Sequence record: SRR31156797_482
DNA: 64,000 bases
Direction: 5' to 3' (one strand)
In this document: piece after piece, positions 1 to 64,000 of the stretch
Numbering within the stretch: the stretch's first letter is position 1
How the letters are laid out: the number at the start of each line of letters is the position of its first letter
Program-made: the position numbers and the translations under genes
The notes under the pieces: generated by a model
Told to the model about the DNA's origin: nothing
What the model saw: only the letters and a program-made list of their open reading frames with translations
Database searches by the model: none

Positions 1-491
1 AGGCTGGATAACTATAGTAATGCTATGTTTTCCTACCCGGTCAAGCGCAGACTCTGTGGTGCTGGTAACATAGTTACAAGATAGCTAAATTAAAATACAG
101 GTCTACAGGTTAGCGCAGACTCCGCGAAGGGATATTATTTATGATCCAAAGGCATATATGGGACATCGAATACCATGAAAAATGCCACAACACCGTAAAT
201 CGAAGATTTTACGACGCCATCAAACAAGTATCAGCAGAAAATAGCAGACCAAAACCATTATGGCAATCTAATGTAACGATTGAAAAAGTTTTCCCTCCTC
301 TGCCTCCCCTTTTCAAAAGATGTTCAAAATACGTCCCCGTCTGGATAAAAGCAGCCTCTAAAAAAACAAGTAATCTATCTTTGCCGGGATCTGGCCTTAT
401 TGCCGTTGCGTTTACAGAAAAGCCATGATAATAAAAGAGGTTGGTTTTTAATATACTTATTCATTCATTAACTCCTGCACAGTGTATTCCC

Positions 492-1769
492 ATGCTAGAA
501 TTACGGTTTATCAGAGAAAACCTGCAACTTGTCCGCGAAAAAAGTATCCTCCGAAGGGTTGATCCTTCTCTCTTCGAACATTTTTCAGAGCTAGACAATC
601 AACGACTTTCGCTCCTCGGTCAAGTGGAAACATTGAAGAATAGACGCAACACTGTCTCCAAAGAAATAGCACCGTTGAAACAGGCAGGAGAACATGATAA
701 AGCAGAACCGCTTATTCGGGAAATGCGGGAAGTCGGTGACCAGATCAAATCGTTTGACAGCGATTTGGCTGAAATTGAATCTCAATTAAATGATATCGTT
801 CTTTCCATTCCCAACTTATGTGACGATGATGTCCCCCAGGGAAATGATGACAGCGACAATGTGGAAGTAAAAAAGTGGGGAGAGATTCCTTCTTTTTCCT
901 TTGCCCCTAAACCACATTGGGAAATTGGTGAAGAGCTCGGTATCCTTGACTTTGAAACCTCAGCGAAATTAGCCGGAGCACGTTTCTCGCTTCTCAAAGG
1001 CTTCGGCTCCCGCCTCTCCCGTGCTCTTGTAAATTTTTTCCTTGATCTGCATACCCAAAAACATGGTTACACCGAAGTGCTGCCTCCCTTTATGGTGAAC
1101 TCAGCCACCATGACAGGTACCGGTCAACTCCCAAAATTCAAAGAAGACCTGTTCAAGATTGAAGACTGGGATCTGTGGCTTATTCCCACTGCCGAGGTGC
1201 CAGTTACCAATATCCATGCGGGCGAGACCCTACGCGAGGACCAACTCCCTCTTTACTATACAGCCTATACCCCTTGTTTCCGGTCAGAAGCAGGTTCATA
1301 CGGTAAGGATACTCGTGGACTTATCCGCCAGCACCAGTTTGAAAAGGTGGAACTTGTTAAATTTGCAACTCCGGAACAATCGGAGCAGGAGCACGAACGG
1401 CTTCTTGAAGAAGCAGAAACAGTACTCCAACTGCTGCAGTTACCTTATAGAGTAGTCAATCTCTGTACAGGTGACCTTGGCTTCTCTGCCACCAAGACGT
1501 ATGATATTGAGGTGTGGCTGCCGGGGCAAAATACCTATCGTGAAATCTCCTCTTGCTCTAATTTTCTTGATTTCCAAGCCAGAAGAGCCGGAATCAGGTA
1601 TCGCCCTGAAGGGAAGAAAAAGAGCTGCCTGGTTCACACATTGAATGGTTCCGGGCTGGCAGTTGGAAGAACTCTGCTGGCTATCCTGGAAAACTACCAG
1701 CAGGAGGATGGCTCTGTAGCCATCCCCGAAGTTCTCACACCGTATTTTGAGAACCGCTTCCTCTCATAA
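492..1769 (+). CDS. serS: Seryl-tRNA synthetase
   Basis: ORF 441..1769; class II motifs FRSEAG...GLIRQHQF and [13 protein letters not shown]-terminal coiled coil; likely start ATG 492 ([10 protein letters not shown]). Confidence 0.97.
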
Positions 1770-1812
1770 CATACACCAGGCAATCCAAATCGAGTAAAGG
1801 CCGGCACTCCTT

Positions 1813-2748
1813 TTACCGCCGGCCTTCCATGGCAAGCTCAAGCAATTTATCTAAGAGTTGAGGGAACGAAAGCCCACCCTCCTTAGCAGCCTGCGGCAAG
1901 AGACTGGTCGGGGTCATCCCTGGGATAGTGTTGGTTTCGAGCACAAAAATGCCGCCATCGTTGACAATCATATCTGTACGACTGTAACCACGAAGCTGCA
2001 ATACACGGTGGGCTGTGATGGCATATGCCTGTGCTTTATCGCGTACCCCCTGACTCACCTCTGCCGGACAGATTTCTTCACTTGCTCCGGCCACATACTT
2101 GGCCTCATAGTCAAAAAAATCAAACCGGCTATCCGGGATAATTTCCACGAGAGGCAGCGCTGAGAGTTCATCATTACCAATCACACCAACAGTAATTTCT
2201 CGACCTTTAATATATTCCTCAACCATAACCTCATCATCATGCTTGAAGGCCAGGTCCAAGGCTTCAGAGAGGGCTTCTTTTTCTCGAACTATTGTCATAC
2301 CTATGGATGACCCCTGCTTTACCGGTTTTACAACATATGGCAAGTTCAGTTGTTCGATGATTCTCTGCGGGGCTTCAATGTCCTCCCTTTGAGCCATCAC
2401 CCAGTCTGCAACAAGCAAGCCATTGAGCCGGTATAATATTTTAGCCAGGTTTTTATTCATGGCCAAAGCACTGCCGAGAACCCCTGCGCCCTGATAAGGT
2501 ATGTCCAAGAGGTCCAAAAAACCCTGTATGGTACCATCCTCGCCAAAGAGACCATGGAGCAGTACAAATGCAACATCAATATTTTCAGCATCACGAGCGA
2601 TAGCTTCCAGATCAGTGGCAGGGTCATAGCGAACCACATCATATTTGTTACCATCCAGCTCTTTTTCAACACCTGCAGCACCGTTTAATGAGACTTCACG
2701 CTCATCGGACTTACCACCGGCAATAAGCGCCAATCGAATCTTTGCCAT
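1813..2748 (-). CDS. ddl: D-alanine--D-alanine ligase
   Basis: GGKSDEREVSL, LHGLFGEDG, KP..QGSSIG, DYEAKY, ETNTIPGMT..SL.P motifs. Confidence 0.96.
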   Translation of the reverse strand: MAKIRLALIAGGKSDEREVSLNGAAGVEKELDGNKYDVVRYDPATDLEAIARDAENIDVAFVLLHGLFGEDGTIQGFLDLLDIPYQGAGVLGSALAMNKNLAKILYRLNGLLVADWVMAQREDIEAPQRIIEQLNLPYVVKPVKQGSSIGMTIVREKEALSEALDLAFKHDDEVMVEEYIKGREITVGVIGNDELSALPLVEIIPDSRFDFFDYEAKYVAGASEEICPAEVSQGVRDKAQAYAITAHRVLQLRGYSRTDMIVNDGGIFVLETNTIPGMTPTSLLPQAAKEGGLSFPQLLDKLLELAMEGRR

Positions 2749-2769
2749 TCTCCCCTCCTTGTTGTTAGA

Positions 2770-2930
2770 TAGTGCCTGGCCGCAAATAAGGATTTTAACC
2801 TACGTTTAAGGCGTGCGATAAATTTCACCACAGCAATAGAGTTGATATCGGAGCCTCCGCTTCCCTCCGATGATAAAAATTTGAGCACAACACCAAAATT
2901 AGGCAAAAAGGCTTTTTATGGACGGCACTA
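2770..2930. repeat. MITE-like palindromic intergenic element (161 bp)
   Basis: Terminal inverted repeats TAGTGCC...GGCACTA (2770-2776/2924-2930); internal core 2809-2891 is similar to 4399-4478. Confidence 0.6.
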
Positions 2931-3088
2931 GATAATTTCCACACTCTACCATGTTGGAAGAAAAATGCATTACCCCTCAGTATCTTAACAATTCAGTTTT
3001 CCCTGCATCACAGCCGACTATTCAATATAAATCTAAGAAAAAGAGGGTAACTACGATTCAAAAGTCACCGGACTTTGGTGCAATTTTA

Positions 3089-3117
3089 TTGACACGCTTA
3101 TCCATATTAAGTAGATT
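3089..3117 (+). promoter_or_regulatory. sigma70-like promoter of rpsU
   Basis: TTGACA-N17-TAGATT upstream of the rpsU start. Confidence 0.65.
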
Positions 3118-3178
3118 CCTCTACTTAATACTTTTTCAACCTATAATATTAGCACTCTAACAAGGATGTGATTCAATC

Positions 3179-3373
3179 ATGATCGAAGTAGAAGTCAAAG
3201 GCGACCTTGAGTACGCAATTCGGCAATTGAAGAAAAAACTGCAAATTGACGGTATCAAGCGAGAGCTGAAGCGACGTGAATTTTATGAGAAACCCAGCGT
3301 AAAAAAACGCCGCAAAGCTGCCGAAGCACTACGGAAACTTCGTAAGTTTAACCGAATGAAAAATCGAGGTTAA
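3179..3373 (+). CDS. rpsU: 30S ribosomal protein S21
   Basis: 64 aa basic protein with RREFYEKPSVKKRRK motif. Confidence 0.95.
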   Translation: MIEVEVKGDLEYAIRQLKKKLQIDGIKRELKRREFYEKPSVKKRRKAAEALRKLRKFNRMKNRG

Positions 3374-3376
3374 ACC

Positions 3377-3412
3377 AAAATGTCCTGGTCAAAAGCCAGG
3401 ACATTTTTGTTT
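3377..3412 (+). terminator. Rho-independent terminator after rpsU
   Basis: AAAATGTCCTGG-tcaaaag-CCAGGACATTTT hairpin followed by T-rich sequence. Confidence 0.8.
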
Positions 3413-3444
3413 GAAAATAGCCAATTTACGAAAGCACCGTCGAA

Positions 3445-4332
3445 CTGACCACCCAGGTCAAACTTTTTCTGCAGCACCTCACAGTTCAGCGCAGATTAGC
3501 GCATAATACAATTGAGGCCTATCGTTCCGATCTCCAGCTCTTTTTATCCGTCCTCGCCAAAAAAAATGTTCGCAACTGTACAGCGATAAAAAAAGAGCAT
3601 ATTCAGCTTTTCTTCACCCATTGCCACAATAAGAACCACAGTGCACGTTCCAGTGCACGACGACTTGCAGCATTGCGCGCTTTTTTCTCCTATCTAGCAA
3701 CACAAGGTTTAATAGCAGAAAACCCTCTCCTTGACCTTGATTCACCCAAAATTGGACGTAACCTGCCAAAAGCGCTGCACTTAGAGGAAATTGACATGCT
3801 GCTCACTCGTCCGCCCCTGGCAAAGCCTATCAATATACGCAACTGGACCATGATCCACCTGTTATATGCAACAGGGATCAGAGTCACAGAACTGGTTTCT
3901 ATTCCTTTAAAAGGATGCAACCTGACCACTTGTCACTTGCGGGTGCTTGGCAAGGGGGACAAAGAAAGGATAATCCCCTTTGATATAAAAACAGCTGCCT
4001 GTATACAGGAATATATGGAACGTGCTCGTCCTGCCATGGTAAAAAACCGTACCAATAATATGCTCTTCCTCTCCAACCGCGGTAAGGCGATGACAAGAAA
4101 CAGATTTTGGCAAATTCTTCGTGAAACGGCCAGAGCAAAAGGAATAAAAAAAGATATCAGTCCACACATGCTTCGCCATTCCTTTGCAACCCACCTCCTG
4201 AGCGGAGGCGCAGACCTACGATCCGTGCAAATGATGCTTGGCCATGCAGATATTGCCACCACCCAAATATACACCCATATAGACACAGACAGATTAAAAT
4301 CAATTCATCAACGTTTTCACCCGCGTGGATAG
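3445..4332 (+). CDS. xerD: Site-specific tyrosine recombinase XerD (start codon non-canonical/uncertain)
   Basis: Catalytic motifs YATGIRVTEL, GKGDKER, SPHMLRHSFATHLL, LGHADIATTQIYTH; frame stays open upstream of the called TTG 3673 back to 3421 and encodes the N-terminal core-binding domain (FLQHLTVQRRLAHNTIEAYRSDL). Confidence 0.88.
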   Translation: MTTQVKLFLQHLTVQRRLAHNTIEAYRSDLQLFLSVLAKKNVRNCTAIKKEHIQLFFTHCHNKNHSARSSARRLAALRAFFSYLATQGLIAENPLLDLDSPKIGRNLPKALHLEEIDMLLTRPPLAKPINIRNWTMIHLLYATGIRVTELVSIPLKGCNLTTCHLRVLGKGDKERIIPFDIKTAACIQEYMERARPAMVKNRTNNMLFLSNRGKAMTRNRFWQILRETARAKGIKKDISPHMLRHSFATHLLSGGADLRSVQMMLGHADIATTQIYTHIDTDRLKSIHQRFHPRG

Positions 4333-4344
4333 TAACAAGATGTC

Positions 4345-4534
4345 GGATATCTTGAATTATTAGCAGCTTTGTTCTAGGTCATACAAGCTCCGACTCCGAG
4401 GCACGCGAAGAATTTTAACCAGGCATATGCCGAATAGCAGTTTCTAGGCGACCTTCGAGGATAAAATATGAGCATAACGAGGTAAGCGTTAGACTCCGGG
4501 AGACCGGGCTAAATGACAATTATTCAAGATAGCC
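4345..4534. repeat. MITE-like element between convergent xerD and MBL-hydrolase genes (190 bp)
   Basis: 17-bp imperfect TIR GGATATCTTGAATTATT / AATTATTCAAGATAGCC (15/17 complementary); core shared with 2809-2891. Confidence 0.65.
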
Positions 4535-4547
4535 TATAGTCTGGACT

Positions 4548-5321
4548 CTACTTTTCAACACTAATCAATGGGCCGGGACGATCCTGACGGGCAATATGTA
4601 CTTCCAGATTCCTGCATCCAACAAAAGCTTTTTCAGCTGCAGAAAGTACCAAATCTGGGTGATTATTGGTCTCACTGATATGTGCCAGCACTAATTCCTG
4701 CAGGACTCCTTGAGCCAACCCCGATGCAAACTGCACGGCATCACCATTGGCAAGATGACCGTTTTTTGACTGAATGCGCTGCTTGAGTGACATCGGATAA
4801 GGCCCATCTCGCAGCATCTGCGGATCATGGTTGGCCTCAAGAATCAACGTGTTGCAAGATCGAAGATGGTGGTTGATAAGTTTGGTTATATGCCCGGTAT
4901 CGGTACAATAGCCAATGCTTAACATGTCTTTGCGGATAACAAACCCCACCGGGTCAGCCGTATCATGGACTATGGAAAAGGGGTGAACCTGCAGCTCATT
5001 GAGAGTAACAAGTTCACCGGTCGTAAATGATTGCAACTTAGTCAACTTACCAAGTTTACGCTGCGCAGCCTGATAGGTACCATTATTGATGAAAACAGGC
5101 AGCCCATAACGCCTTGACAACACGCCGACTCCGGCTACATGATCATTGTGTTCATGGGTGACAAATATTGCTGTCAATCCTTCTGCGTTTCTACCAATTG
5201 TTGCTAGCCTGCGCTCTATCTCCTTACCCGAAAATCCAGCATCAATAAGAATCCGAGTTGAACCGGACTCAATATAAGTGCAGTTTCCCTTACTACCACT
5301 GCCAAGGACACAGACCTTCAT
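4548..5321 (-). CDS. Metallo-beta-lactamase-fold hydrolase (YycJ/WalJ-like)
   Basis: LGSGSKGN, THEHNDH (HxHxDH), HDT, LEANHD, GHL, AHISETNN motifs. Confidence 0.9.
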   Translation of the reverse strand: MKVCVLGSGSKGNCTYIESGSTRILIDAGFSGKEIERRLATIGRNAEGLTAIFVTHEHNDHVAGVGVLSRRYGLPVFINNGTYQAAQRKLGKLTKLQSFTTGELVTLNELQVHPFSIVHDTADPVGFVIRKDMLSIGYCTDTGHITKLINHHLRSCNTLILEANHDPQMLRDGPYPMSLKQRIQSKNGHLANGDAVQFASGLAQGVLQELVLAHISETNNHPDLVLSAAEKAFVGCRNLEVHIARQDRPGPLISVEK

Positions 5322-5339
5322 TATACGCCTCTATCATCT

Positions 5340-5801
5340 TTAGCGAATACCTGTGTGGCCAAAACCACCATCATCACGCTGTGTTTTGTCCAACTCAGCG
5401 ACAACTTCCAAATGGGCCTGACAAACCGGCGCTAAAATAAGCTGAGCTATTCGATCGCCACGATTAATAGTAAACGGTTTATCAGACAAATTCACAAGGG
5501 CTACCTTGATCTCTCCCCTATAATCGGCATCAATAGTTCCAGGAGCATTGATGACTGTAATTCCAAACTTTACTGCAAGCCCAGAACGCGGCCGAACCTG
5601 CATTTCATATCCAGCAGGGATGGCCATTGCAAAACCAGTTGGCACCAAGATCCTTGCCCCTGGCTCCAGGGTAGCCGGTTCACTCACGGCTGCGGCTACA
5701 TCCATTCCTGATGCCTGGATAGTTTCGTACGCTGGCGGTAATAAATCCTTATCTTTTTTAGAATCTATCCACGAAAAATGAACCCGTACCTTTTCCATCA
5801 T
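5340..5801 (-). CDS. dut: dUTP diphosphatase
   Basis: [32 protein letters not shown] motifs. Confidence 0.96.
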
Positions 5802-5826
5802 TTTCTTTCACTGTAGTTATATGTAG

Positions 5827-5867
5827 AACAAAAGAGCCGGTTTCCAACTCACTGGAAACCGGCTCTT
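5827..5867 (-). terminator. Rho-independent terminator after pnp
   Basis: 15-bp perfect stem AAGAGCCGGTTTCCA/TGGAAACCGGCTCTT running into a T-tract on the minus strand. Confidence 0.85.
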
Positions 5868-5891
5868 GACCTTATATATTTACCGTTTCGA

Positions 5892-7979
5892 CTATTCTTC
5901 GCCTTCTGCAAGAGCAGCCTTACGACTCAGTCGAATCCGGCCACGACCATCTATCTCAATGACCTTGACCCTGACGATATCCCCTTCTTTAAGAACATCA
6001 GTGACTTTATTCACCCGACTATTCATAAGCTCTGAGATGTGAACCATACCATCTGTTCCTGGAAGAATCTGGACAAATGCACCGAAATCCTTGATGGTTT
6101 TCACTTCACCCTCATAGATTCTGCCCACCTCAGGTACCGCTGTAATCTCTTCAATCCGCTTTACAAGGGCCTTGGAGGACTCACTGCTGTTACTGAAGAT
6201 CTTAACGGTTCCATCATCTTCAACATCTATCTTGGAATCAAACTCTGCGGTCATTTCCCTGATAACCTTTCCACCAGGGCCAATGATATCACGAATTTTA
6301 TCAGGATTAATCTTGATGCTCACATATTTAGGAGCATGCTCGGCAACACCAGCACGTGGAGCCTCTATGGCCTCAACCATTTTACCGAGAATATGGATTC
6401 TACCATGCTTTGCCTGCTCAAGGGCCTTGCCCATGATTTCCCGATCGACACCATCAATTTTGATGTCCATCTGGAGACCAGTAATTCCCTTTTCGGTTCC
6501 GACAACTTTAAAATCCATGTCACCGAGGTGATCCTCATCACCAAGAATATCGGTCAGAACAACGACATTATCCCCTTCCTTAATCAATCCCATAGCAACA
6601 CCAGAGACAGGAGCCTTCACAGGAACACCTGCATCCATCAATGCAAGACTAGCACCACATACGGTTGCCATGGACGATGAACCATTTGATTCCAGGACCT
6701 CTGACACAACCCTCATGGTGTAAGGAAATTTTTCTGCTTCAGGCAGAACCACGCTCACACCTCTACGAGCCAGCGTTCCGTGTCCTATATCACGCCTGCT
6801 TGGTCCACGTAAAAAGCGAACTTCACCAACGCAAAACGGCGGAAAGTTATAATGAAGCATGAAACGACGATAAACATCTCCACTGAGCCCTTCCAGATGC
6901 TGTTCATCACGCTCACTACCTAAAGTTGACACAACCAGTGCCTGTGTTTCACCACGCGTAAACAGTGCAGAACCGTGAGTTCTTGGCAATACACCTACTT
7001 CGCAACTAATGGGCCGTACTTCTTCAAATGATCGACCATCAAGCCGCTTGCCCTGAGAGACTATACGGTCTCGCATCACATTCTTTTTATAACTGCTTAA
7101 CAGGTCGAAGACTTCTCTCTCATCCTGATAGAGCTCTGGGTCAACCTGAGCAAGCACCTCTGCTTTGAGTAGGTCATACCGATCACCACGAGCCATTTTT
7201 TCGGCGGTGGCAACGACTTCGTCCATTCCGGAAGCGGCAAGGGCTTCAATTGATGCTTTGAGAGGCTCGTTTACCTCTGGCACAACTACTTCACGTTTTG
7301 CCTTTCCAGACTGCTTCTGCATTTCCAACTGAAGCTGGATCAACGGCTGAATATTCTCGTGCGCAAAGAAAATTGCTTCAAGGACAACGTCCTCAGCAAG
7401 TTCTCCTGTTTTTCCTTCTACCATCACAACAGCTGTTGGGGTTCCTGCAACGACTAGGTTCATTGCGGATTTATCTAACTGCTGACTAGAAGGGTTAATT
7501 ACATACTCACCATCAATATACCCTACCCTTGCAGCGGCAATCGGTCCTGCAAATGGAATATCAGATAGCATGAGCGCTGTAGAGGCTCCGTTCATCGCCA
7601 AAATATCAGAATCAAATTCAGGATCAGCAGAAAAAACGGTGGCTATCACCTGGGTTTCAGACATGTATCCTTCCGGAAAAAGCGGCCTAAGCGGTCGGTC
7701 AATAAGACGGCAAGTAAGTACCTCTTTTTCACTGGGCCTACCAATCTCTCTCCGAAAGTAACTCCCTGGAATTCGTCCAGCAGCGTACATCCTTTCCTGG
7801 TACTCGATCGTCAGGGGTAAAAACCCCATATCTTTAGTTTTTTTATCGGCTACTACAGTGACCAACACTTTAGTATCACCACTGGAAACAACCACAGACC
7901 CACTGGTTTGCTTGGCCATTTTACCAGTTTCAAAAGTAATCTTCCGACCACCAATTTCTGTTTCAATTGAATTATACAT
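5892..7979 (-). CDS. pnp: Polyribonucleotide nucleotidyltransferase (PNPase)
   Basis: Two RNase PH domains (RLIDRPLRPLFP; SNGSSSMA; DILGDEDHLGDMDFKV), KH and S1 domains; follows rpsO. Confidence 0.98.
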   Translation of the reverse strand: MYNSIETEIGGRKITFETGKMAKQTSGSVVVSSGDTKVLVTVVADKKTKDMGFLPLTIEYQERMYAAGRIPGSYFRREIGRPSEKEVLTCRLIDRPLRPLFPEGYMSETQVIATVFSADPEFDSDILAMNGASTALMLSDIPFAGPIAAARVGYIDGEYVINPSSQQLDKSAMNLVVAGTPTAVVMVEGKTGELAEDVVLEAIFFAHENIQPLIQLQLEMQKQSGKAKREVVVPEVNEPLKASIEALAASGMDEVVATAEKMARGDRYDLLKAEVLAQVDPELYQDEREVFDLLSSYKKNVMRDRIVSQGKRLDGRSFEEVRPISCEVGVLPRTHGSALFTRGETQALVVSTLGSERDEQHLEGLSGDVYRRFMLHYNFPPFCVGEVRFLRGPSRRDIGHGTLARRGVSVVLPEAEKFPYTMRVVSEVLESNGSSSMATVCGASLALMDAGVPVKAPVSGVAMGLIKEGDNVVVLTDILGDEDHLGDMDFKVVGTEKGITGLQMDIKIDGVDREIMGKALEQAKHGRIHILGKMVEAIEAPRAGVAEHAPKYVSIKINPDKIRDIIGPGGKVIREMTAEFDSKIDVEDDGTVKIFSNSSESSKALVKRIEEITAVPEVGRIYEGEVKTIKDFGAFVQILPGTDGMVHISELMNSRVNKVTDVLKEGDIVRVKVIEIDGRGRIRLSRKAALAEGEE

Positions 7980-8028
7980 AGGTTCTCCTGTCCCGACATT
8001 ACCGGAACATAATAGGGTTAAATGAACC

Positions 8029-8139
8029 TGTTACAGTTGTATTTGGTCACAAAGCCACAAAGGATGTAGTGATAAATGTCTAACCTGCCCATTATCTCCA
8101 CATCCTTTGTGTCTTTATTTCCTCTCAATGACTGTAACA
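8029..8139 (-). promoter_or_regulatory. Long stem-loop in pnp 5' leader (putative RNase III site)
   Basis: TGTTACAGT/ACTGTAACA and AAAGCCACAAAGGATGTAGTGATAA/TTATCTCCACATCCTTTGTGTCTTT complementary arms. Confidence 0.6.
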
Positions 8140-8157
8140 AAGTCCGAAAAATTTAAA

Positions 8158-8189
8158 CGGGCAGAGAACTAACAATAGTTCTCTGCCCG
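8158..8189 (-). terminator. Terminator hairpin after rpsO
   Basis: CGGGCAGAGAACTA-acaa-TAGTTCTCTGCCCG perfect 14-bp stem directly after the rpsO stop. Confidence 0.8.
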
Positions 8190-8195
8190 CAAATT

Positions 8196-8465
8196 TTATT
8201 TACGGATACCGAGTTCTTTAATGAGCTCCCGATACTTAACAACGTCTTTTTTCTGCATATATTTCAGCAGACTTCTCCTCTGCCCAACCAGTTTCAAAAG
8301 GCCACGGCGAGAATGATGATCCTTGCTGTGTGTTTTAAAATGATCTGTCAGATAAGTAATACGGTCAGTGAGCAAGGCAATTTGCACCTCGCATGAGCCA
8401 GTATCACCTTCATGGGTTTTAAATTTTTCAATAATTTCTTTTTTTACTGCATTTGACTGTGCCAT
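8196..8465 (-). CDS. rpsO: 30S ribosomal protein S15
   Basis: [32 protein letters not shown] motifs. Confidence 0.98.
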
Positions 8466-8585
8466 AGAGCACCTCCATTTTTCCTTCTGCTACCAGCAAA
8501 GCGTTTTCCCTCGGCCTTGACTGGAGTCTGGATAAATTGCCCTTATACCGAAATTAGAGGGATAACTTCGAAGGACATGTAAACA

Positions 8586-9386
8586 TTATTCATCACTATG
8601 CAATGCGCATGGATGTAATTTATTGGACACCTGCTCACTCTTCTCAATGGCAGTTTCCACTGAAAGCATGGTAGAAGCTAAGTTATTCAGACCATTCTCA
8701 CCAACCAACTCCTCACCAGAAACACCCTGTTCTACCCGAAAGGGGCCGCTTACTGTTCGCCTCAGCGCTGTAAGGTGGGCACCACATCCTAAAAACCGCC
8801 CTATATCCTCGGCTAAAACACGAATATAGGTTCCTCGACTGCATGTAACTTCTATTTTCAGACAATTTTGAGCATGCAGGGAACCAGCCAGGGAGTAAAT
8901 TTCAATCGGCTTCGGTGGTTTGGTAATCACTATTCCTTTTCGGGCATAGTGATAGAGAGGTTTACCTTTATATTTGGCTGCAGAAAAAGCGGGGGGCGCC
9001 TGCATCTGCGGGCCAGTAAATTTTTTCAAACAATTATCAATTTCAGTCTGCGATAATTCTGGCACCAAACGCGTCGCAGTCACTTCCCCTTCAGGGTCTT
9101 GGGTCGTTGTCTCAACACCGAGTTGCAGGGTCGCTTCATAGGTTTTGCGCCCGATCATAAACAGATCAATATTTCGAGTTGCCGGACGTCCAGCACAAAT
9201 AATAAGCAAACCACTGGCAAAAGGGTCCAGGGTACCAGCATGCCCGACTTTTTTGATGCCAAGTAACTTTCGTACCCTGCGAACCATAGCAAAAGAACTG
9301 CAATCAACAGGTTTATCAACTAGAAACACACCAGCAGAAAACTCCTGTTCCTTTAAGGCGAACAAACTCCTTTTTTCATTTTTCAA
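8586..9386 (-). CDS. truB: tRNA pseudouridine(55) synthase
   Basis: VDKP, KVGHAGTLDPFASGLL, PP.FSA.K..GK.LY, GTYIR motifs; ORF open to 9452 but probable start TTG 9386 overlaps the DHH stop. Confidence 0.95.
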   Translation of the reverse strand: MKNEKRSLFALKEQEFSAGVFLVDKPVDCSSFAMVRRVRKLLGIKKVGHAGTLDPFASGLLIICAGRPATRNIDLFMIGRKTYEATLQLGVETTTQDPEGEVTATRLVPELSQTEIDNCLKKFTGPQMQAPPAFSAAKYKGKPLYHYARKGIVITKPPKPIEIYSLAGSLHAQNCLKIEVTCSRGTYIRVLAEDIGRFLGCGAHLTALRRTVSGPFRVEQGVSGEELVGENGLNNLASTMLSVETAIEKSEQVSNKLHPCALHSDE

Positions 9387-10369
9387 GCCATTTCCTGCTG
9401 CAATAAAGGGATGAGTAAATCCCGAACTTCGTCGATACTTTTGTTGTGGCACCGGAAGCCACTGGCATTTTTATGCCCACCACCGCCTAGTTTTGCCGCA
9501 ACCTTCGAAACATCGCACCGCCCCTTTGCCCGCATGCTAACCGAAACCAAATGCTGATCGGCTTCCTTGATAAATACGGCGACACGTACGGAACGTACGG
9601 AACGTGGCAGGTTAATAAAATGCTCGGTATCTTCCATTGTGGTAAAGGTACGTTCAAGCATGTTACGGGTCACCCTGATTACGGCAATCCTATCCTTGTT
9701 ATACATCTCTAAACCAGCCAACACCTCCTGAAGAAGGTGCAAACGACCCAAGGTATAGTTATCATATAGATTCGAAGAGATATCAGCTGGCTTCACCCCA
9801 CGGACGATCAAATCACGTGCCACCTGCATGGTATGCGCGCTGGTGGAATCGTACTTAAATGATCCAGTATCGGTTGTTATGGCAGCATATAAACATTCGG
9901 CAGCATCAATTGAGATTTCCTGATCCAGCGATAGGGCAAGGTCATAAACCATCTCTCCGGTAGATGACCGCGCAGGCTCAACCCAAGCAATATCACCAAA
10001 TCCTTTATTGCCCTGGTGATGGTCAATAACCAGAAATGGTCTAATTTGCAACAATTGCGGGCCGTTTTTCCCGAGACGTTCACGGTCGCCGCAATCAAGG
10101 CTGACAGCAAGGATACTACCTTCTGCCTGATCGACAAAATCAGCTAATGCTTCTAGTCCGGTCTGGACATGACCACTGCCAGCCAGAAATCGGTAAAGCG
10201 GGCTAACCGGTTCTTCAGCAAAAGCAAAAACTTTTTTGCCCATCCCCTGGGCAATATGCATCATACCCAGCAAAGAACCAATAGCGTCGCCGTCAGGATT
10301 GATGTGGGTGGCTAAAACAAGATTGTCGGCATGTTCGATTGCTGCCTTTACCTGCTCAGGAATCCCCAT
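9383..10369 (-). CDS. nrnA: DHH/DHHA1 phosphoesterase (NrnA-type nanoRNase/pAp phosphatase)
   Basis: HINPDGDAIGS, IDHH, DTGSF, GGGGH motifs; typical position between rbfA and truB. Confidence 0.85.
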   Translation of the reverse strand: MGIPEQVKAAIEHADNLVLATHINPDGDAIGSLLGMMHIAQGMGKKVFAFAEEPVSPLYRFLAGSGHVQTGLEALADFVDQAEGSILAVSLDCGDRERLGKNGPQLLQIRPFLVIDHHQGNKGFGDIAWVEPARSSTGEMVYDLALSLDQEISIDAAECLYAAITTDTGSFKYDSTSAHTMQVARDLIVRGVKPADISSNLYDNYTLGRLHLLQEVLAGLEMYNKDRIAVIRVTRNMLERTFTTMEDTEHFINLPRSVRSVRVAVFIKEADQHLVSVSMRAKGRCDVSKVAAKLGGGGHKNASGFRCHNKSIDEVRDLLIPLLQQEMA

Positions 10370-10751
10370 CTTTTTTGTCCTTTTCTATCTGACGAAACAA
10401 TTCATCAATGCGTTCTAACTCCTCGTTCTGATCATCATAAGAGAAAAGAAGTTCCGGAGTGTAGCGTAGATTTATAGTATGTGCCAAATGGCTGCGGAAA
10501 AAACCTTTTGCCTTTGTCAATGCCTTTTTAACTGGGCCAACATGGTCACCCGCAGGTACCGTAAAATAGATCTTTGCATACTTCAGGTCAGGAGCAACCT
10601 CAACATGAGAAATTGCAACAGATGCCAACCGTGGATCACTCACCTTCTGCAGCAAAATAAGCGACAATTCATTTTTTATAGCTTCTGCCACTCGTTTTGG
10701 CCGTGAGCTTTCTGGGCGTCCAAGTCCCGGTAGGGTAAAGTCAAAATCCAT
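10356..10751 (-). CDS. rbfA: Ribosome-binding factor A
   Basis: RPKRVAE, SDPRL, V.PDLKYAKIY, LRYTPEL.F..D. Confidence 0.95.
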   Translation of the reverse strand: MDFDFTLPGLGRPESSRPKRVAEAIKNELSLILLQKVSDPRLASVAISHVEVAPDLKYAKIYFTVPAGDHVGPVKKALTKAKGFFRSHLAHTINLRYTPELLFSYDDQNEELERIDELFRQIEKDKKDGDS

Positions 10752-10769
10752 TAATTTAGTCAGGTCCGT

Positions 10770-13613
10770 TTACAGGGTTGCCTCGATCTCGTCGAGGACA
10801 AAAGCTTCAAGATTATCACCGAGTTTGATGTCGTTAAAATTCTCAACACCGATACCACATTCAAAACCGGTAAGCACTTCCTTAACATCATCCTTGAAAC
10901 GTCTAAGGGATCCGACCTTTCCGGTATAGATAACGACACCGTCACGGAGCACGCGAACGCTCGCATTACGCTCTATTTTACCGTCAATTACCGAGCAGCC
11001 GGCTACAATTCCAACTTTTGGCACCTGGAAGGTATTCCTTACCTCAGCAGTTCCGATTACCCGCTCTTCAAAGGTAGGATCAAGCATACCAACCATTGCC
11101 TTTTCGATATCTTCCAAAGCATGATAAATAACATCGTAGGACCGAATATCGACCTGTTCACGCTCGGCGAGATCTTTCACTTTTACGGAAGGACGCACGT
11201 TGAAACCGATGATGATGGCATCAGAGGCAGCAGCAAGATGAATATCGTTATCTGTCACAGAACCTGTTCCCTCGTGGAGAACACGTACCTTAATCTCACT
11301 GGTAGACAGTTTTTCAGCTGCTTGTCCAAACGCCTGCAGGGTACCCTGAACATCTGCACGAAGGATCACTCTTAGCTCCTTCACTTCCTGTTCAGCCATC
11401 TTTTCAAACAAATTATCAAGCGAAACTTTAGATGCAGAGCCAAGTTCAGATTCCCGTGCCTTCAACTGCCGTGAACCGGAAAGAGATTTTGCCATTTTTT
11501 CGTTACTGAGTACTACAAACTCGTCTCCAGCCTGTGGAACACCTGAAATACCCTGAACCTCGACAGGTATGGCAGGACCGGCTTCGGCAACATTGTCTCC
11601 CCTTTCATTGATCAGCATTCGTACCTTTCCGCTGAACATACCGGCAACAAAATTGTCTCCAGCCCGTAAAGTTCCCTCCTGTACCAGAACAGTTGCCACA
11701 GGACCACGTCCCTTATGCAACTGCGCCTCTATAACGGTACCTTTGGCTTTCCTTGCAGGATCAGCCTTAAGTTCGAGGATTTCTGCCTGCAGTTGGATCG
11801 CCTCGAGCAGTTCATTTATACCGAGACCTTTTTTGGCCGAGGTCTCGCAATACATGGTATCGCCGCCCCACTCCTCAGGAAGCAGGTCGTATTCACCTAA
11901 TTCTCTTTTCACTCTTTCTTGATCGGCATTGTCCTTGTCAATTTTATTGACAGCAACAACGATTGGAACCCCAGCGGCCTTGGAATGCGAAATGGCTTCC
12001 TTTGTCTGATCCATGACACCGTCATCTGCAGCAACGACCAGAACCACAATATCTGTAACTTTAGCCCCCCTGGAACGCATTTCAGTAAATGCAGCATGAC
12101 CAGGAGTATCAACAAAGGTTAAATCGCCAGACGGTGCCTGTACATGATATGCACCTATGTGCTGTGTAATACCTCCAGCTTCCCCCTCTGCAACATCGGT
12201 CTTACGAATAGCATCCAAAATAGATGTCTTTCCGTGGTCGACATGGCCCATGACGGTAACGACAGGTGGGCGAGGCATGGCTTCTCCGCCTTTTTCCTCT
12301 TCCAACTCCTGAAAAGCTTCCATTTCCAGCTCTTCAGTCATGGCCTGCTCTACTTCGTATCCAAAATCGGCGGCAACCAGGGTTGCAGTGTCAATATCCA
12401 GAGCCTGATTCAGCGTTGCCATTACACCAAGCTTCATCAAGGCGGCAATCAATTCATTGGCCTTAACTCCCATCCGCTTGGCCAAATCACCAACGCTGAT
12501 GGTTTCTAGAACCTTAACTCGTCTTTTAATAGCTTTGGCTTCCGCAGCGGGCTGTTGAACAACCTTCTCTCTTCGGCCGCTATCTTTACGACGCTTTCCT
12601 TTACGAGGACGCATGTATTCGACATCCCCGCCTTTTGAAAAATCGACTTTACCGCCCCGGCCTCGCTTACCGCCTTTTGCGGTCTTTTTGTTACGATTGT
12701 CCTCTTCTGACTGGATAGCGACAACTCGTTTTCCTTTTTTCTTTCCCTTTCCTGTCGGCTGCGGCGCTTGTGCTGGATCTACGGTAGCACCAGGTCTTTT
12801 ATTTTGCGCTGACGCTGGCCGTGTCGGCCGTGGCGGCCGACGAGGAGGCCTTGGTTTCTTTTCAACGGGTTTGGGAATTTCCACCCTTCCAATAACTTTG
12901 GCCAACTTACGGGACTCTCTCGGTTGTCCGTTACCACTTCCTGCGGCAGGTTTTGCCACCTGCTTCGCAGCAGGCTCTTCAACAGATACTTGATGCTGCT
13001 CCAAATCCGACTCCTTCACCTCTTCTGGTTGAAGAGAGTCTTTTTCCGTCTCTTCCACCTTGTTGACTTCATCAATTGCTGCCGGTTCGGAATGTTCTAT
13101 ACTGGATAATTCCGGACCACCCTCAACATCAGCAGCAACCGTTTCATCAACCTTTACATCCGACACGTTACCTGTGTCTTCGCTGACCAACGACTCTGCA
13201 TCCTCTTTCCCAGACGGCAACGTCTCGTCTACCGTACCTTCAGCAACTGTAGGCTCGGTATCTGCTGCCATTTCCGCCCTCTGGAGTTCCGCTTCCTCCT
13301 CCATCAGAGCAACAGCATCGGCTTCTTCCTGCTGTTTCACTGCCTCATCTTTTTGCGCTTTGGAGCGACGTCTGACAATGGTAGTTGATTTTTTCTTTAC
13401 ACCGGCAGAGCGATCCTTGAGATCAATACGTCCCTCAGCTATTCCGGTTACAGCATTATCTTTGATTTTTTTTCGGATATCTGCTGCCATATCATCATCA
13501 ACTGTTGAGCTGTGACTTTTAATAGGGTATCCCATAGCTATCAGCTTAGCAGCCAGTTCCTTACTCTTTAATCCGGCTTCTTTTGCCAGTTCGTATACAC
13601 GGACCCTACTCAT
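10770..13613 (-). CDS. infB: Translation initiation factor IF-2
   Basis: RVYELAKE N-terminus, [18 protein letters not shown]; conserved operon context. Confidence 0.99.
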
Positions 13614-13639
13614 TGCATGCTCCTGTCTTCTTTAACGCG

Positions 13640-13897
13640 TCAAACTTTAAGGCGAAACGCACGTTTCAGCACTTTCTTATTTTTTTCCAGTCGTTTACGA
13701 CACTGCTCATCATCACAACAATACAGGCCACGCCCTGGCAGGCTTCTGTCAATGTCAACTACGAGCTGACCTTCCTGCAGACTCAGGCGAATCAAATCCT
13801 GCTGCGGCTTTTTCGATCCACAGCCACGGCAAGTCCGCAATGGATACGGTTTTTTTTCACGGTGTCTCACCTTCAGACTCTCCGGGCTCTGTATCAC
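13640..13897 (-). CDS. ylxR: YlxR/DUF448 family RNA-binding protein
   Basis: P.RTC.GC....Q.DLIR, GRGLYCC..C motif; between nusA and infB. Confidence 0.85.
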   Translation of the reverse strand: MIQSPESLKVRHREKKPYPLRTCRGCGSKKPQQDLIRLSLQEGQLVVDIDRSLPGRGLYCCDDEQCRKRLEKNKKVLKRAFRLKV

Positions 13898-15296
13898 CTG
13901 TCACTGACAAATCCGAGGGAGCGTCTTCTTCAGCCTGAGTTGCTTCTTCAGGCTCTACTTCCTCTTTGGAGTCAGCTTCCTCTTCAACCTGAACGCCCTC
14001 TTCAAGTCCCTTCTCAGCTTCAGGCTCGCTCTCAACGACCTTTTCAATGCCTTCAGGTACCGGCACAAGGGCAGCTCCCTCCAGGATAGCCGCAGCCCTG
14101 TCCTTATCCACCCGTACAATATCCATCAATTTCTCGTCATCAAGGGCAGCAAGAAGGGCTGAAGATGTTATACCTGCTGCAAACAGCCGGTCCGCCATAC
14201 TTTCGTCAACGCCCTCAATAACCGTCAGCGTCTTGTAGGCGGGATTTTCCATATTGGCATAACGCTGTTCACTCTTCACGTCAATTCGCCAGCTTAACAA
14301 TCGGGAAGCTAAACGTACGTTTTGTCCCTGCCTGCCTATTGCCAATGATAACTGATCATCCGGAACCACGACCAGCAGCGATTTCCTATCTTCGTCCACT
14401 ATTACCATGGATACTTCTGCAGGCGCCAATGCATTGTATACATATTTGGCAGGATCAGGGCTCCATGGGACAATATCTATTCGCTCTCCCTGCAGTTCCT
14501 GAACGACGTTCTGCACCCGCGACCCCTTAAGACCCACACAAGCGCCTACCGGATCCACATCAGACTCAATGGAAGAAACAGCTATCTTAGCCCGAAAACC
14601 CGGTTCCCTGCTAGCACCCATGATTTTAACAATGCCTTCTGCAATCTCAGGCACCTCAACTTCAAACAGTTTGACCAAAAACTCATTGCAGGTGCGGCTG
14701 AGCACAAGTTGTGCGTCACGAGATTCATGCCTTACTTCCTGTAAGAATGCACGTATACGGTCCCCTTGCTTAAAAGAACGCTTTGGGATTTGCCCGTCTC
14801 TTGGCAGGACGGCATCTGTTCGCCCAAGGTTTATAACCATGTTGCCACGTTCAAACCGTTGCACAATCCCATTAACGATTGTCCCTTCGCGATCACGAAA
14901 CATATCGTAAATGACATCCCGTTCGGCATCACGCATGCGGTGAATAATGACCTGTTTTGCAGACTGGGCCGCTATACGACCCAAGTCAGCGATATTATCC
15001 ATCTTTTCACCAAGATCATCATCCAGTTCGATCTCTGGGTCAAGGCGGCGTGCATCTTCCAACAAAATTTCAGTTTCTTCATCAAAGACATCATCAACAA
15101 CAGTACGGTATTGAAAGACCTCTATCTCGCCCAAATCTTCACTGAACTGGACTTCTATATCTCGACGGCTTCCGTATTTTTTGCGTACAGCAGACCGTAC
15201 AGCCTCTTCGATGGCGTCCACAAGCAGCGTGCGATCAATTCCCTTATCCCGACAAATTTGATCGATGATGCGTTTTAAATTTTCCGTCCCTACCAT
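13857..15296 (-). CDS. nusA: Transcription termination/antitermination factor NusA
   Basis: GRIAAQSAKQVI, S1 and KH domains (VDPVGACVG.KGSR, LSLAIGRQGQNVRLA), acidic C-tail. Confidence 0.98.
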   Translation of the reverse strand: MVGTENLKRIIDQICRDKGIDRTLLVDAIEEAVRSAVRKKYGSRRDIEVQFSEDLGEIEVFQYRTVVDDVFDEETEILLEDARRLDPEIELDDDLGEKMDNIADLGRIAAQSAKQVIIHRMRDAERDVIYDMFRDREGTIVNGIVQRFERGNMVINLGRTDAVLPRDGQIPKRSFKQGDRIRAFLQEVRHESRDAQLVLSRTCNEFLVKLFEVEVPEIAEGIVKIMGASREPGFRAKIAVSSIESDVDPVGACVGLKGSRVQNVVQELQGERIDIVPWSPDPAKYVYNALAPAEVSMVIVDEDRKSLLVVVPDDQLSLAIGRQGQNVRLASRLLSWRIDVKSEQRYANMENPAYKTLTVIEGVDESMADRLFAAGITSSALLAALDDEKLMDIVRVDKDRAAAILEGAALVPVPEGIEKVVESEPEAEKGLEEGVQVEEEADSKEEVEPEEATQAEEDAPSDLSVTGDTEPGESEGETP

Positions 15297-15372
15297 TTTC
15301 TCACTCCAGCTCCGACGATCGCCTTTGTTAATATCGACCGTCTTGGCACATTCAATTCGCCGGCACTTACCA

Positions 15373-15834
15373 CTATAATGTCAGACGAGCTTTAGATATT
15401 TTCGCAATATCCAGCAATATTTTTTGCCCGTCTTGGTCAAGAATAACCGAGCCTTGTTCAACGCCGTGCAAAATACCAGCAAAAACCTTCTGGTCTCCTA
15501 CAGGCTCACGCATTTTTATCCGTGCCTTTTTCTCTGCAAAACGCACGAAATCTTTTTCTTTTTTCAATGGCCGTTCAGCTCCGGGAGAGGAGACCTCCAG
15601 GTGATAAGCGTGGTCTATGACATCTTCCACTTCAAGATAAGCACTTACCTCCCGACTTGCACTAGCGCAGTCGTCTAGTGTTATGCCTTGTTCCTTGTCA
15701 ATAAAAAAACGCAGCACCCACCTGTTACCTTCACGCCTAAACTGCACTTCGACCAATTCGATCCCCATATCAGCCAGAAGTGGTTCGGCAAACGCTTCAA
15801 TGGTATCAACAATCTGATTACTTGCAGTATCCAC
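15373..15834 (-). CDS. rimP: Ribosome maturation factor RimP
   Basis: LRFFID...GITLDDC, YHLEVSSPG.ERPL. Confidence 0.96.
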   Translation of the reverse strand: MDTASNQIVDTIEAFAEPLLADMGIELVEVQFRREGNRWVLRFFIDKEQGITLDDCASASREVSAYLEVEDVIDHAYHLEVSSPGAERPLKKEKDFVRFAEKKARIKMREPVGDQKVFAGILHGVEQGSVILDQDGQKILLDIAKISKARLTL

Positions 15835-15903
15835 TACCTTCCCAGTCCTTTCCCAGCAGCCTAAAAAAATGCTCTGGAGAATTCCAAATTCTGCCTAAAA
15901 GAC

Positions 15904-15931
15904 AATAAAAAAAGCGGGCAAAGCCCACTTT
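15904..15931 (-). promoter_or_regulatory. rimP leader terminator-like hairpin
   Basis: Minus strand AAAGTGGGC-TTT-GCCCGCTTTTTTT upstream of rimP and downstream of tRNA-Gly. Confidence 0.7.
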
Positions 15932-16010
15932 CACGTACACCGGCGCTTGCGGCGTATGTCATTCCCAAGCAAAGTTAATACATCCTTTACTCAGAGGTGT
16001 TAGCTTGGCG

Positions 16011-16086
16011 TGGAGCGGGTAACGGGGCTCGAACCCGTGACCCCAAGCTTGGGAAGCTTGTGCTCTGCCAACTGAGCCACACCCGC
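16011..16086 (-). tRNA. tRNA-Gly (CCC)
   Basis: GCGGGTGTGGCTCAGTTGGCAGAGCACAAGCTTCCCAAGCTTGGGGTCACGGGTTCGAGCCCCGTTACCCGCTCCA: 76-nt cloverleaf, anticodon CCC, encoded CCA. Confidence 0.97.
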
Positions 16087-16109
16087 TCATCAGCCTACTA
16101 AAGCCCTTA

Positions 16110-16138
16110 AAAATAACCCATCACATGCCAATTGTCAA
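16110..16138 (-). promoter_or_regulatory. sigma70-like promoter for tRNA-Gly/rimP operon
   Basis: TTGACA-N17-TATTTT on the minus strand upstream of the tRNA. Confidence 0.55.
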
Positions 16139-16356
16139 GCAACAACAAAATGATGACCATTACTCTCACTTAATTCCACCTCTAAAGCAGGTGGCCTTAT
16201 AGCCGATGCGAGGAGGCAGACAACGTTCCTCTACAGTACTATTTCCCACACATGGAACAGCAATCCTCATCACAGCCGTCACTTTTACCGCTTCATTGAC
16301 TATTGTCGCTATTACCGCGTTTACCAGGTTCTTAATTTATTGTATAAGCTAAGGGT

Positions 16357-19044
16357 ATGGAGATTATAACCACTCATATCAATGCCGATTTCGACAGTTT
16401 TGCCTCTATGATCGCGGCAAAAAAGCTCTATCCTGACGCCGAACTGGTCTTTGCGGGTTCGCAGGAAAAAAGGGTACGGGATTATCTTGTTCAGCAATTT
16501 CGCAATATCTACGCGTTTAAAAAAATAAAACATATACAACTGCCCAAGGTACAGCGGCTGATTATAGTCGATACCCGCCATGCTGAACGCATAGGTGAGC
16601 TTGCCGTCTGCCTAGACAACCCTGGCATTGATATCCACCTCTATGACCACCACCCGAACTCACCAACAGATATAAAAGGGAATCTGGAAATCATCGAGAA
16701 TTTGGGGTCCACGACAACAATCTTCACAAAGCTTTTTCAAAAACATAATATAGCCCCCACTCCTGATGAAGCAACCCTGATGGCACTGGGCATATACCAA
16801 GACACAGGCAACTTCCTACACACCACCACCCAACCTGAAGACATGCTGGCGGCCTCCTGGCTGCTGCAGCATGGAGCGAGCCTCGACATAGTTAACCAAT
16901 TTGTTTCACGTGAACTGAGTGCCCAGCAGGTAAACTTCCTTGACAAACTCCTCAAAAATGCCACCACCTATAACATAGGTTCGGTAAACGTTATCCTTAC
17001 CAAACTTATCCTCCCCGAATACATTGATGATTTTTCAAGCATTGTCCAGCGAATGATGGTCATGGAAAATATTGATGTTCTGTTTGCCCTGATAAGCATG
17101 GGAGAACGTATCTATTTTATAGCCCGAAGCAGAATCCCTGAAGTAAATGTCGGCACCATTGCTCGCGCCTATGGTGGTGGTGGGCATGCATCGGCAGCAT
17201 CGGCCACCGTCAAGGACATGACTCTTTATGAGGCAGAAGAAAAACTTGTTCACCTGCTCCATCGCCACATCCGACCCAAGGCCATTGCCGGCGAGTTGAT
17301 GTCATCGCCAGTTATAGCTATTACCCCCGATGTAACCATTGATGAAGCCAATAGACTGATGACGCGTTACAACGTCACGGTTCTCCCGGTTGCTCAAAAA
17401 GGAGGAAACCCAGAGACAGGTGACAGGCCATCCTGCTTCCTGGGTATGATATCGCGCATGGTTGTCGAAAAGGCTATTTTTCACAAACTGGGCAGCCTGC
17501 CGGTATCGGAATACATGACCACAGAAGTGGCAACCCTTCCTGCAAGTGGAACCCTTGCAGATATCCAAGAATTGATAATCGAAAACCGCCAACGGCTTAT
17601 CCCTATCGTCAAAGACGATGACGTCATGGGTGTTATCACCCGCACTGACCTGCTCAACCTCCTGATAAATGACCCTTCGCACCTCCCGGCGAACCTGCTC
17701 CAGGAAGACAACAGGCCTTCGGTCAAAAGAAGCCGCAACCTAAGCGGCATAATGACCCAGGTGCTACCCAAAGATGTCGTTGTCCTCTTACGGGATATAG
17801 GTGAGACTGCCGCCCAGATGCAGTGCAATGCTTATGTTGCCGGCGGCTTTGTCCGTGACCTGCTTTTACATATCAACAATAACGATATAGATATCGTTGT
17901 CGAAGGCGACGGGATTCATTTTGCCAAAGCCTATGCCAAGAAAAAAAATGCCTCGGTGCGCACCCATGAAAAATTCGCCACCGCAACCATCATTTTTCCT
18001 GACAATACCAGAGTTGACGTTGCTACAGCCCGCCTTGAATACTATGAGTACCCGGCTGCCATGCCCACCGTTGAACTCAGCTCGATCAAGCTTGATCTGT
18101 ACCGTCGTGATTTCACTATAAATGCCATGGCAATCCATCTTAATCCGGAACGTTTCGGAACCCTTGCCGACTACTTCAGCAGCCAGACTGACCTCAAAGA
18201 GCGACGGATTCAGGTATTACACAATTTGAGTTTTGTTGAAGACCCGACCCGTATATTCAGAGCCATCAGGTTTGAAGGTCGCCTTGACTTTCAGATTACA
18301 CGCCATACTGAAAAACTGATCAAAAATGCAGTAGACATGCATCTTTTTGACCGATTCGAGGAGTCACGTTTTTTTTATGAACTTAAACTGATTCTGTCTG
18401 AAAACAATCCCATTCCGGCACTCAGGCGCTTGGCGAGTTTCAAACTGTTCCCTTTTCTCTGGCCAGATCTCCGTCCAAACCTTAAAATTGACAGGCGATT
18501 TATCCATTTCATCACTCAGGCAAGCCGCTCCATATCCTGGTTCAACCTACTATACCTCCCGGAAAAGTTAGAACCATGGATCGTTTACCTGCTGGCGATC
18601 ATGAGTCGTTCCAAAACAAGAGAGCTGTTGAATTTCTGCACGAGGTTTGGCTTACCCAGCAAGTTGCAAAAAAAGCTTGTCCAGCAAAAAACAGATGTGG
18701 AACGTATTGCCAAAGACATGCTCAATCGCCCCTTCATGAAGCCAAGTGAAATTTACTGGTTACTCGGTGACCTCGACAACGAAGGTCTTCTCTACCTGAT
18801 GACCATTGCCAGAAAAAAACACATCCAACAGGCAGTGTCTCTGTTTGTGACCACCTTGCGTAACGAAACGCCGCTCATCAACGGCAACGAACTTAAAGAG
18901 CTGGGCTACCGCCCGGGTCCTGGATTCCGCTCCATGCTCAACCACCTTATCGAGGTGCAGCTTGACGGACAGGTCACAACCCATGAGCAGGCGCTGAACT
19001 TTATCACCTCCACCTATCCAGTTACAGATACCCGGCCCATCTAA
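16357..19044 (+). CDS. DHH-DHHA1-CBS-CBS-tRNA nucleotidyltransferase (A-adding type)
   Basis: THINADFD, YDHH, GGGGH; CBS pair; class II NTase motifs GGFVRD, DIDIVVEG, RRDFTINA, EDPTRIFRAIRF. Confidence 0.9.
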   Translation: MEIITTHINADFDSFASMIAAKKLYPDAELVFAGSQEKRVRDYLVQQFRNIYAFKKIKHIQLPKVQRLIIVDTRHAERIGELAVCLDNPGIDIHLYDHHPNSPTDIKGNLEIIENLGSTTTIFTKLFQKHNIAPTPDEATLMALGIYQDTGNFLHTTTQPEDMLAASWLLQHGASLDIVNQFVSRELSAQQVNFLDKLLKNATTYNIGSVNVILTKLILPEYIDDFSSIVQRMMVMENIDVLFALISMGERIYFIARSRIPEVNVGTIARAYGGGGHASAASATVKDMTLYEAEEKLVHLLHRHIRPKAIAGELMSSPVIAITPDVTIDEANRLMTRYNVTVLPVAQKGGNPETGDRPSCFLGMISRMVVEKAIFHKLGSLPVSEYMTTEVATLPASGTLADIQELIIENRQRLIPIVKDDDVMGVITRTDLLNLLINDPSHLPANLLQEDNRPSVKRSRNLSGIMTQVLPKDVVVLLRDIGETAAQMQCNAYVAGGFVRDLLLHINNNDIDIVVEGDGIHFAKAYAKKKNASVRTHEKFATATIIFPDNTRVDVATARLEYYEYPAAMPTVELSSIKLDLYRRDFTINAMAIHLNPERFGTLADYFSSQTDLKERRIQVLHNLSFVEDPTRIFRAIRFEGRLDFQITRHTEKLIKNAVDMHLFDRFEESRFFYELKLILSENNPIPALRRLASFKLFPFLWPDLRPNLKIDRRFIHFITQASRSISWFNLLYLPEKLEPWIVYLLAIMSRSKTRELLNFCTRFGLPSKLQKKLVQQKTDVERIAKDMLNRPFMKPSEIYWLLGDLDNEGLLYLMTIARKKHIQQAVSLFVTTLRNETPLINGNELKELGYRPGPGFRSMLNHLIEVQLDGQVTTHEQALNFITSTYPVTDTRPI

Positions 19045-19126
19045 TCAATTATAATTCGTAACTAACAGCAAATAAGAAGCAGCCTCGCCTACCCTCGACC
19101 TTTAACTGTGTACCAAGGCTCTAGAA

Positions 19127-19186
19127 GCGCACAATCAATAGGGATATCTACAGTAATACTATGTTTTCCTGCCTGATTGTGCGCAA
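19127..19186. repeat. REP-like palindromic repeat, second copy at 6-49
   Basis: 11-bp perfect IR GCGCACAATCA/TGATTGTGCGC; 19142-19185 matches 6-49 at 35/44 positions without gaps. Confidence 0.55.
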
Positions 19187-19314
19187 GCGGGATGCTATGG
19201 AACAGTTGGTGAAATTCTTTCTCGCTTTTTCCTGTTTTGAGCTTAAGGTGTTGCTCACTTGAAAGCACCTCCCATGACTACACTTTTTCTATAACTCACT
19301 CGTTCAATTTTTCT

Positions 19315-19935
19315 ATGCAGATAAACAATTTCATACAGCAACTTATCATTCTCGCGCCCCCATTTCTGTTCGCCCTCACCTTACACGAACTAGCCCACGG
19401 CTACGTTGCCTACCACCTTGGTGACCCTACAGCAAAAAATGCAGGCCGCCTGACTCTTAACCCATTGAAGCACCTTGATCCATTGGGCGTTTTGGCTTTT
19501 ATAATAATGAAAATTGGCTGGGCAAAACCTGTACCGGTAAACCCTAATTACTTCCGCGATCCCCAAAAAGGCATGCTTCTGGTAGCACTGGCAGGTCCGG
19601 GAGCTAATGTTTTTCTTGCCATTACCAGCGCTATCCTTGCCAAGTTTTTTGTTATGCTGCCATTTTTACCCTTCTTCATCCTGCAGCCATTGGTCAGCAT
19701 GCTGGTGGCATCTGTTTGGATTAATATAATGCTCGCAGTTTTCAACTGTCTCCCCATCCCCCCGCTTGACGGGTCCAAGGTACTGATGGGACTCCTGCCT
19801 CCATCAGCAGTCCGGACATATGCTAAACTGGAACCTTTTGGCTTTATCCTGCTCCTGGCCCTTTTCTATACAGGCATCATCCCTAAACTGATCATGCCCA
19901 TCATTCGTTTTTCAAACGACCTACTGCTCGGCTAA
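19315..19935 (+). CDS. Site-2 protease family (peptidase M50)
   Basis: HELAH (HExxH), GDPTA..AGRLTLNP, AGP.AN, NCLPIPPLDG; probable start ATG 19315. Confidence 0.92.
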   Translation: MQINNFIQQLIILAPPFLFALTLHELAHGYVAYHLGDPTAKNAGRLTLNPLKHLDPLGVLAFIIMKIGWAKPVPVNPNYFRDPQKGMLLVALAGPGANVFLAITSAILAKFFVMLPFLPFFILQPLVSMLVASVWINIMLAVFNCLPIPPLDGSKVLMGLLPPSAVRTYAKLEPFGFILLLALFYTGIIPKLIMPIIRFSNDLLLG

Positions 19936-19988
19936 CCAAACCATATAAACAATTTTTCCTTTGGAAGAAAATCACTCAAGTCGATGCA

Positions 19989-21107
19989 ATGCTTAATCTA
20001 AAAAACATCCTGGTCGTCTCTCTGGAACAAGCGGTTGCAGCCCCTTACTGCTCAAATCGTTTGGCCCAGGCGGGTGCGCGCGTCATCAAAGTTGAACGTG
20101 CAGAGGGAGATTTTGCCCGCAGTTATGACAGCACGGTGCACGGGGAATCGGCGTACTTTATCTGGCTCAATCAAGGTAAGGAATCACTGGTGCTGAATAT
20201 CAAGGATAGCGAAAATGCCTTTTTGCTGCATCGCATTCTCGCCAGCGCTGATGTATTTATCCAAAACCTTGCCCCAGGTGCAACCGCTCGTGCCGGATTC
20301 GGCAGTGAGAACCTGAGAGAGCTTTATCCAAGGCTGATCTGTTGTGACATTTCGGGCTACGGTGATAGCGGTAAATATCGCAACATGAAGGCTTACGATT
20401 TACTGGTGCAATGCGAATCGGGTATGGCCTCGATCACAGGGACCCCCGAAGCCCCCGGCAGAGTAGGTGTTTCAGCTTGCGACATCAATTGTGGTCAACA
20501 GGCATATAGCGCAATACTGGAAGCGCTGATCGAAAGAGAGAATAGCAATAAGGGGTGCACCATCAAGGTATCGCTCTTTGACAGCATGGCGGAATGGATG
20601 GCAGTACCGCTGTTGCACTACGACTATACCGGTAAAATACAGAAACGAGTCGGTATAAGCCATGCCACCATCTCCCCTTATGGGGCCTACACTTGCGGTG
20701 ATGGAACGGTTATCGTTATCGCTATCCAAAACGATCGTGAATGGCTGACTTTTTGTGACGATGTGCTTGAAGACGCATCCCTACAGGTAGACCCAAAGCT
20801 GCAATCAAATCAGCTGCGAGTTGCGAATCGACACTATATCGACCACCTCATAAACCAGGTGTTTTCCAGCCTGGATCAAGCCCAGGTGATTGAAAGGCTT
20901 CAACAGGGGAGGATCGCTTACGGCAAGCTTAACGATATTTCTGGATTATCGAATCACCCTCAGATACGACGAGTAACGATCGATACTCCGTCAGGAAAAG
21001 CCGATGTTGTCGCGCCTGCAGCAATACGTTCAAACGAAAAGCAAGAATTACAAAAAGTACCTGCAATTGGTGAGCACAATGAGTTAATTCGTAAACAGTT
21101 TGCCTAA
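19989..21107 (+). CDS. CaiB/BaiF class III CoA-transferase
   Basis: AAPYC..LA..GARVIKVE..GD, N.GKES..L, SGYG..G.Y....AYD, catalytic Asp in SACDINCG. Confidence 0.92.
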   Translation: MLNLKNILVVSLEQAVAAPYCSNRLAQAGARVIKVERAEGDFARSYDSTVHGESAYFIWLNQGKESLVLNIKDSENAFLLHRILASADVFIQNLAPGATARAGFGSENLRELYPRLICCDISGYGDSGKYRNMKAYDLLVQCESGMASITGTPEAPGRVGVSACDINCGQQAYSAILEALIERENSNKGCTIKVSLFDSMAEWMAVPLLHYDYTGKIQKRVGISHATISPYGAYTCGDGTVIVIAIQNDREWLTFCDDVLEDASLQVDPKLQSNQLRVANRHYIDHLINQVFSSLDQAQVIERLQQGRIAYGKLNDISGLSNHPQIRRVTIDTPSGKADVVAPAAIRSNEKQELQKVPAIGEHNELIRKQFA

Positions 21108-21177
21108 TTGATTGAAGCTGCTGACAACTGCACGTTGCAGCCACTTTTCTTATTGCCCATCAACCCAACCTCGTCCC

Positions 21178-22812
21178 TTAGTGCGATAGTGTACGATCTG
21201 AGGTCTCACCGAGGTAATAGTCGTAATCGCCCTCGTAAATGCGCATTTCACCGTGATCAATCTCAACAACCCTGTTTACCAATGAGCGCAGAAAATGACG
21301 GTCATGGCTGACCAGCAGTATGGTTCCTTCAAATACCTTCAAAGCTTCAAGCAATACGCCTCGAGAAAGAATATCGAGATGGTTGGTAGGTTCATCAAGA
21401 ACCAGAAAGTTCAGGGGCCGAGCAAGGAGCTTCGCGATAACCACCCTACTTTTCTCTCCACCTGAAAGATTGGCTATACGTTTATCAATATCATCTCCCC
21501 GGAACAAAAAAGCGGCACAAATATTACGGATGACACCGATGTTCTCAAGCGGCAATACCTCCTGGACGGCTTCAAAAACCGTGTGCGCAGGATTAAGGGT
21601 ATCCATGGAGTGCTGGCTAAAATAACCGATGGTAACCCCTGCACCCATAACCACCTCACCTGCAGTAGCCTCTGCTCTACCTGTAATCACTTTTAACAAC
21701 GTTGATTTTCCTGCACCATTGACACCCACCAGGGCTATTTTCTCAAGCCGCCTAATGGTGCCGTTAAGGCCACTAAAAACAGGTTTAACAGTACCTTCAA
21801 CTGTCTGCCATTCTTTATCGAGATCTTTAAGATGGAGCACATCTTCCCCGCTTCGCTGGGGAACAGGAAAGTTGAACTTCATAACTTTCTGCTCCGGCGG
21901 CAGTACGATGCGTTCAATTTTTTCTAATTTCTTGATGCGTGATTGGACTTGAGCGGCATGGGAAACACGGGCAGCAAACTTGGCTATGAACTCTTCTTCC
22001 TTGGCAAGCATTTCCTGTTGACGGCGATAGCTAGCCACTAACTGTTCCCGGCGGATTTCACTTTCACGCTGGTAAAAATCGTAATCCCCATTGTAGGTAG
22101 TTGCTTGGCCATTGGCAATTTCGATAATTCGGGAGACGATCCGGTTCATGAAATCACGATCATGGCAGGTCATCAACAACGCCCCTTTATATTCGCTTGC
22201 CAGCCACTCCTCGAGCCAAAGAATCGATTCAATATCAAGATGATTTGTCGGCTCATCCAGTAACAGCACATCCGGATTAATGACGAGTATCTTTGCCAGG
22301 GCAATACGCATCTTCCAACCGCCACTGTACGTTTCTACGGGAAGCGAAAAATCTTCTTCAAAAAAACCAAGCCCACTCAGAATCGCCTTGGCGCGTGAAT
22401 CAAGATCATACCCTCCTCGGTGCTCGAAGATGTCGGTTACTTTGCCATAGGTTTCCAGCAAATCTGCGAGTTCATCATTGTCCATCGGCTCACTCATCTG
22501 AGCTTCCATTTCACGCATCTGGCGCCCGAGTTCAACAACCTCACCTGCTGCAGACATAACCTCCTCAAGAACCGATCGGCCTGCCATCTCGCCAACATCT
22601 TGTGAAAAATACCCAACAACGGTCTTTTTAGAGCAAGAGATATCGCCCTTGTCCGGCTCTTCCTCCCCTGTGATAAGTCGAAAAACAGAAGTTTTTCCCG
22701 CACCGTTCGGCCCGACAAGACCGTTACGACTCTGGGGGAGGACCTGGAGGCTTGCATCTTGAAACAAAATATGAGAACCGTACTGCTTATATATGTTGTT
22801 TAAATGTATCAT
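21178..22812 (-). CDS. ABC-F family ATPase
   Basis: Two NBDs (GPNGAGKT/SGGW/DEPTNHLD; GVNGAGKS/SGGE/DEPTNHLD) and no TM segments. Confidence 0.93.
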   Translation of the reverse strand: MIHLNNIYKQYGSHILFQDASLQVLPQSRNGLVGPNGAGKTSVFRLITGEEEPDKGDISCSKKTVVGYFSQDVGEMAGRSVLEEVMSAAGEVVELGRQMREMEAQMSEPMDNDELADLLETYGKVTDIFEHRGGYDLDSRAKAILSGLGFFEEDFSLPVETYSGGWKMRIALAKILVINPDVLLLDEPTNHLDIESILWLEEWLASEYKGALLMTCHDRDFMNRIVSRIIEIANGQATTYNGDYDFYQRESEIRREQLVASYRRQQEMLAKEEEFIAKFAARVSHAAQVQSRIKKLEKIERIVLPPEQKVMKFNFPVPQRSGEDVLHLKDLDKEWQTVEGTVKPVFSGLNGTIRRLEKIALVGVNGAGKSTLLKVITGRAEATAGEVVMGAGVTIGYFSQHSMDTLNPAHTVFEAVQEVLPLENIGVIRNICAAFLFRGDDIDKRIANLSGGEKSRVVIAKLLARPLNFLVLDEPTNHLDILSRGVLLEALKVFEGTILLVSHDRHFLRSLVNRVVEIDHGEMRIYEGDYDYYLGETSDRTLSH

Positions 22813-23035
22813 GGAGCACTTGTTTTAACGGTTGTATTGGAAAAAATGGTGCGGAAGGTAGCACAGCCCAGCAGGGTACGCAAGCACAATGCAACCCTGC
22901 CATGTCGCTGATAGCCTGCGCTATTTTTTACGTTGCCAGCACTATCTCAAAACTTCTCGTGCCAGGAATTTCTTTAAAAGGGTCGCAAGTGGAAGGGTTG
23001 GTTATATGGAGGAGGTGGCAAACGCAAGCCAGTTT

Positions 23036-23314
23036 TCAATCCTTCCAGTTGTCTTTAATCCACTTTATCGTATCCTTTTGGCTGTTGATTTCTTCTGGAA
23101 GTCGATCATGGATCATTTTTTCTATTTTTTTGCCAAAGCTGTCCACATCCCATGCTAAGTGATTGGCCAAATGATTGACAATATAAAGTGTCTGCCAGCC
23201 TTCTTTCCTATTAAAGGTCGAAGCATCTGGTATCCCGGAAATCGCGGGATCATCTTTTTCGTATTGGGACCAATTATATTCATAAACAAGGTCATCTTTT
23301 GTAAAAGTTTCCAT
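23036..23314 (-). CDS. Hypothetical protein (92 aa)
   Basis: GAGGTAG SD before ATG; globular-looking acidic/aromatic sequence; no family recognised. Confidence 0.65.
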   Translation of the reverse strand: METFTKDDLVYEYNWSQYEKDDPAISGIPDASTFNRKEGWQTLYIVNHLANHLAWDVDSFGKKIEKMIHDRLPEEINSQKDTIKWIKDNWKD

Positions 23315-23643
23315 AACTACCTCTCATAATGACGGAAAGATTAAAAATAAAGTTGGCAGCATATGTTTACTTTAAACACCAAGTCAGCAATGTCTCCGTA
23401 TTATTGCTCAAATTTCATACGTCAACTGACATTTACTATACTAGCCGAGGGGAAAAAGGGACAAGATGTAGCCCCTGAATTATCCGTTAGCAAAACCATG
23501 CACTGTGGAACAAAAACGACTTGCCCCCTCCAAATCAGCCAGGTCGGAGTTAATGCAAAAACATTATCGAAACTGCCAGGCTGAATCTCCAGTGGATCAA
23601 TTGACCTATATGAACACCAAAGATCCAAACCAATGCTAGTTCC

Positions 23644-24462
23644 TCAGTTATGTTCCTTTTGGCGTGCAAGACTGCCGAGGTAGGAGCTCATGTCACCACA
23701 ACCCACCTGGGACCAGGCACCATCGACAGGCAGGATAACACCGCTGATATAGCTACTCAAATCCGAACCCAAGAATAGACACACTTGAGCGATATCCTCC
23801 GGCAATCCCATTCGTCCGAGGGGCACTGATTCGACCACTCGCTGCCGTACCGAATCGTTAGGCGCAAGCCGCGCCATCCCCTCAGTGCCGTCAATCGGGC
23901 CGGGAACGACAGAGTTTACCCGAATGCCCTCGCGACCCCACTCCAATGCCAGAGTGCGAGTTATCATATCCACCCCAGCTTTGGCAGAGCAGACATGGGC
24001 CTGGGCTTCTATCGGCAAGAACGACTGCGGCGCCGAAATATTGATAACACTGGCGCCAGGTCTTTTCAGGTAAGAGAAACTGGCTTTCATGACATGAAAG
24101 GTCCCAATGAGGTCGATTTCGACCACGCTCCGGAAGGCATTGGCTGACATACCGTTGACAGTTGCGGGGAAATTACCAGCCGCACCGGAGACAAGTACAT
24201 CGAAATCGCCAAAGGCCTCATGGACCTTTGCCAGCCCCGCTTCAATAGCGGACAGATCGCGTACATCAGCTGAAAACCCCATGGCTTCAGCGCCCAGTGT
24301 CTCCAGGTAATCTACCGTGTCCTGCACTTTGTCATCGGAGCGGCTGGCAACAGCAATTCGGGCTCCGTGTAGGGCAAACAGCTCGGCGACGCCCCGGTTG
24401 ATGCCACTGGTTCCGCCGATTACCCCCACTGTTTTGTTGCTAAAATCAATCACCAGGCTCAT
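23644..24462 (-). CDS. SDR oxidoreductase, 2,4-dienoyl-CoA reductase-like
   Basis: GGTSGIN, GAAGNF, His in place of the catalytic Tyr (HVCSAK), PGPI, PLGR.G. Confidence 0.88.
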   Translation of the reverse strand: MSLVIDFSNKTVGVIGGTSGINRGVAELFALHGARIAVASRSDDKVQDTVDYLETLGAEAMGFSADVRDLSAIEAGLAKVHEAFGDFDVLVSGAAGNFPATVNGMSANAFRSVVEIDLIGTFHVMKASFSYLKRPGASVINISAPQSFLPIEAQAHVCSAKAGVDMITRTLALEWGREGIRVNSVVPGPIDGTEGMARLAPNDSVRQRVVESVPLGRMGLPEDIAQVCLFLGSDLSSYISGVILPVDGAWSQVGCGDMSSYLGSLARQKEHN

Positions 24463-24779
24463 CGCTCTCCCCTCACTCTCTTTTTTTTTTTATAACTGCA
24501 ACCATCGCGGCCTGGCTATGCTGGGCCTACAATGCCATCACACACGTCACAGCAGCCGGGTAAACTTTAATGGCAAGTAATGGACAAAAACAGGCTGATG
24601 GCGCATCTTCAATGCTGGATAGCAGTATAACACATGGAAAAAGTCCATAATATCTCATCACTACAACTGGACATTTTTTACAACTTAACTCCTACCAAAC
24701 AGTTCGACCTAGAGCCCTATACAATGCATAAGTTTTGGGTTTCTGTAAAAGAGGTACTCCAGCGATCAATGAGTAATGG

Positions 24780-24997
24780 GGCTGTCTCAAGCAATTGCAG
24801 TTGAGATTTCTGCTGAGCCTTTCGTATAGCGCTTTCCGTAACCGGCAGGAGGACCTGCCCCACTGACTGTAGGCCGCAATAGAGGGCGTCCAGAAGATGT
24901 AGATTCTCTAAGTATCACCAACCCGCTTACTGGTTTCAGAGCAGGTAAAGCCAGCATTCAGGAACTTAATCGAAAAAAGTAATTATTCAAGATGGCC
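24780..24997. repeat. MITE-like element (about 218 bp)
   Basis: Right end AATTATTCAAGATGGCC is 16/17 identical to 4518-4534; degenerate left end GGCTGTCTCAAGCAATT. Confidence 0.5.
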
Positions 24998-25863
24998 TAT
25001 ATTCGTATCAGAACAATTGAGAGAATCGTCAAAAGTATCCCTATAAATCCGGCAGGGTGTATCTGCTCATGATAAATGAGCGCAGATAATATAATAGCAA
25101 TGACGAAATGCATACCCACAATGGCTGCAATAAGCGAGAGAGGACCGCGTTCCAGAGCATAGAGAAAGGCGTAAAACCCGGCAAAATTAAATCCGCCCAT
25201 GACGACGCCCACCCCCACCGCAGCCAAGCGTTTTGTTGTTACCTTGTGCTGGGGGGAGACGACTTTGGGTATGGCTAGTGAGCCGATCATCCCCATCAGA
25301 TAGGACAAGGCCATGAAGGCAAGTTTGTCCGTATACACAGCGGCAAATTTGGATGAGATGCTTGCCACCGAACCCCCCAAAAGTGCGAGAACGATAAAAA
25401 CGGCTCCCTGCCGTTTCCGTTTCACGGTTATGGTATTGTCTCCCCCCATTTGGGTTGTGAGAACAATCATGGCGGCAACAGCGATTAGCAGCCCGACGAC
25501 CTGGAGCGGGGAAACCTGTTCTTTGAAGTAGACAATGGAAAAAACAGCAACCACCACTACGTTGAGGCGAATGATGCTGTAGGCGATGTTAGCCGGGATA
25601 TACTTGAGTGCTTCTATGTGGGAGACTGTAGCCACCAGAAAAGATACGCTGTTGATCAGGGCCACTGCCGCGAGAACACCAATATTGACGGCGAGCTGCT
25701 GCTGGAAAAAGTATGTTCCACCGCTCAACAGCGTGACTGTCGCCATGAAGGCAAAGGTTACCCACTGGGTCGGATAGTACCTTTCGGCTGCGACCTTATA
25801 AAAAAAACGCTGAATGCCCATCAACAGCAATGCGAGTAAGGCTGGGAAATACCAGGAGTCCAT
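24997..25863 (-). CDS. EamA/DMT family transporter
   Basis: About 10 TM helices in two EamA repeats, each ending with a ..E.....G motif. Confidence 0.85.
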   Translation of the reverse strand: MDSWYFPALLALLLMGIQRFFYKVAAERYYPTQWVTFAFMATVTLLSGGTYFFQQQLAVNIGVLAAVALINSVSFLVATVSHIEALKYIPANIAYSIIRLNVVVVAVFSIVYFKEQVSPLQVVGLLIAVAAMIVLTTQMGGDNTITVKRKRQGAVFIVLALLGGSVASISSKFAAVYTDKLAFMALSYLMGMIGSLAIPKVVSPQHKVTTKRLAAVGVGVVMGGFNFAGFYAFLYALERGPLSLIAAIVGMHFVIAIILSALIYHEQIHPAGFIGILLTILSIVLIRI

Positions 25864-26275
25864 TGGTTACCCTTTAGCTTGTGTGTACGGGTCGGAACCG
25901 GCTTACAGGTATAGGTTGGAGTCTTATTATCGAACAAAGTTACTCAAGAGAGGAAAGAATACGGCACCTCTTACCCAAGATACTTTATATCATGCAAAAT
26001 AGGAAACACACCACCTTACCTGCTACCCACTGATATCAGCATAGGGAAAAGTGGTTCCCCCCTGTTTTTACAGTTCACACCATGTTTTATGGTCTATTGG
26101 TCTATAATGCCCAGTATTCCCTGGTGACTATACAAAGAGCACCAAAGTGCTTCCAGCCACCAGAAGTGACAACCATAGGGGGTATGACAGCGGCAGCTTG
26201 GTCATATCGAAGAGGAGGATAAGAAGTATAGCCCCAAAGCTGAGAAAAGCTGTTAGAACGGAATCGCTGCTTTTT

Positions 26276-27151
26276 TCATAGAGCATTTGCCGCTGCTTTT
26301 CGTATAGCGCTATCTTTATCCTGAGTCGCTGTTTGTAAAAATGCTTTGGCTGGTGGGCTGCTGTTTCCGGCCAAAGATTTTACCGCCTCCAACCGTACTG
26401 TCGCATCCTTTTCCCCCAGGACAATCTGACCAAGAACTAAAACAGCATTCAACGTACCAATCTGCCCAAGTTGTTCCGCAACATAACGACGAAGACCAGG
26501 ATCAGGCTTTTCAAGGACTTGTGCCATGGTGCGAACAGACTCATCACTCCCGATGGCAGCCAACTCCCTCACTGCAAGTTCAAGCTTGTTGGTGCTCCCT
26601 TCATTCAGAATGGCCCTTTGCAGCCGTGCTATATCGTAAGAGTCTTCTTCTGCCGGATTTTCCTCTATCTCGTCGACAGCCTGCTCGTGAATAAAAACAG
26701 TCCGCGGCACGCTATAACCTCTGCCCCTTTCTATTGGAGACGCCCCGGCAATGGATGTCTTTCCTCTGTTTTGCTGAAAGATCCACACTTCTTTAATCTG
26801 ATCCAGTACACCTACCTGTTCAAAAAGAACAACCATTGAATGCTTGCCGACAATACGACGCAGTGCAGCTTCCAGGGGACTTTTTGCGAGTTCAATATCC
26901 ACCGTTGATGAAAGGGTTCCGTATACTATCAGTTTGAATCCTGCTTGAGATGCAATTTCCTCCAGCGCTTCCTCAAGGGGATAGCCGTTTGCTTGTACAC
27001 TTAGCTTGTTTTCAAACAGCTGGAAATCAAAGGTTGCACTTAAAAGGGGCAAGGGTGTTGCCAGTGAGCACATACTGCCCCACCAAATGAGAAGGAATAT
27101 TCTTTTAATGTGGAAAATATCTTTAATGAGTATGTGTATATGGGGGAACAT
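26276..27151 (-). CDS. Exported protein: STN/secretin-N0-like domain + HEAT repeats
   Basis: Hydrophobic N-terminus; LSV.A...PLEEALEEIA..AG...PLEAALRRI; C-terminal HEAT_2 repeats (D..VR..AV..L). Confidence 0.65.
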   Translation of the reverse strand: MFPHIHILIKDIFHIKRIFLLIWWGSMCSLATPLPLLSATFDFQLFENKLSVQANGYPLEEALEEIASQAGFKLIVYGTLSSTVDIELAKSPLEAALRRIVGKHSMVVLFEQVGVLDQIKEVWIFQQNRGKTSIAGASPIERGRGYSVPRTVFIHEQAVDEIEENPAEEDSYDIARLQRAILNEGSTNKLELAVRELAAIGSDESVRTMAQVLEKPDPGLRRYVAEQLGQIGTLNAVLVLGQIVLGEKDATVRLEAVKSLAGNSSPPAKAFLQTATQDKDSAIRKAAANAL

Positions 27152-27225
27152 ATATTATTTCACTATCCGTAGCATCGGGTTAACAAAGCAAGAAACCAGG
27201 GAATAACAGGCAGATAATAAACAGC

Positions 27226-28410
27226 TTGCCGATGATATCGTACCCAATCATGCACCAATCCATCAAAGCATACATCCCTGGTCTCACCGGCTTACGTGGC
27301 ATAGCGGCATTTGGTGTTTTCCTTGTCCATTATAACCAGATTGTCCTTTTAGACTTTGTTTGGGGACCGCTTGATCTCTATGAACTGCTTGCTAACGGAG
27401 AATATGGCGTCGGCATCTTCTTCTCTTTGAGCGGTTTTTTGCTCAGCCTACCATACTGGCAATCAAGGACATGCGGCACTCCCTTTCCAAACACCATCAA
27501 TTATTGTTGTTGTAACCGAATTGTCAGGATCACCCCTGCCTACTTTTTTGCAGTGACGGGCCTTATTCTTTTTTATAATTATTGGTTAATTCCCGGTGCC
27601 TGGTCAGATATCCTGCTCCACTATAGTTTTCTCTTCAATCTGACAGAATTTTCAATTTTCAGCCTTAACCCGTCATTTTGGACCTTAGCTCTCGAGATGC
27701 AGTTTTATTGCCTGCTGCCCCTGTTTTTTTATCTGGTGTACAGACTCTCCAACTCCTTATCTCTATCGACTCTGGTGATCGTGGCAGTGCTGTCCTATCT
27801 TGTACATCGACTATTTATCAATGCTGTCACCCAAGGGGTCCCTTGGCCGCTGGACGGACGATTAACCTGGATACGCCTGAACGGAGCAGTACTCAATTAC
27901 TCCCCCTTTGCCCATTTGCCCCATTTTGTCATAGGTGTTTTTTCCGCTTTTTTGTACTTACAATTGCAGAAGTACCGCAAAAAAAGATCTTTACTTGTAC
28001 AAAACAGCAGCGAGATTATTTTCTGGGTATTTTCCTGTTTTCTCTTCACTTTACTGGCAGCGCCTGATCTTCTAGCTGCTCTGCAGGTACCCCATGGCCG
28101 GTATGGTCTTCCCCTGCTTCCCATGCTCATGGGCGGGCTTATACTGGTACTGCCCTTCACCACTTATGCTGTTCACTTACTTGAATGGAAACCAGTAAAG
28201 GCTTTTGGTGTTCTCTCGTATGGTTTTTATCTCTTCCACCACCCCGCGTTGCAATTGACAGACAGGGGTATGACTGAGTTCCATCTCAATGCACCGGATT
28301 ACCCTCTTGTTTTCGCTCTTATGAGCTTTTCCCTTGCCACCCTTGCAGCGCTTTTTACCTACACTTGCATAGAGCGACCGGTTCTTGCATTGTGGAAAAA
28401 GAAAAAGTGA
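27226..28410 (+). CDS. Acyltransferase-3 (OafA-like) membrane O-acyltransferase
   Basis: GLTGLRGIAAFGVFLVH, GV.IFF.LSGFLL, RI.PAY, WTLALEMQFY, SYGFYLFH, TY..IERP. Confidence 0.92.
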   Translation: MPMISYPIMHQSIKAYIPGLTGLRGIAAFGVFLVHYNQIVLLDFVWGPLDLYELLANGEYGVGIFFSLSGFLLSLPYWQSRTCGTPFPNTINYCCCNRIVRITPAYFFAVTGLILFYNYWLIPGAWSDILLHYSFLFNLTEFSIFSLNPSFWTLALEMQFYCLLPLFFYLVYRLSNSLSLSTLVIVAVLSYLVHRLFINAVTQGVPWPLDGRLTWIRLNGAVLNYSPFAHLPHFVIGVFSAFLYLQLQKYRKKRSLLVQNSSEIIFWVFSCFLFTLLAAPDLLAALQVPHGRYGLPLLPMLMGGLILVLPFTTYAVHLLEWKPVKAFGVLSYGFYLFHHPALQLTDRGMTEFHLNAPDYPLVFALMSFSLATLAALFTYTCIERPVLALWKKKK

Positions 28411-28443
28411 TCGTTGATGCCTCTTAATGCGCTCCATACAATG

Positions 28444-29422
28444 TTATTGCTGTATGGCAGCAAATGTTTCAAGATGCGTATTGACCTTGGCATCTAGCTC
28501 AGGCTTCCACGTTTCCGGCATAATAGCCGCTACTTGTCCAAGCAGCGTACTACATGTTGTTTTTTCTTTTTCTGTTAAAGCTCGCTGTTCACCCGCCGAA
28601 AGCCACATATATGCTTTGGCAAGTGCTGGGGCAGAAATTTGCTCGCCCTTTTTCAGTGCGTCTCCATTCATATAATAGCGTGCCGTTGGCAGGTACGCTG
28701 GTTGGTATCCGTTTGCAGCTGCCGTTTCCAACCACTTCAACGCCTTATCATCGGAGTACAGCTCTGGAGACTGGCTATCGCGATGGAGCATCCCTAACAA
28801 ATACTGGGCCTGATGGTTTCCCTGTTGAGCTGCCTGATGGTACCAATGGTAAGCTTGATAGGTTTTTTTTTTTCACCTGCTGCCCCTGCATGTACATGGC
28901 ACCAAGCTGCAGTTGGGCTTGTTGGTTGCCGATGGATGCGGCCTGGAGCAGATGTTTAAGGCCCCTTGCCTTATCTGCATCGTTCTCGGCAGCCAGTAGC
29001 AGCCGCGCTGCAGGAAAATGTGAGCCACCGTGCCCTAAAACAACAGCCTGTTCATACCAAGAGATGGCATCTGGGAGCGATTGACCAAAGGCAACCCCTT
29101 TCTCCAAACATGCTGCATAATAATGAGCTGCAGCCGGAATATCTCCTTTGGCAGCATTTGCATACCACTTGCAAGCCTCCAACCGATCGGGCTTGCGCCC
29201 CCATCCATACTCATAAAAAAGAGCAAGAGTGAATTGGGCGAGCGGGTTATTTTTCTCGGTGGCCAAGGCAGAGTACATCTGAAAAGCCCTGGTATACTCC
29301 CCCTCACTAAGCATTTTCTGGGCTCGTCGACTTTCTCTTGCATAATCGCTTGCAATCACCACAGCCGAGTAAGCCGTAATCAGCATCAGTATGGTTCCAA
29401 AAAAGATCGAATACCTCATCAA
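28444..29422 (-). pseudogene. Secreted Sel1-repeat protein split by a frameshift in an A11 tract
   Basis: ORFs 28775..29422 and 28444..28800; removing one A from 28863-28873 gives continuous Sel1 repeats (VKKKTYQAYHWYHQAAQQGNHQAQYLLGML). Confidence 0.8.
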
Positions 29423-29518
29423 AAACGCCTCAGTATGTATCAGATTTATTCTATCGTTTCCCTAGCGTTCAAGTACCAATGCAACGTGTGGGCAAAAGAG
29501 AATGCACCCTGTATATCT

Positions 29519-29558
29519 CAAAAAAACAGGGCGCCTCCTTTCCTGAAAGCGCCCCGGT
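29519..29558 (-). terminator. Terminator after tail-collar gene
   Basis: Minus strand ACCGGGGCGC...GGCGCCCTGT followed by T7. Confidence 0.65.
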
Positions 29559-29581
29559 ACCCAGCGCTACTGTGTGACAAT

Positions 29582-30193
29582 TTAGCTTCTGGAAGGGAAG
29601 AGACCTACCAAGGCGATGATGTGGTTAATCCCAAGAGACGGTTGACTGATGTCAAACCCCTGCCCACCACCAGTATTTGCTGTACCCACTGTCATGGTAA
29701 CATCAGGAGCTGCAGATGAATATGCCCGGTCCCGTCCATCGCGCGCCAGCACAGTTCCTGCTGCCGGGGTAGTGGTGTTTCCAGTTTGGCTATTTGCCCT
29801 CAGACCGTGGCTGTGTGGAGGAAGCTGGGCCACAGTAAGGACCTGCTGCTCACTCCCCCATTTTTGCCCCAACTGCCTACTTGCCAACCCTGGTCCGTTG
29901 CCGGGATGAACAGCTGTCCTGCCACGCAGATCAGGAAGCCCAAAGCTTGTCCGCCCGTCGCCACCATAGGTTGTCCCCAGCAGGGAAAACAGTGCAGAAT
30001 TTTCTGATATTGGCAGAAGTGCTCCGTCACAGAACGCATAGCCACGTGGTGCAAAGTTGCCGCCAAACATTTTTATCTCGGCTATAAACGGTTCACTGGC
30101 TTCGGATACAGCAGGCACACTGAACAGGATGCCAACAGTTAGCAAAGCGATACAACAGGCTGCAACGTTCTTTTTTATCATTCTCTTAATCAT
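29582..30193 (-). CDS. Phage tail-collar domain protein (MdpB/microcystin-dependent-protein-like) with signal peptide
   Basis: SEPFIAEIKMFGGNFAPRG.AFCDG.LLPI..N.ALFSLLGTTYGGDGRT.F.LPDLRGR; C-terminus QPSL..N.IIAL.G.FPSR; N-terminal Sec signal ending VSEA. Confidence 0.9.
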   Translation of the reverse strand: MIKRMIKKNVAACCIALLTVGILFSVPAVSEASEPFIAEIKMFGGNFAPRGYAFCDGALLPISENSALFSLLGTTYGGDGRTSFGLPDLRGRTAVHPGNGPGLASRQLGQKWGSEQQVLTVAQLPPHSHGLRANSQTGNTTTPAAGTVLARDGRDRAYSSAAPDVTMTVGTANTGGGQGFDISQPSLGINHIIALVGLFPSRS

Positions 30194-30265
30194 TATACTG
30201 CCTCCTCTTGTTGAGGTGATTATTACTTCACTCGTTCAATATATTAAAGCATAACCATGACCAGG

Positions 30266-31165
30266 TTATGAACGTTTCCTTCGACGTTGAACTGCAGTGA
30301 GTCCGGCCAGGCCCACCCCAAAGAGGAGCATGGTTGTTGGCTCTGGAACTGCTGCTGCCCCATGTTTGGCAACACTGTCTATACTCAAAAAGGAAGAAAA
30401 ACTGGCACTAGTTGCTCCTTCAAATGCTCCCCCGTCCAACTCATATGCACCGGTTACGGAAAACATGTCACCAGGAGCTAGAGTCAAAGTGAAGAGAAGG
30501 GTGTCAACATCGGTCACTGTGCCACCATAAACTGCAGGGTCGACAGGGTCACTATCAAACTGATTACCAAGGGCAGTATCAGCAGCAATATCGGTGAAGA
30601 CACTAGAGGAATCAACAAAGAGGTCAAATATTGAACTGGAGTATGCATCTGCTCCAGCGGCAGTCACAGAATTGTTGAACATCCACTTAATAACAACATC
30701 ATAGGTGTCTGCGACAGATGTGTTACTGATACCAAATCCCATATCAACCCCAACATAGAAGTTGCTAAAAAGACTTGGATCACTGTTGGATGTTTGAGCA
30801 TTCACTGTAATGCCAAATCCATCGTCAGGGTCAGTAAAGTTTCCAGATATGGTGGGATTTTCCTCTAGAGGATCCGGCAACGGCCCGGCTTCGTTAAAAC
30901 TGGCTGTTGTGACTGCCCCTCCTACTGTGGCAGAAACACTGCTGCCTGTTATAGAGGTAGAAGCACCAGTAGTGGAGAAAGTATCTGTATCGAATTTAAT
31001 GTTACTGCTAGAAATACTCAGGTCCCCTGGTAAAGAGGCAGCATAGGCAAGGTTCATAGCAAAAAACATTCCCGCACCACCAATCAGTGCAATTGTGCGT
31101 GCCTTGTCGGCAACGCCCCTTCGAAATATTTTTTCAAGCCTGGCGGGATAGGTTTCCTGTATCAT
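30266..31165 (-). CDS. PEP-CTERM sorting-domain surface protein
   Basis: C-terminus AVPEPTTMLLFGVGLAGLTAVQRRRKRS; signal-like segment ending AYA; S/T/D/G-rich body; ATG 31165 with AGGAGG SD. Confidence 0.92.
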   Translation of the reverse strand: MIQETYPARLEKIFRRGVADKARTIALIGGAGMFFAMNLAYAASLPGDLSISSSNIKFDTDTFSTTGASTSITGSSVSATVGGAVTTASFNEAGPLPDPLEENPTISGNFTDPDDGFGITVNAQTSNSDPSLFSNFYVGVDMGFGISNTSVADTYDVVIKWMFNNSVTAAGADAYSSSIFDLFVDSSSVFTDIAADTALGNQFDSDPVDPAVYGGTVTDVDTLLFTLTLAPGDMFSVTGAYELDGGAFEGATSASFSSFLSIDSVAKHGAAAVPEPTTMLLFGVGLAGLTAVQRRRKRS

Positions 31166-31519
31166 AGATGGACCTCCTGTTCCAAGTTGGCACGGTAGAG
31201 GTTGAGCTACAGAAATAAAAATGTCATCAAGACTGGGACGGTATTTTTCCCATGACATTTTTAAAGAATCACTCCTCTTTCCCTTGCAAGCCCCCCCTGC
31301 CACACTGTGGCACAAAACAACTTGTCAGCATTACAGTATGTTACAAATTAACGGCAAGTTACAGTTGTCATCTTTTTGTATTTTTTTCGATTAAAAGGAA
31401 AATAAATTCTGAAACACGGAATACCATACGGCACATTCGTTGCGATGAAGGAATATTATGCACGTCAGCAATACTTCGACCAAGTAATTATCCTGGACCA
31501 CCAGGACATACAAAAATAG

Positions 31520-32788
31520 ATGGAAAATGGGAAAAATAGCTACGACTGTGAGGTAGGAAACAAGACGATTGTTATTAGTGGTATGCTAGATTTTGATAAG
31601 TTAGCAGAGTTTCACGAGTTGGAACACCTTCCGTTCTTTCTTGATGAAGAAAAAATCGGAATAGATTCGACAGTGAGACAAAAGCCTTTGCGTACTAATA
31701 CTGTAGCAGAAGTACCTGTACATTTTGGTTTCCCTAAAAAATAATGCCCTACTTTTTGTTACTGATGATTACAGTGTTAGCTTTACTCCATGGAAAGAGA
31801 TATGGTTGTAAGACTCACTGGCAATATGAGTGAAATGGATGGTGCCATTACAGTTTCAACAAATGAAAAGCATTGCGCTGTATCCAGTAGAGATAACTAT
31901 ATGCAAATCTTCGATCTTAACTTTTTTACCCAAGCATTCCATATGGTTACCCTGCCTGCAATGAAGATAAAGAACACCAACTGGCGTGGCTTTCAAAGGG
32001 TACCATTATCGAGATTACCTATAACAGGGATTACAGATTACCTATCAATCCAGAATGAAGAAAAATCTGATGATCCATAGAAGGCTACAGATGAATACCT
32101 CTTCGAAGGATATTATACCCCATCATCTCTTTCTGCAGACAAAAAGTTACTTGTAGTCCAAATAGAGGGATATTCCCCCCGTGTTCAGATCTGGGAGAAA
32201 CGTCTTCTTGCGTGTCGCAAAACAATTTTTGCAAGTGGGTTAAAGGCTATATCTCAAGATGGGAAGCACCTTTTGCTGCTGTCACCTAATTATTCCTGTA
32301 GCATCTATAACACAGATAGTGACGAGGCAATTAGCGTGACAGAAGTAGAAGAAACAACTATTCACCTTGCTGGTGCAGACCCAAAAAAATCACTTTGCAC
32401 TTGTTTGCAATACTCAAATTGCCATTATTGAAGCGGAAACGGGGCAGTCGGTTGTTTACATTAATGGACATCGGATGCCTATCGCCTCTATAGCGTTCAG
32501 CCAAGATGGAACAACGGAGGTGAGCGGAGGTGACGATAGAGCTTTGAGAGTTTGGGATCCTGCGGCAGGTGAAGAGCTGTATAGGCACGACTGGGGGTAA
32601 GTATCCTGTAGAAAACGTTTGTTTTTCCTCTGATAGCAGAACACTGATAAGCGTTGATGCAAATTCAAAAATTTATTATTGGACACTTTGGTCCTTAGAA
32701 AAACTTACGGTACACAACAGAGCAATACGCGCTACCTCTGACTGAGAAAGAAAAAAAGAGAGATAACCTTAAAGCAAGAGACGAGTAG
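31520..32788 (+). pseudogene. Decayed WD40-repeat gene
   Basis: Fragments in shifting frames: SSRDNYMQIFD, SADKKLLVV...VQIWE, SQDGKHLL, GH.MPIASIAFSQDG...SGGDDRALRVWD, VENVCFSSDSRTLISVD...IYYW; internal stops and frameshifts. Confidence 0.7.
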
Positions 32789-33314
32789 GGGAATTTCAAC
32801 CTTGTTATGACTCTCATTTCCCTGCGATATCCTTACTCCTACAGAGTGCGGGTAAAAACGGCTTAAGGAAGAACAACTGGAAATCGAAGTATGGTATTAA
32901 CCTGGCGGGTGCACTTTCGATATTGCCCATCCGAGCAAACCGGACCGTGCCCGATAAACATTGATGTAAACGGTACCATCGGTTCTGCGATTTCCATGAA
33001 CGAGGCCTATCACATTTTGAGATATGACACAAAAATACTACTCCAAGCCCTCTCTTCTATTTAGTATTTTTTCCGTTACAAAGGGAAGTTAGCTTGCCTT
33101 CCCAGACATATAGTGCTACAATAAATACATGCCACCCTGTAGGACAACGTCGATATTTATTGGAGCGTTCCAGGCTTTTAGAAAAATATCACTTTAAAGC
33201 CTCTCAAGCTTTTTTCCGGTTCTTCAGAATTAGCTATACACCTGATGAGCCATAAGTATAAGCCTTAACAGTTCAGTTAATCCTAAAAACAATAATTGAA
33301 AGAAGGGGGATACA

Positions 33315-36152
33315 GTGGAACCAAAAATCGACTATCTCAAACAAAGGCTCGACACATTCTTCTTCCTGAAGAATTCAGTTTTCTACCACACCACATATCT
33401 CATAGTTTTTTATGTGTGCCTCGTATCAGTAGCCTTGCCGACTCTTGCAGGAGCTGCGATAAGCTTTACTGAGACTACGCAAGAGGCAGGCCTGACCTAT
33501 ACCGGCCCCACTTGGGGTGCGCAGTGGACAGACTATAACGGGGATGGTTGGCCAGATCTTTGGGTTACCAATCATGAGTCGAAGGAGCCAAACCTCTATC
33601 TCAATATGGAGGATGGAACATTTGACGAGATTTCTGGCAGTATTTGGGATCAAATACCATATCCATATGTTGACACACATGGTGCCGGCTGGGCAGATTT
33701 TGATAACGATGGAGACCAGGATGTGCTGGTCAGTGGCGGCACATCTGATGAGAGCAACCTTTTTTTCATAAACAACAATGGAATCCTTTACGAAAGGGCT
33801 GAAACATACGGCGTCTCATTTACTGAAAATCGTGGGCGCATGCCATTGTGGCTGGACTTCGACAATGATGGGCTTTTGGATGTTTATTTAAATGGCATCG
33901 TTCCTCCATATCTAGCATATGCTGGCTTGTTTCAACAGAATGCAGCAACTGGTTTTTTTGAAAATGTAAATACCTTGATAGGATTTGAGAACCATGGTGC
34001 TGTATTTAGCATGCTGTCTGATCTTACGGGCGATGGGGTTTTGGATATTATCACCTATGATGGCGGGCCACAATTTCCGAGGTATGTATATAGCATGGCA
34101 ACCATCCCTTTCGCGGAGCATCGGGATGAGATATTCCCGCCTGACACTGGATATGGCGCTGACGCAGCTTTCGCAGATTTCAACGGTGATCTTCTCCAGG
34201 ATCTTTATTTGGTAAGAAGCGGAGGAGACGAACACGCCGCACAGGTAACATCCACTAAGCTGGCAACGAATATTGTAAGCAGTGGCTGTGGGTGTGAGAA
34301 AGGAATAACATTCAAAGCCGATGGTAAGGTGAGAATTTTATTTTCAGTGCAGGCCTCATCTAAAGGCCACCCTTTCTACATTGGTTCTTCAGGGCTCTCT
34401 CCAGAATCATTCCCATCCTATATCTCTCCAAATGACCCACGAATATGGGGCATGTCGCCTCGAATTCCTATCTATTTAGAACTGGATCCTGACGATCCAA
34501 GAGTGAATGGTATTTATCCCCATGAACCAGGTATCGATGTTGGTGTGTATATTGGCTTTGATACGAATTTGAATGAATGGAAAATAGTATCTTCACAATC
34601 TCTTGACGAAACGTTTTGGTGTAAATTTACCGTTGAAACCGATAGTCCAGTAACTGATTTTAATCCGTTGAATATTAATATGTTTATACCAAATGCAGAC
34701 TCCCTTTATATTCACAATGGATCTCAGTTGGAGGAAATATCATTACAACAAAGCGGCATCAATGAACGTTTACCAGGAAGAAGTGTTGTTGCAGGTGACT
34801 TTGACAATGATATGGACATCGATCTTTATGTGATGAATTCTTTAAAGGTCATGAATATACCTAATACTCTTTTAGAGAATGACGGAACTGGTGTGTTTAC
34901 CGAAGTTCCTCTCGCAGGAGGAGCGGAAGGGACCTTGCTGGGAACAGGGAGTCATGTCGTTACTGCCGATTATGACCGTGATGGTTTTCTGGACTTGTTC
35001 CTCACTAATGGGATGTACCCATCACCTTTTGATCATTTAGGACCTCTTCAACTTTTTAGAAATACTGGCAATAACAATCACTGGATTGAAATCGACTTAG
35101 TCGGCACGACTTCCAATAGGGATGGTATTGGTGCTCGCGTGCTTGCGACTGCAGGGGGTGTGACGCAGTTGCGTGAGCAAAATGGCGGCATGCACAAGTA
35201 TTCACAAAACCATACGCGCATCCACTTCGGTCTTGAGCGAAATACGACCATACAGCGCTTAGAGGTACAATGGCCTAGTGGGACTGTTCAAGTGCTAGAA
35301 AACATTGAAGCTGATAAAATTATCCAGGTTGTAGAATCTTCGGGTATTCCTCAGGATAAATGTAATCCGTATGGAAAGCCCAATTACAATCCAGCAACAG
35401 AGGATGGAATTTTTCTGTGGAAAGAAGGAAATGTTTGGCACTTGAGAGCTGTAGCTGGATCCAGTGGGTGGCAAAAGTACATTGGCAGCATAGTTTCTGA
35501 TATGGATTTTGTCAGTGTCACTCCAGTCAACTTTGAGAGAAATGATATTCTCGACAACTCTAACCCTCAGGAGATTACATTTAATATAAATATGGCTCGG
35601 CCTTATTTCGATGGGATTGATTTCGTGGTTCCAACCGGTGCCAGGGTCTCTCTTGATGTTCAAGTGAACAGTGGGAATGCTACCGAACTCGTCTTTATTG
35701 GTGGAGGCCGATGTCCCGTAGATCAGCTTCCTTACCTGTTACAGCTTGGAGCATCGAATAATTGTGAGCCGAATGGAGAGCCAAATTACAATCCAGCAAC
35801 AGAGGATGGCGTTTATCTTTGGAAAGAAGGAAATGTTTGGCACTTGAGGGCTATAGCAGGATTCAGTGGGTGGCAAAGATATACAGGCAGCATAGTTTCA
35901 GATATGCCGCTTATCAGTGTAACACCTGTCGATTTAGAGAGATGGGGGGATAATCTGGACACCTCTGATCCTCGAGAGATTATATTTGATATTCAAATGT
36001 TGAGGTCTTGGCTCGACGGACTTGACTTGGAGGTTCCAGCTGGTGCCACCATCTCTTTTGATGTTCAATCGACAAATGGGAATGCTGCCAATCTCGTATT
36101 TATCGGTCGGGATCGATGTTCTGTAGATCAGCTACCCTATCAGCTACCCTAA
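33315..36152 (+). CDS. CRTAC1-like FG-GAP/VCBS propeller + ASPIC/UnbV protein with duplicated C-terminal domain
   Basis: Repeated DxDxDGxxD motifs; NRDGIGARV...SQN...IHFGL...V.WPSG (ASPIC); two ~130 aa C-terminal repeats. Confidence 0.9.
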   Translation: MEPKIDYLKQRLDTFFFLKNSVFYHTTYLIVFYVCLVSVALPTLAGAAISFTETTQEAGLTYTGPTWGAQWTDYNGDGWPDLWVTNHESKEPNLYLNMEDGTFDEISGSIWDQIPYPYVDTHGAGWADFDNDGDQDVLVSGGTSDESNLFFINNNGILYERAETYGVSFTENRGRMPLWLDFDNDGLLDVYLNGIVPPYLAYAGLFQQNAATGFFENVNTLIGFENHGAVFSMLSDLTGDGVLDIITYDGGPQFPRYVYSMATIPFAEHRDEIFPPDTGYGADAAFADFNGDLLQDLYLVRSGGDEHAAQVTSTKLATNIVSSGCGCEKGITFKADGKVRILFSVQASSKGHPFYIGSSGLSPESFPSYISPNDPRIWGMSPRIPIYLELDPDDPRVNGIYPHEPGIDVGVYIGFDTNLNEWKIVSSQSLDETFWCKFTVETDSPVTDFNPLNINMFIPNADSLYIHNGSQLEEISLQQSGINERLPGRSVVAGDFDNDMDIDLYVMNSLKVMNIPNTLLENDGTGVFTEVPLAGGAEGTLLGTGSHVVTADYDRDGFLDLFLTNGMYPSPFDHLGPLQLFRNTGNNNHWIEIDLVGTTSNRDGIGARVLATAGGVTQLREQNGGMHKYSQNHTRIHFGLERNTTIQRLEVQWPSGTVQVLENIEADKIIQVVESSGIPQDKCNPYGKPNYNPATEDGIFLWKEGNVWHLRAVAGSSGWQKYIGSIVSDMDFVSVTPVNFERNDILDNSNPQEITFNINMARPYFDGIDFVVPTGARVSLDVQVNSGNATELVFIGGGRCPVDQLPYLLQLGASNNCEPNGEPNYNPATEDGVYLWKEGNVWHLRAIAGFSGWQRYTGSIVSDMPLISVTPVDLERWGDNLDTSDPREIIFDIQMLRSWLDGLDLEVPAGATISFDVQSTNGNAANLVFIGRDRCSVDQLPYQLP
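35361..36149 (+). repeat. Intragenic tandem duplication (period 402 bp)
   Basis: AATTACAATCCAGCAACAGAGGATGG and TGGAAAGAAGGAAATGTTTGGCACTTGAG each occur twice; repeats start at 35361 and 35763. Confidence 0.9.
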
Positions 36153-36795
36153 CTATGAATAGGGATATTTTGATAGTGCGCCATCAGCACGGCCAGCCAT
36201 AGCATTACGGTAGAGAATAAGTGAGCCAGCTTTTGAGACCACCACTTTATGTTTTTTTTTGACTTACTTCACAGGTTCAATGGTTCCACTCAGCTCCCCC
36301 AGTAGGTGGGGGAGCTGAGTTCTTAAATGTTTCTCAACATTTAAGGTCAAACATATAATATTTTTCAGTTTAGGAAACCTGCATATCTCAACTTTCATTT
36401 TTTTCACAACTTTTGGTTTTGTCGCTACTAAATGCATATCGAGACGTTGGATACAGACCGACATCTTTCTTTTGAGACAAGTTGACTAACAGCACCGTAG
36501 CCGAAACACACATCTTTGTTGACATTTTCAGGTTTGGCAAACCACGGTTTGCAAGGAGCCATCTGCATCCATTCAGGGAAAAACCACAAAAAATAACCTT
36601 TTCTACTGCCTCCCTGGTAATTACGGCCATATACTGCCCCTGTGTATGTTCATGGGGAGGTGTCCCAAGAACTATCTAAGGTTAAGAACACAAGCATAAG
36701 ACAAAATAGAAAAAGTCATCTAATGGTAGTACCTCGTGGGCTCTCTCGCTCCAACAACAGCTATTCGTATTTTCAGACATTTCATTTTTCTAATT

Positions 36796-38190
36796 TTATT
36801 CTTCTATGGCTAAGCCGCCACCAAGGACTTTGTATAAGTTAATCTGGTTGGCCAATTGTTGCCTGTGGGTCTCAATAGCGACTTGCTGTGCGGTAAAGAG
36901 GCTGCGTTGAGTGACAAGGACATTAAGGTAATTGTCAATACCTTGACGATAACGGTTCAAAGAAAGATCATAGGAGTCCTGGCTTGCAGCCACAAGCATT
37001 CGTTGCGCCTCAAGCTGTTTCCCCAGGGTCTCACGGGCAGCGAGTTCGTCTGCTACCTCGCGAAAGGCTGTCTGCACAGCTTTTTCATATGCTGTGACTG
37101 CAATCTTTTGATCTACCTCAGCTACTTCCAGGGTTGCTTTATTTTGGCCGGCATTAAAAAGAGGAAGTGAAAAAGAGGGACCAAATGTCCAGCCTCCTCC
37201 GTCAAAGAGGTCACCAAGATTTCCACTTGCATAACCAAGCTGCCCGGTGAGGGCTATACGCGGGTAAAAATTAGCACGTGCTGCACCAATATTTGCACCT
37301 GCCCCCCGAAGATTATATTCAGCCTGTTTGATATCAGGCCGCTTTAACAATACCAGCGAGGGTAGCCCGACAGGTATATCCTGTAACAGCCCAATACTGC
37401 TAAGGTTTTCCTCAAAAGGTATATCATCAATACTGTGAACACCCAATAAGAGAACAAGGGCATTCTTATCAAGTTGCACTAACCGACCAAAGCGAATCAT
37501 GTCGGTGCGGGCAGTTTCTACAGATATACGGACTTGTGCGATGTCAAGCTTTGTTGAAAGACCAAAACTATAGCTTTTGGTTATAAGATCATAGCTTTTA
37601 TTTTGCGCAGCAAGGGTCTCTTTGGCCAGCTTCAGATTTTCCATATCAGTCACTAATTGCAAGTAGGAAACAGCAATCTGTGAAATTAGGGATATCGTAA
37701 GGCTCTGTTGCGCTGCTTCTGTTGCCAAATAGCTATTTAAAGCCACCTCGCTCAAATTCTTAATGCGGCCAAAGAAGTCGAGTTCATAATAGGGTACGGC
37801 CAGGCCAACCCTATAGAGTTCAGTGACCATATCCCCGTCAAAATCACCCTGCAGGTTAGCATCAGCGTCTGCATTTATTTTTGGATAAAGGTCTGCTCTT
37901 TGAATATCATAAACTGCGCTGGCTCTTTCAATATTCAGAATTGCGGTTCGCAAGTCTTTATTATTTTCAAGACCTAATGAAATAACAGTTTGCAGTTCTT
38001 GTGATTTAAAAAAATCTTTCCAAGGGATTTCACTCGTGAGCCGGGTCTCGGTACCTTCTTGTTCTGCCAAATCAGCTACTTTATTCCATGATGGTGATGT
38101 CATGTCCTGGGGTTGCAGGTACTCTGGCGAGAGGGCACATGATGAGAGTAAAGTGCACCCCAGGAGTAAAGTGAGATATTGTTTTTTCAT
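36796..38190 (-). CDS. RND efflux outer-membrane lipoprotein (OprM/NodT family)
   Basis: Lipobox LSSC, ELDFFGRI, RPDI..AE..L..A.ANIGAARA.FYP, LYK.LGGG. Confidence 0.93.
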   Translation of the reverse strand: MKKQYLTLLLGCTLLSSCALSPEYLQPQDMTSPSWNKVADLAEQEGTETRLTSEIPWKDFFKSQELQTVISLGLENNKDLRTAILNIERASAVYDIQRADLYPKINADADANLQGDFDGDMVTELYRVGLAVPYYELDFFGRIKNLSEVALNSYLATEAAQQSLTISLISQIAVSYLQLVTDMENLKLAKETLAAQNKSYDLITKSYSFGLSTKLDIAQVRISVETARTDMIRFGRLVQLDKNALVLLLGVHSIDDIPFEENLSSIGLLQDIPVGLPSLVLLKRPDIKQAEYNLRGAGANIGAARANFYPRIALTGQLGYASGNLGDLFDGGGWTFGPSFSLPLFNAGQNKATLEVAEVDQKIAVTAYEKAVQTAFREVADELAARETLGKQLEAQRMLVAASQDSYDLSLNRYRQGIDNYLNVLVTQRSLFTAQQVAIETHRQQLANQINLYKVLGGGLAIEE

Positions 38191-41100
38191 CTATTTTCCC
38201 TCATCGATCAGCTGAGCCGTATCCGGCATTTTTTTGCTACGAAATTGAGATATTTTTTCGAACAGAACAAAAAAGAGCGGTACGAAAAATATTGCCAGAA
38301 ATGTTGCAGAGAGCATACCGCCAATAACCGCAATACCAATGGCATTCTGAGAGGCGGAACCTGCCCCTGTGGACCTGGCGAGAGGTACAACACCAAGAAT
38401 AAATGCCATGGAGGTCATGATGATTGGTCTAAATCTCAGCTTAGCGGAGGTGGTGGCAGCCTTAAAAAGGTCCATACCATCCTCATGCAGTTCTTTTGCA
38501 AATTCAACGATGAGAATGGCGTTTTTTGCACACAAACCAACGGTGGTAAGAAGTGCTACCTGGAAGTAAATATCGTTGCTGAGTCCAAAGACAGTGGTGG
38601 CGACAACTGACCCGACAACGCCTAAAGGTACTACAAAAAGTACGGAGAATGGAATTGCCCAACTTTCATAAAGTGCTGCAAGGCTCAGGAAAATAATAAT
38701 GAGAGAAATTGCATAAAGGGCACCTGCCTGAGACCCTGAAAGTTTTTCCTCATAGGAAAGACCAGTCCAGGCATAACTAATTCCATCGGGTAGAGTCGCG
38801 GCAATTTTTTCCATCTCCGCCATGGCCTCACCACTACTCACACCTGGGGCCGGGGCTCCCTGAATATTCATGGAAGAACTACCGTTAAATCTCTCAAGAC
38901 GAGGGGAGCCATAGGTCCAATACGCATTGACTATGCTGGAAAAAGGTACCATTTCTCCAAGGGAGTTTTTCACGTACCATTTATTTATATCATCGGGCTG
39001 CATACGGTAGATAGCATCACCTTGAACATATACTTTTTTTATACGACCACGATCAATAAAATCATTTACATAGCTTGAGCCCCATGCCGTTTGCAAGGTG
39101 GAGTTAATTTCACTGATAGAGACACCAAGGGCTCGGGCTTTCTCCATATCCACATCGAGTTGGTACTGTGGAACATCATTGAGTCCATTAGGTCGAACCC
39201 CAACAAGTTTTTGATTTTGGCTGGCCGCCCCCAAAAGTTGATTTCTCGCTGCCATCAACTGCGCATGGCCGAGCCCCGTCTGATCGACGAGTTGAAAATC
39301 GAAACCAGAAGCATTACCAAGGGCAATGATCGGTGGTGGATAGAAGGCAAAAATCAAGGCGTCTTTGTACGGTGCCATAGCGCCCATAATGCGACCTGCA
39401 ATGGCTTCCATGGACTGGTCGGGATTTTTACGACTCCCCCAGTCTTTGAGCATAATAAAGCTGATACCAGCGTTTTGACCGTTACCTGCAAAGGAAAATC
39501 CGGTAACAGTCAAGAACTCGTTAATATTGCTGTCTTCTTGTTCAATTAAATACTTTTCAAGAAATTTCATTGCCTCAACGGTTCTCTCTGCTGACGCACC
39601 AGCCGGAGTGGAAACCATGGCAAAAAGTACCCCTTGATCCTCATCAGGAAGAAAACCTGTAGGAATCTTTTGGAACATAAAAAAAAGCCCTGCACAGACA
39701 AGGCCGTAGACGACAAGAGATCTCTTCATTCTCTTGGACATAAAGCCTGTAGAACTTTGGAAACCATCCCGCGTTTTATTAAAGTATTTATTAAAGAAAC
39801 CAAAAAAACCGGTGGTTTTTTCTTCATGCCCTTTTTTAACTGGTTTAAGCAGGGTTACACACAGGGTTGGTGTAAAAATAATGGCAGTCAAGACAGACAG
39901 TGTCATGGCAGAAACAATAGTAATTGAAAACTGCCTATAGATCGCACCAGCCGAGCCGCTGAAAAAGGCCATCGGTATGAACACAGCAGAAATTACCATG
40001 GCAATCCCCACCAAAGCCCCTGTAATTTGATCCATGGATTTTCTGGTTGCTTCCAGGGGCGAGAGCCCCTCCTCACTCATAACACGCTCAACGTTTTCCA
40101 CGACCACGATAGCATCATCCACCAATAAGCCAATGGCAAGTACCACTGCAAACATGGTCAAGGTGTTGATTGTGAAACCGAAAACATTCAAAATGGCAAA
40201 GGTGCCCAGAAGAACAACCGGTATCGCAAGCGTAGGAATGAGTGTTGCTCTGAAATTTTGTAGAAACAGAAACATTACAAGAAAGACCAAAATAATGGCT
40301 TCAATCAGTGTATGAAAAACGCTCTCAATAGAGATTTCAATAAATGGAGTGGTATCGTATGGGAAACTATACTCAACACCTTCTGGTAAAAACTCTGCAA
40401 GTTCAGCAATTTTGGCTTTAACACGTTTTGCCGTTTCAAGAGCATTGGCACCAGTGGCAAGGCTAATACCCAGCCCGCCTGAAGGACGGGTTACATGACG
40501 CACGATAGTGGAATAGTTTTCATCACCTAAGGAAACACTGGCTACATCGCGAAGACGGACCTGAGAGCCATCGGTGTTGACACGTAGAATTATATTTTCA
40601 AACTCCTCTACATTTTTCAAACGAGATTGAGCCAGGACGGTGGCGTTAATTTCCTGGCCTTTCACTGCTGGCAACCCTCCAATTTGCCCTGCAGAAACAT
40701 CGATATTTTGTTCACTAATAGCCTGAACCACTTCATTGGTTGAGAGCTGAAAGCTATAGAGTTTGCTAGGGTCAAGCCAAATGCGCATGGCATAGGGGGA
40801 GCCAAAAACATTCACACTACCCACACCGGGTACACGGGACAGAGTATCTGAGATATCAGATGATACAATATCAGAGAGGCGTCCCTGAGTCATTTCACCA
40901 TCTGTAGAGTAAAAGGAGGCAACGAAGAGAAAGCTTGACGACGATTTCTCTACCACAACACCCTGTGCCTGTACTGAAGCAGGAAGCAGGGGCAGTGCCG
41001 TTTGGACCTTATTTTGCACCTGCACTTGTGCAATATCGGCATCAGCCGCTGGTTCGAAGGTTACAGTGATGGTCACCTGGCCGGAAGAATCGCTCGTTGC

Positions 41101-41340
41101 TGCAAAGTAACGGAGGTTATCAATCCCGGTCAGACTCTGCTCAATAACCTGGGTAACGCTGTTCTCAACAGTTTCTGCAGAAGCGCCTGGGTAGAAGGCA
41201 TTTATAGTAACCTGTGGTGGAGCAACGACCGTAGGGTATTGCTCAACAGGCATGAATTTAATCGTGAGTGCACCAGCCAGCATGGTCAGGATAGCAAGCA
41301 CCCACGCAAAAACTGGTCGATCAATAAAAAAACGAGACAT
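38191..41340 (-). CDS. HAE1 RND efflux permease (AcrB/MexB-like)
   Basis: [49 protein letters not shown]. Confidence 0.96.
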
Positions 41341-41393
41341 ATTTTGTCCTTTTCTATGGTTTGGTACTTTGTGACCTTAAAAAAGTATCATCA

Positions 41394-42518
41394 CTACTTT
41401 TTTGCTTCAGCAGCAGGAGTTACAACAACCGGTGCATTTGGACGGAGCTTCTGAAAACCTTCCGTGATTACGGTGTCACCTACCTTGAGTCCTTTACTGA
41501 CAATCCAATTGTTTCCATGGGTCTCTTTTGCAACAATGGGAACCCGCTGAGCAGTACCTTTATCATCAATAATCCAGGCATTCATCTGTCCTCCGGGGCC
41601 AAGAATGCCTGCTTTTTGAGGGAGAAGAAGAGCATCCACGGTGTCAAGAAGCAGGGTTGCGCGCACAAAGAGGCCAGGAAAAAGAATCTGATCAGGGTTA
41701 GGGAAAATGGCTCGGAGCTCAACACTGGAGGTTGTTGGATTAACGGTTACTTCGGAGAATTGGAATTGCCCCTGATGTTCATAGGTGAATCCATCACCTA
41801 AGTCCAGGGTAACCATTACCTGGTCTGTATTTTTTGACATTTCCCGGAGGCTGAGAACCTTTTTTCGGGATTCCTGCATATCTACATAGATGGGATCAAG
41901 CTGAGTTACCTGGGCGAGAAGAGTCGATTGGTTGGCGGTAACAAGAGCACCTTCAGTGAAATTTGACTTACCAATCTGACCGCTAATCGGAGAATAGACC
42001 TTGGTGTAATTAAGATCAATCTCAGCGGACTCTATCGCGGCTTCAGCAATCGCAACAGAGGCCTTCGCATCTAGCAGAGCGGCCTTGGCATCATCATAGT
42101 CCTGTTCACTTACCACACTCACTTTCAGCGACTCACGATAGCGCGACTCCTTGGCAGCTATGGAGGCAAGATTGGCTTCAGCACGCAGCAAATCTGCCTT
42201 AACCTTGTTATATACAGCCTGGTAAGGTGCTGGGTTGATTTGATAAAGCTGTTGCCCTTGCTCAACCATCCCGCCTTCAGTGAAAAGTCGTTCTGTTATA
42301 ATACCGGTAACCTGCGGTCGTATTTCTGCAACTTTATAGGCAACAGAACGGCCGGGAAGATGTTGAGTCAACTGAATTGTTGTTGCTTCGAGCGTTATCG
42401 CAGAAACAGGAACACCGCGAGGGGCTTGCCCACCTTCTTTTGCTGCAAAACTTGGTTGAAGAGTGGCGACAAGTGTAATGGCGATAGCAATAAGAGGTAA
42501 AAGAGTCTTTGGTTTCAT
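41394..42518 (-). CDS. RND efflux periplasmic adaptor (AcrA-like)
   Basis: AEIRPQVTGII, LNYTKV.SPISG.IGKS..TEG, QLDPIYVD. Confidence 0.94.
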   Translation of the reverse strand: MKPKTLLPLIAIAITLVATLQPSFAAKEGGQAPRGVPVSAITLEATTIQLTQHLPGRSVAYKVAEIRPQVTGIITERLFTEGGMVEQGQQLYQINPAPYQAVYNKVKADLLRAEANLASIAAKESRYRESLKVSVVSEQDYDDAKAALLDAKASVAIAEAAIESAEIDLNYTKVYSPISGQIGKSNFTEGALVTANQSTLLAQVTQLDPIYVDMQESRKKVLSLREMSKNTDQVMVTLDLGDGFTYEHQGQFQFSEVTVNPTTSSVELRAIFPNPDQILFPGLFVRATLLLDTVDALLLPQKAGILGPGGQMNAWIIDDKGTAQRVPIVAKETHGNNWIVSKGLKVGDTVITEGFQKLRPNAPVVVTPAAEAKK

Positions 42519-42546
42519 GATAAATTTCCAGAAATGTATAAAACGA

Positions 42547-42564
42547 TGGTTAACAAGTTAACTA
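42547..42564. promoter_or_regulatory. Putative MarR operator upstream of adaptor gene
   Basis: Palindrome TGGTTAACAAGTTAACTA; second copy at 43034-43051. Confidence 0.65.
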
Positions 42565-42579
42565 GTGCCACAAAAAAAA

Positions 42580-43014
42580 TCACTTTTGGCTGTTTTCAAT
42601 AATTTTTCGCAGGATTTTTTTTAGCGTCTCAATATCCTCAGGTTCGATTCCTTCTCCGCATTCATTGAGATTGTCTTGAGCCAGGATAACCAGCTTTTCG
42701 TATATGTTTTCTCCTTCTTCAGTGAGATAGACAAGCTTTGACCGACCATCATTATGATCGGGTTTGCGACTGACAAAACCTCTCTTTTCAAGACTTGAGA
42801 TCAGCTTAAAAGCCGCAACCTTACTTATCTCAAACTTGTCAGCAATGTTTTGCTGCGAGATACCATCCTGGCGATGAAGAAGAATGAGCATCCCATATTT
42901 TTCAGGACTTATATCAAATCCAGCTTGTAAAAATTTTTGATGTAGTCTTTCCCGCACCCTCTTTGAAGCAACAACTAAAAAAAAAGCATACGAAGTAAAA
43001 GGATCATAGCGCAT
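42580..43014 (-). CDS. MarR family transcriptional regulator
   Basis: wHTH with LE.RG.V.R.....DGRSK.V.LT..G. Confidence 0.92.
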   Translation of the reverse strand: MRYDPFTSYAFFLVVASKRVRERLHQKFLQAGFDISPEKYGMLILLHRQDGISQQNIADKFEISKVAAFKLISSLEKRGFVSRKPDHNDGRSKLVYLTEEGENIYEKLVILAQDNLNECGEGIEPEDIETLKKILRKIIENSQK

Positions 43015-43033
43015 TTGTGTTCTCCGTCTAAAT

Positions 43034-43051
43034 TGGTTAACCTGCTAACCA
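43034..43051. promoter_or_regulatory. Putative MarR operator upstream of marR
   Basis: Palindrome TGGTTAACCTGCTAACCA, downstream of a minus-strand TTGACA (43066-43071). Confidence 0.65.
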
Positions 43052-43277
43052 TATCTATATTCTCGTGTCAATAAAATATTTGCACAAAGGGACAGTACTC
43101 AAAAGAGAGACGAAAAAGTACGACAAAGCCTTTAAATAGGAGCCTTACCCTTCCAACAGTTCGGAATGGTATATATTATTTACGATTTTGAACGACCAAA
43201 TTGACCATCAAAAAAAATGGAAAAGGGAAATGTATAAGAAGCAGCAAGAGTCTTATTTTGGAGTTGGATAAATAAGG

Positions 43278-43577
43278 TTAGACTAACCCGTTACTTTTTT
43301 CGAGTACAATCAGTTTACGTTTGCCTGTGAATTTCCACCACGGTTGGGCTTCTCCCCCTTCCATAAAATCAACCACAGCCATCAACACATCAATCACACA
43401 ATGATCCACATTGTGTCCTTTCTGCTGACAAAGCTTGTCATACAGTGCAAATGGATTTTTTCCGATCAACTTTTGGGGATGATCGATACCAATCAGTTCA
43501 AGATCTCTTGCCATTGCTTTCCCAATATTGGGGAGCGCATCTAACCTGGAAACGGTATTTCGATCCGGATTCTTCAT
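43278..43577 (-). CDS. Helix-hairpin-helix protein (Cdd1 / mitomycin-resistance-like)
   Basis: LPNIGKA.A.DL..IGI, DHCV.DV, PWWKFT motifs. Confidence 0.8.
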   Translation of the reverse strand: MKNPDRNTVSRLDALPNIGKAMARDLELIGIDHPQKLIGKNPFALYDKLCQQKGHNVDHCVIDVLMAVVDFMEGGEAQPWWKFTGKRKLIVLEKSNGLV

Positions 43578-43746
43578 AATAACAATCTCTTTGAGCCAAA
43601 AACGTTTTTCGCATCTAGCACATTATTCTCACCTCTTCTACAACTCTCTTAGAGTTGGAAAAATCTGCTAAACATGAAGGGAGCAAACAAGACAAAACCA
43701 GCTTACTCAACACAAAGACTTCACAAGTTTCAAGCCAAGTATTCCA

Positions 43747-45123
43747 CTATTCGACATCTGGATTCTCAAGGCCATGTTTTTTAATTTTTCGCCATAGCGA
43801 AACCCTATCAATACCAAGAATTTTTGCAGCTTCAGATCTTTTCCCTTCTACTTCATCAAGCACTTCAATGATATATCTTTTTTGATATTCTTCCAGGGTT
43901 GGCCAGCTATCCTCCTCTTCTTTGGCCACCCTCAAAGCATCCTGTCCCAAATCGTCTGGCAAGTGATGCGGTTCAATCGTATCTTCCCTGCACGTAATCA
44001 AAATCCTTTGTACAATATTTTCCAGTTCCCTTACATTACCCGGATACTGATACCCCTTGAGAATTTCCGCTGCTATTGGTGAAAGGCGAGGCGTTTTTTG
44101 CGTCGGTTCGGCATATTTTTGCAGAAAATGGTTTACCAGCAAGGGGATATCGTTCCGCCGTTCAACCAACGGCGGAACCAGAACGGTGATAACGTCTAGA
44201 CGGTAATAAAGATCATTACGAAAACTGCCATCCTCGGCTGCCTCTTTAAGATTCCTATTGGTGGCCGCCAGCACCCTGAAATCGACCCGAATTTCATCTG
44301 ACCCCCCAACTCGCATCAATTTACGTTCCTGAAGGACACGTAAAAGTTTGACCTGCATCCCAAGGGATAACTCACTCACTTCATCAAAAAAAACAGTTCC
44401 ACCCTGGGCACACTCAAGTAATCCTTTTTTCGTCTTTTCAGCCCCGGTAAAAGCACCCTGCTCATGCCCAAACAGTTCATTGCTAATCAAATCTTCGGTA
44501 AAAGCACCACAATTAAAAGCGACTATCCGCTTATCAGCTCTACGACTTAGCTCATGAATAGTGCGAGCAACCAACTCCTTGCCAGTACCGGTTTCACCAA
44601 CAATAAGGACATTACAGTCCAGCTGGGCAATTTGCGAAATCTGCTCCCGTAGAGCCTGTATTTTTGAACTCTGGCCGATAATCCTTGAGGAACCGCTGGT
44701 CTCGGAAATATGCTGCCGCAGCCGGTGCAGTTCCTGCTGCATCGAATTTTTTTCCAGAGCTTTAACAACAATGGCCTTCAACTCCTTGATGTTCAACGGC
44801 TTGGCCAAATAATAGTAGGCCCCTTTACTCATGGACTCAACAGCATTATTTAAGCTGGCATAACCAGTAACCATCAATATTTCGGCAGCAGGCCATAAAC
44901 GTTTTGTTTCCTCAAGAACTGCCAGCCCGTCTTTGCCTTTCATCCGCAAATCTGTAATAACCAGGTTCACTTCCTGGCGCTCCATAAGCTCAATAGCTTC
45001 TTCACCACTCCCGGCAGCAAAAACCGTGTACCCTTCCTTACGAAGGACATGGGTTAGGTTATCGCGGGCGATAGGTTCATCATCCACCACCAGAATTGCA
45101 TGTGTAACAGGTGCAGAGATCAT
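43747..45123 (-). CDS. sigma54-dependent response regulator (NtrC family)
   Basis: REC (VVDDE...TDLRM...KP), AAA+ GETGTGKE, GAFTGA, YPGNVREL, Fis HTH; probable start ATG 45123. Confidence 0.95.
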   Translation of the reverse strand: MISAPVTHAILVVDDEPIARDNLTHVLRKEGYTVFAAGSGEEAIELMERQEVNLVITDLRMKGKDGLAVLEETKRLWPAAEILMVTGYASLNNAVESMSKGAYYYLAKPLNIKELKAIVVKALEKNSMQQELHRLRQHISETSGSSRIIGQSSKIQALREQISQIAQLDCNVLIVGETGTGKELVARTIHELSRRADKRIVAFNCGAFTEDLISNELFGHEQGAFTGAEKTKKGLLECAQGGTVFFDEVSELSLGMQVKLLRVLQERKLMRVGGSDEIRVDFRVLAATNRNLKEAAEDGSFRNDLYYRLDVITVLVPPLVERRNDIPLLVNHFLQKYAEPTQKTPRLSPIAAEILKGYQYPGNVRELENIVQRILITCREDTIEPHHLPDDLGQDALRVAKEEEDSWPTLEEYQKRYIIEVLDEVEGKRSEAAKILGIDRVSLWRKIKKHGLENPDVE

Positions 45124-45127
45124 AATC

Positions 45128-46561
45128 TTATTGGGCGGCTTCCTGTAGCGGGAGAACGATAAAAAAAGAGGCCCCCTGGCCTGGTTCACTCATCACCGTA
45201 ACTTTGCCACGGTGCTGTTGAATGATACCGTAAGCCACGGAGAGTCCTAGTCCAGTGCCTTTTCCCTCTTCTTTGGTTGTATAAAAAGGATCAAACAAAC
45301 GCCCTTGGATTTCTTTTGGAATCCCAGGACCAGAGTCATGAATTTCGATTTGCACCTGCTTTTCTGCTTTGTCCACTTCAGTAGACAAAGTAATGACGCC
45401 CTCCTGTTCAATCGCTTGAGCTGCGTTCATAATAATATTAATAAAAACTTCCTGCATCCGCTGTACATCCATGGGTAACATGAGATTTGCAGGAATAGTG
45501 ACGACAATAGAAATATCTGCTGAAATCTGACTACTCACCAAGCTGACCGAGCGGGTCACGACATCTTTTAGCAGGGCTGTTCGAAGCTTGAAATCCTGGG
45601 AACGTGAAAATTCCAGCAGCCCTTTGACCACATCACGCGCCCGCATTGTTTCCAGATAAATATTATCGAGCATATTCCTCTGCAACGATCTGCTATCAGA
45701 GTCAAAATCATCTATCGCAATTTGACAGGAGGTGGAAATATTATTTAACGGATTATTTAACTGATGGGCCACCCCTGCTGTAAGGGTGCCAATGGAAGAA
45801 AGTTTTTGCGACTGTACCAGTTGCTCCTGGCGTCTTTCCAATTCATACACCATGGTATTGAACGCCTCCAGAACCTGTTGCATTTCATCACCGGTATTTA
45901 TGACATCAACAGGCTTAAAGCGCCCTTCTGCAATAGCTGCAGTAGCTTTTTTGATGGAACGTAATGGCTTAAAAACACCAAAAAAAGCAAACAACGGAAT
46001 AAGAAAACCAAAACAGATTGCCACCATGGTCATAGTCGCAATCCTGGATTTTAACTCTCGAATAATATTACTCAGCTGTACCCGTTCAAACTCAAGCAAT
46101 CGAGCACTCTTTTCTGTCATCTGCTGGCCAAGTTCACGTGTTGAACTGACAACCTTTTTATATTCCTCGTGTCCGAGCACTTGCCCATCAGACAATAAAC
46201 TAACTGTATTACGGTAGGCAATGATACCCTTTTTCAGTTCCTTGACTAGGGGTAAAGCTTTCAGGTGCACCATTTGGTCGTGAACAGAGTTGATTGTCTC
46301 CTCTGCCTTCTGCACATACTTGCTATTCTCCTCAAGAGCTGCTGTTGTCTTGTAAAGAAAGAAGTTTTTTTCATACCGACGTACTTCAAGAATAATATTA
46401 TCCATCAAGTAGGCATACTCCATCATCTTGAATTTAATTTCCGCTGTTTGCAGATCATCTTTGGAAACAAACCAGACAGATACAATTCCAACCAGATAGA
46501 GAATCACAAAAAGAATAATTTTCAGGGTAAGAGTGAACTTCACCCGGTATGATTTAGGCAC
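45128..46561 (-). CDS. HAMP sensor histidine kinase
   Basis: 2 TM + periplasmic helical sensor, HAMP, HisKA AGVAHQLNNPL, HATPase (N, DSGPG, F, GTGLGL boxes). Confidence 0.93.
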   Translation of the reverse strand: MPKSYRVKFTLTLKIILFVILYLVGIVSVWFVSKDDLQTAEIKFKMMEYAYLMDNIILEVRRYEKNFFLYKTTAALEENSKYVQKAEETINSVHDQMVHLKALPLVKELKKGIIAYRNTVSLLSDGQVLGHEEYKKVVSSTRELGQQMTEKSARLLEFERVQLSNIIRELKSRIATMTMVAICFGFLIPLFAFFGVFKPLRSIKKATAAIAEGRFKPVDVINTGDEMQQVLEAFNTMVYELERRQEQLVQSQKLSSIGTLTAGVAHQLNNPLNNISTSCQIAIDDFDSDSRSLQRNMLDNIYLETMRARDVVKGLLEFSRSQDFKLRTALLKDVVTRSVSLVSSQISADISIVVTIPANLMLPMDVQRMQEVFINIIMNAAQAIEQEGVITLSTEVDKAEKQVQIEIHDSGPGIPKEIQGRLFDPFYTTKEEGKGTGLGLSVAYGIIQQHRGKVTVMSEPGQGASFFIVLPLQEAAQ

Positions 46562-46678
46562 ATCTTTCCTCCAAGAGTTTCCATTACGACCTTATGCCAG
46601 TTTCAATAGATGGATCATTATTGATCATATGTTATCAGTTAAAGGCTGTTATCCGCCTGGCGCACGGCACGAGGTTGC

Positions 46679-47533
46679 TCAACCTTGCCTTATCCGAGTT
46701 ACAAGTACAGGACAAGAGGCTCGGGAAGCAACATGCTCGACAGTATTGCCACAAAACAAATCAACTCCGGATGAATCAGCCTTATACCCTAAAACGATGA
46801 GATTAATATTTTGGTCCACCGCATAACTGAGAATGCATTGTTCAGTGCTATTGCCACGCATAGCAGCAATCACCGGAATATCGAGTTGTTCGCACCTGGC
46901 AACAAACTCTTTTAAAATATTCCACCCTTCTTTTTCGGCCTCCCCCAGCACCCCGTAACGAAACGAACGGTCGATTGGAATATCAGTTACATAGAGTGCG
47001 TGAATCTCGCTTCCGTAGCTCACAGCCAAATCAATAGCCTCCCGGCATACGGGCTCCATCTCCAGTGAACCATTTACATGTACCAAAATGCGGTCAAATT
47101 TTATTTCAGCATCTTCTGGCACCAAGAGTGTATCACAAGGACTACCTGCTATCACACTAAGAGTCGTGCTTCCAAGTAATATCTTTTCCAACGGCATCCG
47201 TTTGGAACAACCAAGAAGTATCAAATCAGCCTGCTCCTGTCGAGCGGCTACAACAATCTCCAACCGTGGTTTCCCTACTCGGTGAATCGTTTGCATGTTG
47301 AGTCCCAAAGATAAAGCATATTGCTTTGCTTCATAGAGAACATTTTGATGGGGAGCTTTCAGTTGTCGGTCAGCATTATCTAAAAAAAGTCGATTCATAT
47401 TGCCTTCATATTCGGGAGTTACAGAAATCACCACGACTCTTGCCCGCATAGAGGAGGCCAATGCCAAAGCCTCCTTATAGAGTGAACGGTTTTCCCAGGC
47501 ATTATCCATTGCGGCCAGTATTGTTCGTATCAT
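46679..47533 (-). CDS. Tandem universal stress protein
   Basis: Two USP domains (ADLILLG...LLGST...SPCD.L.VP; INLIVLG...CGNTVE.V...ASCPVLV). Confidence 0.88.
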   Translation of the reverse strand: MIRTILAAMDNAWENRSLYKEALALASSMRARVVVISVTPEYEGNMNRLFLDNADRQLKAPHQNVLYEAKQYALSLGLNMQTIHRVGKPRLEIVVAARQEQADLILLGCSKRMPLEKILLGSTTLSVIAGSPCDTLLVPEDAEIKFDRILVHVNGSLEMEPVCREAIDLAVSYGSEIHALYVTDIPIDRSFRYGVLGEAEKEGWNILKEFVARCEQLDIPVIAAMRGNSTEQCILSYAVDQNINLIVLGYKADSSGVDLFCGNTVEHVASRASCPVLVTRIRQG

Positions 47534-47572
47534 AATATGCTGTCTACCCTGCTACCATTGCACAATAACAGC

Positions 47573-48037
47573 TCACTTAGCACCTCTTGTTCCGTAAAAA
47601 ACAGGAACAGGAGCCACAGTAAGCAGCTCATCCTTTTTGATTCCTCGATCTACAACAATAAAGCCTACATTTTTAATAATCCGGCAAAGCCGATGTACAA
47701 CTTTGCTTATCTTCCCAGTCTCCAAGACATAAGCTACGGCAACCCCTTTTCTCTCAGCCTGCTTTTTAAGGGCAAGCACGCTCTCGTTAACCGCTGCAGA
47801 GAAAAGGTGATTGCGCTGACCACCATCCGACAAAAGAGGCATGGTATCAACATAAACAACCAATAAACGATGGTTGAGCCTCTGCGCGACATTTACGCCA
47901 TACCCCATTGTAGCCCTGGAAAGATGACCGTTGCGAGTCAGTACCATAACAACAGGTAGACTGTGAATAGCTACTGGTGCTATCCCGTTCTCAGATTTTC
48001 TTCCAAATTCTCCATGATTTTTAATTTTTATCATCAT
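47573..48037 (-). CDS. Degenerate USP-like protein
   Basis: Alpha/beta pattern ending PVPVF, co-oriented upstream of the USP gene. Confidence 0.55.
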   Translation of the reverse strand: MMIKIKNHGEFGRKSENGIAPVAIHSLPVVMVLTRNGHLSRATMGYGVNVAQRLNHRLLVVYVDTMPLLSDGGQRNHLFSAAVNESVLALKKQAERKGVAVAYVLETGKISKVVHRLCRIIKNVGFIVVDRGIKKDELLTVAPVPVFYGTRGAK

Positions 48038-48193
48038 CGCACGTGCTAACTATCGTTGTTCCTTTGCTACAATTATATGTATGCCCCACCTCCTCTCTAC
48101 CATGCAAACTCTATCCCCCTTTAGCTAAAATAACGTAACACATTAATAATGTGTGAACATTACAACCAATTCTATACTCAACCGACATGTCTT

Positions 48194-48476
48194 TGTTGCA
48201 AAATGTAACACTGCCAAGCTTATCCATTCCCAGTATTGCAGTAGCATATTACCTGCAGGCCTGCTAAAGGCCCCTACTGCAAATTATCCAATCTATTATT
48301 ACTCAACATTTCATATAGATAAGAGAAACCACCTCTTGCTTGCCCTTTGCCCACCGGAAACACTTCACGTTGCATTTTGCAACAACCCATTCTTTGCCCC
48401 CCAAATTGCTCCTAACACTCTTATAAATCGATATTAAACAGCAATTAGCGCACAACTAACGTTGCATTTCGCAACG
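48194..48476. promoter_or_regulatory. Three palindromic enhancer-like sites GTTGCA-N3-(T/C)G(C/T)AAC
   Basis: TGTTGCAAAATGTAACA 48194-48210; GTTGCATTTTGCAAC 48369-48383; CGTTGCATTTCGCAACG 48460-48476. Confidence 0.7.
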
Positions 48477-48541
48477 CCTCCCCATTTTCGCTACCATCCA
48501 CAACCTACTGAAATAAAAGAAATAAAAAAAACAAGCTAACA

Positions 48542-48557
48542 TGGTTCCCGATTTGCT
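48542..48557 (+). promoter_or_regulatory. sigma54 (-24/-12) promoter
   Basis: TGG-TTCCCGATTT-GCT: GG-N10-GC with TTGC at -12, downstream of the palindromes. Confidence 0.6.
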
Positions 48558-48647
48558 TTGACAAGAGAATTACTCTTTGCAGCACGACAGGATAAGCGAC
48601 AATGAATGAAAGTCAGACATTATGTATCCCTTAAAGGAGATTCAGTT

Positions 48648-48986
48648 ATGCAACAAAATGATCCTCATCAAACGAGAGTGGCAGTCAATGCAAGTAAACA
48701 GTCTTCAAAAAACAAGAGCGCTGGCACCGTCAACACAACTGTCCCAAACATGCAGGTCAGTCATCGCCCCAAAAGGCCGATCTCAAAAATGCTCCTTTTG
48801 GGTGGCTTATCTGCAGGAGGGTACGGCCTCCTCTTTTCTCATCAAGCCCTGATGACTACCACCTATACCCTTGGAGGCTGGCATGCCGTGTTTCCGGTGG
48901 GTACAGCATTTTGTTTTTCTTTTGTCCATGGAGCTTTTGCCAGCAACTTGCTTTCAGTAATTGGCATGGAGCCTAAAAAGGCCTGA
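48648..48986 (+). CDS. Small two-TM membrane protein upstream of TauE
   Basis: AAGGAG SD; two hydrophobic segments (GGWHAVFPVGTAFCFSFVHGAFAS). Confidence 0.75.
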   Translation: MQQNDPHQTRVAVNASKQSSKNKSAGTVNTTVPNMQVSHRPKRPISKMLLLGGLSAGGYGLLFSHQALMTTTYTLGGWHAVFPVGTAFCFSFVHGAFASNLLSVIGMEPKKA

Positions 48987-49038
48987 ATTACCCAATAGCT
49001 AATCCAGCTTTCCCAAATCAGAAGTAGGAGAACTCGCA

Positions 49039-50379
49039 ATGAAAAAATATGTATTTATTCTGCTCACAGTGCTGCTCTTGACTCCACTGGTGCAGAATGC
49101 ACATGCCGGAGGGCCACCGCCAAAAAATGTAATAAAAGGGATTTTCACCCAAATTTCCGTCGTAAACAGAACCGCCACCATCAAGATGGATGGTCAAGAT
49201 GCAACCAAAATCCTTGTCCTTGGGAAAGCGATGTCCCCTGAAGACATCACCCTTGACAAAAAAGTGATGGTCAGCCTGGATCCCCATGCAGGTCCCAACG
49301 TCATCAAGGATGTTTCCGTCATGTTTTTTGATATGACCGTAACCAAAATTGCAGCTCTTCTTTTGGTTGGGTTGATAGGAGGATTGCTTTCAGGATTCAT
49401 CGGTTCAGGCGGTGCCTTTATCCTGACTCCGGCAATGATGTCCATGGGCGCACCTGGCGCAGTCGCAGTTGCCAGCAATATGTGCCATAAATTCCCCAAG
49501 GCCATGGTCGGCTCCTACAAACGCTGGAAATATGGTCAGGCAGATATCAAATTGGGCCTGGTAATAGCTGTCACTTCCATTATTGGGGTCCAGATTGGGA
49601 TAAAGGCCCAGAAATCCATACTGGACCATTGGGGAAACGCCGGGTCAAACCTCTATGTCAGCGCGATCTTTGTACTGGTACTGCTCATTGTTGGACTTTA
49701 TGTAATGCGGGATGCAATTAAGCTATCCAATGGTACTACCGAGGCAAAAACCTCAAAGCTGGCCACCAGACTGCAAAAATTGGAAATATGGCCAATGATG
49801 GAATTTAAGGTTGCCAAGGTACGTATATCTGCATGGATAACCATCCCGGTTGGCCTCTTTACCGGCATGCTGGCTGCGACCATTGCGGTAGGTGGCTTTA
49901 TCGGTGTTCCCGGAATGATCTATATAGTAGGTGCATCGGCACTGGTCTCCAGCGCAACAGAACTTGTTGTTGCGTTTATAATGGGTGCATGGGGGTCAGT
50001 ACAATGGGGAATGTCCGGACTTATTGATGTCCGGATGACCCTCCTTATCCTGGCGGGATCCTTGATAGGCGTACAACTCGGTGCAATCGGCACAACCTAT
50101 GTCAAAGATTATACCATCAAAATGGTTATGGCTTCTGTCATGTTGATCGTAGCGGTTTCGCGAGGCGCAAAGGTCCCTATCTATTTAGCAGACCTTGGTC
50201 TTATTCCGCAGCTACAGACAAAATTAAGCAGCGCACTCAATGCTGTCAGCTTCTGGGCCTTGATAGCAGCCCTGCTCGTTGCTGGAATTATCATCTCTGT
50301 TGCAATGGCCAAGGGCATGTTGCAGGATCGAGCACAAAAACGCAGCCAGGCAGCTACCGGCCAGGAAATTGCCGGATAA
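49039..50379 (+). CDS. Sulfite exporter TauE/SafE family permease with N-terminal exported domain
   Basis: GLLSGFIGSGGAFILTP and GMLAATIAVGGFIGVP repeats; signal peptide plus about 75 aa soluble segment. Confidence 0.88.
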   Translation: MKKYVFILLTVLLLTPLVQNAHAGGPPPKNVIKGIFTQISVVNRTATIKMDGQDATKILVLGKAMSPEDITLDKKVMVSLDPHAGPNVIKDVSVMFFDMTVTKIAALLLVGLIGGLLSGFIGSGGAFILTPAMMSMGAPGAVAVASNMCHKFPKAMVGSYKRWKYGQADIKLGLVIAVTSIIGVQIGIKAQKSILDHWGNAGSNLYVSAIFVLVLLIVGLYVMRDAIKLSNGTTEAKTSKLATRLQKLEIWPMMEFKVAKVRISAWITIPVGLFTGMLAATIAVGGFIGVPGMIYIVGASALVSSATELVVAFIMGAWGSVQWGMSGLIDVRMTLLILAGSLIGVQLGAIGTTYVKDYTIKMVMASVMLIVAVSRGAKVPIYLADLGLIPQLQTKLSSALNAVSFWALIAALLVAGIIISVAMAKGMLQDRAQKRSQAATGQEIAG

Positions 50380-50935
50380 AATGCCATATTTATGGAGTTA
50401 TTGCCATCATGACCGGTGATAACTCCATAGGCGTTCTCCGTATCTGGAAGAATGATACCAGCTCTCCCCACGTCGCCCCTGAAGCAGGGGCACCTTATCC
50501 CCGCATCCTAACGCTGAAGAGTTTTACCCAAGAGGTATAGCTATGGAATTCTCTATATATTTTTCTGTATTTGTCATTTGTATGAGTACACTTCATCTTA
50601 TTTCACAACTTGCCGCTTCCGCACACCGTTCTCATGCATATGCTTCTGCTTCGTTGCCAACAACGAAAAGAACAATGGAGTTAAGAGACGACTGGTATAT
50701 GTTTTTTTACTGCTCAGCTCTCACCGGACAACGGCACAAAGTCAAGCACCTGAATACAACTGCAAGCTTCTACCAACAACGAGTTCCCAGTCGTTTGGCC
50801 TCGCGAACATATGTACACTAGCCACCAACTCCCCCACATTCTTCTTCCAGGCAATGCTTCCACCTCCAAAACTGTGATGGGGAAAAATCATGTTTTTTAA
50901 AAAAAAGAACAGCAAAAAGCTCCCCCCAAAAAGGG

Positions 50936-52915
50936 ATGCCACAACATTCCTCACTTACCCAATTAAAGGGCAAAATTGAGACTACTGATCTTCCTTCCCA
51001 TGCATTACAGGCGGCACTCTCTGAATTACAAAAACTGGAGAAAACAGACCCGGCTATGGCCGAGTACACGGTTGGCATAAATTATATAGACCTCCTCCTG
51101 GATCTTCCTTGGAGAGTGAGTCAACAAGGGTACTTTGATCTTGAAAGAGCGCAAAAGATACTGGATGCACGCCACTGCGGACTGCATCAGATCAAACAGC
51201 TCATTCTTGAATTTCTCGCCGTAAAAAGGCTGCGGGAGAACAACAAGCCACAAATACTGATTGTTGATGACGAGGCTATAGCCCGTACAAATATGGAGCA
51301 TATCCTTCTCAAAGAAGGATACCGTTGCTTTACGGCTGCAAACGGTGCTGAAGCCTTAAAATTATTACCTGAAAATGAGATTGACCTGGTCATCACCGAC
51401 CTGAAGATGAACTGTATGAACGGCATTGAATTGCTGGGCCACATCACCAGACTGAATCCTGAAATACCAGTCATTATAGTTACCGGTTTTGCCACAGTCG
51501 ACACCGCAGTGAAGGCCCTGCAAAAAGGTGCTGCCAATTATTTAGGCAAGCCTGTCAACCTGAATGAACTCAAAAAAGCAGTCAAGGATATTTTAAAACA
51601 CAGGCGGTGCAGGGATATCGACAAAGCGCCAATTCTCTGCTTTACCGGGCCCCCAGGCACAGGCAAGACCTCTATTGGAAAAGCTATTGCCGATGCCCTA
51701 CAACGTCAATTTGTTAGGGTCTCTGTGGGTGGTTTGCGCGATGAAGCCGAATTGCGTGGCCACCGACGAACATATGTAGGAGCCATGCCTGGTCGAATAG
51801 TAAGCGAGATCAGAAGATCGAAAATAAACAATCCTGTTTTTATGCTTGACGAGCTGGATAAAATTGGCCAGGATTTTCGTGGCGACCCAGCCTCTGTATT
51901 GTTAGAAATTTTTGATCCGGAACAAAACTCGCAGTTTATCGACCACTACCTGGATATTCCATTTGACCTGTCCCATGTCATGTTTATGGCAACAGCAAAC
52001 GATCTTTCCAGGTTGCCCTTACCACTACTTGACCGTATGGAGATTGTTCATTTCACGGGGTATACAGAGCTGGAAAAAATGAAAATCACGCAACAGCATA
52101 TTGTTCCACGACAGCTCAAAGCGACAGGGCTGAGTAAATCAGCCATCACCTTTACCGATGACGCAGTGTCATGCCTCATAAATGATTACACCCGTGAACC
52201 AGGACTGCGAAATCTGGAGCGCGAGATAGCAAGTGTCTGCAGGAAGATAGCACTCTTAAAACTTGCATCAGGAGAGGATACCAACTTTACCGTTATTGAA
52301 AAAAACGATGTCTCTTCTTTTTTAGGGACGAAAAAATTTTACCGTGAAGTAAGCAGTGCAGGAGACCACACAGGCATTACCACCGGACTGGTTTGGTCTG
52401 AGTCTGGCGGAGAAATTATATCCATTGAAACCGTCAAAATGCCTGGCAATGGAGGCCTCATCCTTACCGGATCATTGGGTGAAATCTTGCAGGAATCAGC
52501 CCATACCGTTTTAAGTCTGATTCGTAGCAAAGCCGACGAGTTTGCACTTCCCCATGACCTTTTTCAACGATATGACATCCACCTCCATATCCCGGCTGGC
52601 AGCATCGCCAAAGACGGACCATCAGCAGGTATCCCCATATTTGCAGCCCTGCTGTCTCTTTTTACAGAGAGGATGACACGCCCTGGAGTTGCATCAACAG
52701 GTGAAATAACTTTAAGTGGTCGAATTCTTCCCGTCAGTGGAATTCGTGAAAAAATAATGGCAGCACAGCGGGCAGGAATGACAAGGGTACTCACCCCAAA
52801 AGCCAACCAAGATGAAGTGCTAGACCTCCCAGAAGACGTTATCGCAGGTATTGATATACAAATGATCAACGATATAAAACAAGTGATAGACTTGATCTTA
52901 GCCCCAATCCCATGA
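50936..52915 (+). CDS. Lon-family protease lacking the N-terminal LON domain, with inserted receiver domain
   Basis: LDLPW...LDARHCGL..IK..ILEFLAV, REC (51248-51597), GPPGTGKTS, GHRRTYVGAMPG, LDELDK, KDGPSAG and GIREK (Ser-Lys dyad). Confidence 0.92.
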   Translation: MPQHSSLTQLKGKIETTDLPSHALQAALSELQKLEKTDPAMAEYTVGINYIDLLLDLPWRVSQQGYFDLERAQKILDARHCGLHQIKQLILEFLAVKRLRENNKPQILIVDDEAIARTNMEHILLKEGYRCFTAANGAEALKLLPENEIDLVITDLKMNCMNGIELLGHITRLNPEIPVIIVTGFATVDTAVKALQKGAANYLGKPVNLNELKKAVKDILKHRRCRDIDKAPILCFTGPPGTGKTSIGKAIADALQRQFVRVSVGGLRDEAELRGHRRTYVGAMPGRIVSEIRRSKINNPVFMLDELDKIGQDFRGDPASVLLEIFDPEQNSQFIDHYLDIPFDLSHVMFMATANDLSRLPLPLLDRMEIVHFTGYTELEKMKITQQHIVPRQLKATGLSKSAITFTDDAVSCLINDYTREPGLRNLEREIASVCRKIALLKLASGEDTNFTVIEKNDVSSFLGTKKFYREVSSAGDHTGITTGLVWSESGGEIISIETVKMPGNGGLILTGSLGEILQESAHTVLSLIRSKADEFALPHDLFQRYDIHLHIPAGSIAKDGPSAGIPIFAALLSLFTERMTRPGVASTGEITLSGRILPVSGIREKIMAAQRAGMTRVLTPKANQDEVLDLPEDVIAGIDIQMINDIKQVIDLILAPIP

Positions 52916-53044
52916 CAGACGTCTCACAACCCTTTGGTTACATTTACACGAGATCAGGCTCGATGCAGAAAAGAACGCCTTGATCGCATATTGCAAAGGA
53001 AAACAGCTCACCACTTTATCAGGTTCTCATATAGGAAACGAACA

Positions 53045-54457
53045 ATGAAAATAATTCTTTTGTGCTGTGTATTCTCTCTTGTTTTTGCCAGCCAAGCCTT
53101 GGCAACGCATGCCATGCAGCCGGCTCTATCTTTAACGACAACCACCTGGGGTTACGCAGCACTAACATTATTTGCTTTGGCCTACGTGCTGGTTATTTTA
53201 GAAGAAAAAACCCATCTACGCAAAAGCAAACCTGTGATGCTGGCAGCCGGTATTATCTGGATCCTGCTGGCCTTGGCCTATCGCCAAGTAGGCATCCCGG
53301 CTGAACAAGCCCACCAAGCAATCATTCATAACATGACTGAGTATGCGGAATTAATGCTCTTCCTACTCGTCGCCATGACCTATATCAATTCCATGAATGA
53401 GCGGGGCGTCTTTCAAGCGCTGCGTTCCTGGCTGGTGTCGCGGGGGTTTTCTTTGCGCATTGTCTTCTGGGTTACCGGGCTGCTGGCCTTTCTCATCTCA
53501 CCCGTGGCTGATAACCTCACCACCGCTCTGCTCATGGGAGCAGTGGTCATGGCAGTAGCCGAGGACAATACAAAATTTATTGCGCTAGCCTGCGTCAATA
53601 TCGTTGTCGGTGCCAATGCCGGGGGTGCCTTTTCCCCCTTTGGTGATATTACCACCCTTATGGTCTGGCAAAAGGGACAGGTTGACTTCAGCCAGTTTTT
53701 CCTCCTCTTTTTCCCGGCCCTTATTAATTGGCTCATTCCGGCAACCATTATGAACTTCTTTGTCTCTCGGGAGACGCCGAAAGCCTTGGACAAAATTGTC
53801 TCCATGAAGTTTGGCGCCAAACGAATCATTGCTCTTTTTCTGCTGACAATCCTCACTGCGGTTTCCTTTCACAACTTTTTAGATCTCCCCCCGGCAGCAG
53901 GTATGATGCTGGGACTCGCTTACCTTGGCTTTTTCTCCTACTATCTTAAAATCAAAGAAAAAAGAGCCGTTGAATACGACGCTCCCTTAGGCATAAGAGA
54001 CAGCGTACCGGAGTCCCCCTTTGACATCTTTAATAAAGTCGCTCAGGCTGAATGGGATACGCTGCTCTTTTTCTATGGCGTGATTCTCTGCGTCGGTGGT
54101 CTGTCGCAGTTTGGCTACCTGGCTCTGATCTCCCACCATATGTACGAGGGCCTAGGCGCCACCAGCGCCAATATACTGGTAGGGATACTGTCTTCAATCA
54201 TCGATAATATCCCAGTGATGTTTGCAGTTCTTACCATGGATCCGACAATGCCTCTGGGACAATGGCTCTTGGTGACCTTAACTGCCGGGGTCGGTGGCAG
54301 CTTACTTTCCATAGGCTCAGCTGCAGGGGTGGCGTTGATGGGAACCGCCCGCGGTACCTATACCTTCGGAGCGCATCTGAAATGGATGCCGATTATTGCT
54401 CTGGGGTATGCAGGTAGTATTTACGCCCACATCCTTCTCAATAAGACCTTATTTTAA
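53045..54457 (+). CDS. nhaD: Na+/H+ antiporter NhaD
   Basis: EE..HLRKSKP, SPVADNLTT, GG.FSPFGDITT, EWDTLLFF, SSIIDNIP, GGSLLSIGSAAG; start ATG 53045. Confidence 0.9.
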   Translation: MKIILLCCVFSLVFASQALATHAMQPALSLTTTTWGYAALTLFALAYVLVILEEKTHLRKSKPVMLAAGIIWILLALAYRQVGIPAEQAHQAIIHNMTEYAELMLFLLVAMTYINSMNERGVFQALRSWLVSRGFSLRIVFWVTGLLAFLISPVADNLTTALLMGAVVMAVAEDNTKFIALACVNIVVGANAGGAFSPFGDITTLMVWQKGQVDFSQFFLLFFPALINWLIPATIMNFFVSRETPKALDKIVSMKFGAKRIIALFLLTILTAVSFHNFLDLPPAAGMMLGLAYLGFFSYYLKIKEKRAVEYDAPLGIRDSVPESPFDIFNKVAQAEWDTLLFFYGVILCVGGLSQFGYLALISHHMYEGLGATSANILVGILSSIIDNIPVMFAVLTMDPTMPLGQWLLVTLTAGVGGSLLSIGSAAGVALMGTARGTYTFGAHLKWMPIIALGYAGSIYAHILLNKTLF

Positions 54458-54628
54458 TGGTAGCATTTTTGGTTCGGCCGCAAACATCTTGCATCACATA
54501 TTCAGGTCATCCTTAGAACTAGCAAGAATGACAGCTCACCAGCTCTCTAACGATGACACCGATCCAGTCATTTACTTTTGTTTGACAGGTTTATTTCCTG
54601 TAATTTTTAAAAAATTACAGGAAATAAA

Positions 54629-57600
54629 CTATATTGACGCAGAAGTCCCTCGACCTGTAAGCAGCTGCATCATCTTCTCCACAGCCAGCTTAGCAGCCTC
54701 GAAATCATAGTTATTTAATGCACTTTCGAGTGTTTTGTATAATGGAGCCATTTTGCCGGTGGTGAGTACCCCCGCATGCTGCTCCATGGTATCCAGAGCA
54801 CTGGTATCAAAGTCATCCAACTGCGTACTCAAGGTCTCAAGTACCTGCTTAAGCAGAACAGGGTCAACCACTGCGCCCCCTATTGTTTCTTTTGCTTTAC
54901 CAAGAGTGCAGATCGATACCAGCACCTCCTCAAGAGCTACCTTAGTCAGCTCGACGTGGACCGGATCAACCTGCTGTTCCCTGGCCTGATCCTCTAACTG
55001 CTGAGTGACATCCTGAAGTCGTTCGGCACCGATATTACCTGCCAGGCCCTTTAAGGTATGAGCAAGACGCTCAGCCAGTTCCCAATCCTTTCCCTCTACT
55101 GCCTGTGCAAATTGCTCAATAAAGTCTGCTTGATTACTACCGACCTTCGTGAGGATCTTATGATACAAGCTAGTGTTTCCCTGTGTGCGCTTAAGTCCAG
55201 CCAAAGTATTAATCCCCGCTAAATCAGGGATCATTGTTATTTGGTCTTCCTGTTTGCTGACCACCTGCTCATCCGTCAATGGACTTGATGGACGGATCCA
55301 TTTAGCCATGGTTTTAAACATATCCGCCACATTGATGGGTTTAGCGATATGATCATTCATACCAGCATCAATAACTTTCTTTTTATCACCCACCATGGCA
55401 TTAGCTGTCATAGCCAGAATAGGCAGCATTTTGTATTGATCCTGTTCACGGATTAGACGGGTGGCCGTATAACCGTCCATCACCGGCATCTGACAATCCA
55501 TCAATATTCCATCGAATTTTCGTTTGCCTAACCAGTCCAGAGCTTCCTGGCCGTCATTTGCCACCTCTGCTTTAATGCCATTAGACGTTAACAACTCCAA
55601 CGTCAACTCCTGATTAATCTCATTATCTTCGACCAACAACACGTACGCACCATGGAGCTCGGCTATATATTTTCTGGCTTCATCCTGACGGTTAACACCA
55701 CGATTTTCGCTGCTTACTTCACGTCCCATCGCTGACATAATCGCATCGAACAGGCTGGAGGAGGTCACAGGCTTGGTTAAAAATGCAGAAATATCAACTT
55801 CATCGGCCGTATCCGCTGCTTCTTCACGACCATAGGCGGTAACCAGAATCACCATGGGCACCTCAATGAGCTGATCGTTTTGCTGCATTGCACGGGTGGT
55901 CTCAATGCCGTCCATGCCCGGCATCTGCCAGTCCATGAGTACTAACGTGTACGGGTCATTGTCAGCCGAATCGATTAACCGGGCAATAGCGGTTTCACCC
56001 GTTGCAGCCTGATCGACCCGCAAACCGAAACTAACTAACATTTCGCTGAGTATCTCACGTGATGAAGGATTATCATCGACGACCAATACTCGAAGCACTC
56101 CAAGATCGGCAGTAAGGGAACGACGTGTTGAGGCTTTGCCTTGTTGTCGTCCTAGTACAGCGGTGAACTCAAAACTACTGCCGTTACCGGGTTCACTTTC
56201 CACCCATATCTCACCATGCATTAACTCAGATAGTTTTTTACTAATGGCTAAACCTAACCCGGTACCACCATACTTACGGGTAGTCGATGCATCCGCCTGC
56301 GAGAATGGTTGAAACAGTCCGGCCTGTTGTTCAGGGGTCATGCCAATACCACTATCACGCACAACAAAGTGCAGTGTGACGTACTCGTCACTCTGCTCTC
56401 TAACATCAACCGAAACAACAACCTCCCCACCTTTTTCGGTAAATTTAACCGCATTATTGCCCAGGTTGACAAGGATCTGCCCCAGACGCAAAGGATCTCC
56501 AATCAGGGCCGTAGGAATATCAGGAGGTACATTAAACATTAACTCCAAGCCTTTTTCTTCGGCTTTAAGTCCAACCAGACTAGCCAGGTTATCGAAAATA
56601 TCTTCCAGACGAAAATCAGTTTCTTCGATGTCCAGCTTACCCGCTTCAATTTTCGAAAAGTCGAGTATGTCATTAATAATACCAAGTAGAGCTTCACCGG
56701 AACGGTTCACTTTATCGACATAATTACGTTGCTTACGGTCTAAATCTGTCTGCAGCGCTAAATGACTCATACCAATAATGGCATTCATCGGCGTGCGGAT
56801 CTCATGACTCATATTCGCTAAAAAGTCGCTCTTGGCCCGTGTCGCTTCTTCGGCAAGCTCTTTAGCTTGAATTAATTCTTCTTCCGCCCTCTTTCGATCG
56901 GTAATATTTTCAAACACAACAGCAACACCGCCACCTGCAGCCTTATCAATCAAAGCAGCGCTGGCGTTAATCCATATAAGATCACCTTGTGGGCGATATA
57001 CTCCCATTTCAATACCGCTTACCCCTTTACCAGTGGTGAGTGCAATATTCGCTGGGTGTTGCTCTATGGGCATGGCCTTTAAATCTTTACCAACAATTTT
57101 CAATCCCTTGGAGTGAATATCGCATTCTTTAAGATTTTCTACACTCATACCGAAATAATCTTCACAGATGGTGTTTACTTCAACAATAGTACCACCAGCG
57201 TCAACCATGGCGACACCGACTGGCAGGGCTTCAAACAATGCCTTAAGTTTTTGCTGACTACTTCGAACTGCGCCCTCTGTTTCACGAATAGACCGCTCTG
57301 CACTCTTCCGCTCAGTGATGTCAATCAACCAACCCAGTATACCGTTTTCACCCTGATAATTAAGTGGCAGGTAGTTAATGAGCATATCCATAACCTGTCC
57401 ATTTTTACCGTACATCTGCAGCTCATAATTTTCTACACTCCCAGCTGCGGCCATTGTTTTTATCAATGTTTCTCTTTCGTCTGGGTTGACGTAAAGACTG
57501 GGTGACTTATCACCAACCCCGACGTTAAACATTTCAATAAATCTTGGATTGGCAAAGTGGATAAGACCCTTTGTAGAAAAGGCTACACCGACGGGACTTG

Positions 57601-58831
57601 TATCGAGTATGGATTGTAGCTGGGCTTGGCTTTCAACTAGTTCAGAAGTACGCTCTTCTACTCGCAATTCCAGTTTTTTATTGAGTTCTTTCAGTGCATT
57701 CTCACGCAAAACAAGGTTCTGCGCCATCTCCTTAAATGATGCTGCGAGTTGAGCAACCTCATCGCTTCCTTCTTGAGCGATACCATCTAGGTCGATATTT
57801 CCGGCAGTGATATTTTTAGCCGCATTGCTTAAACGGGATAATGGAGCGGTTATTCGTCGCGAAAAAAGAAACGATGCCAGGGTGGAGAGGAGGAGAGCCA
57901 GTATCAACAACACAAAATGTGTGGTCCTTTGTTGATACACTTTTTCAAGTGCTATTTCTTTGTTGGTCCTCAGCGAAAAACTCCAAAGAGTTGATTCTAT
58001 GGGAGCATAGGATACCCAGTATTCAGAACCATCTTCAAAAAAAAGACTTACTACGCCGCTGGTGTTGGCCGCATACAGCACTTTCAAATTTTCAGCATTA
58101 TCTGAAGCCAATTCATTTTGCAACGAGCTGAGCTGTTTACCTATTTGCCTGATGTCATGATGGAAAACCAGGTTACCCCTGTTACTGATAACAATGAAAT
58201 CGTTCTTGCTGATACTATCTGATTCAGTGAACTCGTTGAGTTTATTGAGGTCAATATCAACGGTTGTAACGCCAATGGTTTTACCTTCCTGTTGAAACGG
58301 TACAGAGAACGTTACCATATTGATATTTCCGCCTCCTCCATCAAAATACGGCTCGCTCCATAACGGTAAATTCCGGCTAATTGCACCAGCGTACCACTGT
58401 CTTTTCAAATAATCATAGCTGGTTGCAATATCTATAGATTCAATTTTACCTGCACTACGATATACGTAAGGTGAAAAGCGTTGAAGTTCTGAAAAGGCAC
58501 CTGGTTCAAATGCAATGGCCGCACCGTACACAAAAACGTTGTTTTGTATATTTTCCCTTAAAATGGCATACAAATCTTCCCTGCTTAATAATTTCCCACT
58601 AGCTGAAAGAACATCAGCAGTGGTGGAGGCGATTTGAGCAATTTCACGCAAATATTTATCAATTCGACTCGCATGATACTGTGCGATGTCAATGCTATTG
58701 GATTCGACTTGAGAAGCCGCATTCTCTCCTGCTTGCCAACTTGCGTACCCCATTACAAGTCCGATAACAACGAAGGTAGGCATGACCACGAATGTACCAA
58801 TTTTCTGTGCTATTGTTTTTTGCTGGAACAT
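54629..58831 (-). CDS. Hybrid sensor kinase Cache-HAMP-PAS-PAS-HisKA-HATPase-REC-REC-Hpt
   Basis: WY...W.EPY.D Cache; FLANMSHEIRTPMN; GGTGLGL; two REC; AHTLKG Hpt. Confidence 0.94.
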   Translation of the reverse strand: MFQQKTIAQKIGTFVVMPTFVVIGLVMGYASWQAGENAASQVESNSIDIAQYHASRIDKYLREIAQIASTTADVLSASGKLLSREDLYAILRENIQNNVFVYGAAIAFEPGAFSELQRFSPYVYRSAGKIESIDIATSYDYLKRQWYAGAISRNLPLWSEPYFDGGGGNINMVTFSVPFQQEGKTIGVTTVDIDLNKLNEFTESDSISKNDFIVISNRGNLVFHHDIRQIGKQLSSLQNELASDNAENLKVLYAANTSGVVSLFFEDGSEYWVSYAPIESTLWSFSLRTNKEIALEKVYQQRTTHFVLLILALLLSTLASFLFSRRITAPLSRLSNAAKNITAGNIDLDGIAQEGSDEVAQLAASFKEMAQNLVLRENALKELNKKLELRVEERTSELVESQAQLQSILDTSPVGVAFSTKGLIHFANPRFIEMFNVGVGDKSPSLYVNPDERETLIKTMAAAGSVENYELQMYGKNGQVMDMLINYLPLNYQGENGILGWLIDITERKSAERSIRETEGAVRSSQQKLKALFEALPVGVAMVDAGGTIVEVNTICEDYFGMSVENLKECDIHSKGLKIVGKDLKAMPIEQHPANIALTTGKGVSGIEMGVYRPQGDLIWINASAALIDKAAGGGVAVVFENITDRKRAEEELIQAKELAEEATRAKSDFLANMSHEIRTPMNAIIGMSHLALQTDLDRKQRNYVDKVNRSGEALLGIINDILDFSKIEAGKLDIEETDFRLEDIFDNLASLVGLKAEEKGLELMFNVPPDIPTALIGDPLRLGQILVNLGNNAVKFTEKGGEVVVSVDVREQSDEYVTLHFVVRDSGIGMTPEQQAGLFQPFSQADASTTRKYGGTGLGLAISKKLSELMHGEIWVESEPGNGSSFEFTAVLGRQQGKASTRRSLTADLGVLRVLVVDDNPSSREILSEMLVSFGLRVDQAATGETAIARLIDSADNDPYTLVLMDWQMPGMDGIETTRAMQQNDQLIEVPMVILVTAYGREEAADTADEVDISAFLTKPVTSSSLFDAIMSAMGREVSSENRGVNRQDEARKYIAELHGAYVLLVEDNEINQELTLELLTSNGIKAEVANDGQEALDWLGKRKFDGILMDCQMPVMDGYTATRLIREQDQYKMLPILAMTANAMVGDKKKVIDAGMNDHIAKPINVADMFKTMAKWIRPSSPLTDEQVVSKQEDQITMIPDLAGINTLAGLKRTQGNTSLYHKILTKVGSNQADFIEQFAQAVEGKDWELAERLAHTLKGLAGNIGAERLQDVTQQLEDQAREQQVDPVHVELTKVALEEVLVSICTLGKAKETIGGAVVDPVLLKQVLETLSTQLDDFDTSALDTMEQHAGVLTTGKMAPLYKTLESALNNYDFEAAKLAVEKMMQLLTGRGTSASI

Positions 58832-59219
58832 CGCGTGTCCTTTTTAGACGAGTCGTAAAGTTTTCTTGTGAAATACAAGTATAATTGCGTTCTGAATATT
58901 CCATGCTCTATGAAAATTTTCAGGATGGCTTCCCTACCGACGGCTCGGCTGCCTCTAAATCAATAGATTCATCCCCTCTGATATTTCCTTGAATTTATCC
59001 ATATAAAAAAATTCTATTTAGCAAACCCTTACCACTCGCCCCACTAACAATAAAAATCAGAAAATTAACTGCACCCCGTGATCTTGTGGGGATATTTCGA
59101 ACCAGTTAATTTTCTCACCAGCAGGTAGCTTGACAGTTTCGCCCCGCAAGAAATAACAGATAACCAAATGTATGGCTTTCGAGTTACTAAATTTACCCTG
59201 CCAGGGGGAGTAGTTTCCT

Positions 59220-60746
59220 TCACACCTTATCTAGAAGTATTTGCCCAGCCTTTGCAGCCTGCTTGCGCCAGTGTCGCCAATAACTCTCTGCTTGTTGCTC
59301 CCGTAAACAACGTAAATAACGTACACGTTGCGCAGCATTGAGGTATTCGTGAATCAAAGGGAGTAAACCTTCCTCTATATTATAAACCATTTTATCAGGG
59401 GCCAGACACACTGGAACGATATTTTCCGGCGACAAATTCAGCTCCTTAGATATTACCAGGCAAGCCTCCCGAATATTGCGTGCTTTTGCATTGTCCGGTT
59501 GTAAAATTTGATACGGTGGGTCCCACTCACGTACAGGCCTCAGACGGTCAATATGCGTAACTACTGCAATAATAACCGGTAAGGTTTGGTTTGGACATTT
59601 CTGCTGAAAGTAATGGCGAACAGCTTGCAACTGATGCGCATCCACCTTGCGGGCAGCCTCAGTTGCATTACAAACAACTATTATAACATCTATATTTTTC
59701 CATTCCCCTTTAGATGCTACGTGTTCCTGATCCTGTACTAAACCTCCATAACCAGCGCTGTCTAATATGATTGCCTGTTGCAGACCATCACGTTCGAGTA
59801 TGTAAGGGGTTATGCCTGTGGTGGTGGGCAAGGTTCCTGAAGCACATTTAATGTCGCCAAACAATGCGTTAATCAAGCTGGACTTACCACTACTGACTTG
59901 CCCTAAAACAAGAAACCGAAGTGGCTCAATGGATTTGTCTCGAATCAGGCTTTCCGATATATCTTTTTTAGAGACAGAACTTAAACGCTCAGTTGCAACA
60001 AAATCATCCAAGGTTAATTGCCCACTGTAGAGTTCAATGGCGTAATAACCGAGCTTTTTGATGTAAGCGTCGATGAGGCGACTCGACACTTCAGCTGTAA
60101 CTGTATTCATTCCTTTGTTAAATAGTACACCGCGAGCATGAGTCATCGCTGCGCCCGGCCAATTAAAGAGCCAATGCCCAACACTGAAAATAGATTTGAG
60201 GTTATTGATGGAATGAAGCGCTTGTTTGGCGCGCAAAAAATCGCCAACCCGAACCGCATGGCTACCAGGAATTTTATCTAACACTTCATGCTGAATATCG
60301 TCACAAACCAACATGATCAACTTTAGCAAATACGGGAGCGGGAACTCCAAAACAGGACGTTTTGAATCGGCATGAAAGTGCTTCGCAACCATCGTCAAGA
60401 GTTCATTTGTCAGTTGCAAGACCTTGCTGGGGTCAGTGAACAAATCTACATCTTTTTGCCAACGCTCGGCTACAGTTTCAAGCTCCGGCCATATCGACTG
60501 GCCACTGTCTGGCCAATTCGCATTGGGCTCAATAGCAAATGTATCTACGAACACAGGCTTGTTCGTATGTCTTCGCCACCGGAAAAGGCAATACGTCAGC
60601 GCAAAATTGGCTGATAAAATTGCCATACCCTTATAAAACCAATCGTGCTGCCAGAGCCAGTAACCGCCCAAAATTAACAATGCCAGCCAAGGCAATAAAA
60701 ACACAACAGCAGTTATAACCCCGAAGCGTGTTACAGGTAGTGCCAT
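59220..60746 (-). CDS. Membrane-anchored P-loop GTPase (MMR_HSR1/YfjP-like)
   Basis: N-terminal TM pair; GQVSSGKSSLINAL, PTT, DSAG, THID; ATG 60746 follows the upstream stop. Confidence 0.8.
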   Translation of the reverse strand: MALPVTRFGVITAVVFLLPWLALLILGGYWLWQHDWFYKGMAILSANFALTYCLFRWRRHTNKPVFVDTFAIEPNANWPDSGQSIWPELETVAERWQKDVDLFTDPSKVLQLTNELLTMVAKHFHADSKRPVLEFPLPYLLKLIMLVCDDIQHEVLDKIPGSHAVRVGDFLRAKQALHSINNLKSIFSVGHWLFNWPGAAMTHARGVLFNKGMNTVTAEVSSRLIDAYIKKLGYYAIELYSGQLTLDDFVATERLSSVSKKDISESLIRDKSIEPLRFLVLGQVSSGKSSLINALFGDIKCASGTLPTTTGITPYILERDGLQQAIILDSAGYGGLVQDQEHVASKGEWKNIDVIIVVCNATEAARKVDAHQLQAVRHYFQQKCPNQTLPVIIAVVTHIDRLRPVREWDPPYQILQPDNAKARNIREACLVISKELNLSPENIVPVCLAPDKMVYNIEEGLLPLIHEYLNAAQRVRYLRCLREQQAESYWRHWRKQAAKAGQILLDKV

Positions 60747-60750
60747 AACA

Positions 60751-61926
60751 TTAGTCCTTATTGCTAAGAGATTGACGCGCTTTGCTAAACGCTTCACTGT
60801 ATGCCTGTTTCAATTCCGCTTGATCTGGCATTGCTCCCCGTTTAACACCGTATAAGTACAGACAAAAGACCTTACCAAGCGCATAGGTCATTGCTCCAGA
60901 ACCTGCCCCGGCAATAGCCCAGCCATAAACAGGGACAAGTTTTAACAATTCTCGCCCGAATAGCCCTATCCCGACACTTGTGCCCATCAATGCTGCAAAT
61001 TCAGTATAAAGTGTAGCGGTTAGTTCCAGTCCATAAATTGATGCAATACTATGAAATAACTTGGCTTGCACTGTCAGCATCAGAGGTAACCCCGCCAGCG
61101 GTATCGCTCCCATGCCAGCACTAAGAAGAGCATAACCAATAATATGTGGATGGGCTTGTTGAGCATGAAATTCGAGCAAGCCTCTGTGCTGCTCTGTGCC
61201 TCGCAACAAACCTATCAAACCTTCCGGCATCACAGTTTCGATGGTTTGCCATACAGCATGCAGACCATAACTTTCAGGCTCAAAGCCATCCTCTGACAGC
61301 GTGAAGTCAATGGGCACAAAATGTACTGGCAATGATTTGAACCAGTCACGTTGATGCAGCAAAGCTTGCGCTAAGGCATGTGGAACTTGCGGTGGAAACG
61401 GTGATTGCTGATAAGGATAGGGCTGGATGTGTTCATACTGAGTGGTCGGATATCCCTCGTGCAAGGTGGTTTGTACCACAATGATTGGCCATTTTGGATG
61501 TTGCTTATGAATAGTCAAAACAGCTGCAACCACTTCGGCCTGGTTCATATCCAAAGCTCGCATCACAACTATCAGCAAATGTGCCTGATTGGCACACCAG
61601 GCTAAATCTTCACGTGGGTCATACTCTGTTTCCCCTAAACCTCGGGTATCGAGAAAGCGTAGTATTGGATGGCTAGCCGATGGAAAATCATAAAACAGCG
61701 ATCTTTTTGTACACGCCTGAAAACCGTTTCCAATTTCAGCAGTATCGCTCGAGGTCAGTGCACGTATTAGAGAAGTTTTGCCTGATTGCGTTTTACCTAA
61801 CAACCAAAAAACTGGAATCGGTAAGCGTTGCGTAACCTCGTCGATTTTGGCGTCTACACCGCTCGCTTTGGGGGTAAATATCGTTTTTTTGAGATCATCC
61901 CAAAATTTATTGGAAATAAAATTCAT
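60751..61926 (-). CDS. P-loop GTPase with C-terminal DUF697/YcjF-like hydrophobic domain
   Basis: GKTQSGKTS, CT, DTRG; C-terminal LLKLVPV.G......A.TYALG. Confidence 0.8.
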   Translation of the reverse strand: MNFISNKFWDDLKKTIFTPKASGVDAKIDEVTQRLPIPVFWLLGKTQSGKTSLIRALTSSDTAEIGNGFQACTKRSLFYDFPSASHPILRFLDTRGLGETEYDPREDLAWCANQAHLLIVVMRALDMNQAEVVAAVLTIHKQHPKWPIIVVQTTLHEGYPTTQYEHIQPYPYQQSPFPPQVPHALAQALLHQRDWFKSLPVHFVPIDFTLSEDGFEPESYGLHAVWQTIETVMPEGLIGLLRGTEQHRGLLEFHAQQAHPHIIGYALLSAGMGAIPLAGLPLMLTVQAKLFHSIASIYGLELTATLYTEFAALMGTSVGIGLFGRELLKLVPVYGWAIAGAGSGAMTYALGKVFCLYLYGVKRGAMPDQAELKQAYSEAFSKARQSLSNKD

Positions 61927-62214
61927 TTTGCTTGTTTAAAACTTTGTAAGTTCATTAGCATTTACTGCTGCCTCAAAATATTGGCGAAAAGAGCTACACC
62001 GAAAGGCCAGGGGAGCTACTTGCAAAAAAAATATTATAATACAAGGAGATGCGTATCCTGGTGTATTGTAATACAAACCTCAATCAGATTCCCACATTTT
62101 TCCAAAGGCATGTATTTAAAAGGGTTCCCATTAAGCTGTCCTTACATTGATATAATTGACTTTTTATTTAAACGTTCTCATTGTTCTAAGGAGAAAGCTA
62201 TTATTGGGGGACGT

Positions 62215-62865
62215 ATGGATTACATTAAAAGGTTCATAGCCGTTGCAATTTTCCTGCTAGCACTAACAAGCGCGCTGGGCCTTCCCTATGTGTACGAATC
62301 GCAGACCCTCTGGTATAAATTTGGCCTCGACAAAACAGCTCTTCGAGCTGGCCAGCTCGCCGGGATGGTTGCTCTCACTCTACTGTTCACCCAGATCATT
62401 CTCGCTGTAGGGGGATCATTTCTTACAAAGGCTTTTGGCCTGAAAAACCTTGTGCAATGGCACCGCATAAATGGTGTCCTGATCCTTTTTTTTGCATGTG
62501 TACATGTGTTTCTGATTCTGGTACCTGAAGGTCTTGCCAATTTACCAATAGGAAAAAAATACTGGCCGGAAATGGTTGGATCACTGTTGCTGTGGACCCT
62601 TATCTCAATGGTGATATCTTCCCGCTACAGGGAAAAATTTAAACTGGATTACAGGCGCTGGAGGGCTATCCATAAACCTTTGGGATACCTTGCGGCACTC
62701 CTTGTTGTAGTGCATGTTCTTTACGTTAGTGACTCTTTTGATCATGCTATGCCAAAAAATATTTTGATTGTTACCTTTGCGGCTCTTGTATTCCGTGTTG
62801 TCTGGGTTAAAGCACGTTGGCAGATTCGCCAAAAAGGGAACAAAGGACTTAACCATAAAAAGTAA
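62215..62865 (+). CDS. Ferric reductase-like transmembrane (heme b) protein
   Basis: About 6 TM with WHR..G...H and WR.IH..GY...H heme ligands; probable start ATG 62215. Confidence 0.8.
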   Translation: MDYIKRFIAVAIFLLALTSALGLPYVYESQTLWYKFGLDKTALRAGQLAGMVALTLLFTQIILAVGGSFLTKAFGLKNLVQWHRINGVLILFFACVHVFLILVPEGLANLPIGKKYWPEMVGSLLLWTLISMVISSRYREKFKLDYRRWRAIHKPLGYLAALLVVVHVLYVSDSFDHAMPKNILIVTFAALVFRVVWVKARWQIRQKGNKGLNHKK

Positions 62866-62907
62866 AACTGGTGTATACTTTTCAAACTCAACCCCATGGA
62901 GGGTATC

Positions 62908-63501
62908 ATGAACTACGGTAGGATATTATGCTTTTTGTTGCTTTCACTACTCATTGCCCCCGCCGCACACAGTGCAAGTGATCAATGGGACTTGGATAAG
63001 GGACATTCAAACGTCTACTTCAGTGTTGATCATATTTTTTCAAAAGTAATGGGCCATTTCAATGATTTTTCCACAGACATTGTTTTTAACCCTGATGATT
63101 TGGACAAGAGTAGCTTTGCCTTTACGATTAAAGTGAATTCCATCGACACCAATATCAGTAAACGGGACAAGCACCTTATCTCGGCAGATTTTTTTGATGC
63201 GGGCAAACACCCCACAATGACGTTTACCTCGACAAGCGTGACAGCAGGAGATGCAGGACTCTACAATATAGTAGGAAAACTTACTGTTAAAGGAAAAAGC
63301 TACGATTTTACCCTGCCGCTTGTTCTTGCAGGCGTGAAAGATCATCCAGCAGTTCCAGGCAAAGAAGTTGCTGGTTTCAACGGAAAGGTCGTTCTTGATC
63401 GCCTTGCCTACGGTGTCGGTACAGGTAAATTCTCCGAAATGGGCGTTGTAGGAAAAGATGTAGAAGTTTTTGTCAGCCTAGAGGTCACGAGGAGTAAATG
63501 A
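62908..63501 (+). CDS. YceI family periplasmic lipid/polyisoprenoid-binding protein
   Basis: Signal peptide; W.LD..HS.V.F.V.H, SIDT....RD.HL...DFFD...P...F. Confidence 0.92.
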   Translation: MNYGRILCFLLLSLLIAPAAHSASDQWDLDKGHSNVYFSVDHIFSKVMGHFNDFSTDIVFNPDDLDKSSFAFTIKVNSIDTNISKRDKHLISADFFDAGKHPTMTFTSTSVTAGDAGLYNIVGKLTVKGKSYDFTLPLVLAGVKDHPAVPGKEVAGFNGKVVLDRLAYGVGTGKFSEMGVVGKDVEVFVSLEVTRSK

Positions 63502-63703
63502 GCAGATGAGACGCAGGGGTAAACCGCCCCTCGCGAATATAAGCCTGATAACCGCCCAACAAAATTGAAGCGCCATAAACATTTCTCGCTACTTATTATT
63601 CAACTCAGTTATTATTTAATTTGATATACTAATCGCGGCGCGCACCAGCGCCGCGATTCTCAGCAGTACCTAACAAAGCCACAACACCTTTGATTACAGT
63701 CCA

Positions 63704-64000
63704 ATGCCACGATTATATCTCGATGAATACCACCAGGCCTTAACAGGCAAACATATCTGTATTGCCTGTCGGGAAGGTATCTTGCGAGATAATTTTTCTC
63801 ACATTGTGGCAGATATTAAGTTTCTTGTTCGGCACGGTATGCAAACAACGCTTTATCACAACATGGCCAATCGTTTTGCCAATCAAAAACACTTCCGTTT
63901 ACTTGCCGATCGTCTCCCCGAAACAACGATTAATCGCGTTACGCCGGAGGTTGATTTTTACGCCCATGTGCTTGATAGGGAGCAGTCTATTTACAAGCTT
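63704..64000 (+). CDS. Partial ORF running off the window; resembles the N-terminus of ArgA-like amino-acid N-acetyltransferases
   Basis: 99 open codons MPRLYLDEYHQALTGKHICIACREGILRDNFSHIVADIKFLVRHG..., not in the ORF track. Confidence 0.55.
   Translation, partial: MPRLYLDEYHQALTGKHICIACREGILRDNFSHIVADIKFLVRHGMQTTLYHNMANRFANQKHFRLLADRLPETTINRVTPEVDFYAHVLDREQSIYKL

Follow-up and report, generated by a model that had tools for sequence, protein, structure and literature searches.

A LonA-type protease with an inserted receiver domain, linked to a histidine kinase and a sigma-54 activator

The stretch of DNA analysed here (the window; 64,000 nucleotides of sequence record SRR31156797_482, one strand) encodes a LonA-type protease in which a complete response-regulator receiver (REC) stands directly ahead of the ATPase motor and the substrate-binding LON N-domain is missing. 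We think it rather probable that this protein, referred to as REC-Lon, is of the type of DVU3303, that a histidine kinase (HK) encoded at 45128-46561 phosphorylates both its receiver and that of a neighbouring NtrC-type sigma-54 activator (enhancer-binding protein, EBP), and that phosphorylation of D155 alters the protease. DVU3303 is described as a response regulator with Lon protease in Desulfovibrio (Nitratidesulfovibrio) vulgaris Hildenborough (PMC3333781), and the design and its kinase and regulator partners are thus already on record in Desulfovibrio. The same paper termed DVU3303-3305 a "three-component system", proposed that phosphorylation activates the protease, and noted the association of REC-Lon with HK and regulator in other taxa as well (Rajeev et al. 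2011, PMC3333781). The idea of a phosphorylation-controlled protease is likewise not new, and the window brings no new principle.

What is added here is the paralogy of the two receivers with their likeness at kinase-contact positions, a rearranged gene order in the window, and a conserved start that lies out of frame. The published hypothesis is sharpened by the shared kinase-contact signature, by a clean alpha0/beta1 insertion point and by a conserved N-terminal FF[KR][KR] tail, and the comparative results point to mutants worth making. Genetic support for the family comes from D. vulgaris, where cofitness among DVU3303, DVU3304 and DVU3305 was above 0.9 (Trotter et al. 2023, PMC10102598). 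A literature search for biochemical work on receiver-Lon fusions (phosphotransfer, gating) found none, and a term search of the main text of a 2008 survey of serine-protease architectures returned neither 'response regulator' nor 'receiver'. If the proposal is correct, a receiver on the ATPase motor of a protease would let an environmental signal act on protein degradation directly and quickly, and proteolysis would run parallel to transcription, both from one kinase.

Domain organization and 5' end of REC-Lon

50890-50935, + strand: conserved family start (MFFKK...) and opening ~15 codons, in a different frame from the main ORF
50936-52915, + strand: REC-Lon ORF as it stands, 659 aa, LonA ATPase/protease core
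50936-51241, + strand: pre-AAA helical region, residues 1-102, equivalent to T. thermophilus Lon 251-346; last helix ILEFLAV; no LON N-domain
51245-51610, + strand: inserted receiver (REC), residues 104-225, with D111, D112, phospho-acceptor D155, T183 and K205
51623-52270, + strand: AAA+ module, residues 230-445, with Walker A K244, pore-loop Y280, Walker B D305/E306 and Lon lid 395-445
52295-52900, + strand: Lon_C protease domain, residues 454-655, with the Ser563-Lys606 dyad

The original prediction had described a Lon with a complete REC inside the AAA+ module, a missing substrate-binding N-domain, and an intact pore loop, Walker B motif and Ser-Lys dyad, all of which were borne out by Pfam, phmmer and motif positions. 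Response_reg (PF00072) was matched at residues 107-217 over profile positions 1-111 (E 7.2e-31; 107.1 bits against a gathering cut-off of 30.2), together with AAA at 234-373 (PF00004, E 7e-23), Lon_lid at 395-445 and Lon_C at 454-655 (PF05362, E 8.3e-69), while LON_substr_bdg (PF02190) was absent from the 659-aa ORF at E<=0.01 in the Pfam scan. With NCBIfam TIGR00763 'lon' the protein scored 682.7 bits, above the equivalog cut-off of 608.05, and the match falls into two stretches on either side of the REC. The receiver motifs are VDDE (110-113), TDLKM (154-158, with D155), VTG (182-184, with T183) and GKP (204-206, with K205); those of the AAA+ module are GPPGTGKTS (238-246), YVG (280-282) and LDELDK (304-309), and those of the protease are DGPSAG (560-565, with S563) and REK (604-606, with K606).

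In a phmmer search against PDB chains, residues 9-102 aligned with residues 12-105 of B. subtilis Lon 3m6a and residues 230-653 with residues 107-528. Since the flanking segments are contiguous on 3m6a, the REC of ~127 residues is a clean insertion, and its site lies between helix ILEFLAV (90-96) and beta1/Walker A. The AF2 model (pLDDT 84.7, pTM 0.77) predicted helices at 3-16, 21-36, 42-56, 69-79 and 84-102 in the N-terminal region, with helix 84-102 leading into REC beta1 (106-110) and REC alpha5 (209-229) into AAA beta1 (233-237). The top fold matches of the model were LonA structures (3m6a, TMt 0.94). Two copies of residues 84-232, submitted as a receiver dimerisation query, gave a complex prediction score of 0.29 (mark 0.42), which speaks neither for nor against a dimer. 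Compared with canonical LonA (endopeptidase La; structures from E. coli, B. subtilis, T. thermophilus and M. taiwanensis), the AAA+, lid and S16 protease parts are 45-50% identical, and REC-Lon has Walker A/B, the pore-loop Tyr and the Ser-Lys dyad. By contrast, it lacks the LON N-domain, as well as the greater part of the long helix, and carries the 127-residue REC before beta1.

According to the original prediction, the protein begins at the pre-AAA bundle. This is correct in that no LON N-domain precedes the bundle and the start matches T. thermophilus Lon residue ~251, but the conserved start of the family lies 46 nt upstream, out of frame. ATG 50890, in a different frame from ATG 50936, reads MFFKKKNSKKLPPKRDA; upstream of 50936, the main frame gives CFLKKRTAKSSPQKG. 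ATG 50936 corresponds to Met16 of 674-aa homologues, whose family shares a conserved N-terminus of MxFF[KR][KR] plus about 10 residues; homologue P0001 (95% identical) begins MFFKKRTAKSSPKEG-MPQHSS. In-frame relatives have one A fewer than the A8 run at 50899-50906; the extra A shifts the conserved MFFKK start out of frame, so that expression of full-length REC-Lon in this strain may be reduced.

A stronger reading is that this strain has lost the function of the gene in part or altogether and that only the truncated form from Met-50936, or rare slippage products, would be made. We take this to be a serious possibility, if one that falls clearly short of even chances. The A8 run parts the conserved start at 50890 from the body of the ORF, and the N-terminal part is widespread, with an [FLW]F-x-[KR] motif within the first 15 residues of 112/120 and 110/120 homologues listed and of 48/59 locus-derived proteins. 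In addition, contigs identical to the window have A8 at depth 27, whereas one base fewer is found at 50899 in contigs of a ~8% diverged strain from the same run (X1) and in contigs of a second run (X2). Against a disabled gene, the reading frame stays open throughout the other 659 codons, at 95% identity to an intact homologue, so inactivation would be recent or the Met16 form works. Moreover, the window-identical contigs may share the source sample of the window and thus lend A8 no independent support, and the extra A is possibly an assembly error.

Distribution and gene neighbourhood of the family

Response_reg (PF00072) and Lon domains occurred together in 120/120 matches listed from two homologue searches, in agreement with the predicted architecture of a REC inside Lon. 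Full-length matches to a junction query were found in 45/401 sampled genomes of one phylum and 32/201 of another, and REC-Lon is frequent among sulfate reducers and Nitrospirota. Members were found in Desulfovibrionaceae, Desulfovibrio sp. and Desulfocurvus; DVU3303 itself was not among the 120 matches listed for the Desulfovibrionaceae query. D111, D155, K205, K244, E306, S563 and K606 were invariant in 72/72 members, and D112, T183, Y280 and D305 were kept in at least 90% of the 72. Lon and REC paralogues were counted in the genomes of relatives (5 REC-Lon genomes), and full-length Lon frames of about 790-837 aa were also present in 5/5; REC-Lon is an extra LonA paralogue beside full-length Lon. 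The best 150 matches of a search of 50%-cluster representatives included three single-stretch REC-Lon proteins, P0121, P0132 (545 aa) and P0143 (580 aa). Among the long multi-stretch matches of that search, the 18 scanned with Pfam had no REC; 15 of these had at least two AAA stretches, a LON N-domain was present in P0133 and P0219, and P0129 had Lon_C twice.

43747-45189, - strand: NtrC-type sigma-54 activator (EBP) with REC, Sigma54_activat and HTH_8; orthologue near REC-Lon in 47/59 loci
45128-46561, - strand: sensor histidine kinase (HK) of 477 aa, candidate shared kinase, with 2 TM, HAMP, HisKA and HATPase_c; orthologue near REC-Lon in 43/59 loci
46679-47533, - strand: tandem universal stress protein (Usp) by Pfam; orthologue in 18/59 loci
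47573-48037, - strand: 154-aa ORF, no family match; relative in few loci (L001, L116, L143)
48606-48986, + strand: small membrane protein of 126 aa before TauE, no Pfam/NCBIfam match; relative beside TauE in 39/59 loci
49039-50379, + strand: TauE/SafE-family anion exporter by Pfam; orthologue in 38/59 loci
52934-54457, + strand: NhaD Na+/H+ antiporter (NF038006, 595 bits), 18 nt downstream of REC-Lon
54629-58831, strand opposite REC-Lon: hybrid kinase with Hpt, 1400 aa, 1.7 kb downstream of REC-Lon

The survey of neighbourhoods that the original prediction had proposed as a check found the linkage conserved: orthologues of the EBP lie near REC-Lon in 47 of 59 unique loci, and both HK and EBP in 43. 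No orthologous HK, EBP or TauE was within reach in 8/59 loci, and a different kinase lies directly upstream of REC-Lon in one clade (L153-L155). The HK of the window has the sensor motif LE.RR.EKN..LY, which was kept in at least 90% of 44 kinases. These genes are best read as a conserved putative stress module that comprises the membrane sensor kinase, the sigma-54 activator and REC-Lon as well as the small membrane protein, the TauE exporter and Usp proteins. NhaD was not found at any of the 59 other REC-Lon loci, and its position downstream of REC-Lon is specific to the arrangement in the window. The TauE of the window has an extra N-terminal part of ~90 residues that orthologues do not match (matches begin at query residues 85-96). 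A strict sigma-54 promoter pattern had 4 matches in the window, no more than expected by chance, and none in the REC-Lon locus; a loose scan gave one 9-of-12 site (48542-48557) upstream of the 126-aa ORF. Across loci, crude scans detected no consistent sigma-54 promoter upstream of REC-Lon or of the small-protein/TauE genes, with 10 of 12 reached in 3/60 and 4/40 cases, respectively.

The D. vulgaris system resembles that of the window in combining receiver and Lon in one polypeptide, a likeness drawn from its description rather than from its sequence, and in its linked histidine kinase and sigma-54 response regulator (43747-46561 in the window). The genes described beside it, DVU3298-3302, include Usp, membrane and anion-transporter genes (PMC3333781, PMC10102598), as do those of the window (Usp at 46679-47533, TauE at 49039-50379), and a conserved DVU3305 binding-site motif was reported upstream of the operons of the module (PMC3333781). 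The arrangement differs in that the three D. vulgaris genes are described as one operon, whereas the HK and regulator of the window lie 4.4 kb off on the opposite strand, with the Usp and small-protein/TauE genes between and TauE co-directional with REC-Lon. The NhaD gene after REC-Lon and the out-of-frame conserved start are further differences.

Two related receivers and the proposed control of proteolysis

The REC of REC-Lon and that of the neighbouring regulator are 48% identical (53/110), and the match at 16 of the first 23 REC residues given in the original prediction is exact. When the Lon REC was compared with all RECs of its genome, its top non-self match was the receiver of the linked EBP in 4/5 genomes; in the fifth that receiver ranked third, 0.2 bits behind the second. 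At 29 positions that we take, by Spo0F numbering, to be kinase contacts, the Lon REC and its partner EBP REC were 0.59-0.69 identical, against an average of 0.35-0.43 and a highest value of 0.52 for the next-best RECs of the same genomes. At non-contact positions the corresponding ranges were 0.40-0.62 and 0.39-0.46. Same-genome pairs of Lon REC and EBP REC exceeded shuffled pairings (0/2000-3000 shuffles), and this excess was 2.3 times more per position in the contact set. The covariation signal was small, with 50.0% identity in same-genome pairs against 48.1% in cross-genome pairs and a median rank of the own partner EBP REC of 16 of 48. By these sequence comparisons, the Lon REC and the REC of the linked regulator are mutual closest paralogues and most alike at kinase-contact positions. 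Because the likeness peaks at these positions, it supports one kinase feeding both receivers. On the other hand, common descent instead of a shared kinase could account for the high likeness of the two receiver families (48% from one to the other, about 55% inside each), and the D. vulgaris cofitness could partly result from polarity within one operon. The branched circuit of the original prediction, in which the HK at 45128-46561 feeds both the sigma-54 activator and REC-Lon, is therefore supported in part and indirectly, through linkage, closest paralogy, contact positions and cofitness.

In the proposed mechanism, a LonA paralogue would have lost its LON N-domain and received a phospho-accepting receiver after its final pre-AAA helix, just ahead of beta1/Walker A. 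The module kinase would phosphorylate both receivers; the sigma-54 activator would switch on the transporter and Usp genes, and phosphorylation of D155 would change the ATPase/protease activity of the REC-Lon hexamer. REC alpha5, at most 3 residues away from beta1 and the P-loop in the model, would transmit this change. An analogy is offered by the sigma-54 activators NtrC, NtrC1 and DctD, in which an NtrC-family receiver likewise stands directly upstream of the AAA+ P-loop; the best REC matches of the Lon receiver were AtoC, GlrR and NtrC1. As in NtrC-type activators, the ring ATPase of REC-Lon is presumably controlled by receiver phosphorylation. The two differ in that the REC of REC-Lon follows rather than precedes the helix before beta1, and in that its output would be proteolysis and not sigma-54 remodelling, with no GAFTGA loop and no DNA-binding domain. 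RssB with ClpXP and CpdR with ClpXP/Lon also couple two-component signalling to ATP-dependent proteolysis through a receiver, and their profiles matched the Lon REC at E 1e-19 to 1e-22; these are separate adaptors acting in trans, whereas the receiver of REC-Lon is within the protease polypeptide.

The receiver could instead be mainly a docking or phosphate-sink device that competes with the activator, or takes over from the lost N-domain in binding the kinase or activator as a substrate, with proteolysis not switched by phosphorylation; we consider this unlikely. Substrates of Lon are normally recognised by the LON N-domain, which is missing here, and the REC is placed where that domain would attach. 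Competition for phosphoryl groups is plausible because both receivers carry the kinase-contact signature. However, conservation covers all residues of the phospho-switch, T183 and K205 among them, and not just the docking helix, and the almost direct fusion of alpha5 to beta1/P-loop in the model suggests allosteric coupling.

With regard to the sign of control, we favour activation of REC-Lon by phosphorylation over inhibition. The opposite logic, in which the unstimulated protease removes a target such as the activator or Usp and the signal shuts it off, has a small chance of being correct. Either sign is compatible with the sequence, and NtrC1/DctD-type AAA+ regulators, which are repressed by their receiver as long as it is unphosphorylated, show that either logic exists. 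On the other hand, the D. vulgaris protease, kinase and regulator mutants are reported to behave alike, with cofitness above 0.9 (PMC10102598); polarity could explain this likeness, which fits best if all three proteins act in the same direction.

Combining activation with the 5' end gives a more speculative scheme, one that we would not expect to hold as a whole: phosphorylated D155 would move alpha5 and turn on ATP hydrolysis and degradation of a module component (the partner activator or Usp), yielding a self-limiting pulse of the stress response. The family-wide FF[KR][KR] tail would either be autoinhibitory or engage the pore, and slippage at the T6A7/A8 tract by the start would switch this tail on and off. 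Finally, it is very improbable that another kinase, such as the large hybrid kinase with Hpt at 54629-58831, feeds the Lon receiver and that its likeness to the NtrC-type neighbour is ancestry only. In favour of this reading are the place of the hybrid kinase, 1.7 kb downstream on the opposite strand, and the other kinase directly upstream in the L153-L155 clade. Against it, the orthologous HK/EBP pair (43/59), and not a hybrid kinase, is conserved beside REC-Lon, and it is the partner EBP REC that the Lon REC resembles at the contact positions.

Domain architecture of REC-Lon

The LonA-like protein studied here, REC-Lon, was originally predicted to begin at the Lon pre-AAA helical bundle, to lack an N-domain and to carry a receiver (REC) between ILEFLAV and Walker A. 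Pfam searches and alignment to solved Lon structures confirmed each of these points: no LON substrate-binding domain was found by Pfam in the 659-residue protein, and the REC, pore-loop, Walker and Ser-Lys motifs were all located at the predicted places.

Features of REC-Lon (residue numbering of the 659-residue form)
50936-52915, + strand: REC-Lon ORF, 659 residues
Residues 107-217: full receiver domain (Pfam, E 7.2e-31)
Residues 234-373: AAA domain (Pfam)
Residues 395-445: Lon lid (Pfam)
Residues 454-655: Lon_C protease domain (Pfam, E 8.3e-69)
D111/D112, D155, T183, K205: receiver pocket and switch residues
238-246, 280-282, 304-309: Walker A, YVG and Walker B of the AAA+ module
S563, K606: protease residues

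REC-Lon residues 9-102 and 230-653 aligned with residues 12-105 and 107-528 of B. subtilis Lon (3m6a), and T. thermophilus Lon gave the same two-piece match at 251-346 and 352-779. The receiver is therefore a clean insertion of ~127 residues between the helix ending in ILEFLAV and the strand beta1-Walker A, and the REC-Lon N-terminus coincides with the start of the LonA pre-AAA helices. The NCBIfam equivalog for endopeptidase La scored 682.7 bits (cut-off 608), split into two stretches. An AlphaFold2 model based on an alignment of 72 members of the family (pLDDT 84.7, pTM 0.77) had LonA structures as its top Foldseek ranks (3m6a, TMt 0.94; 6u5z, 0.92). In the model, helix 84-102 runs into REC beta1 (106-110), and REC helix alpha5 (209-229) stops three residues short of AAA+ beta1 (233-237). 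Across the 72 members D111, D155, K205, K244, E306, S563 and K606 were invariant, while D112, T183, Y280 and D305 were kept in at least 90%. At the level of sequence, the LonA motor and protease are intact, and the receiver retains every switch residue.

Gene neighbourhood and 5' end of REC-Lon

Features around REC-Lon in the window
43747-45189, - strand: NtrC-type activator
45128-46561, - strand: histidine kinase
46679-47533, - strand, as kinase and activator: tandem Usp protein
Beside the tandem Usp, - strand, as kinase and activator: 154-residue ORF
5' of TauE, + strand, as REC-Lon: 126-residue membrane protein
49039-50379, + strand: TauE/SafE exporter
52934-54457, + strand: NhaD Na+/H+ antiporter, 18 nt after REC-Lon

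Sixty REC-Lon loci (15 from the species-representative genome scan and 45 others) with flanks of up to 10 kb were surveyed, of which 59 remained after removal of one exact duplicate. Orthologues were called by blastp against the window proteins (activator, coverage at least 90% and identity at least 45%; kinase, coverage at least 85% and identity at least 30%). An orthologous activator was detected at 47/59 loci and the kinase at 43/59; both were present at 43/59, a co-location that the original prediction of a branched circuit with a shared kinase entails, and the linkage of REC-Lon to the activator of its module is established by these counts. TauE was found at 38 of the 59 loci, a relative of the small membrane protein at 39 and the tandem Usp at 18. 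Kinase, activator and TauE were all missing from eight of the 59, one of which is a 6.6-kb contig; several further misses (L122, L138, L141, L147) arise where a contig ends or a frame is split. Three of the eight loci (L153-L155) form a clade, 47-48% identical to the window REC-Lon, in which another histidine kinase gene sits immediately upstream.

The small protein and TauE are commonly divergent from REC-Lon; in the window they are co-directional with it, with the kinase and activator genes 4.4 kb away. The 59 other loci gave no NhaD hit; in the window NhaD is probably co-transcribed with REC-Lon. The window TauE/SafE has ~90 extra N-terminal residues resembling a signal peptide and a small domain; this part had no match in TauE orthologues of other loci, whose alignments begin at residues 85-96. 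A weak sigma-54-like -24/-12 element (TGG-N9-TTGCT, 9/12) lies at 48542-48557 (+), ~50 nt 5' of the 126-residue ORF, and was not consistently present in other REC-Lon loci. Further features are a 1400-residue hybrid sensor kinase at 54629-58831 (-) with Cache/PDC, HAMP, PAS, HisKA, HATPase, two receivers and Hpt, and an RND efflux operon at 36796-43014 (-) encoding an outer-membrane factor, an AcrB-type pump and a membrane-fusion protein; a MarR-family regulator is encoded upstream of the operon.

REC-Lon homologues have ~672-682 residues and start with MFFKK or similar. The motif [FLW]F-x-[KR] occurs within the first 15 residues of 112/120 (P0001-P0120) and 110/120 (P0271-P0390) of the homologues listed, and at the corresponding place in 48/59 locus-derived proteins; most homologues without the strict motif have something very similar, for example IFKK or FFGSKK. 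The family-wide N-terminus reads Mx0-2[FLW]F-x-[KR], after which come ~12 residues of polar or acidic character. In the window, a MFFKKK... start lies at ATG 50890, 46 nt 5' of 50936 and out of frame. The main frame 5' of 50936 reads CFLKKRTAKSSPQKG, and the 95% identical homologue P0001 has MFFKKRTAKSSPKEG before the common MPQHSS, a comparison that places a frame switch inside the A8 run at 50899-50906. A contig of sequencing run X1 (depth 27.3) is identical to the window over this region, but is possibly from the window's own source sample and so not independent. A second X1 contig, ~8% diverged (12 differences in 142; depth 22.2), has one base fewer at 50899, and contigs of run X2 are likewise one base short. 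The A8 run could reflect a true extra A in the strain, a tract prone to slippage or an assembly error of a systematic kind. Whether the extra A is real or an error, ATG 50936 aligns with Met16 of the family protein. As read from the sequence, the window carries a rearranged arrangement of a known module together with a 5' frame anomaly.

A proposed shared kinase for the two receivers

The predicted match of the first 23 residues of the Lon receiver to the neighbouring regulator (16/23) was exact, and over the whole domain 53/110 positions were identical (48%). A tree was built from 48 Lon receivers, the 48 activator receivers paired with them and six further receivers; two changes sufficed per label (shuffled mean ~34). 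The two families are thus old paralogues and not repeated recent copies, and each receiver type may have a single origin. Mean identity was 55.3% within the Lon receiver family, 55.9% within that of the activator receivers and 48.2% from one family to the other, an unusually high likeness. When the window Lon receiver was used as query in five whole genomes, where 14-61 receivers per genome matched at E<=1e-15, the genome's own REC-Lon ranked first in each; the linked activator was second in four and third in the fifth, 0.2 bits behind the second.

Twenty-nine positions were fixed beforehand as the putative kinase-contact surface (alpha1, 113-124; beta3-alpha3 loop, 156-160; beta4-alpha4 loop, 184-189; beta5-alpha5 loop, 205-210). 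The choice follows studies of Spo0F/Spo0B and of specificity residues, the Spo0F numbering being shifted by 101. At these positions the Lon and partner activator receivers were 0.59-0.69 identical in the five genomes, whereas the four next-best receivers per genome averaged 0.35-0.43 (maximum 0.52). At the remaining positions the values were 0.40-0.62 versus 0.39-0.46, and in one genome (L006) the partner had no advantage outside the contact set. The alpha1 signature [IV]A[RL]xN[LI] is common to Lon and activator receivers and missing from the other receivers compared. Same-genome pairs were 50.0% identical versus 48.1% across genomes, a value reached in 0/2000 shuffles; the excess per position was 0.032 at contact positions and 0.014 at the others, and the own partner's median rank was 16 of 48. 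Covariation within genomes is present but weak. Little would be expected, because the kinase docking helix hardly varies: the phospho-acceptor helix AH..NNPL.NIS.S.QI is nearly invariant in at least 90% of 44 kinase sequences, and the sensor motif LE.RR.EKN..LY (window kinase residues 58-70) is likewise found in at least 90% of them. Taken together, these comparisons favour a shared kinase. Shared ancestry under common constraint would yield a similar picture of receiver likeness, and a different kinase feeding the Lon receiver is a rival to be set against the co-location of the 477-residue kinase and the contact-position identity.

We propose that this kinase would phosphorylate D155, and that the resulting change at the alpha4-beta5-alpha5 face would pass through alpha5, which leads almost straight into beta1 and the P-loop and could relay it to ATP binding or subunit packing and switch proteolysis. 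With the N-domain gone, recognition may proceed via the receiver, the conserved N-terminal FF[KR][KR] tail or the pre-AAA helices. The idea of phosphorylation control has been in print since 2011, and the module DVU3303-DVU3304-DVU3305 of D. vulgaris, whose equivalence is drawn from the published descriptions and from Desulfovibrionaceae members with the same neighbours (L005, L012, L015), is described as induced at high pH, upon heat shock and in stationary phase (Rajeev et al., PMC3333781). Its three genes are reported to have pairwise cofitness above 0.9 and to be detrimental in chlorate, and the target DVU3299 to be a putative anion transporter (Trotter et al. 2023, PMC10102598); reported DVU3305 targets are DVU3302-3298 and DVU3303-3305 (Kazakov et al. 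2015, PMC4641369). Because mutation of the protease gene in D. vulgaris has effects like those of kinase or regulator mutation, activation by phosphorylation is by analogy the preferred sign, although operon polarity could, we infer, likewise account for this agreement. Inhibition by phosphorylation is the rival of opposite sign, and the receiver might instead be a docking or phosphate-sink device, set against its near-direct junction with the AAA+ module in the model. Partial or complete loss of REC-Lon function in the window strain could follow from a real frame shift, set against the intact core downstream. Literature searches turned up no biochemical work on a fusion of receiver and Lon, and a term search of the main text of a 2008 serine-protease architecture survey found neither 'response regulator' nor 'receiver'. 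Gating of REC-Lon in a branched circuit seems a reasonable interpretation, with some comparative support.

Family and distribution

The architecture of the original prediction recurred in both homologue searches: PF00072 and Lon domains occurred together in all 120 homologues listed for the window protein, from named sources including Desulfogranum marinum (87%), Desulforhopalus, Desulfopila, Desulfobulbus propionicus, Desulfomarina and Desulfosediminicola, and in every one of the 120 listed when a Desulfovibrionaceae member was the query, among them Halodesulfovibrio, Desulfocurvibacter africanus and Desulfovermiculus. A species-representative genome scan gave 15 loci with uninterrupted full-length matches, from Desulfobulbales (L001), Syntrophobacter(aceae), Desulfococcaceae, Desulfocurvus, Desulfomonilaceae, Desulfonema, Desulfocapsaceae, Nitrospirota (L011), Desulfovibrionaceae and Desulfovibrio sp. 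Among the other 65, 62 match over ~1.3-1.6 kb, the length of Lon without a receiver, and L013 over 1.85 kb (query residues 10-627). Matches at L053 and L074, a Rhodothermales and a Bacillota record, span 2.8-2.9 kb, which suggests large insertions in their Lon genes. A junction query (REC-Lon residues 60-260, 201 residues) had full-length matches in 45/401 sampled genomes of the phylum of genome G001 and 32/201 of that of G003. Full-length Lon frames (~790-837 residues) were also present in 5/5 REC-Lon genomes examined, and REC-Lon is therefore an additional paralogue and not the housekeeping Lon.

Outside the window, the representative search returned long Lon-family proteins of ~890-1675 residues (P0122-P0139, P0153, P0255). 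Among the 18 scanned with Pfam, none has a receiver, two have a LON N-domain and one has ankyrin repeats; 15 have two or three Lon-type AAA stretches, most accompanied by matching lids, followed by a single Lon_C.
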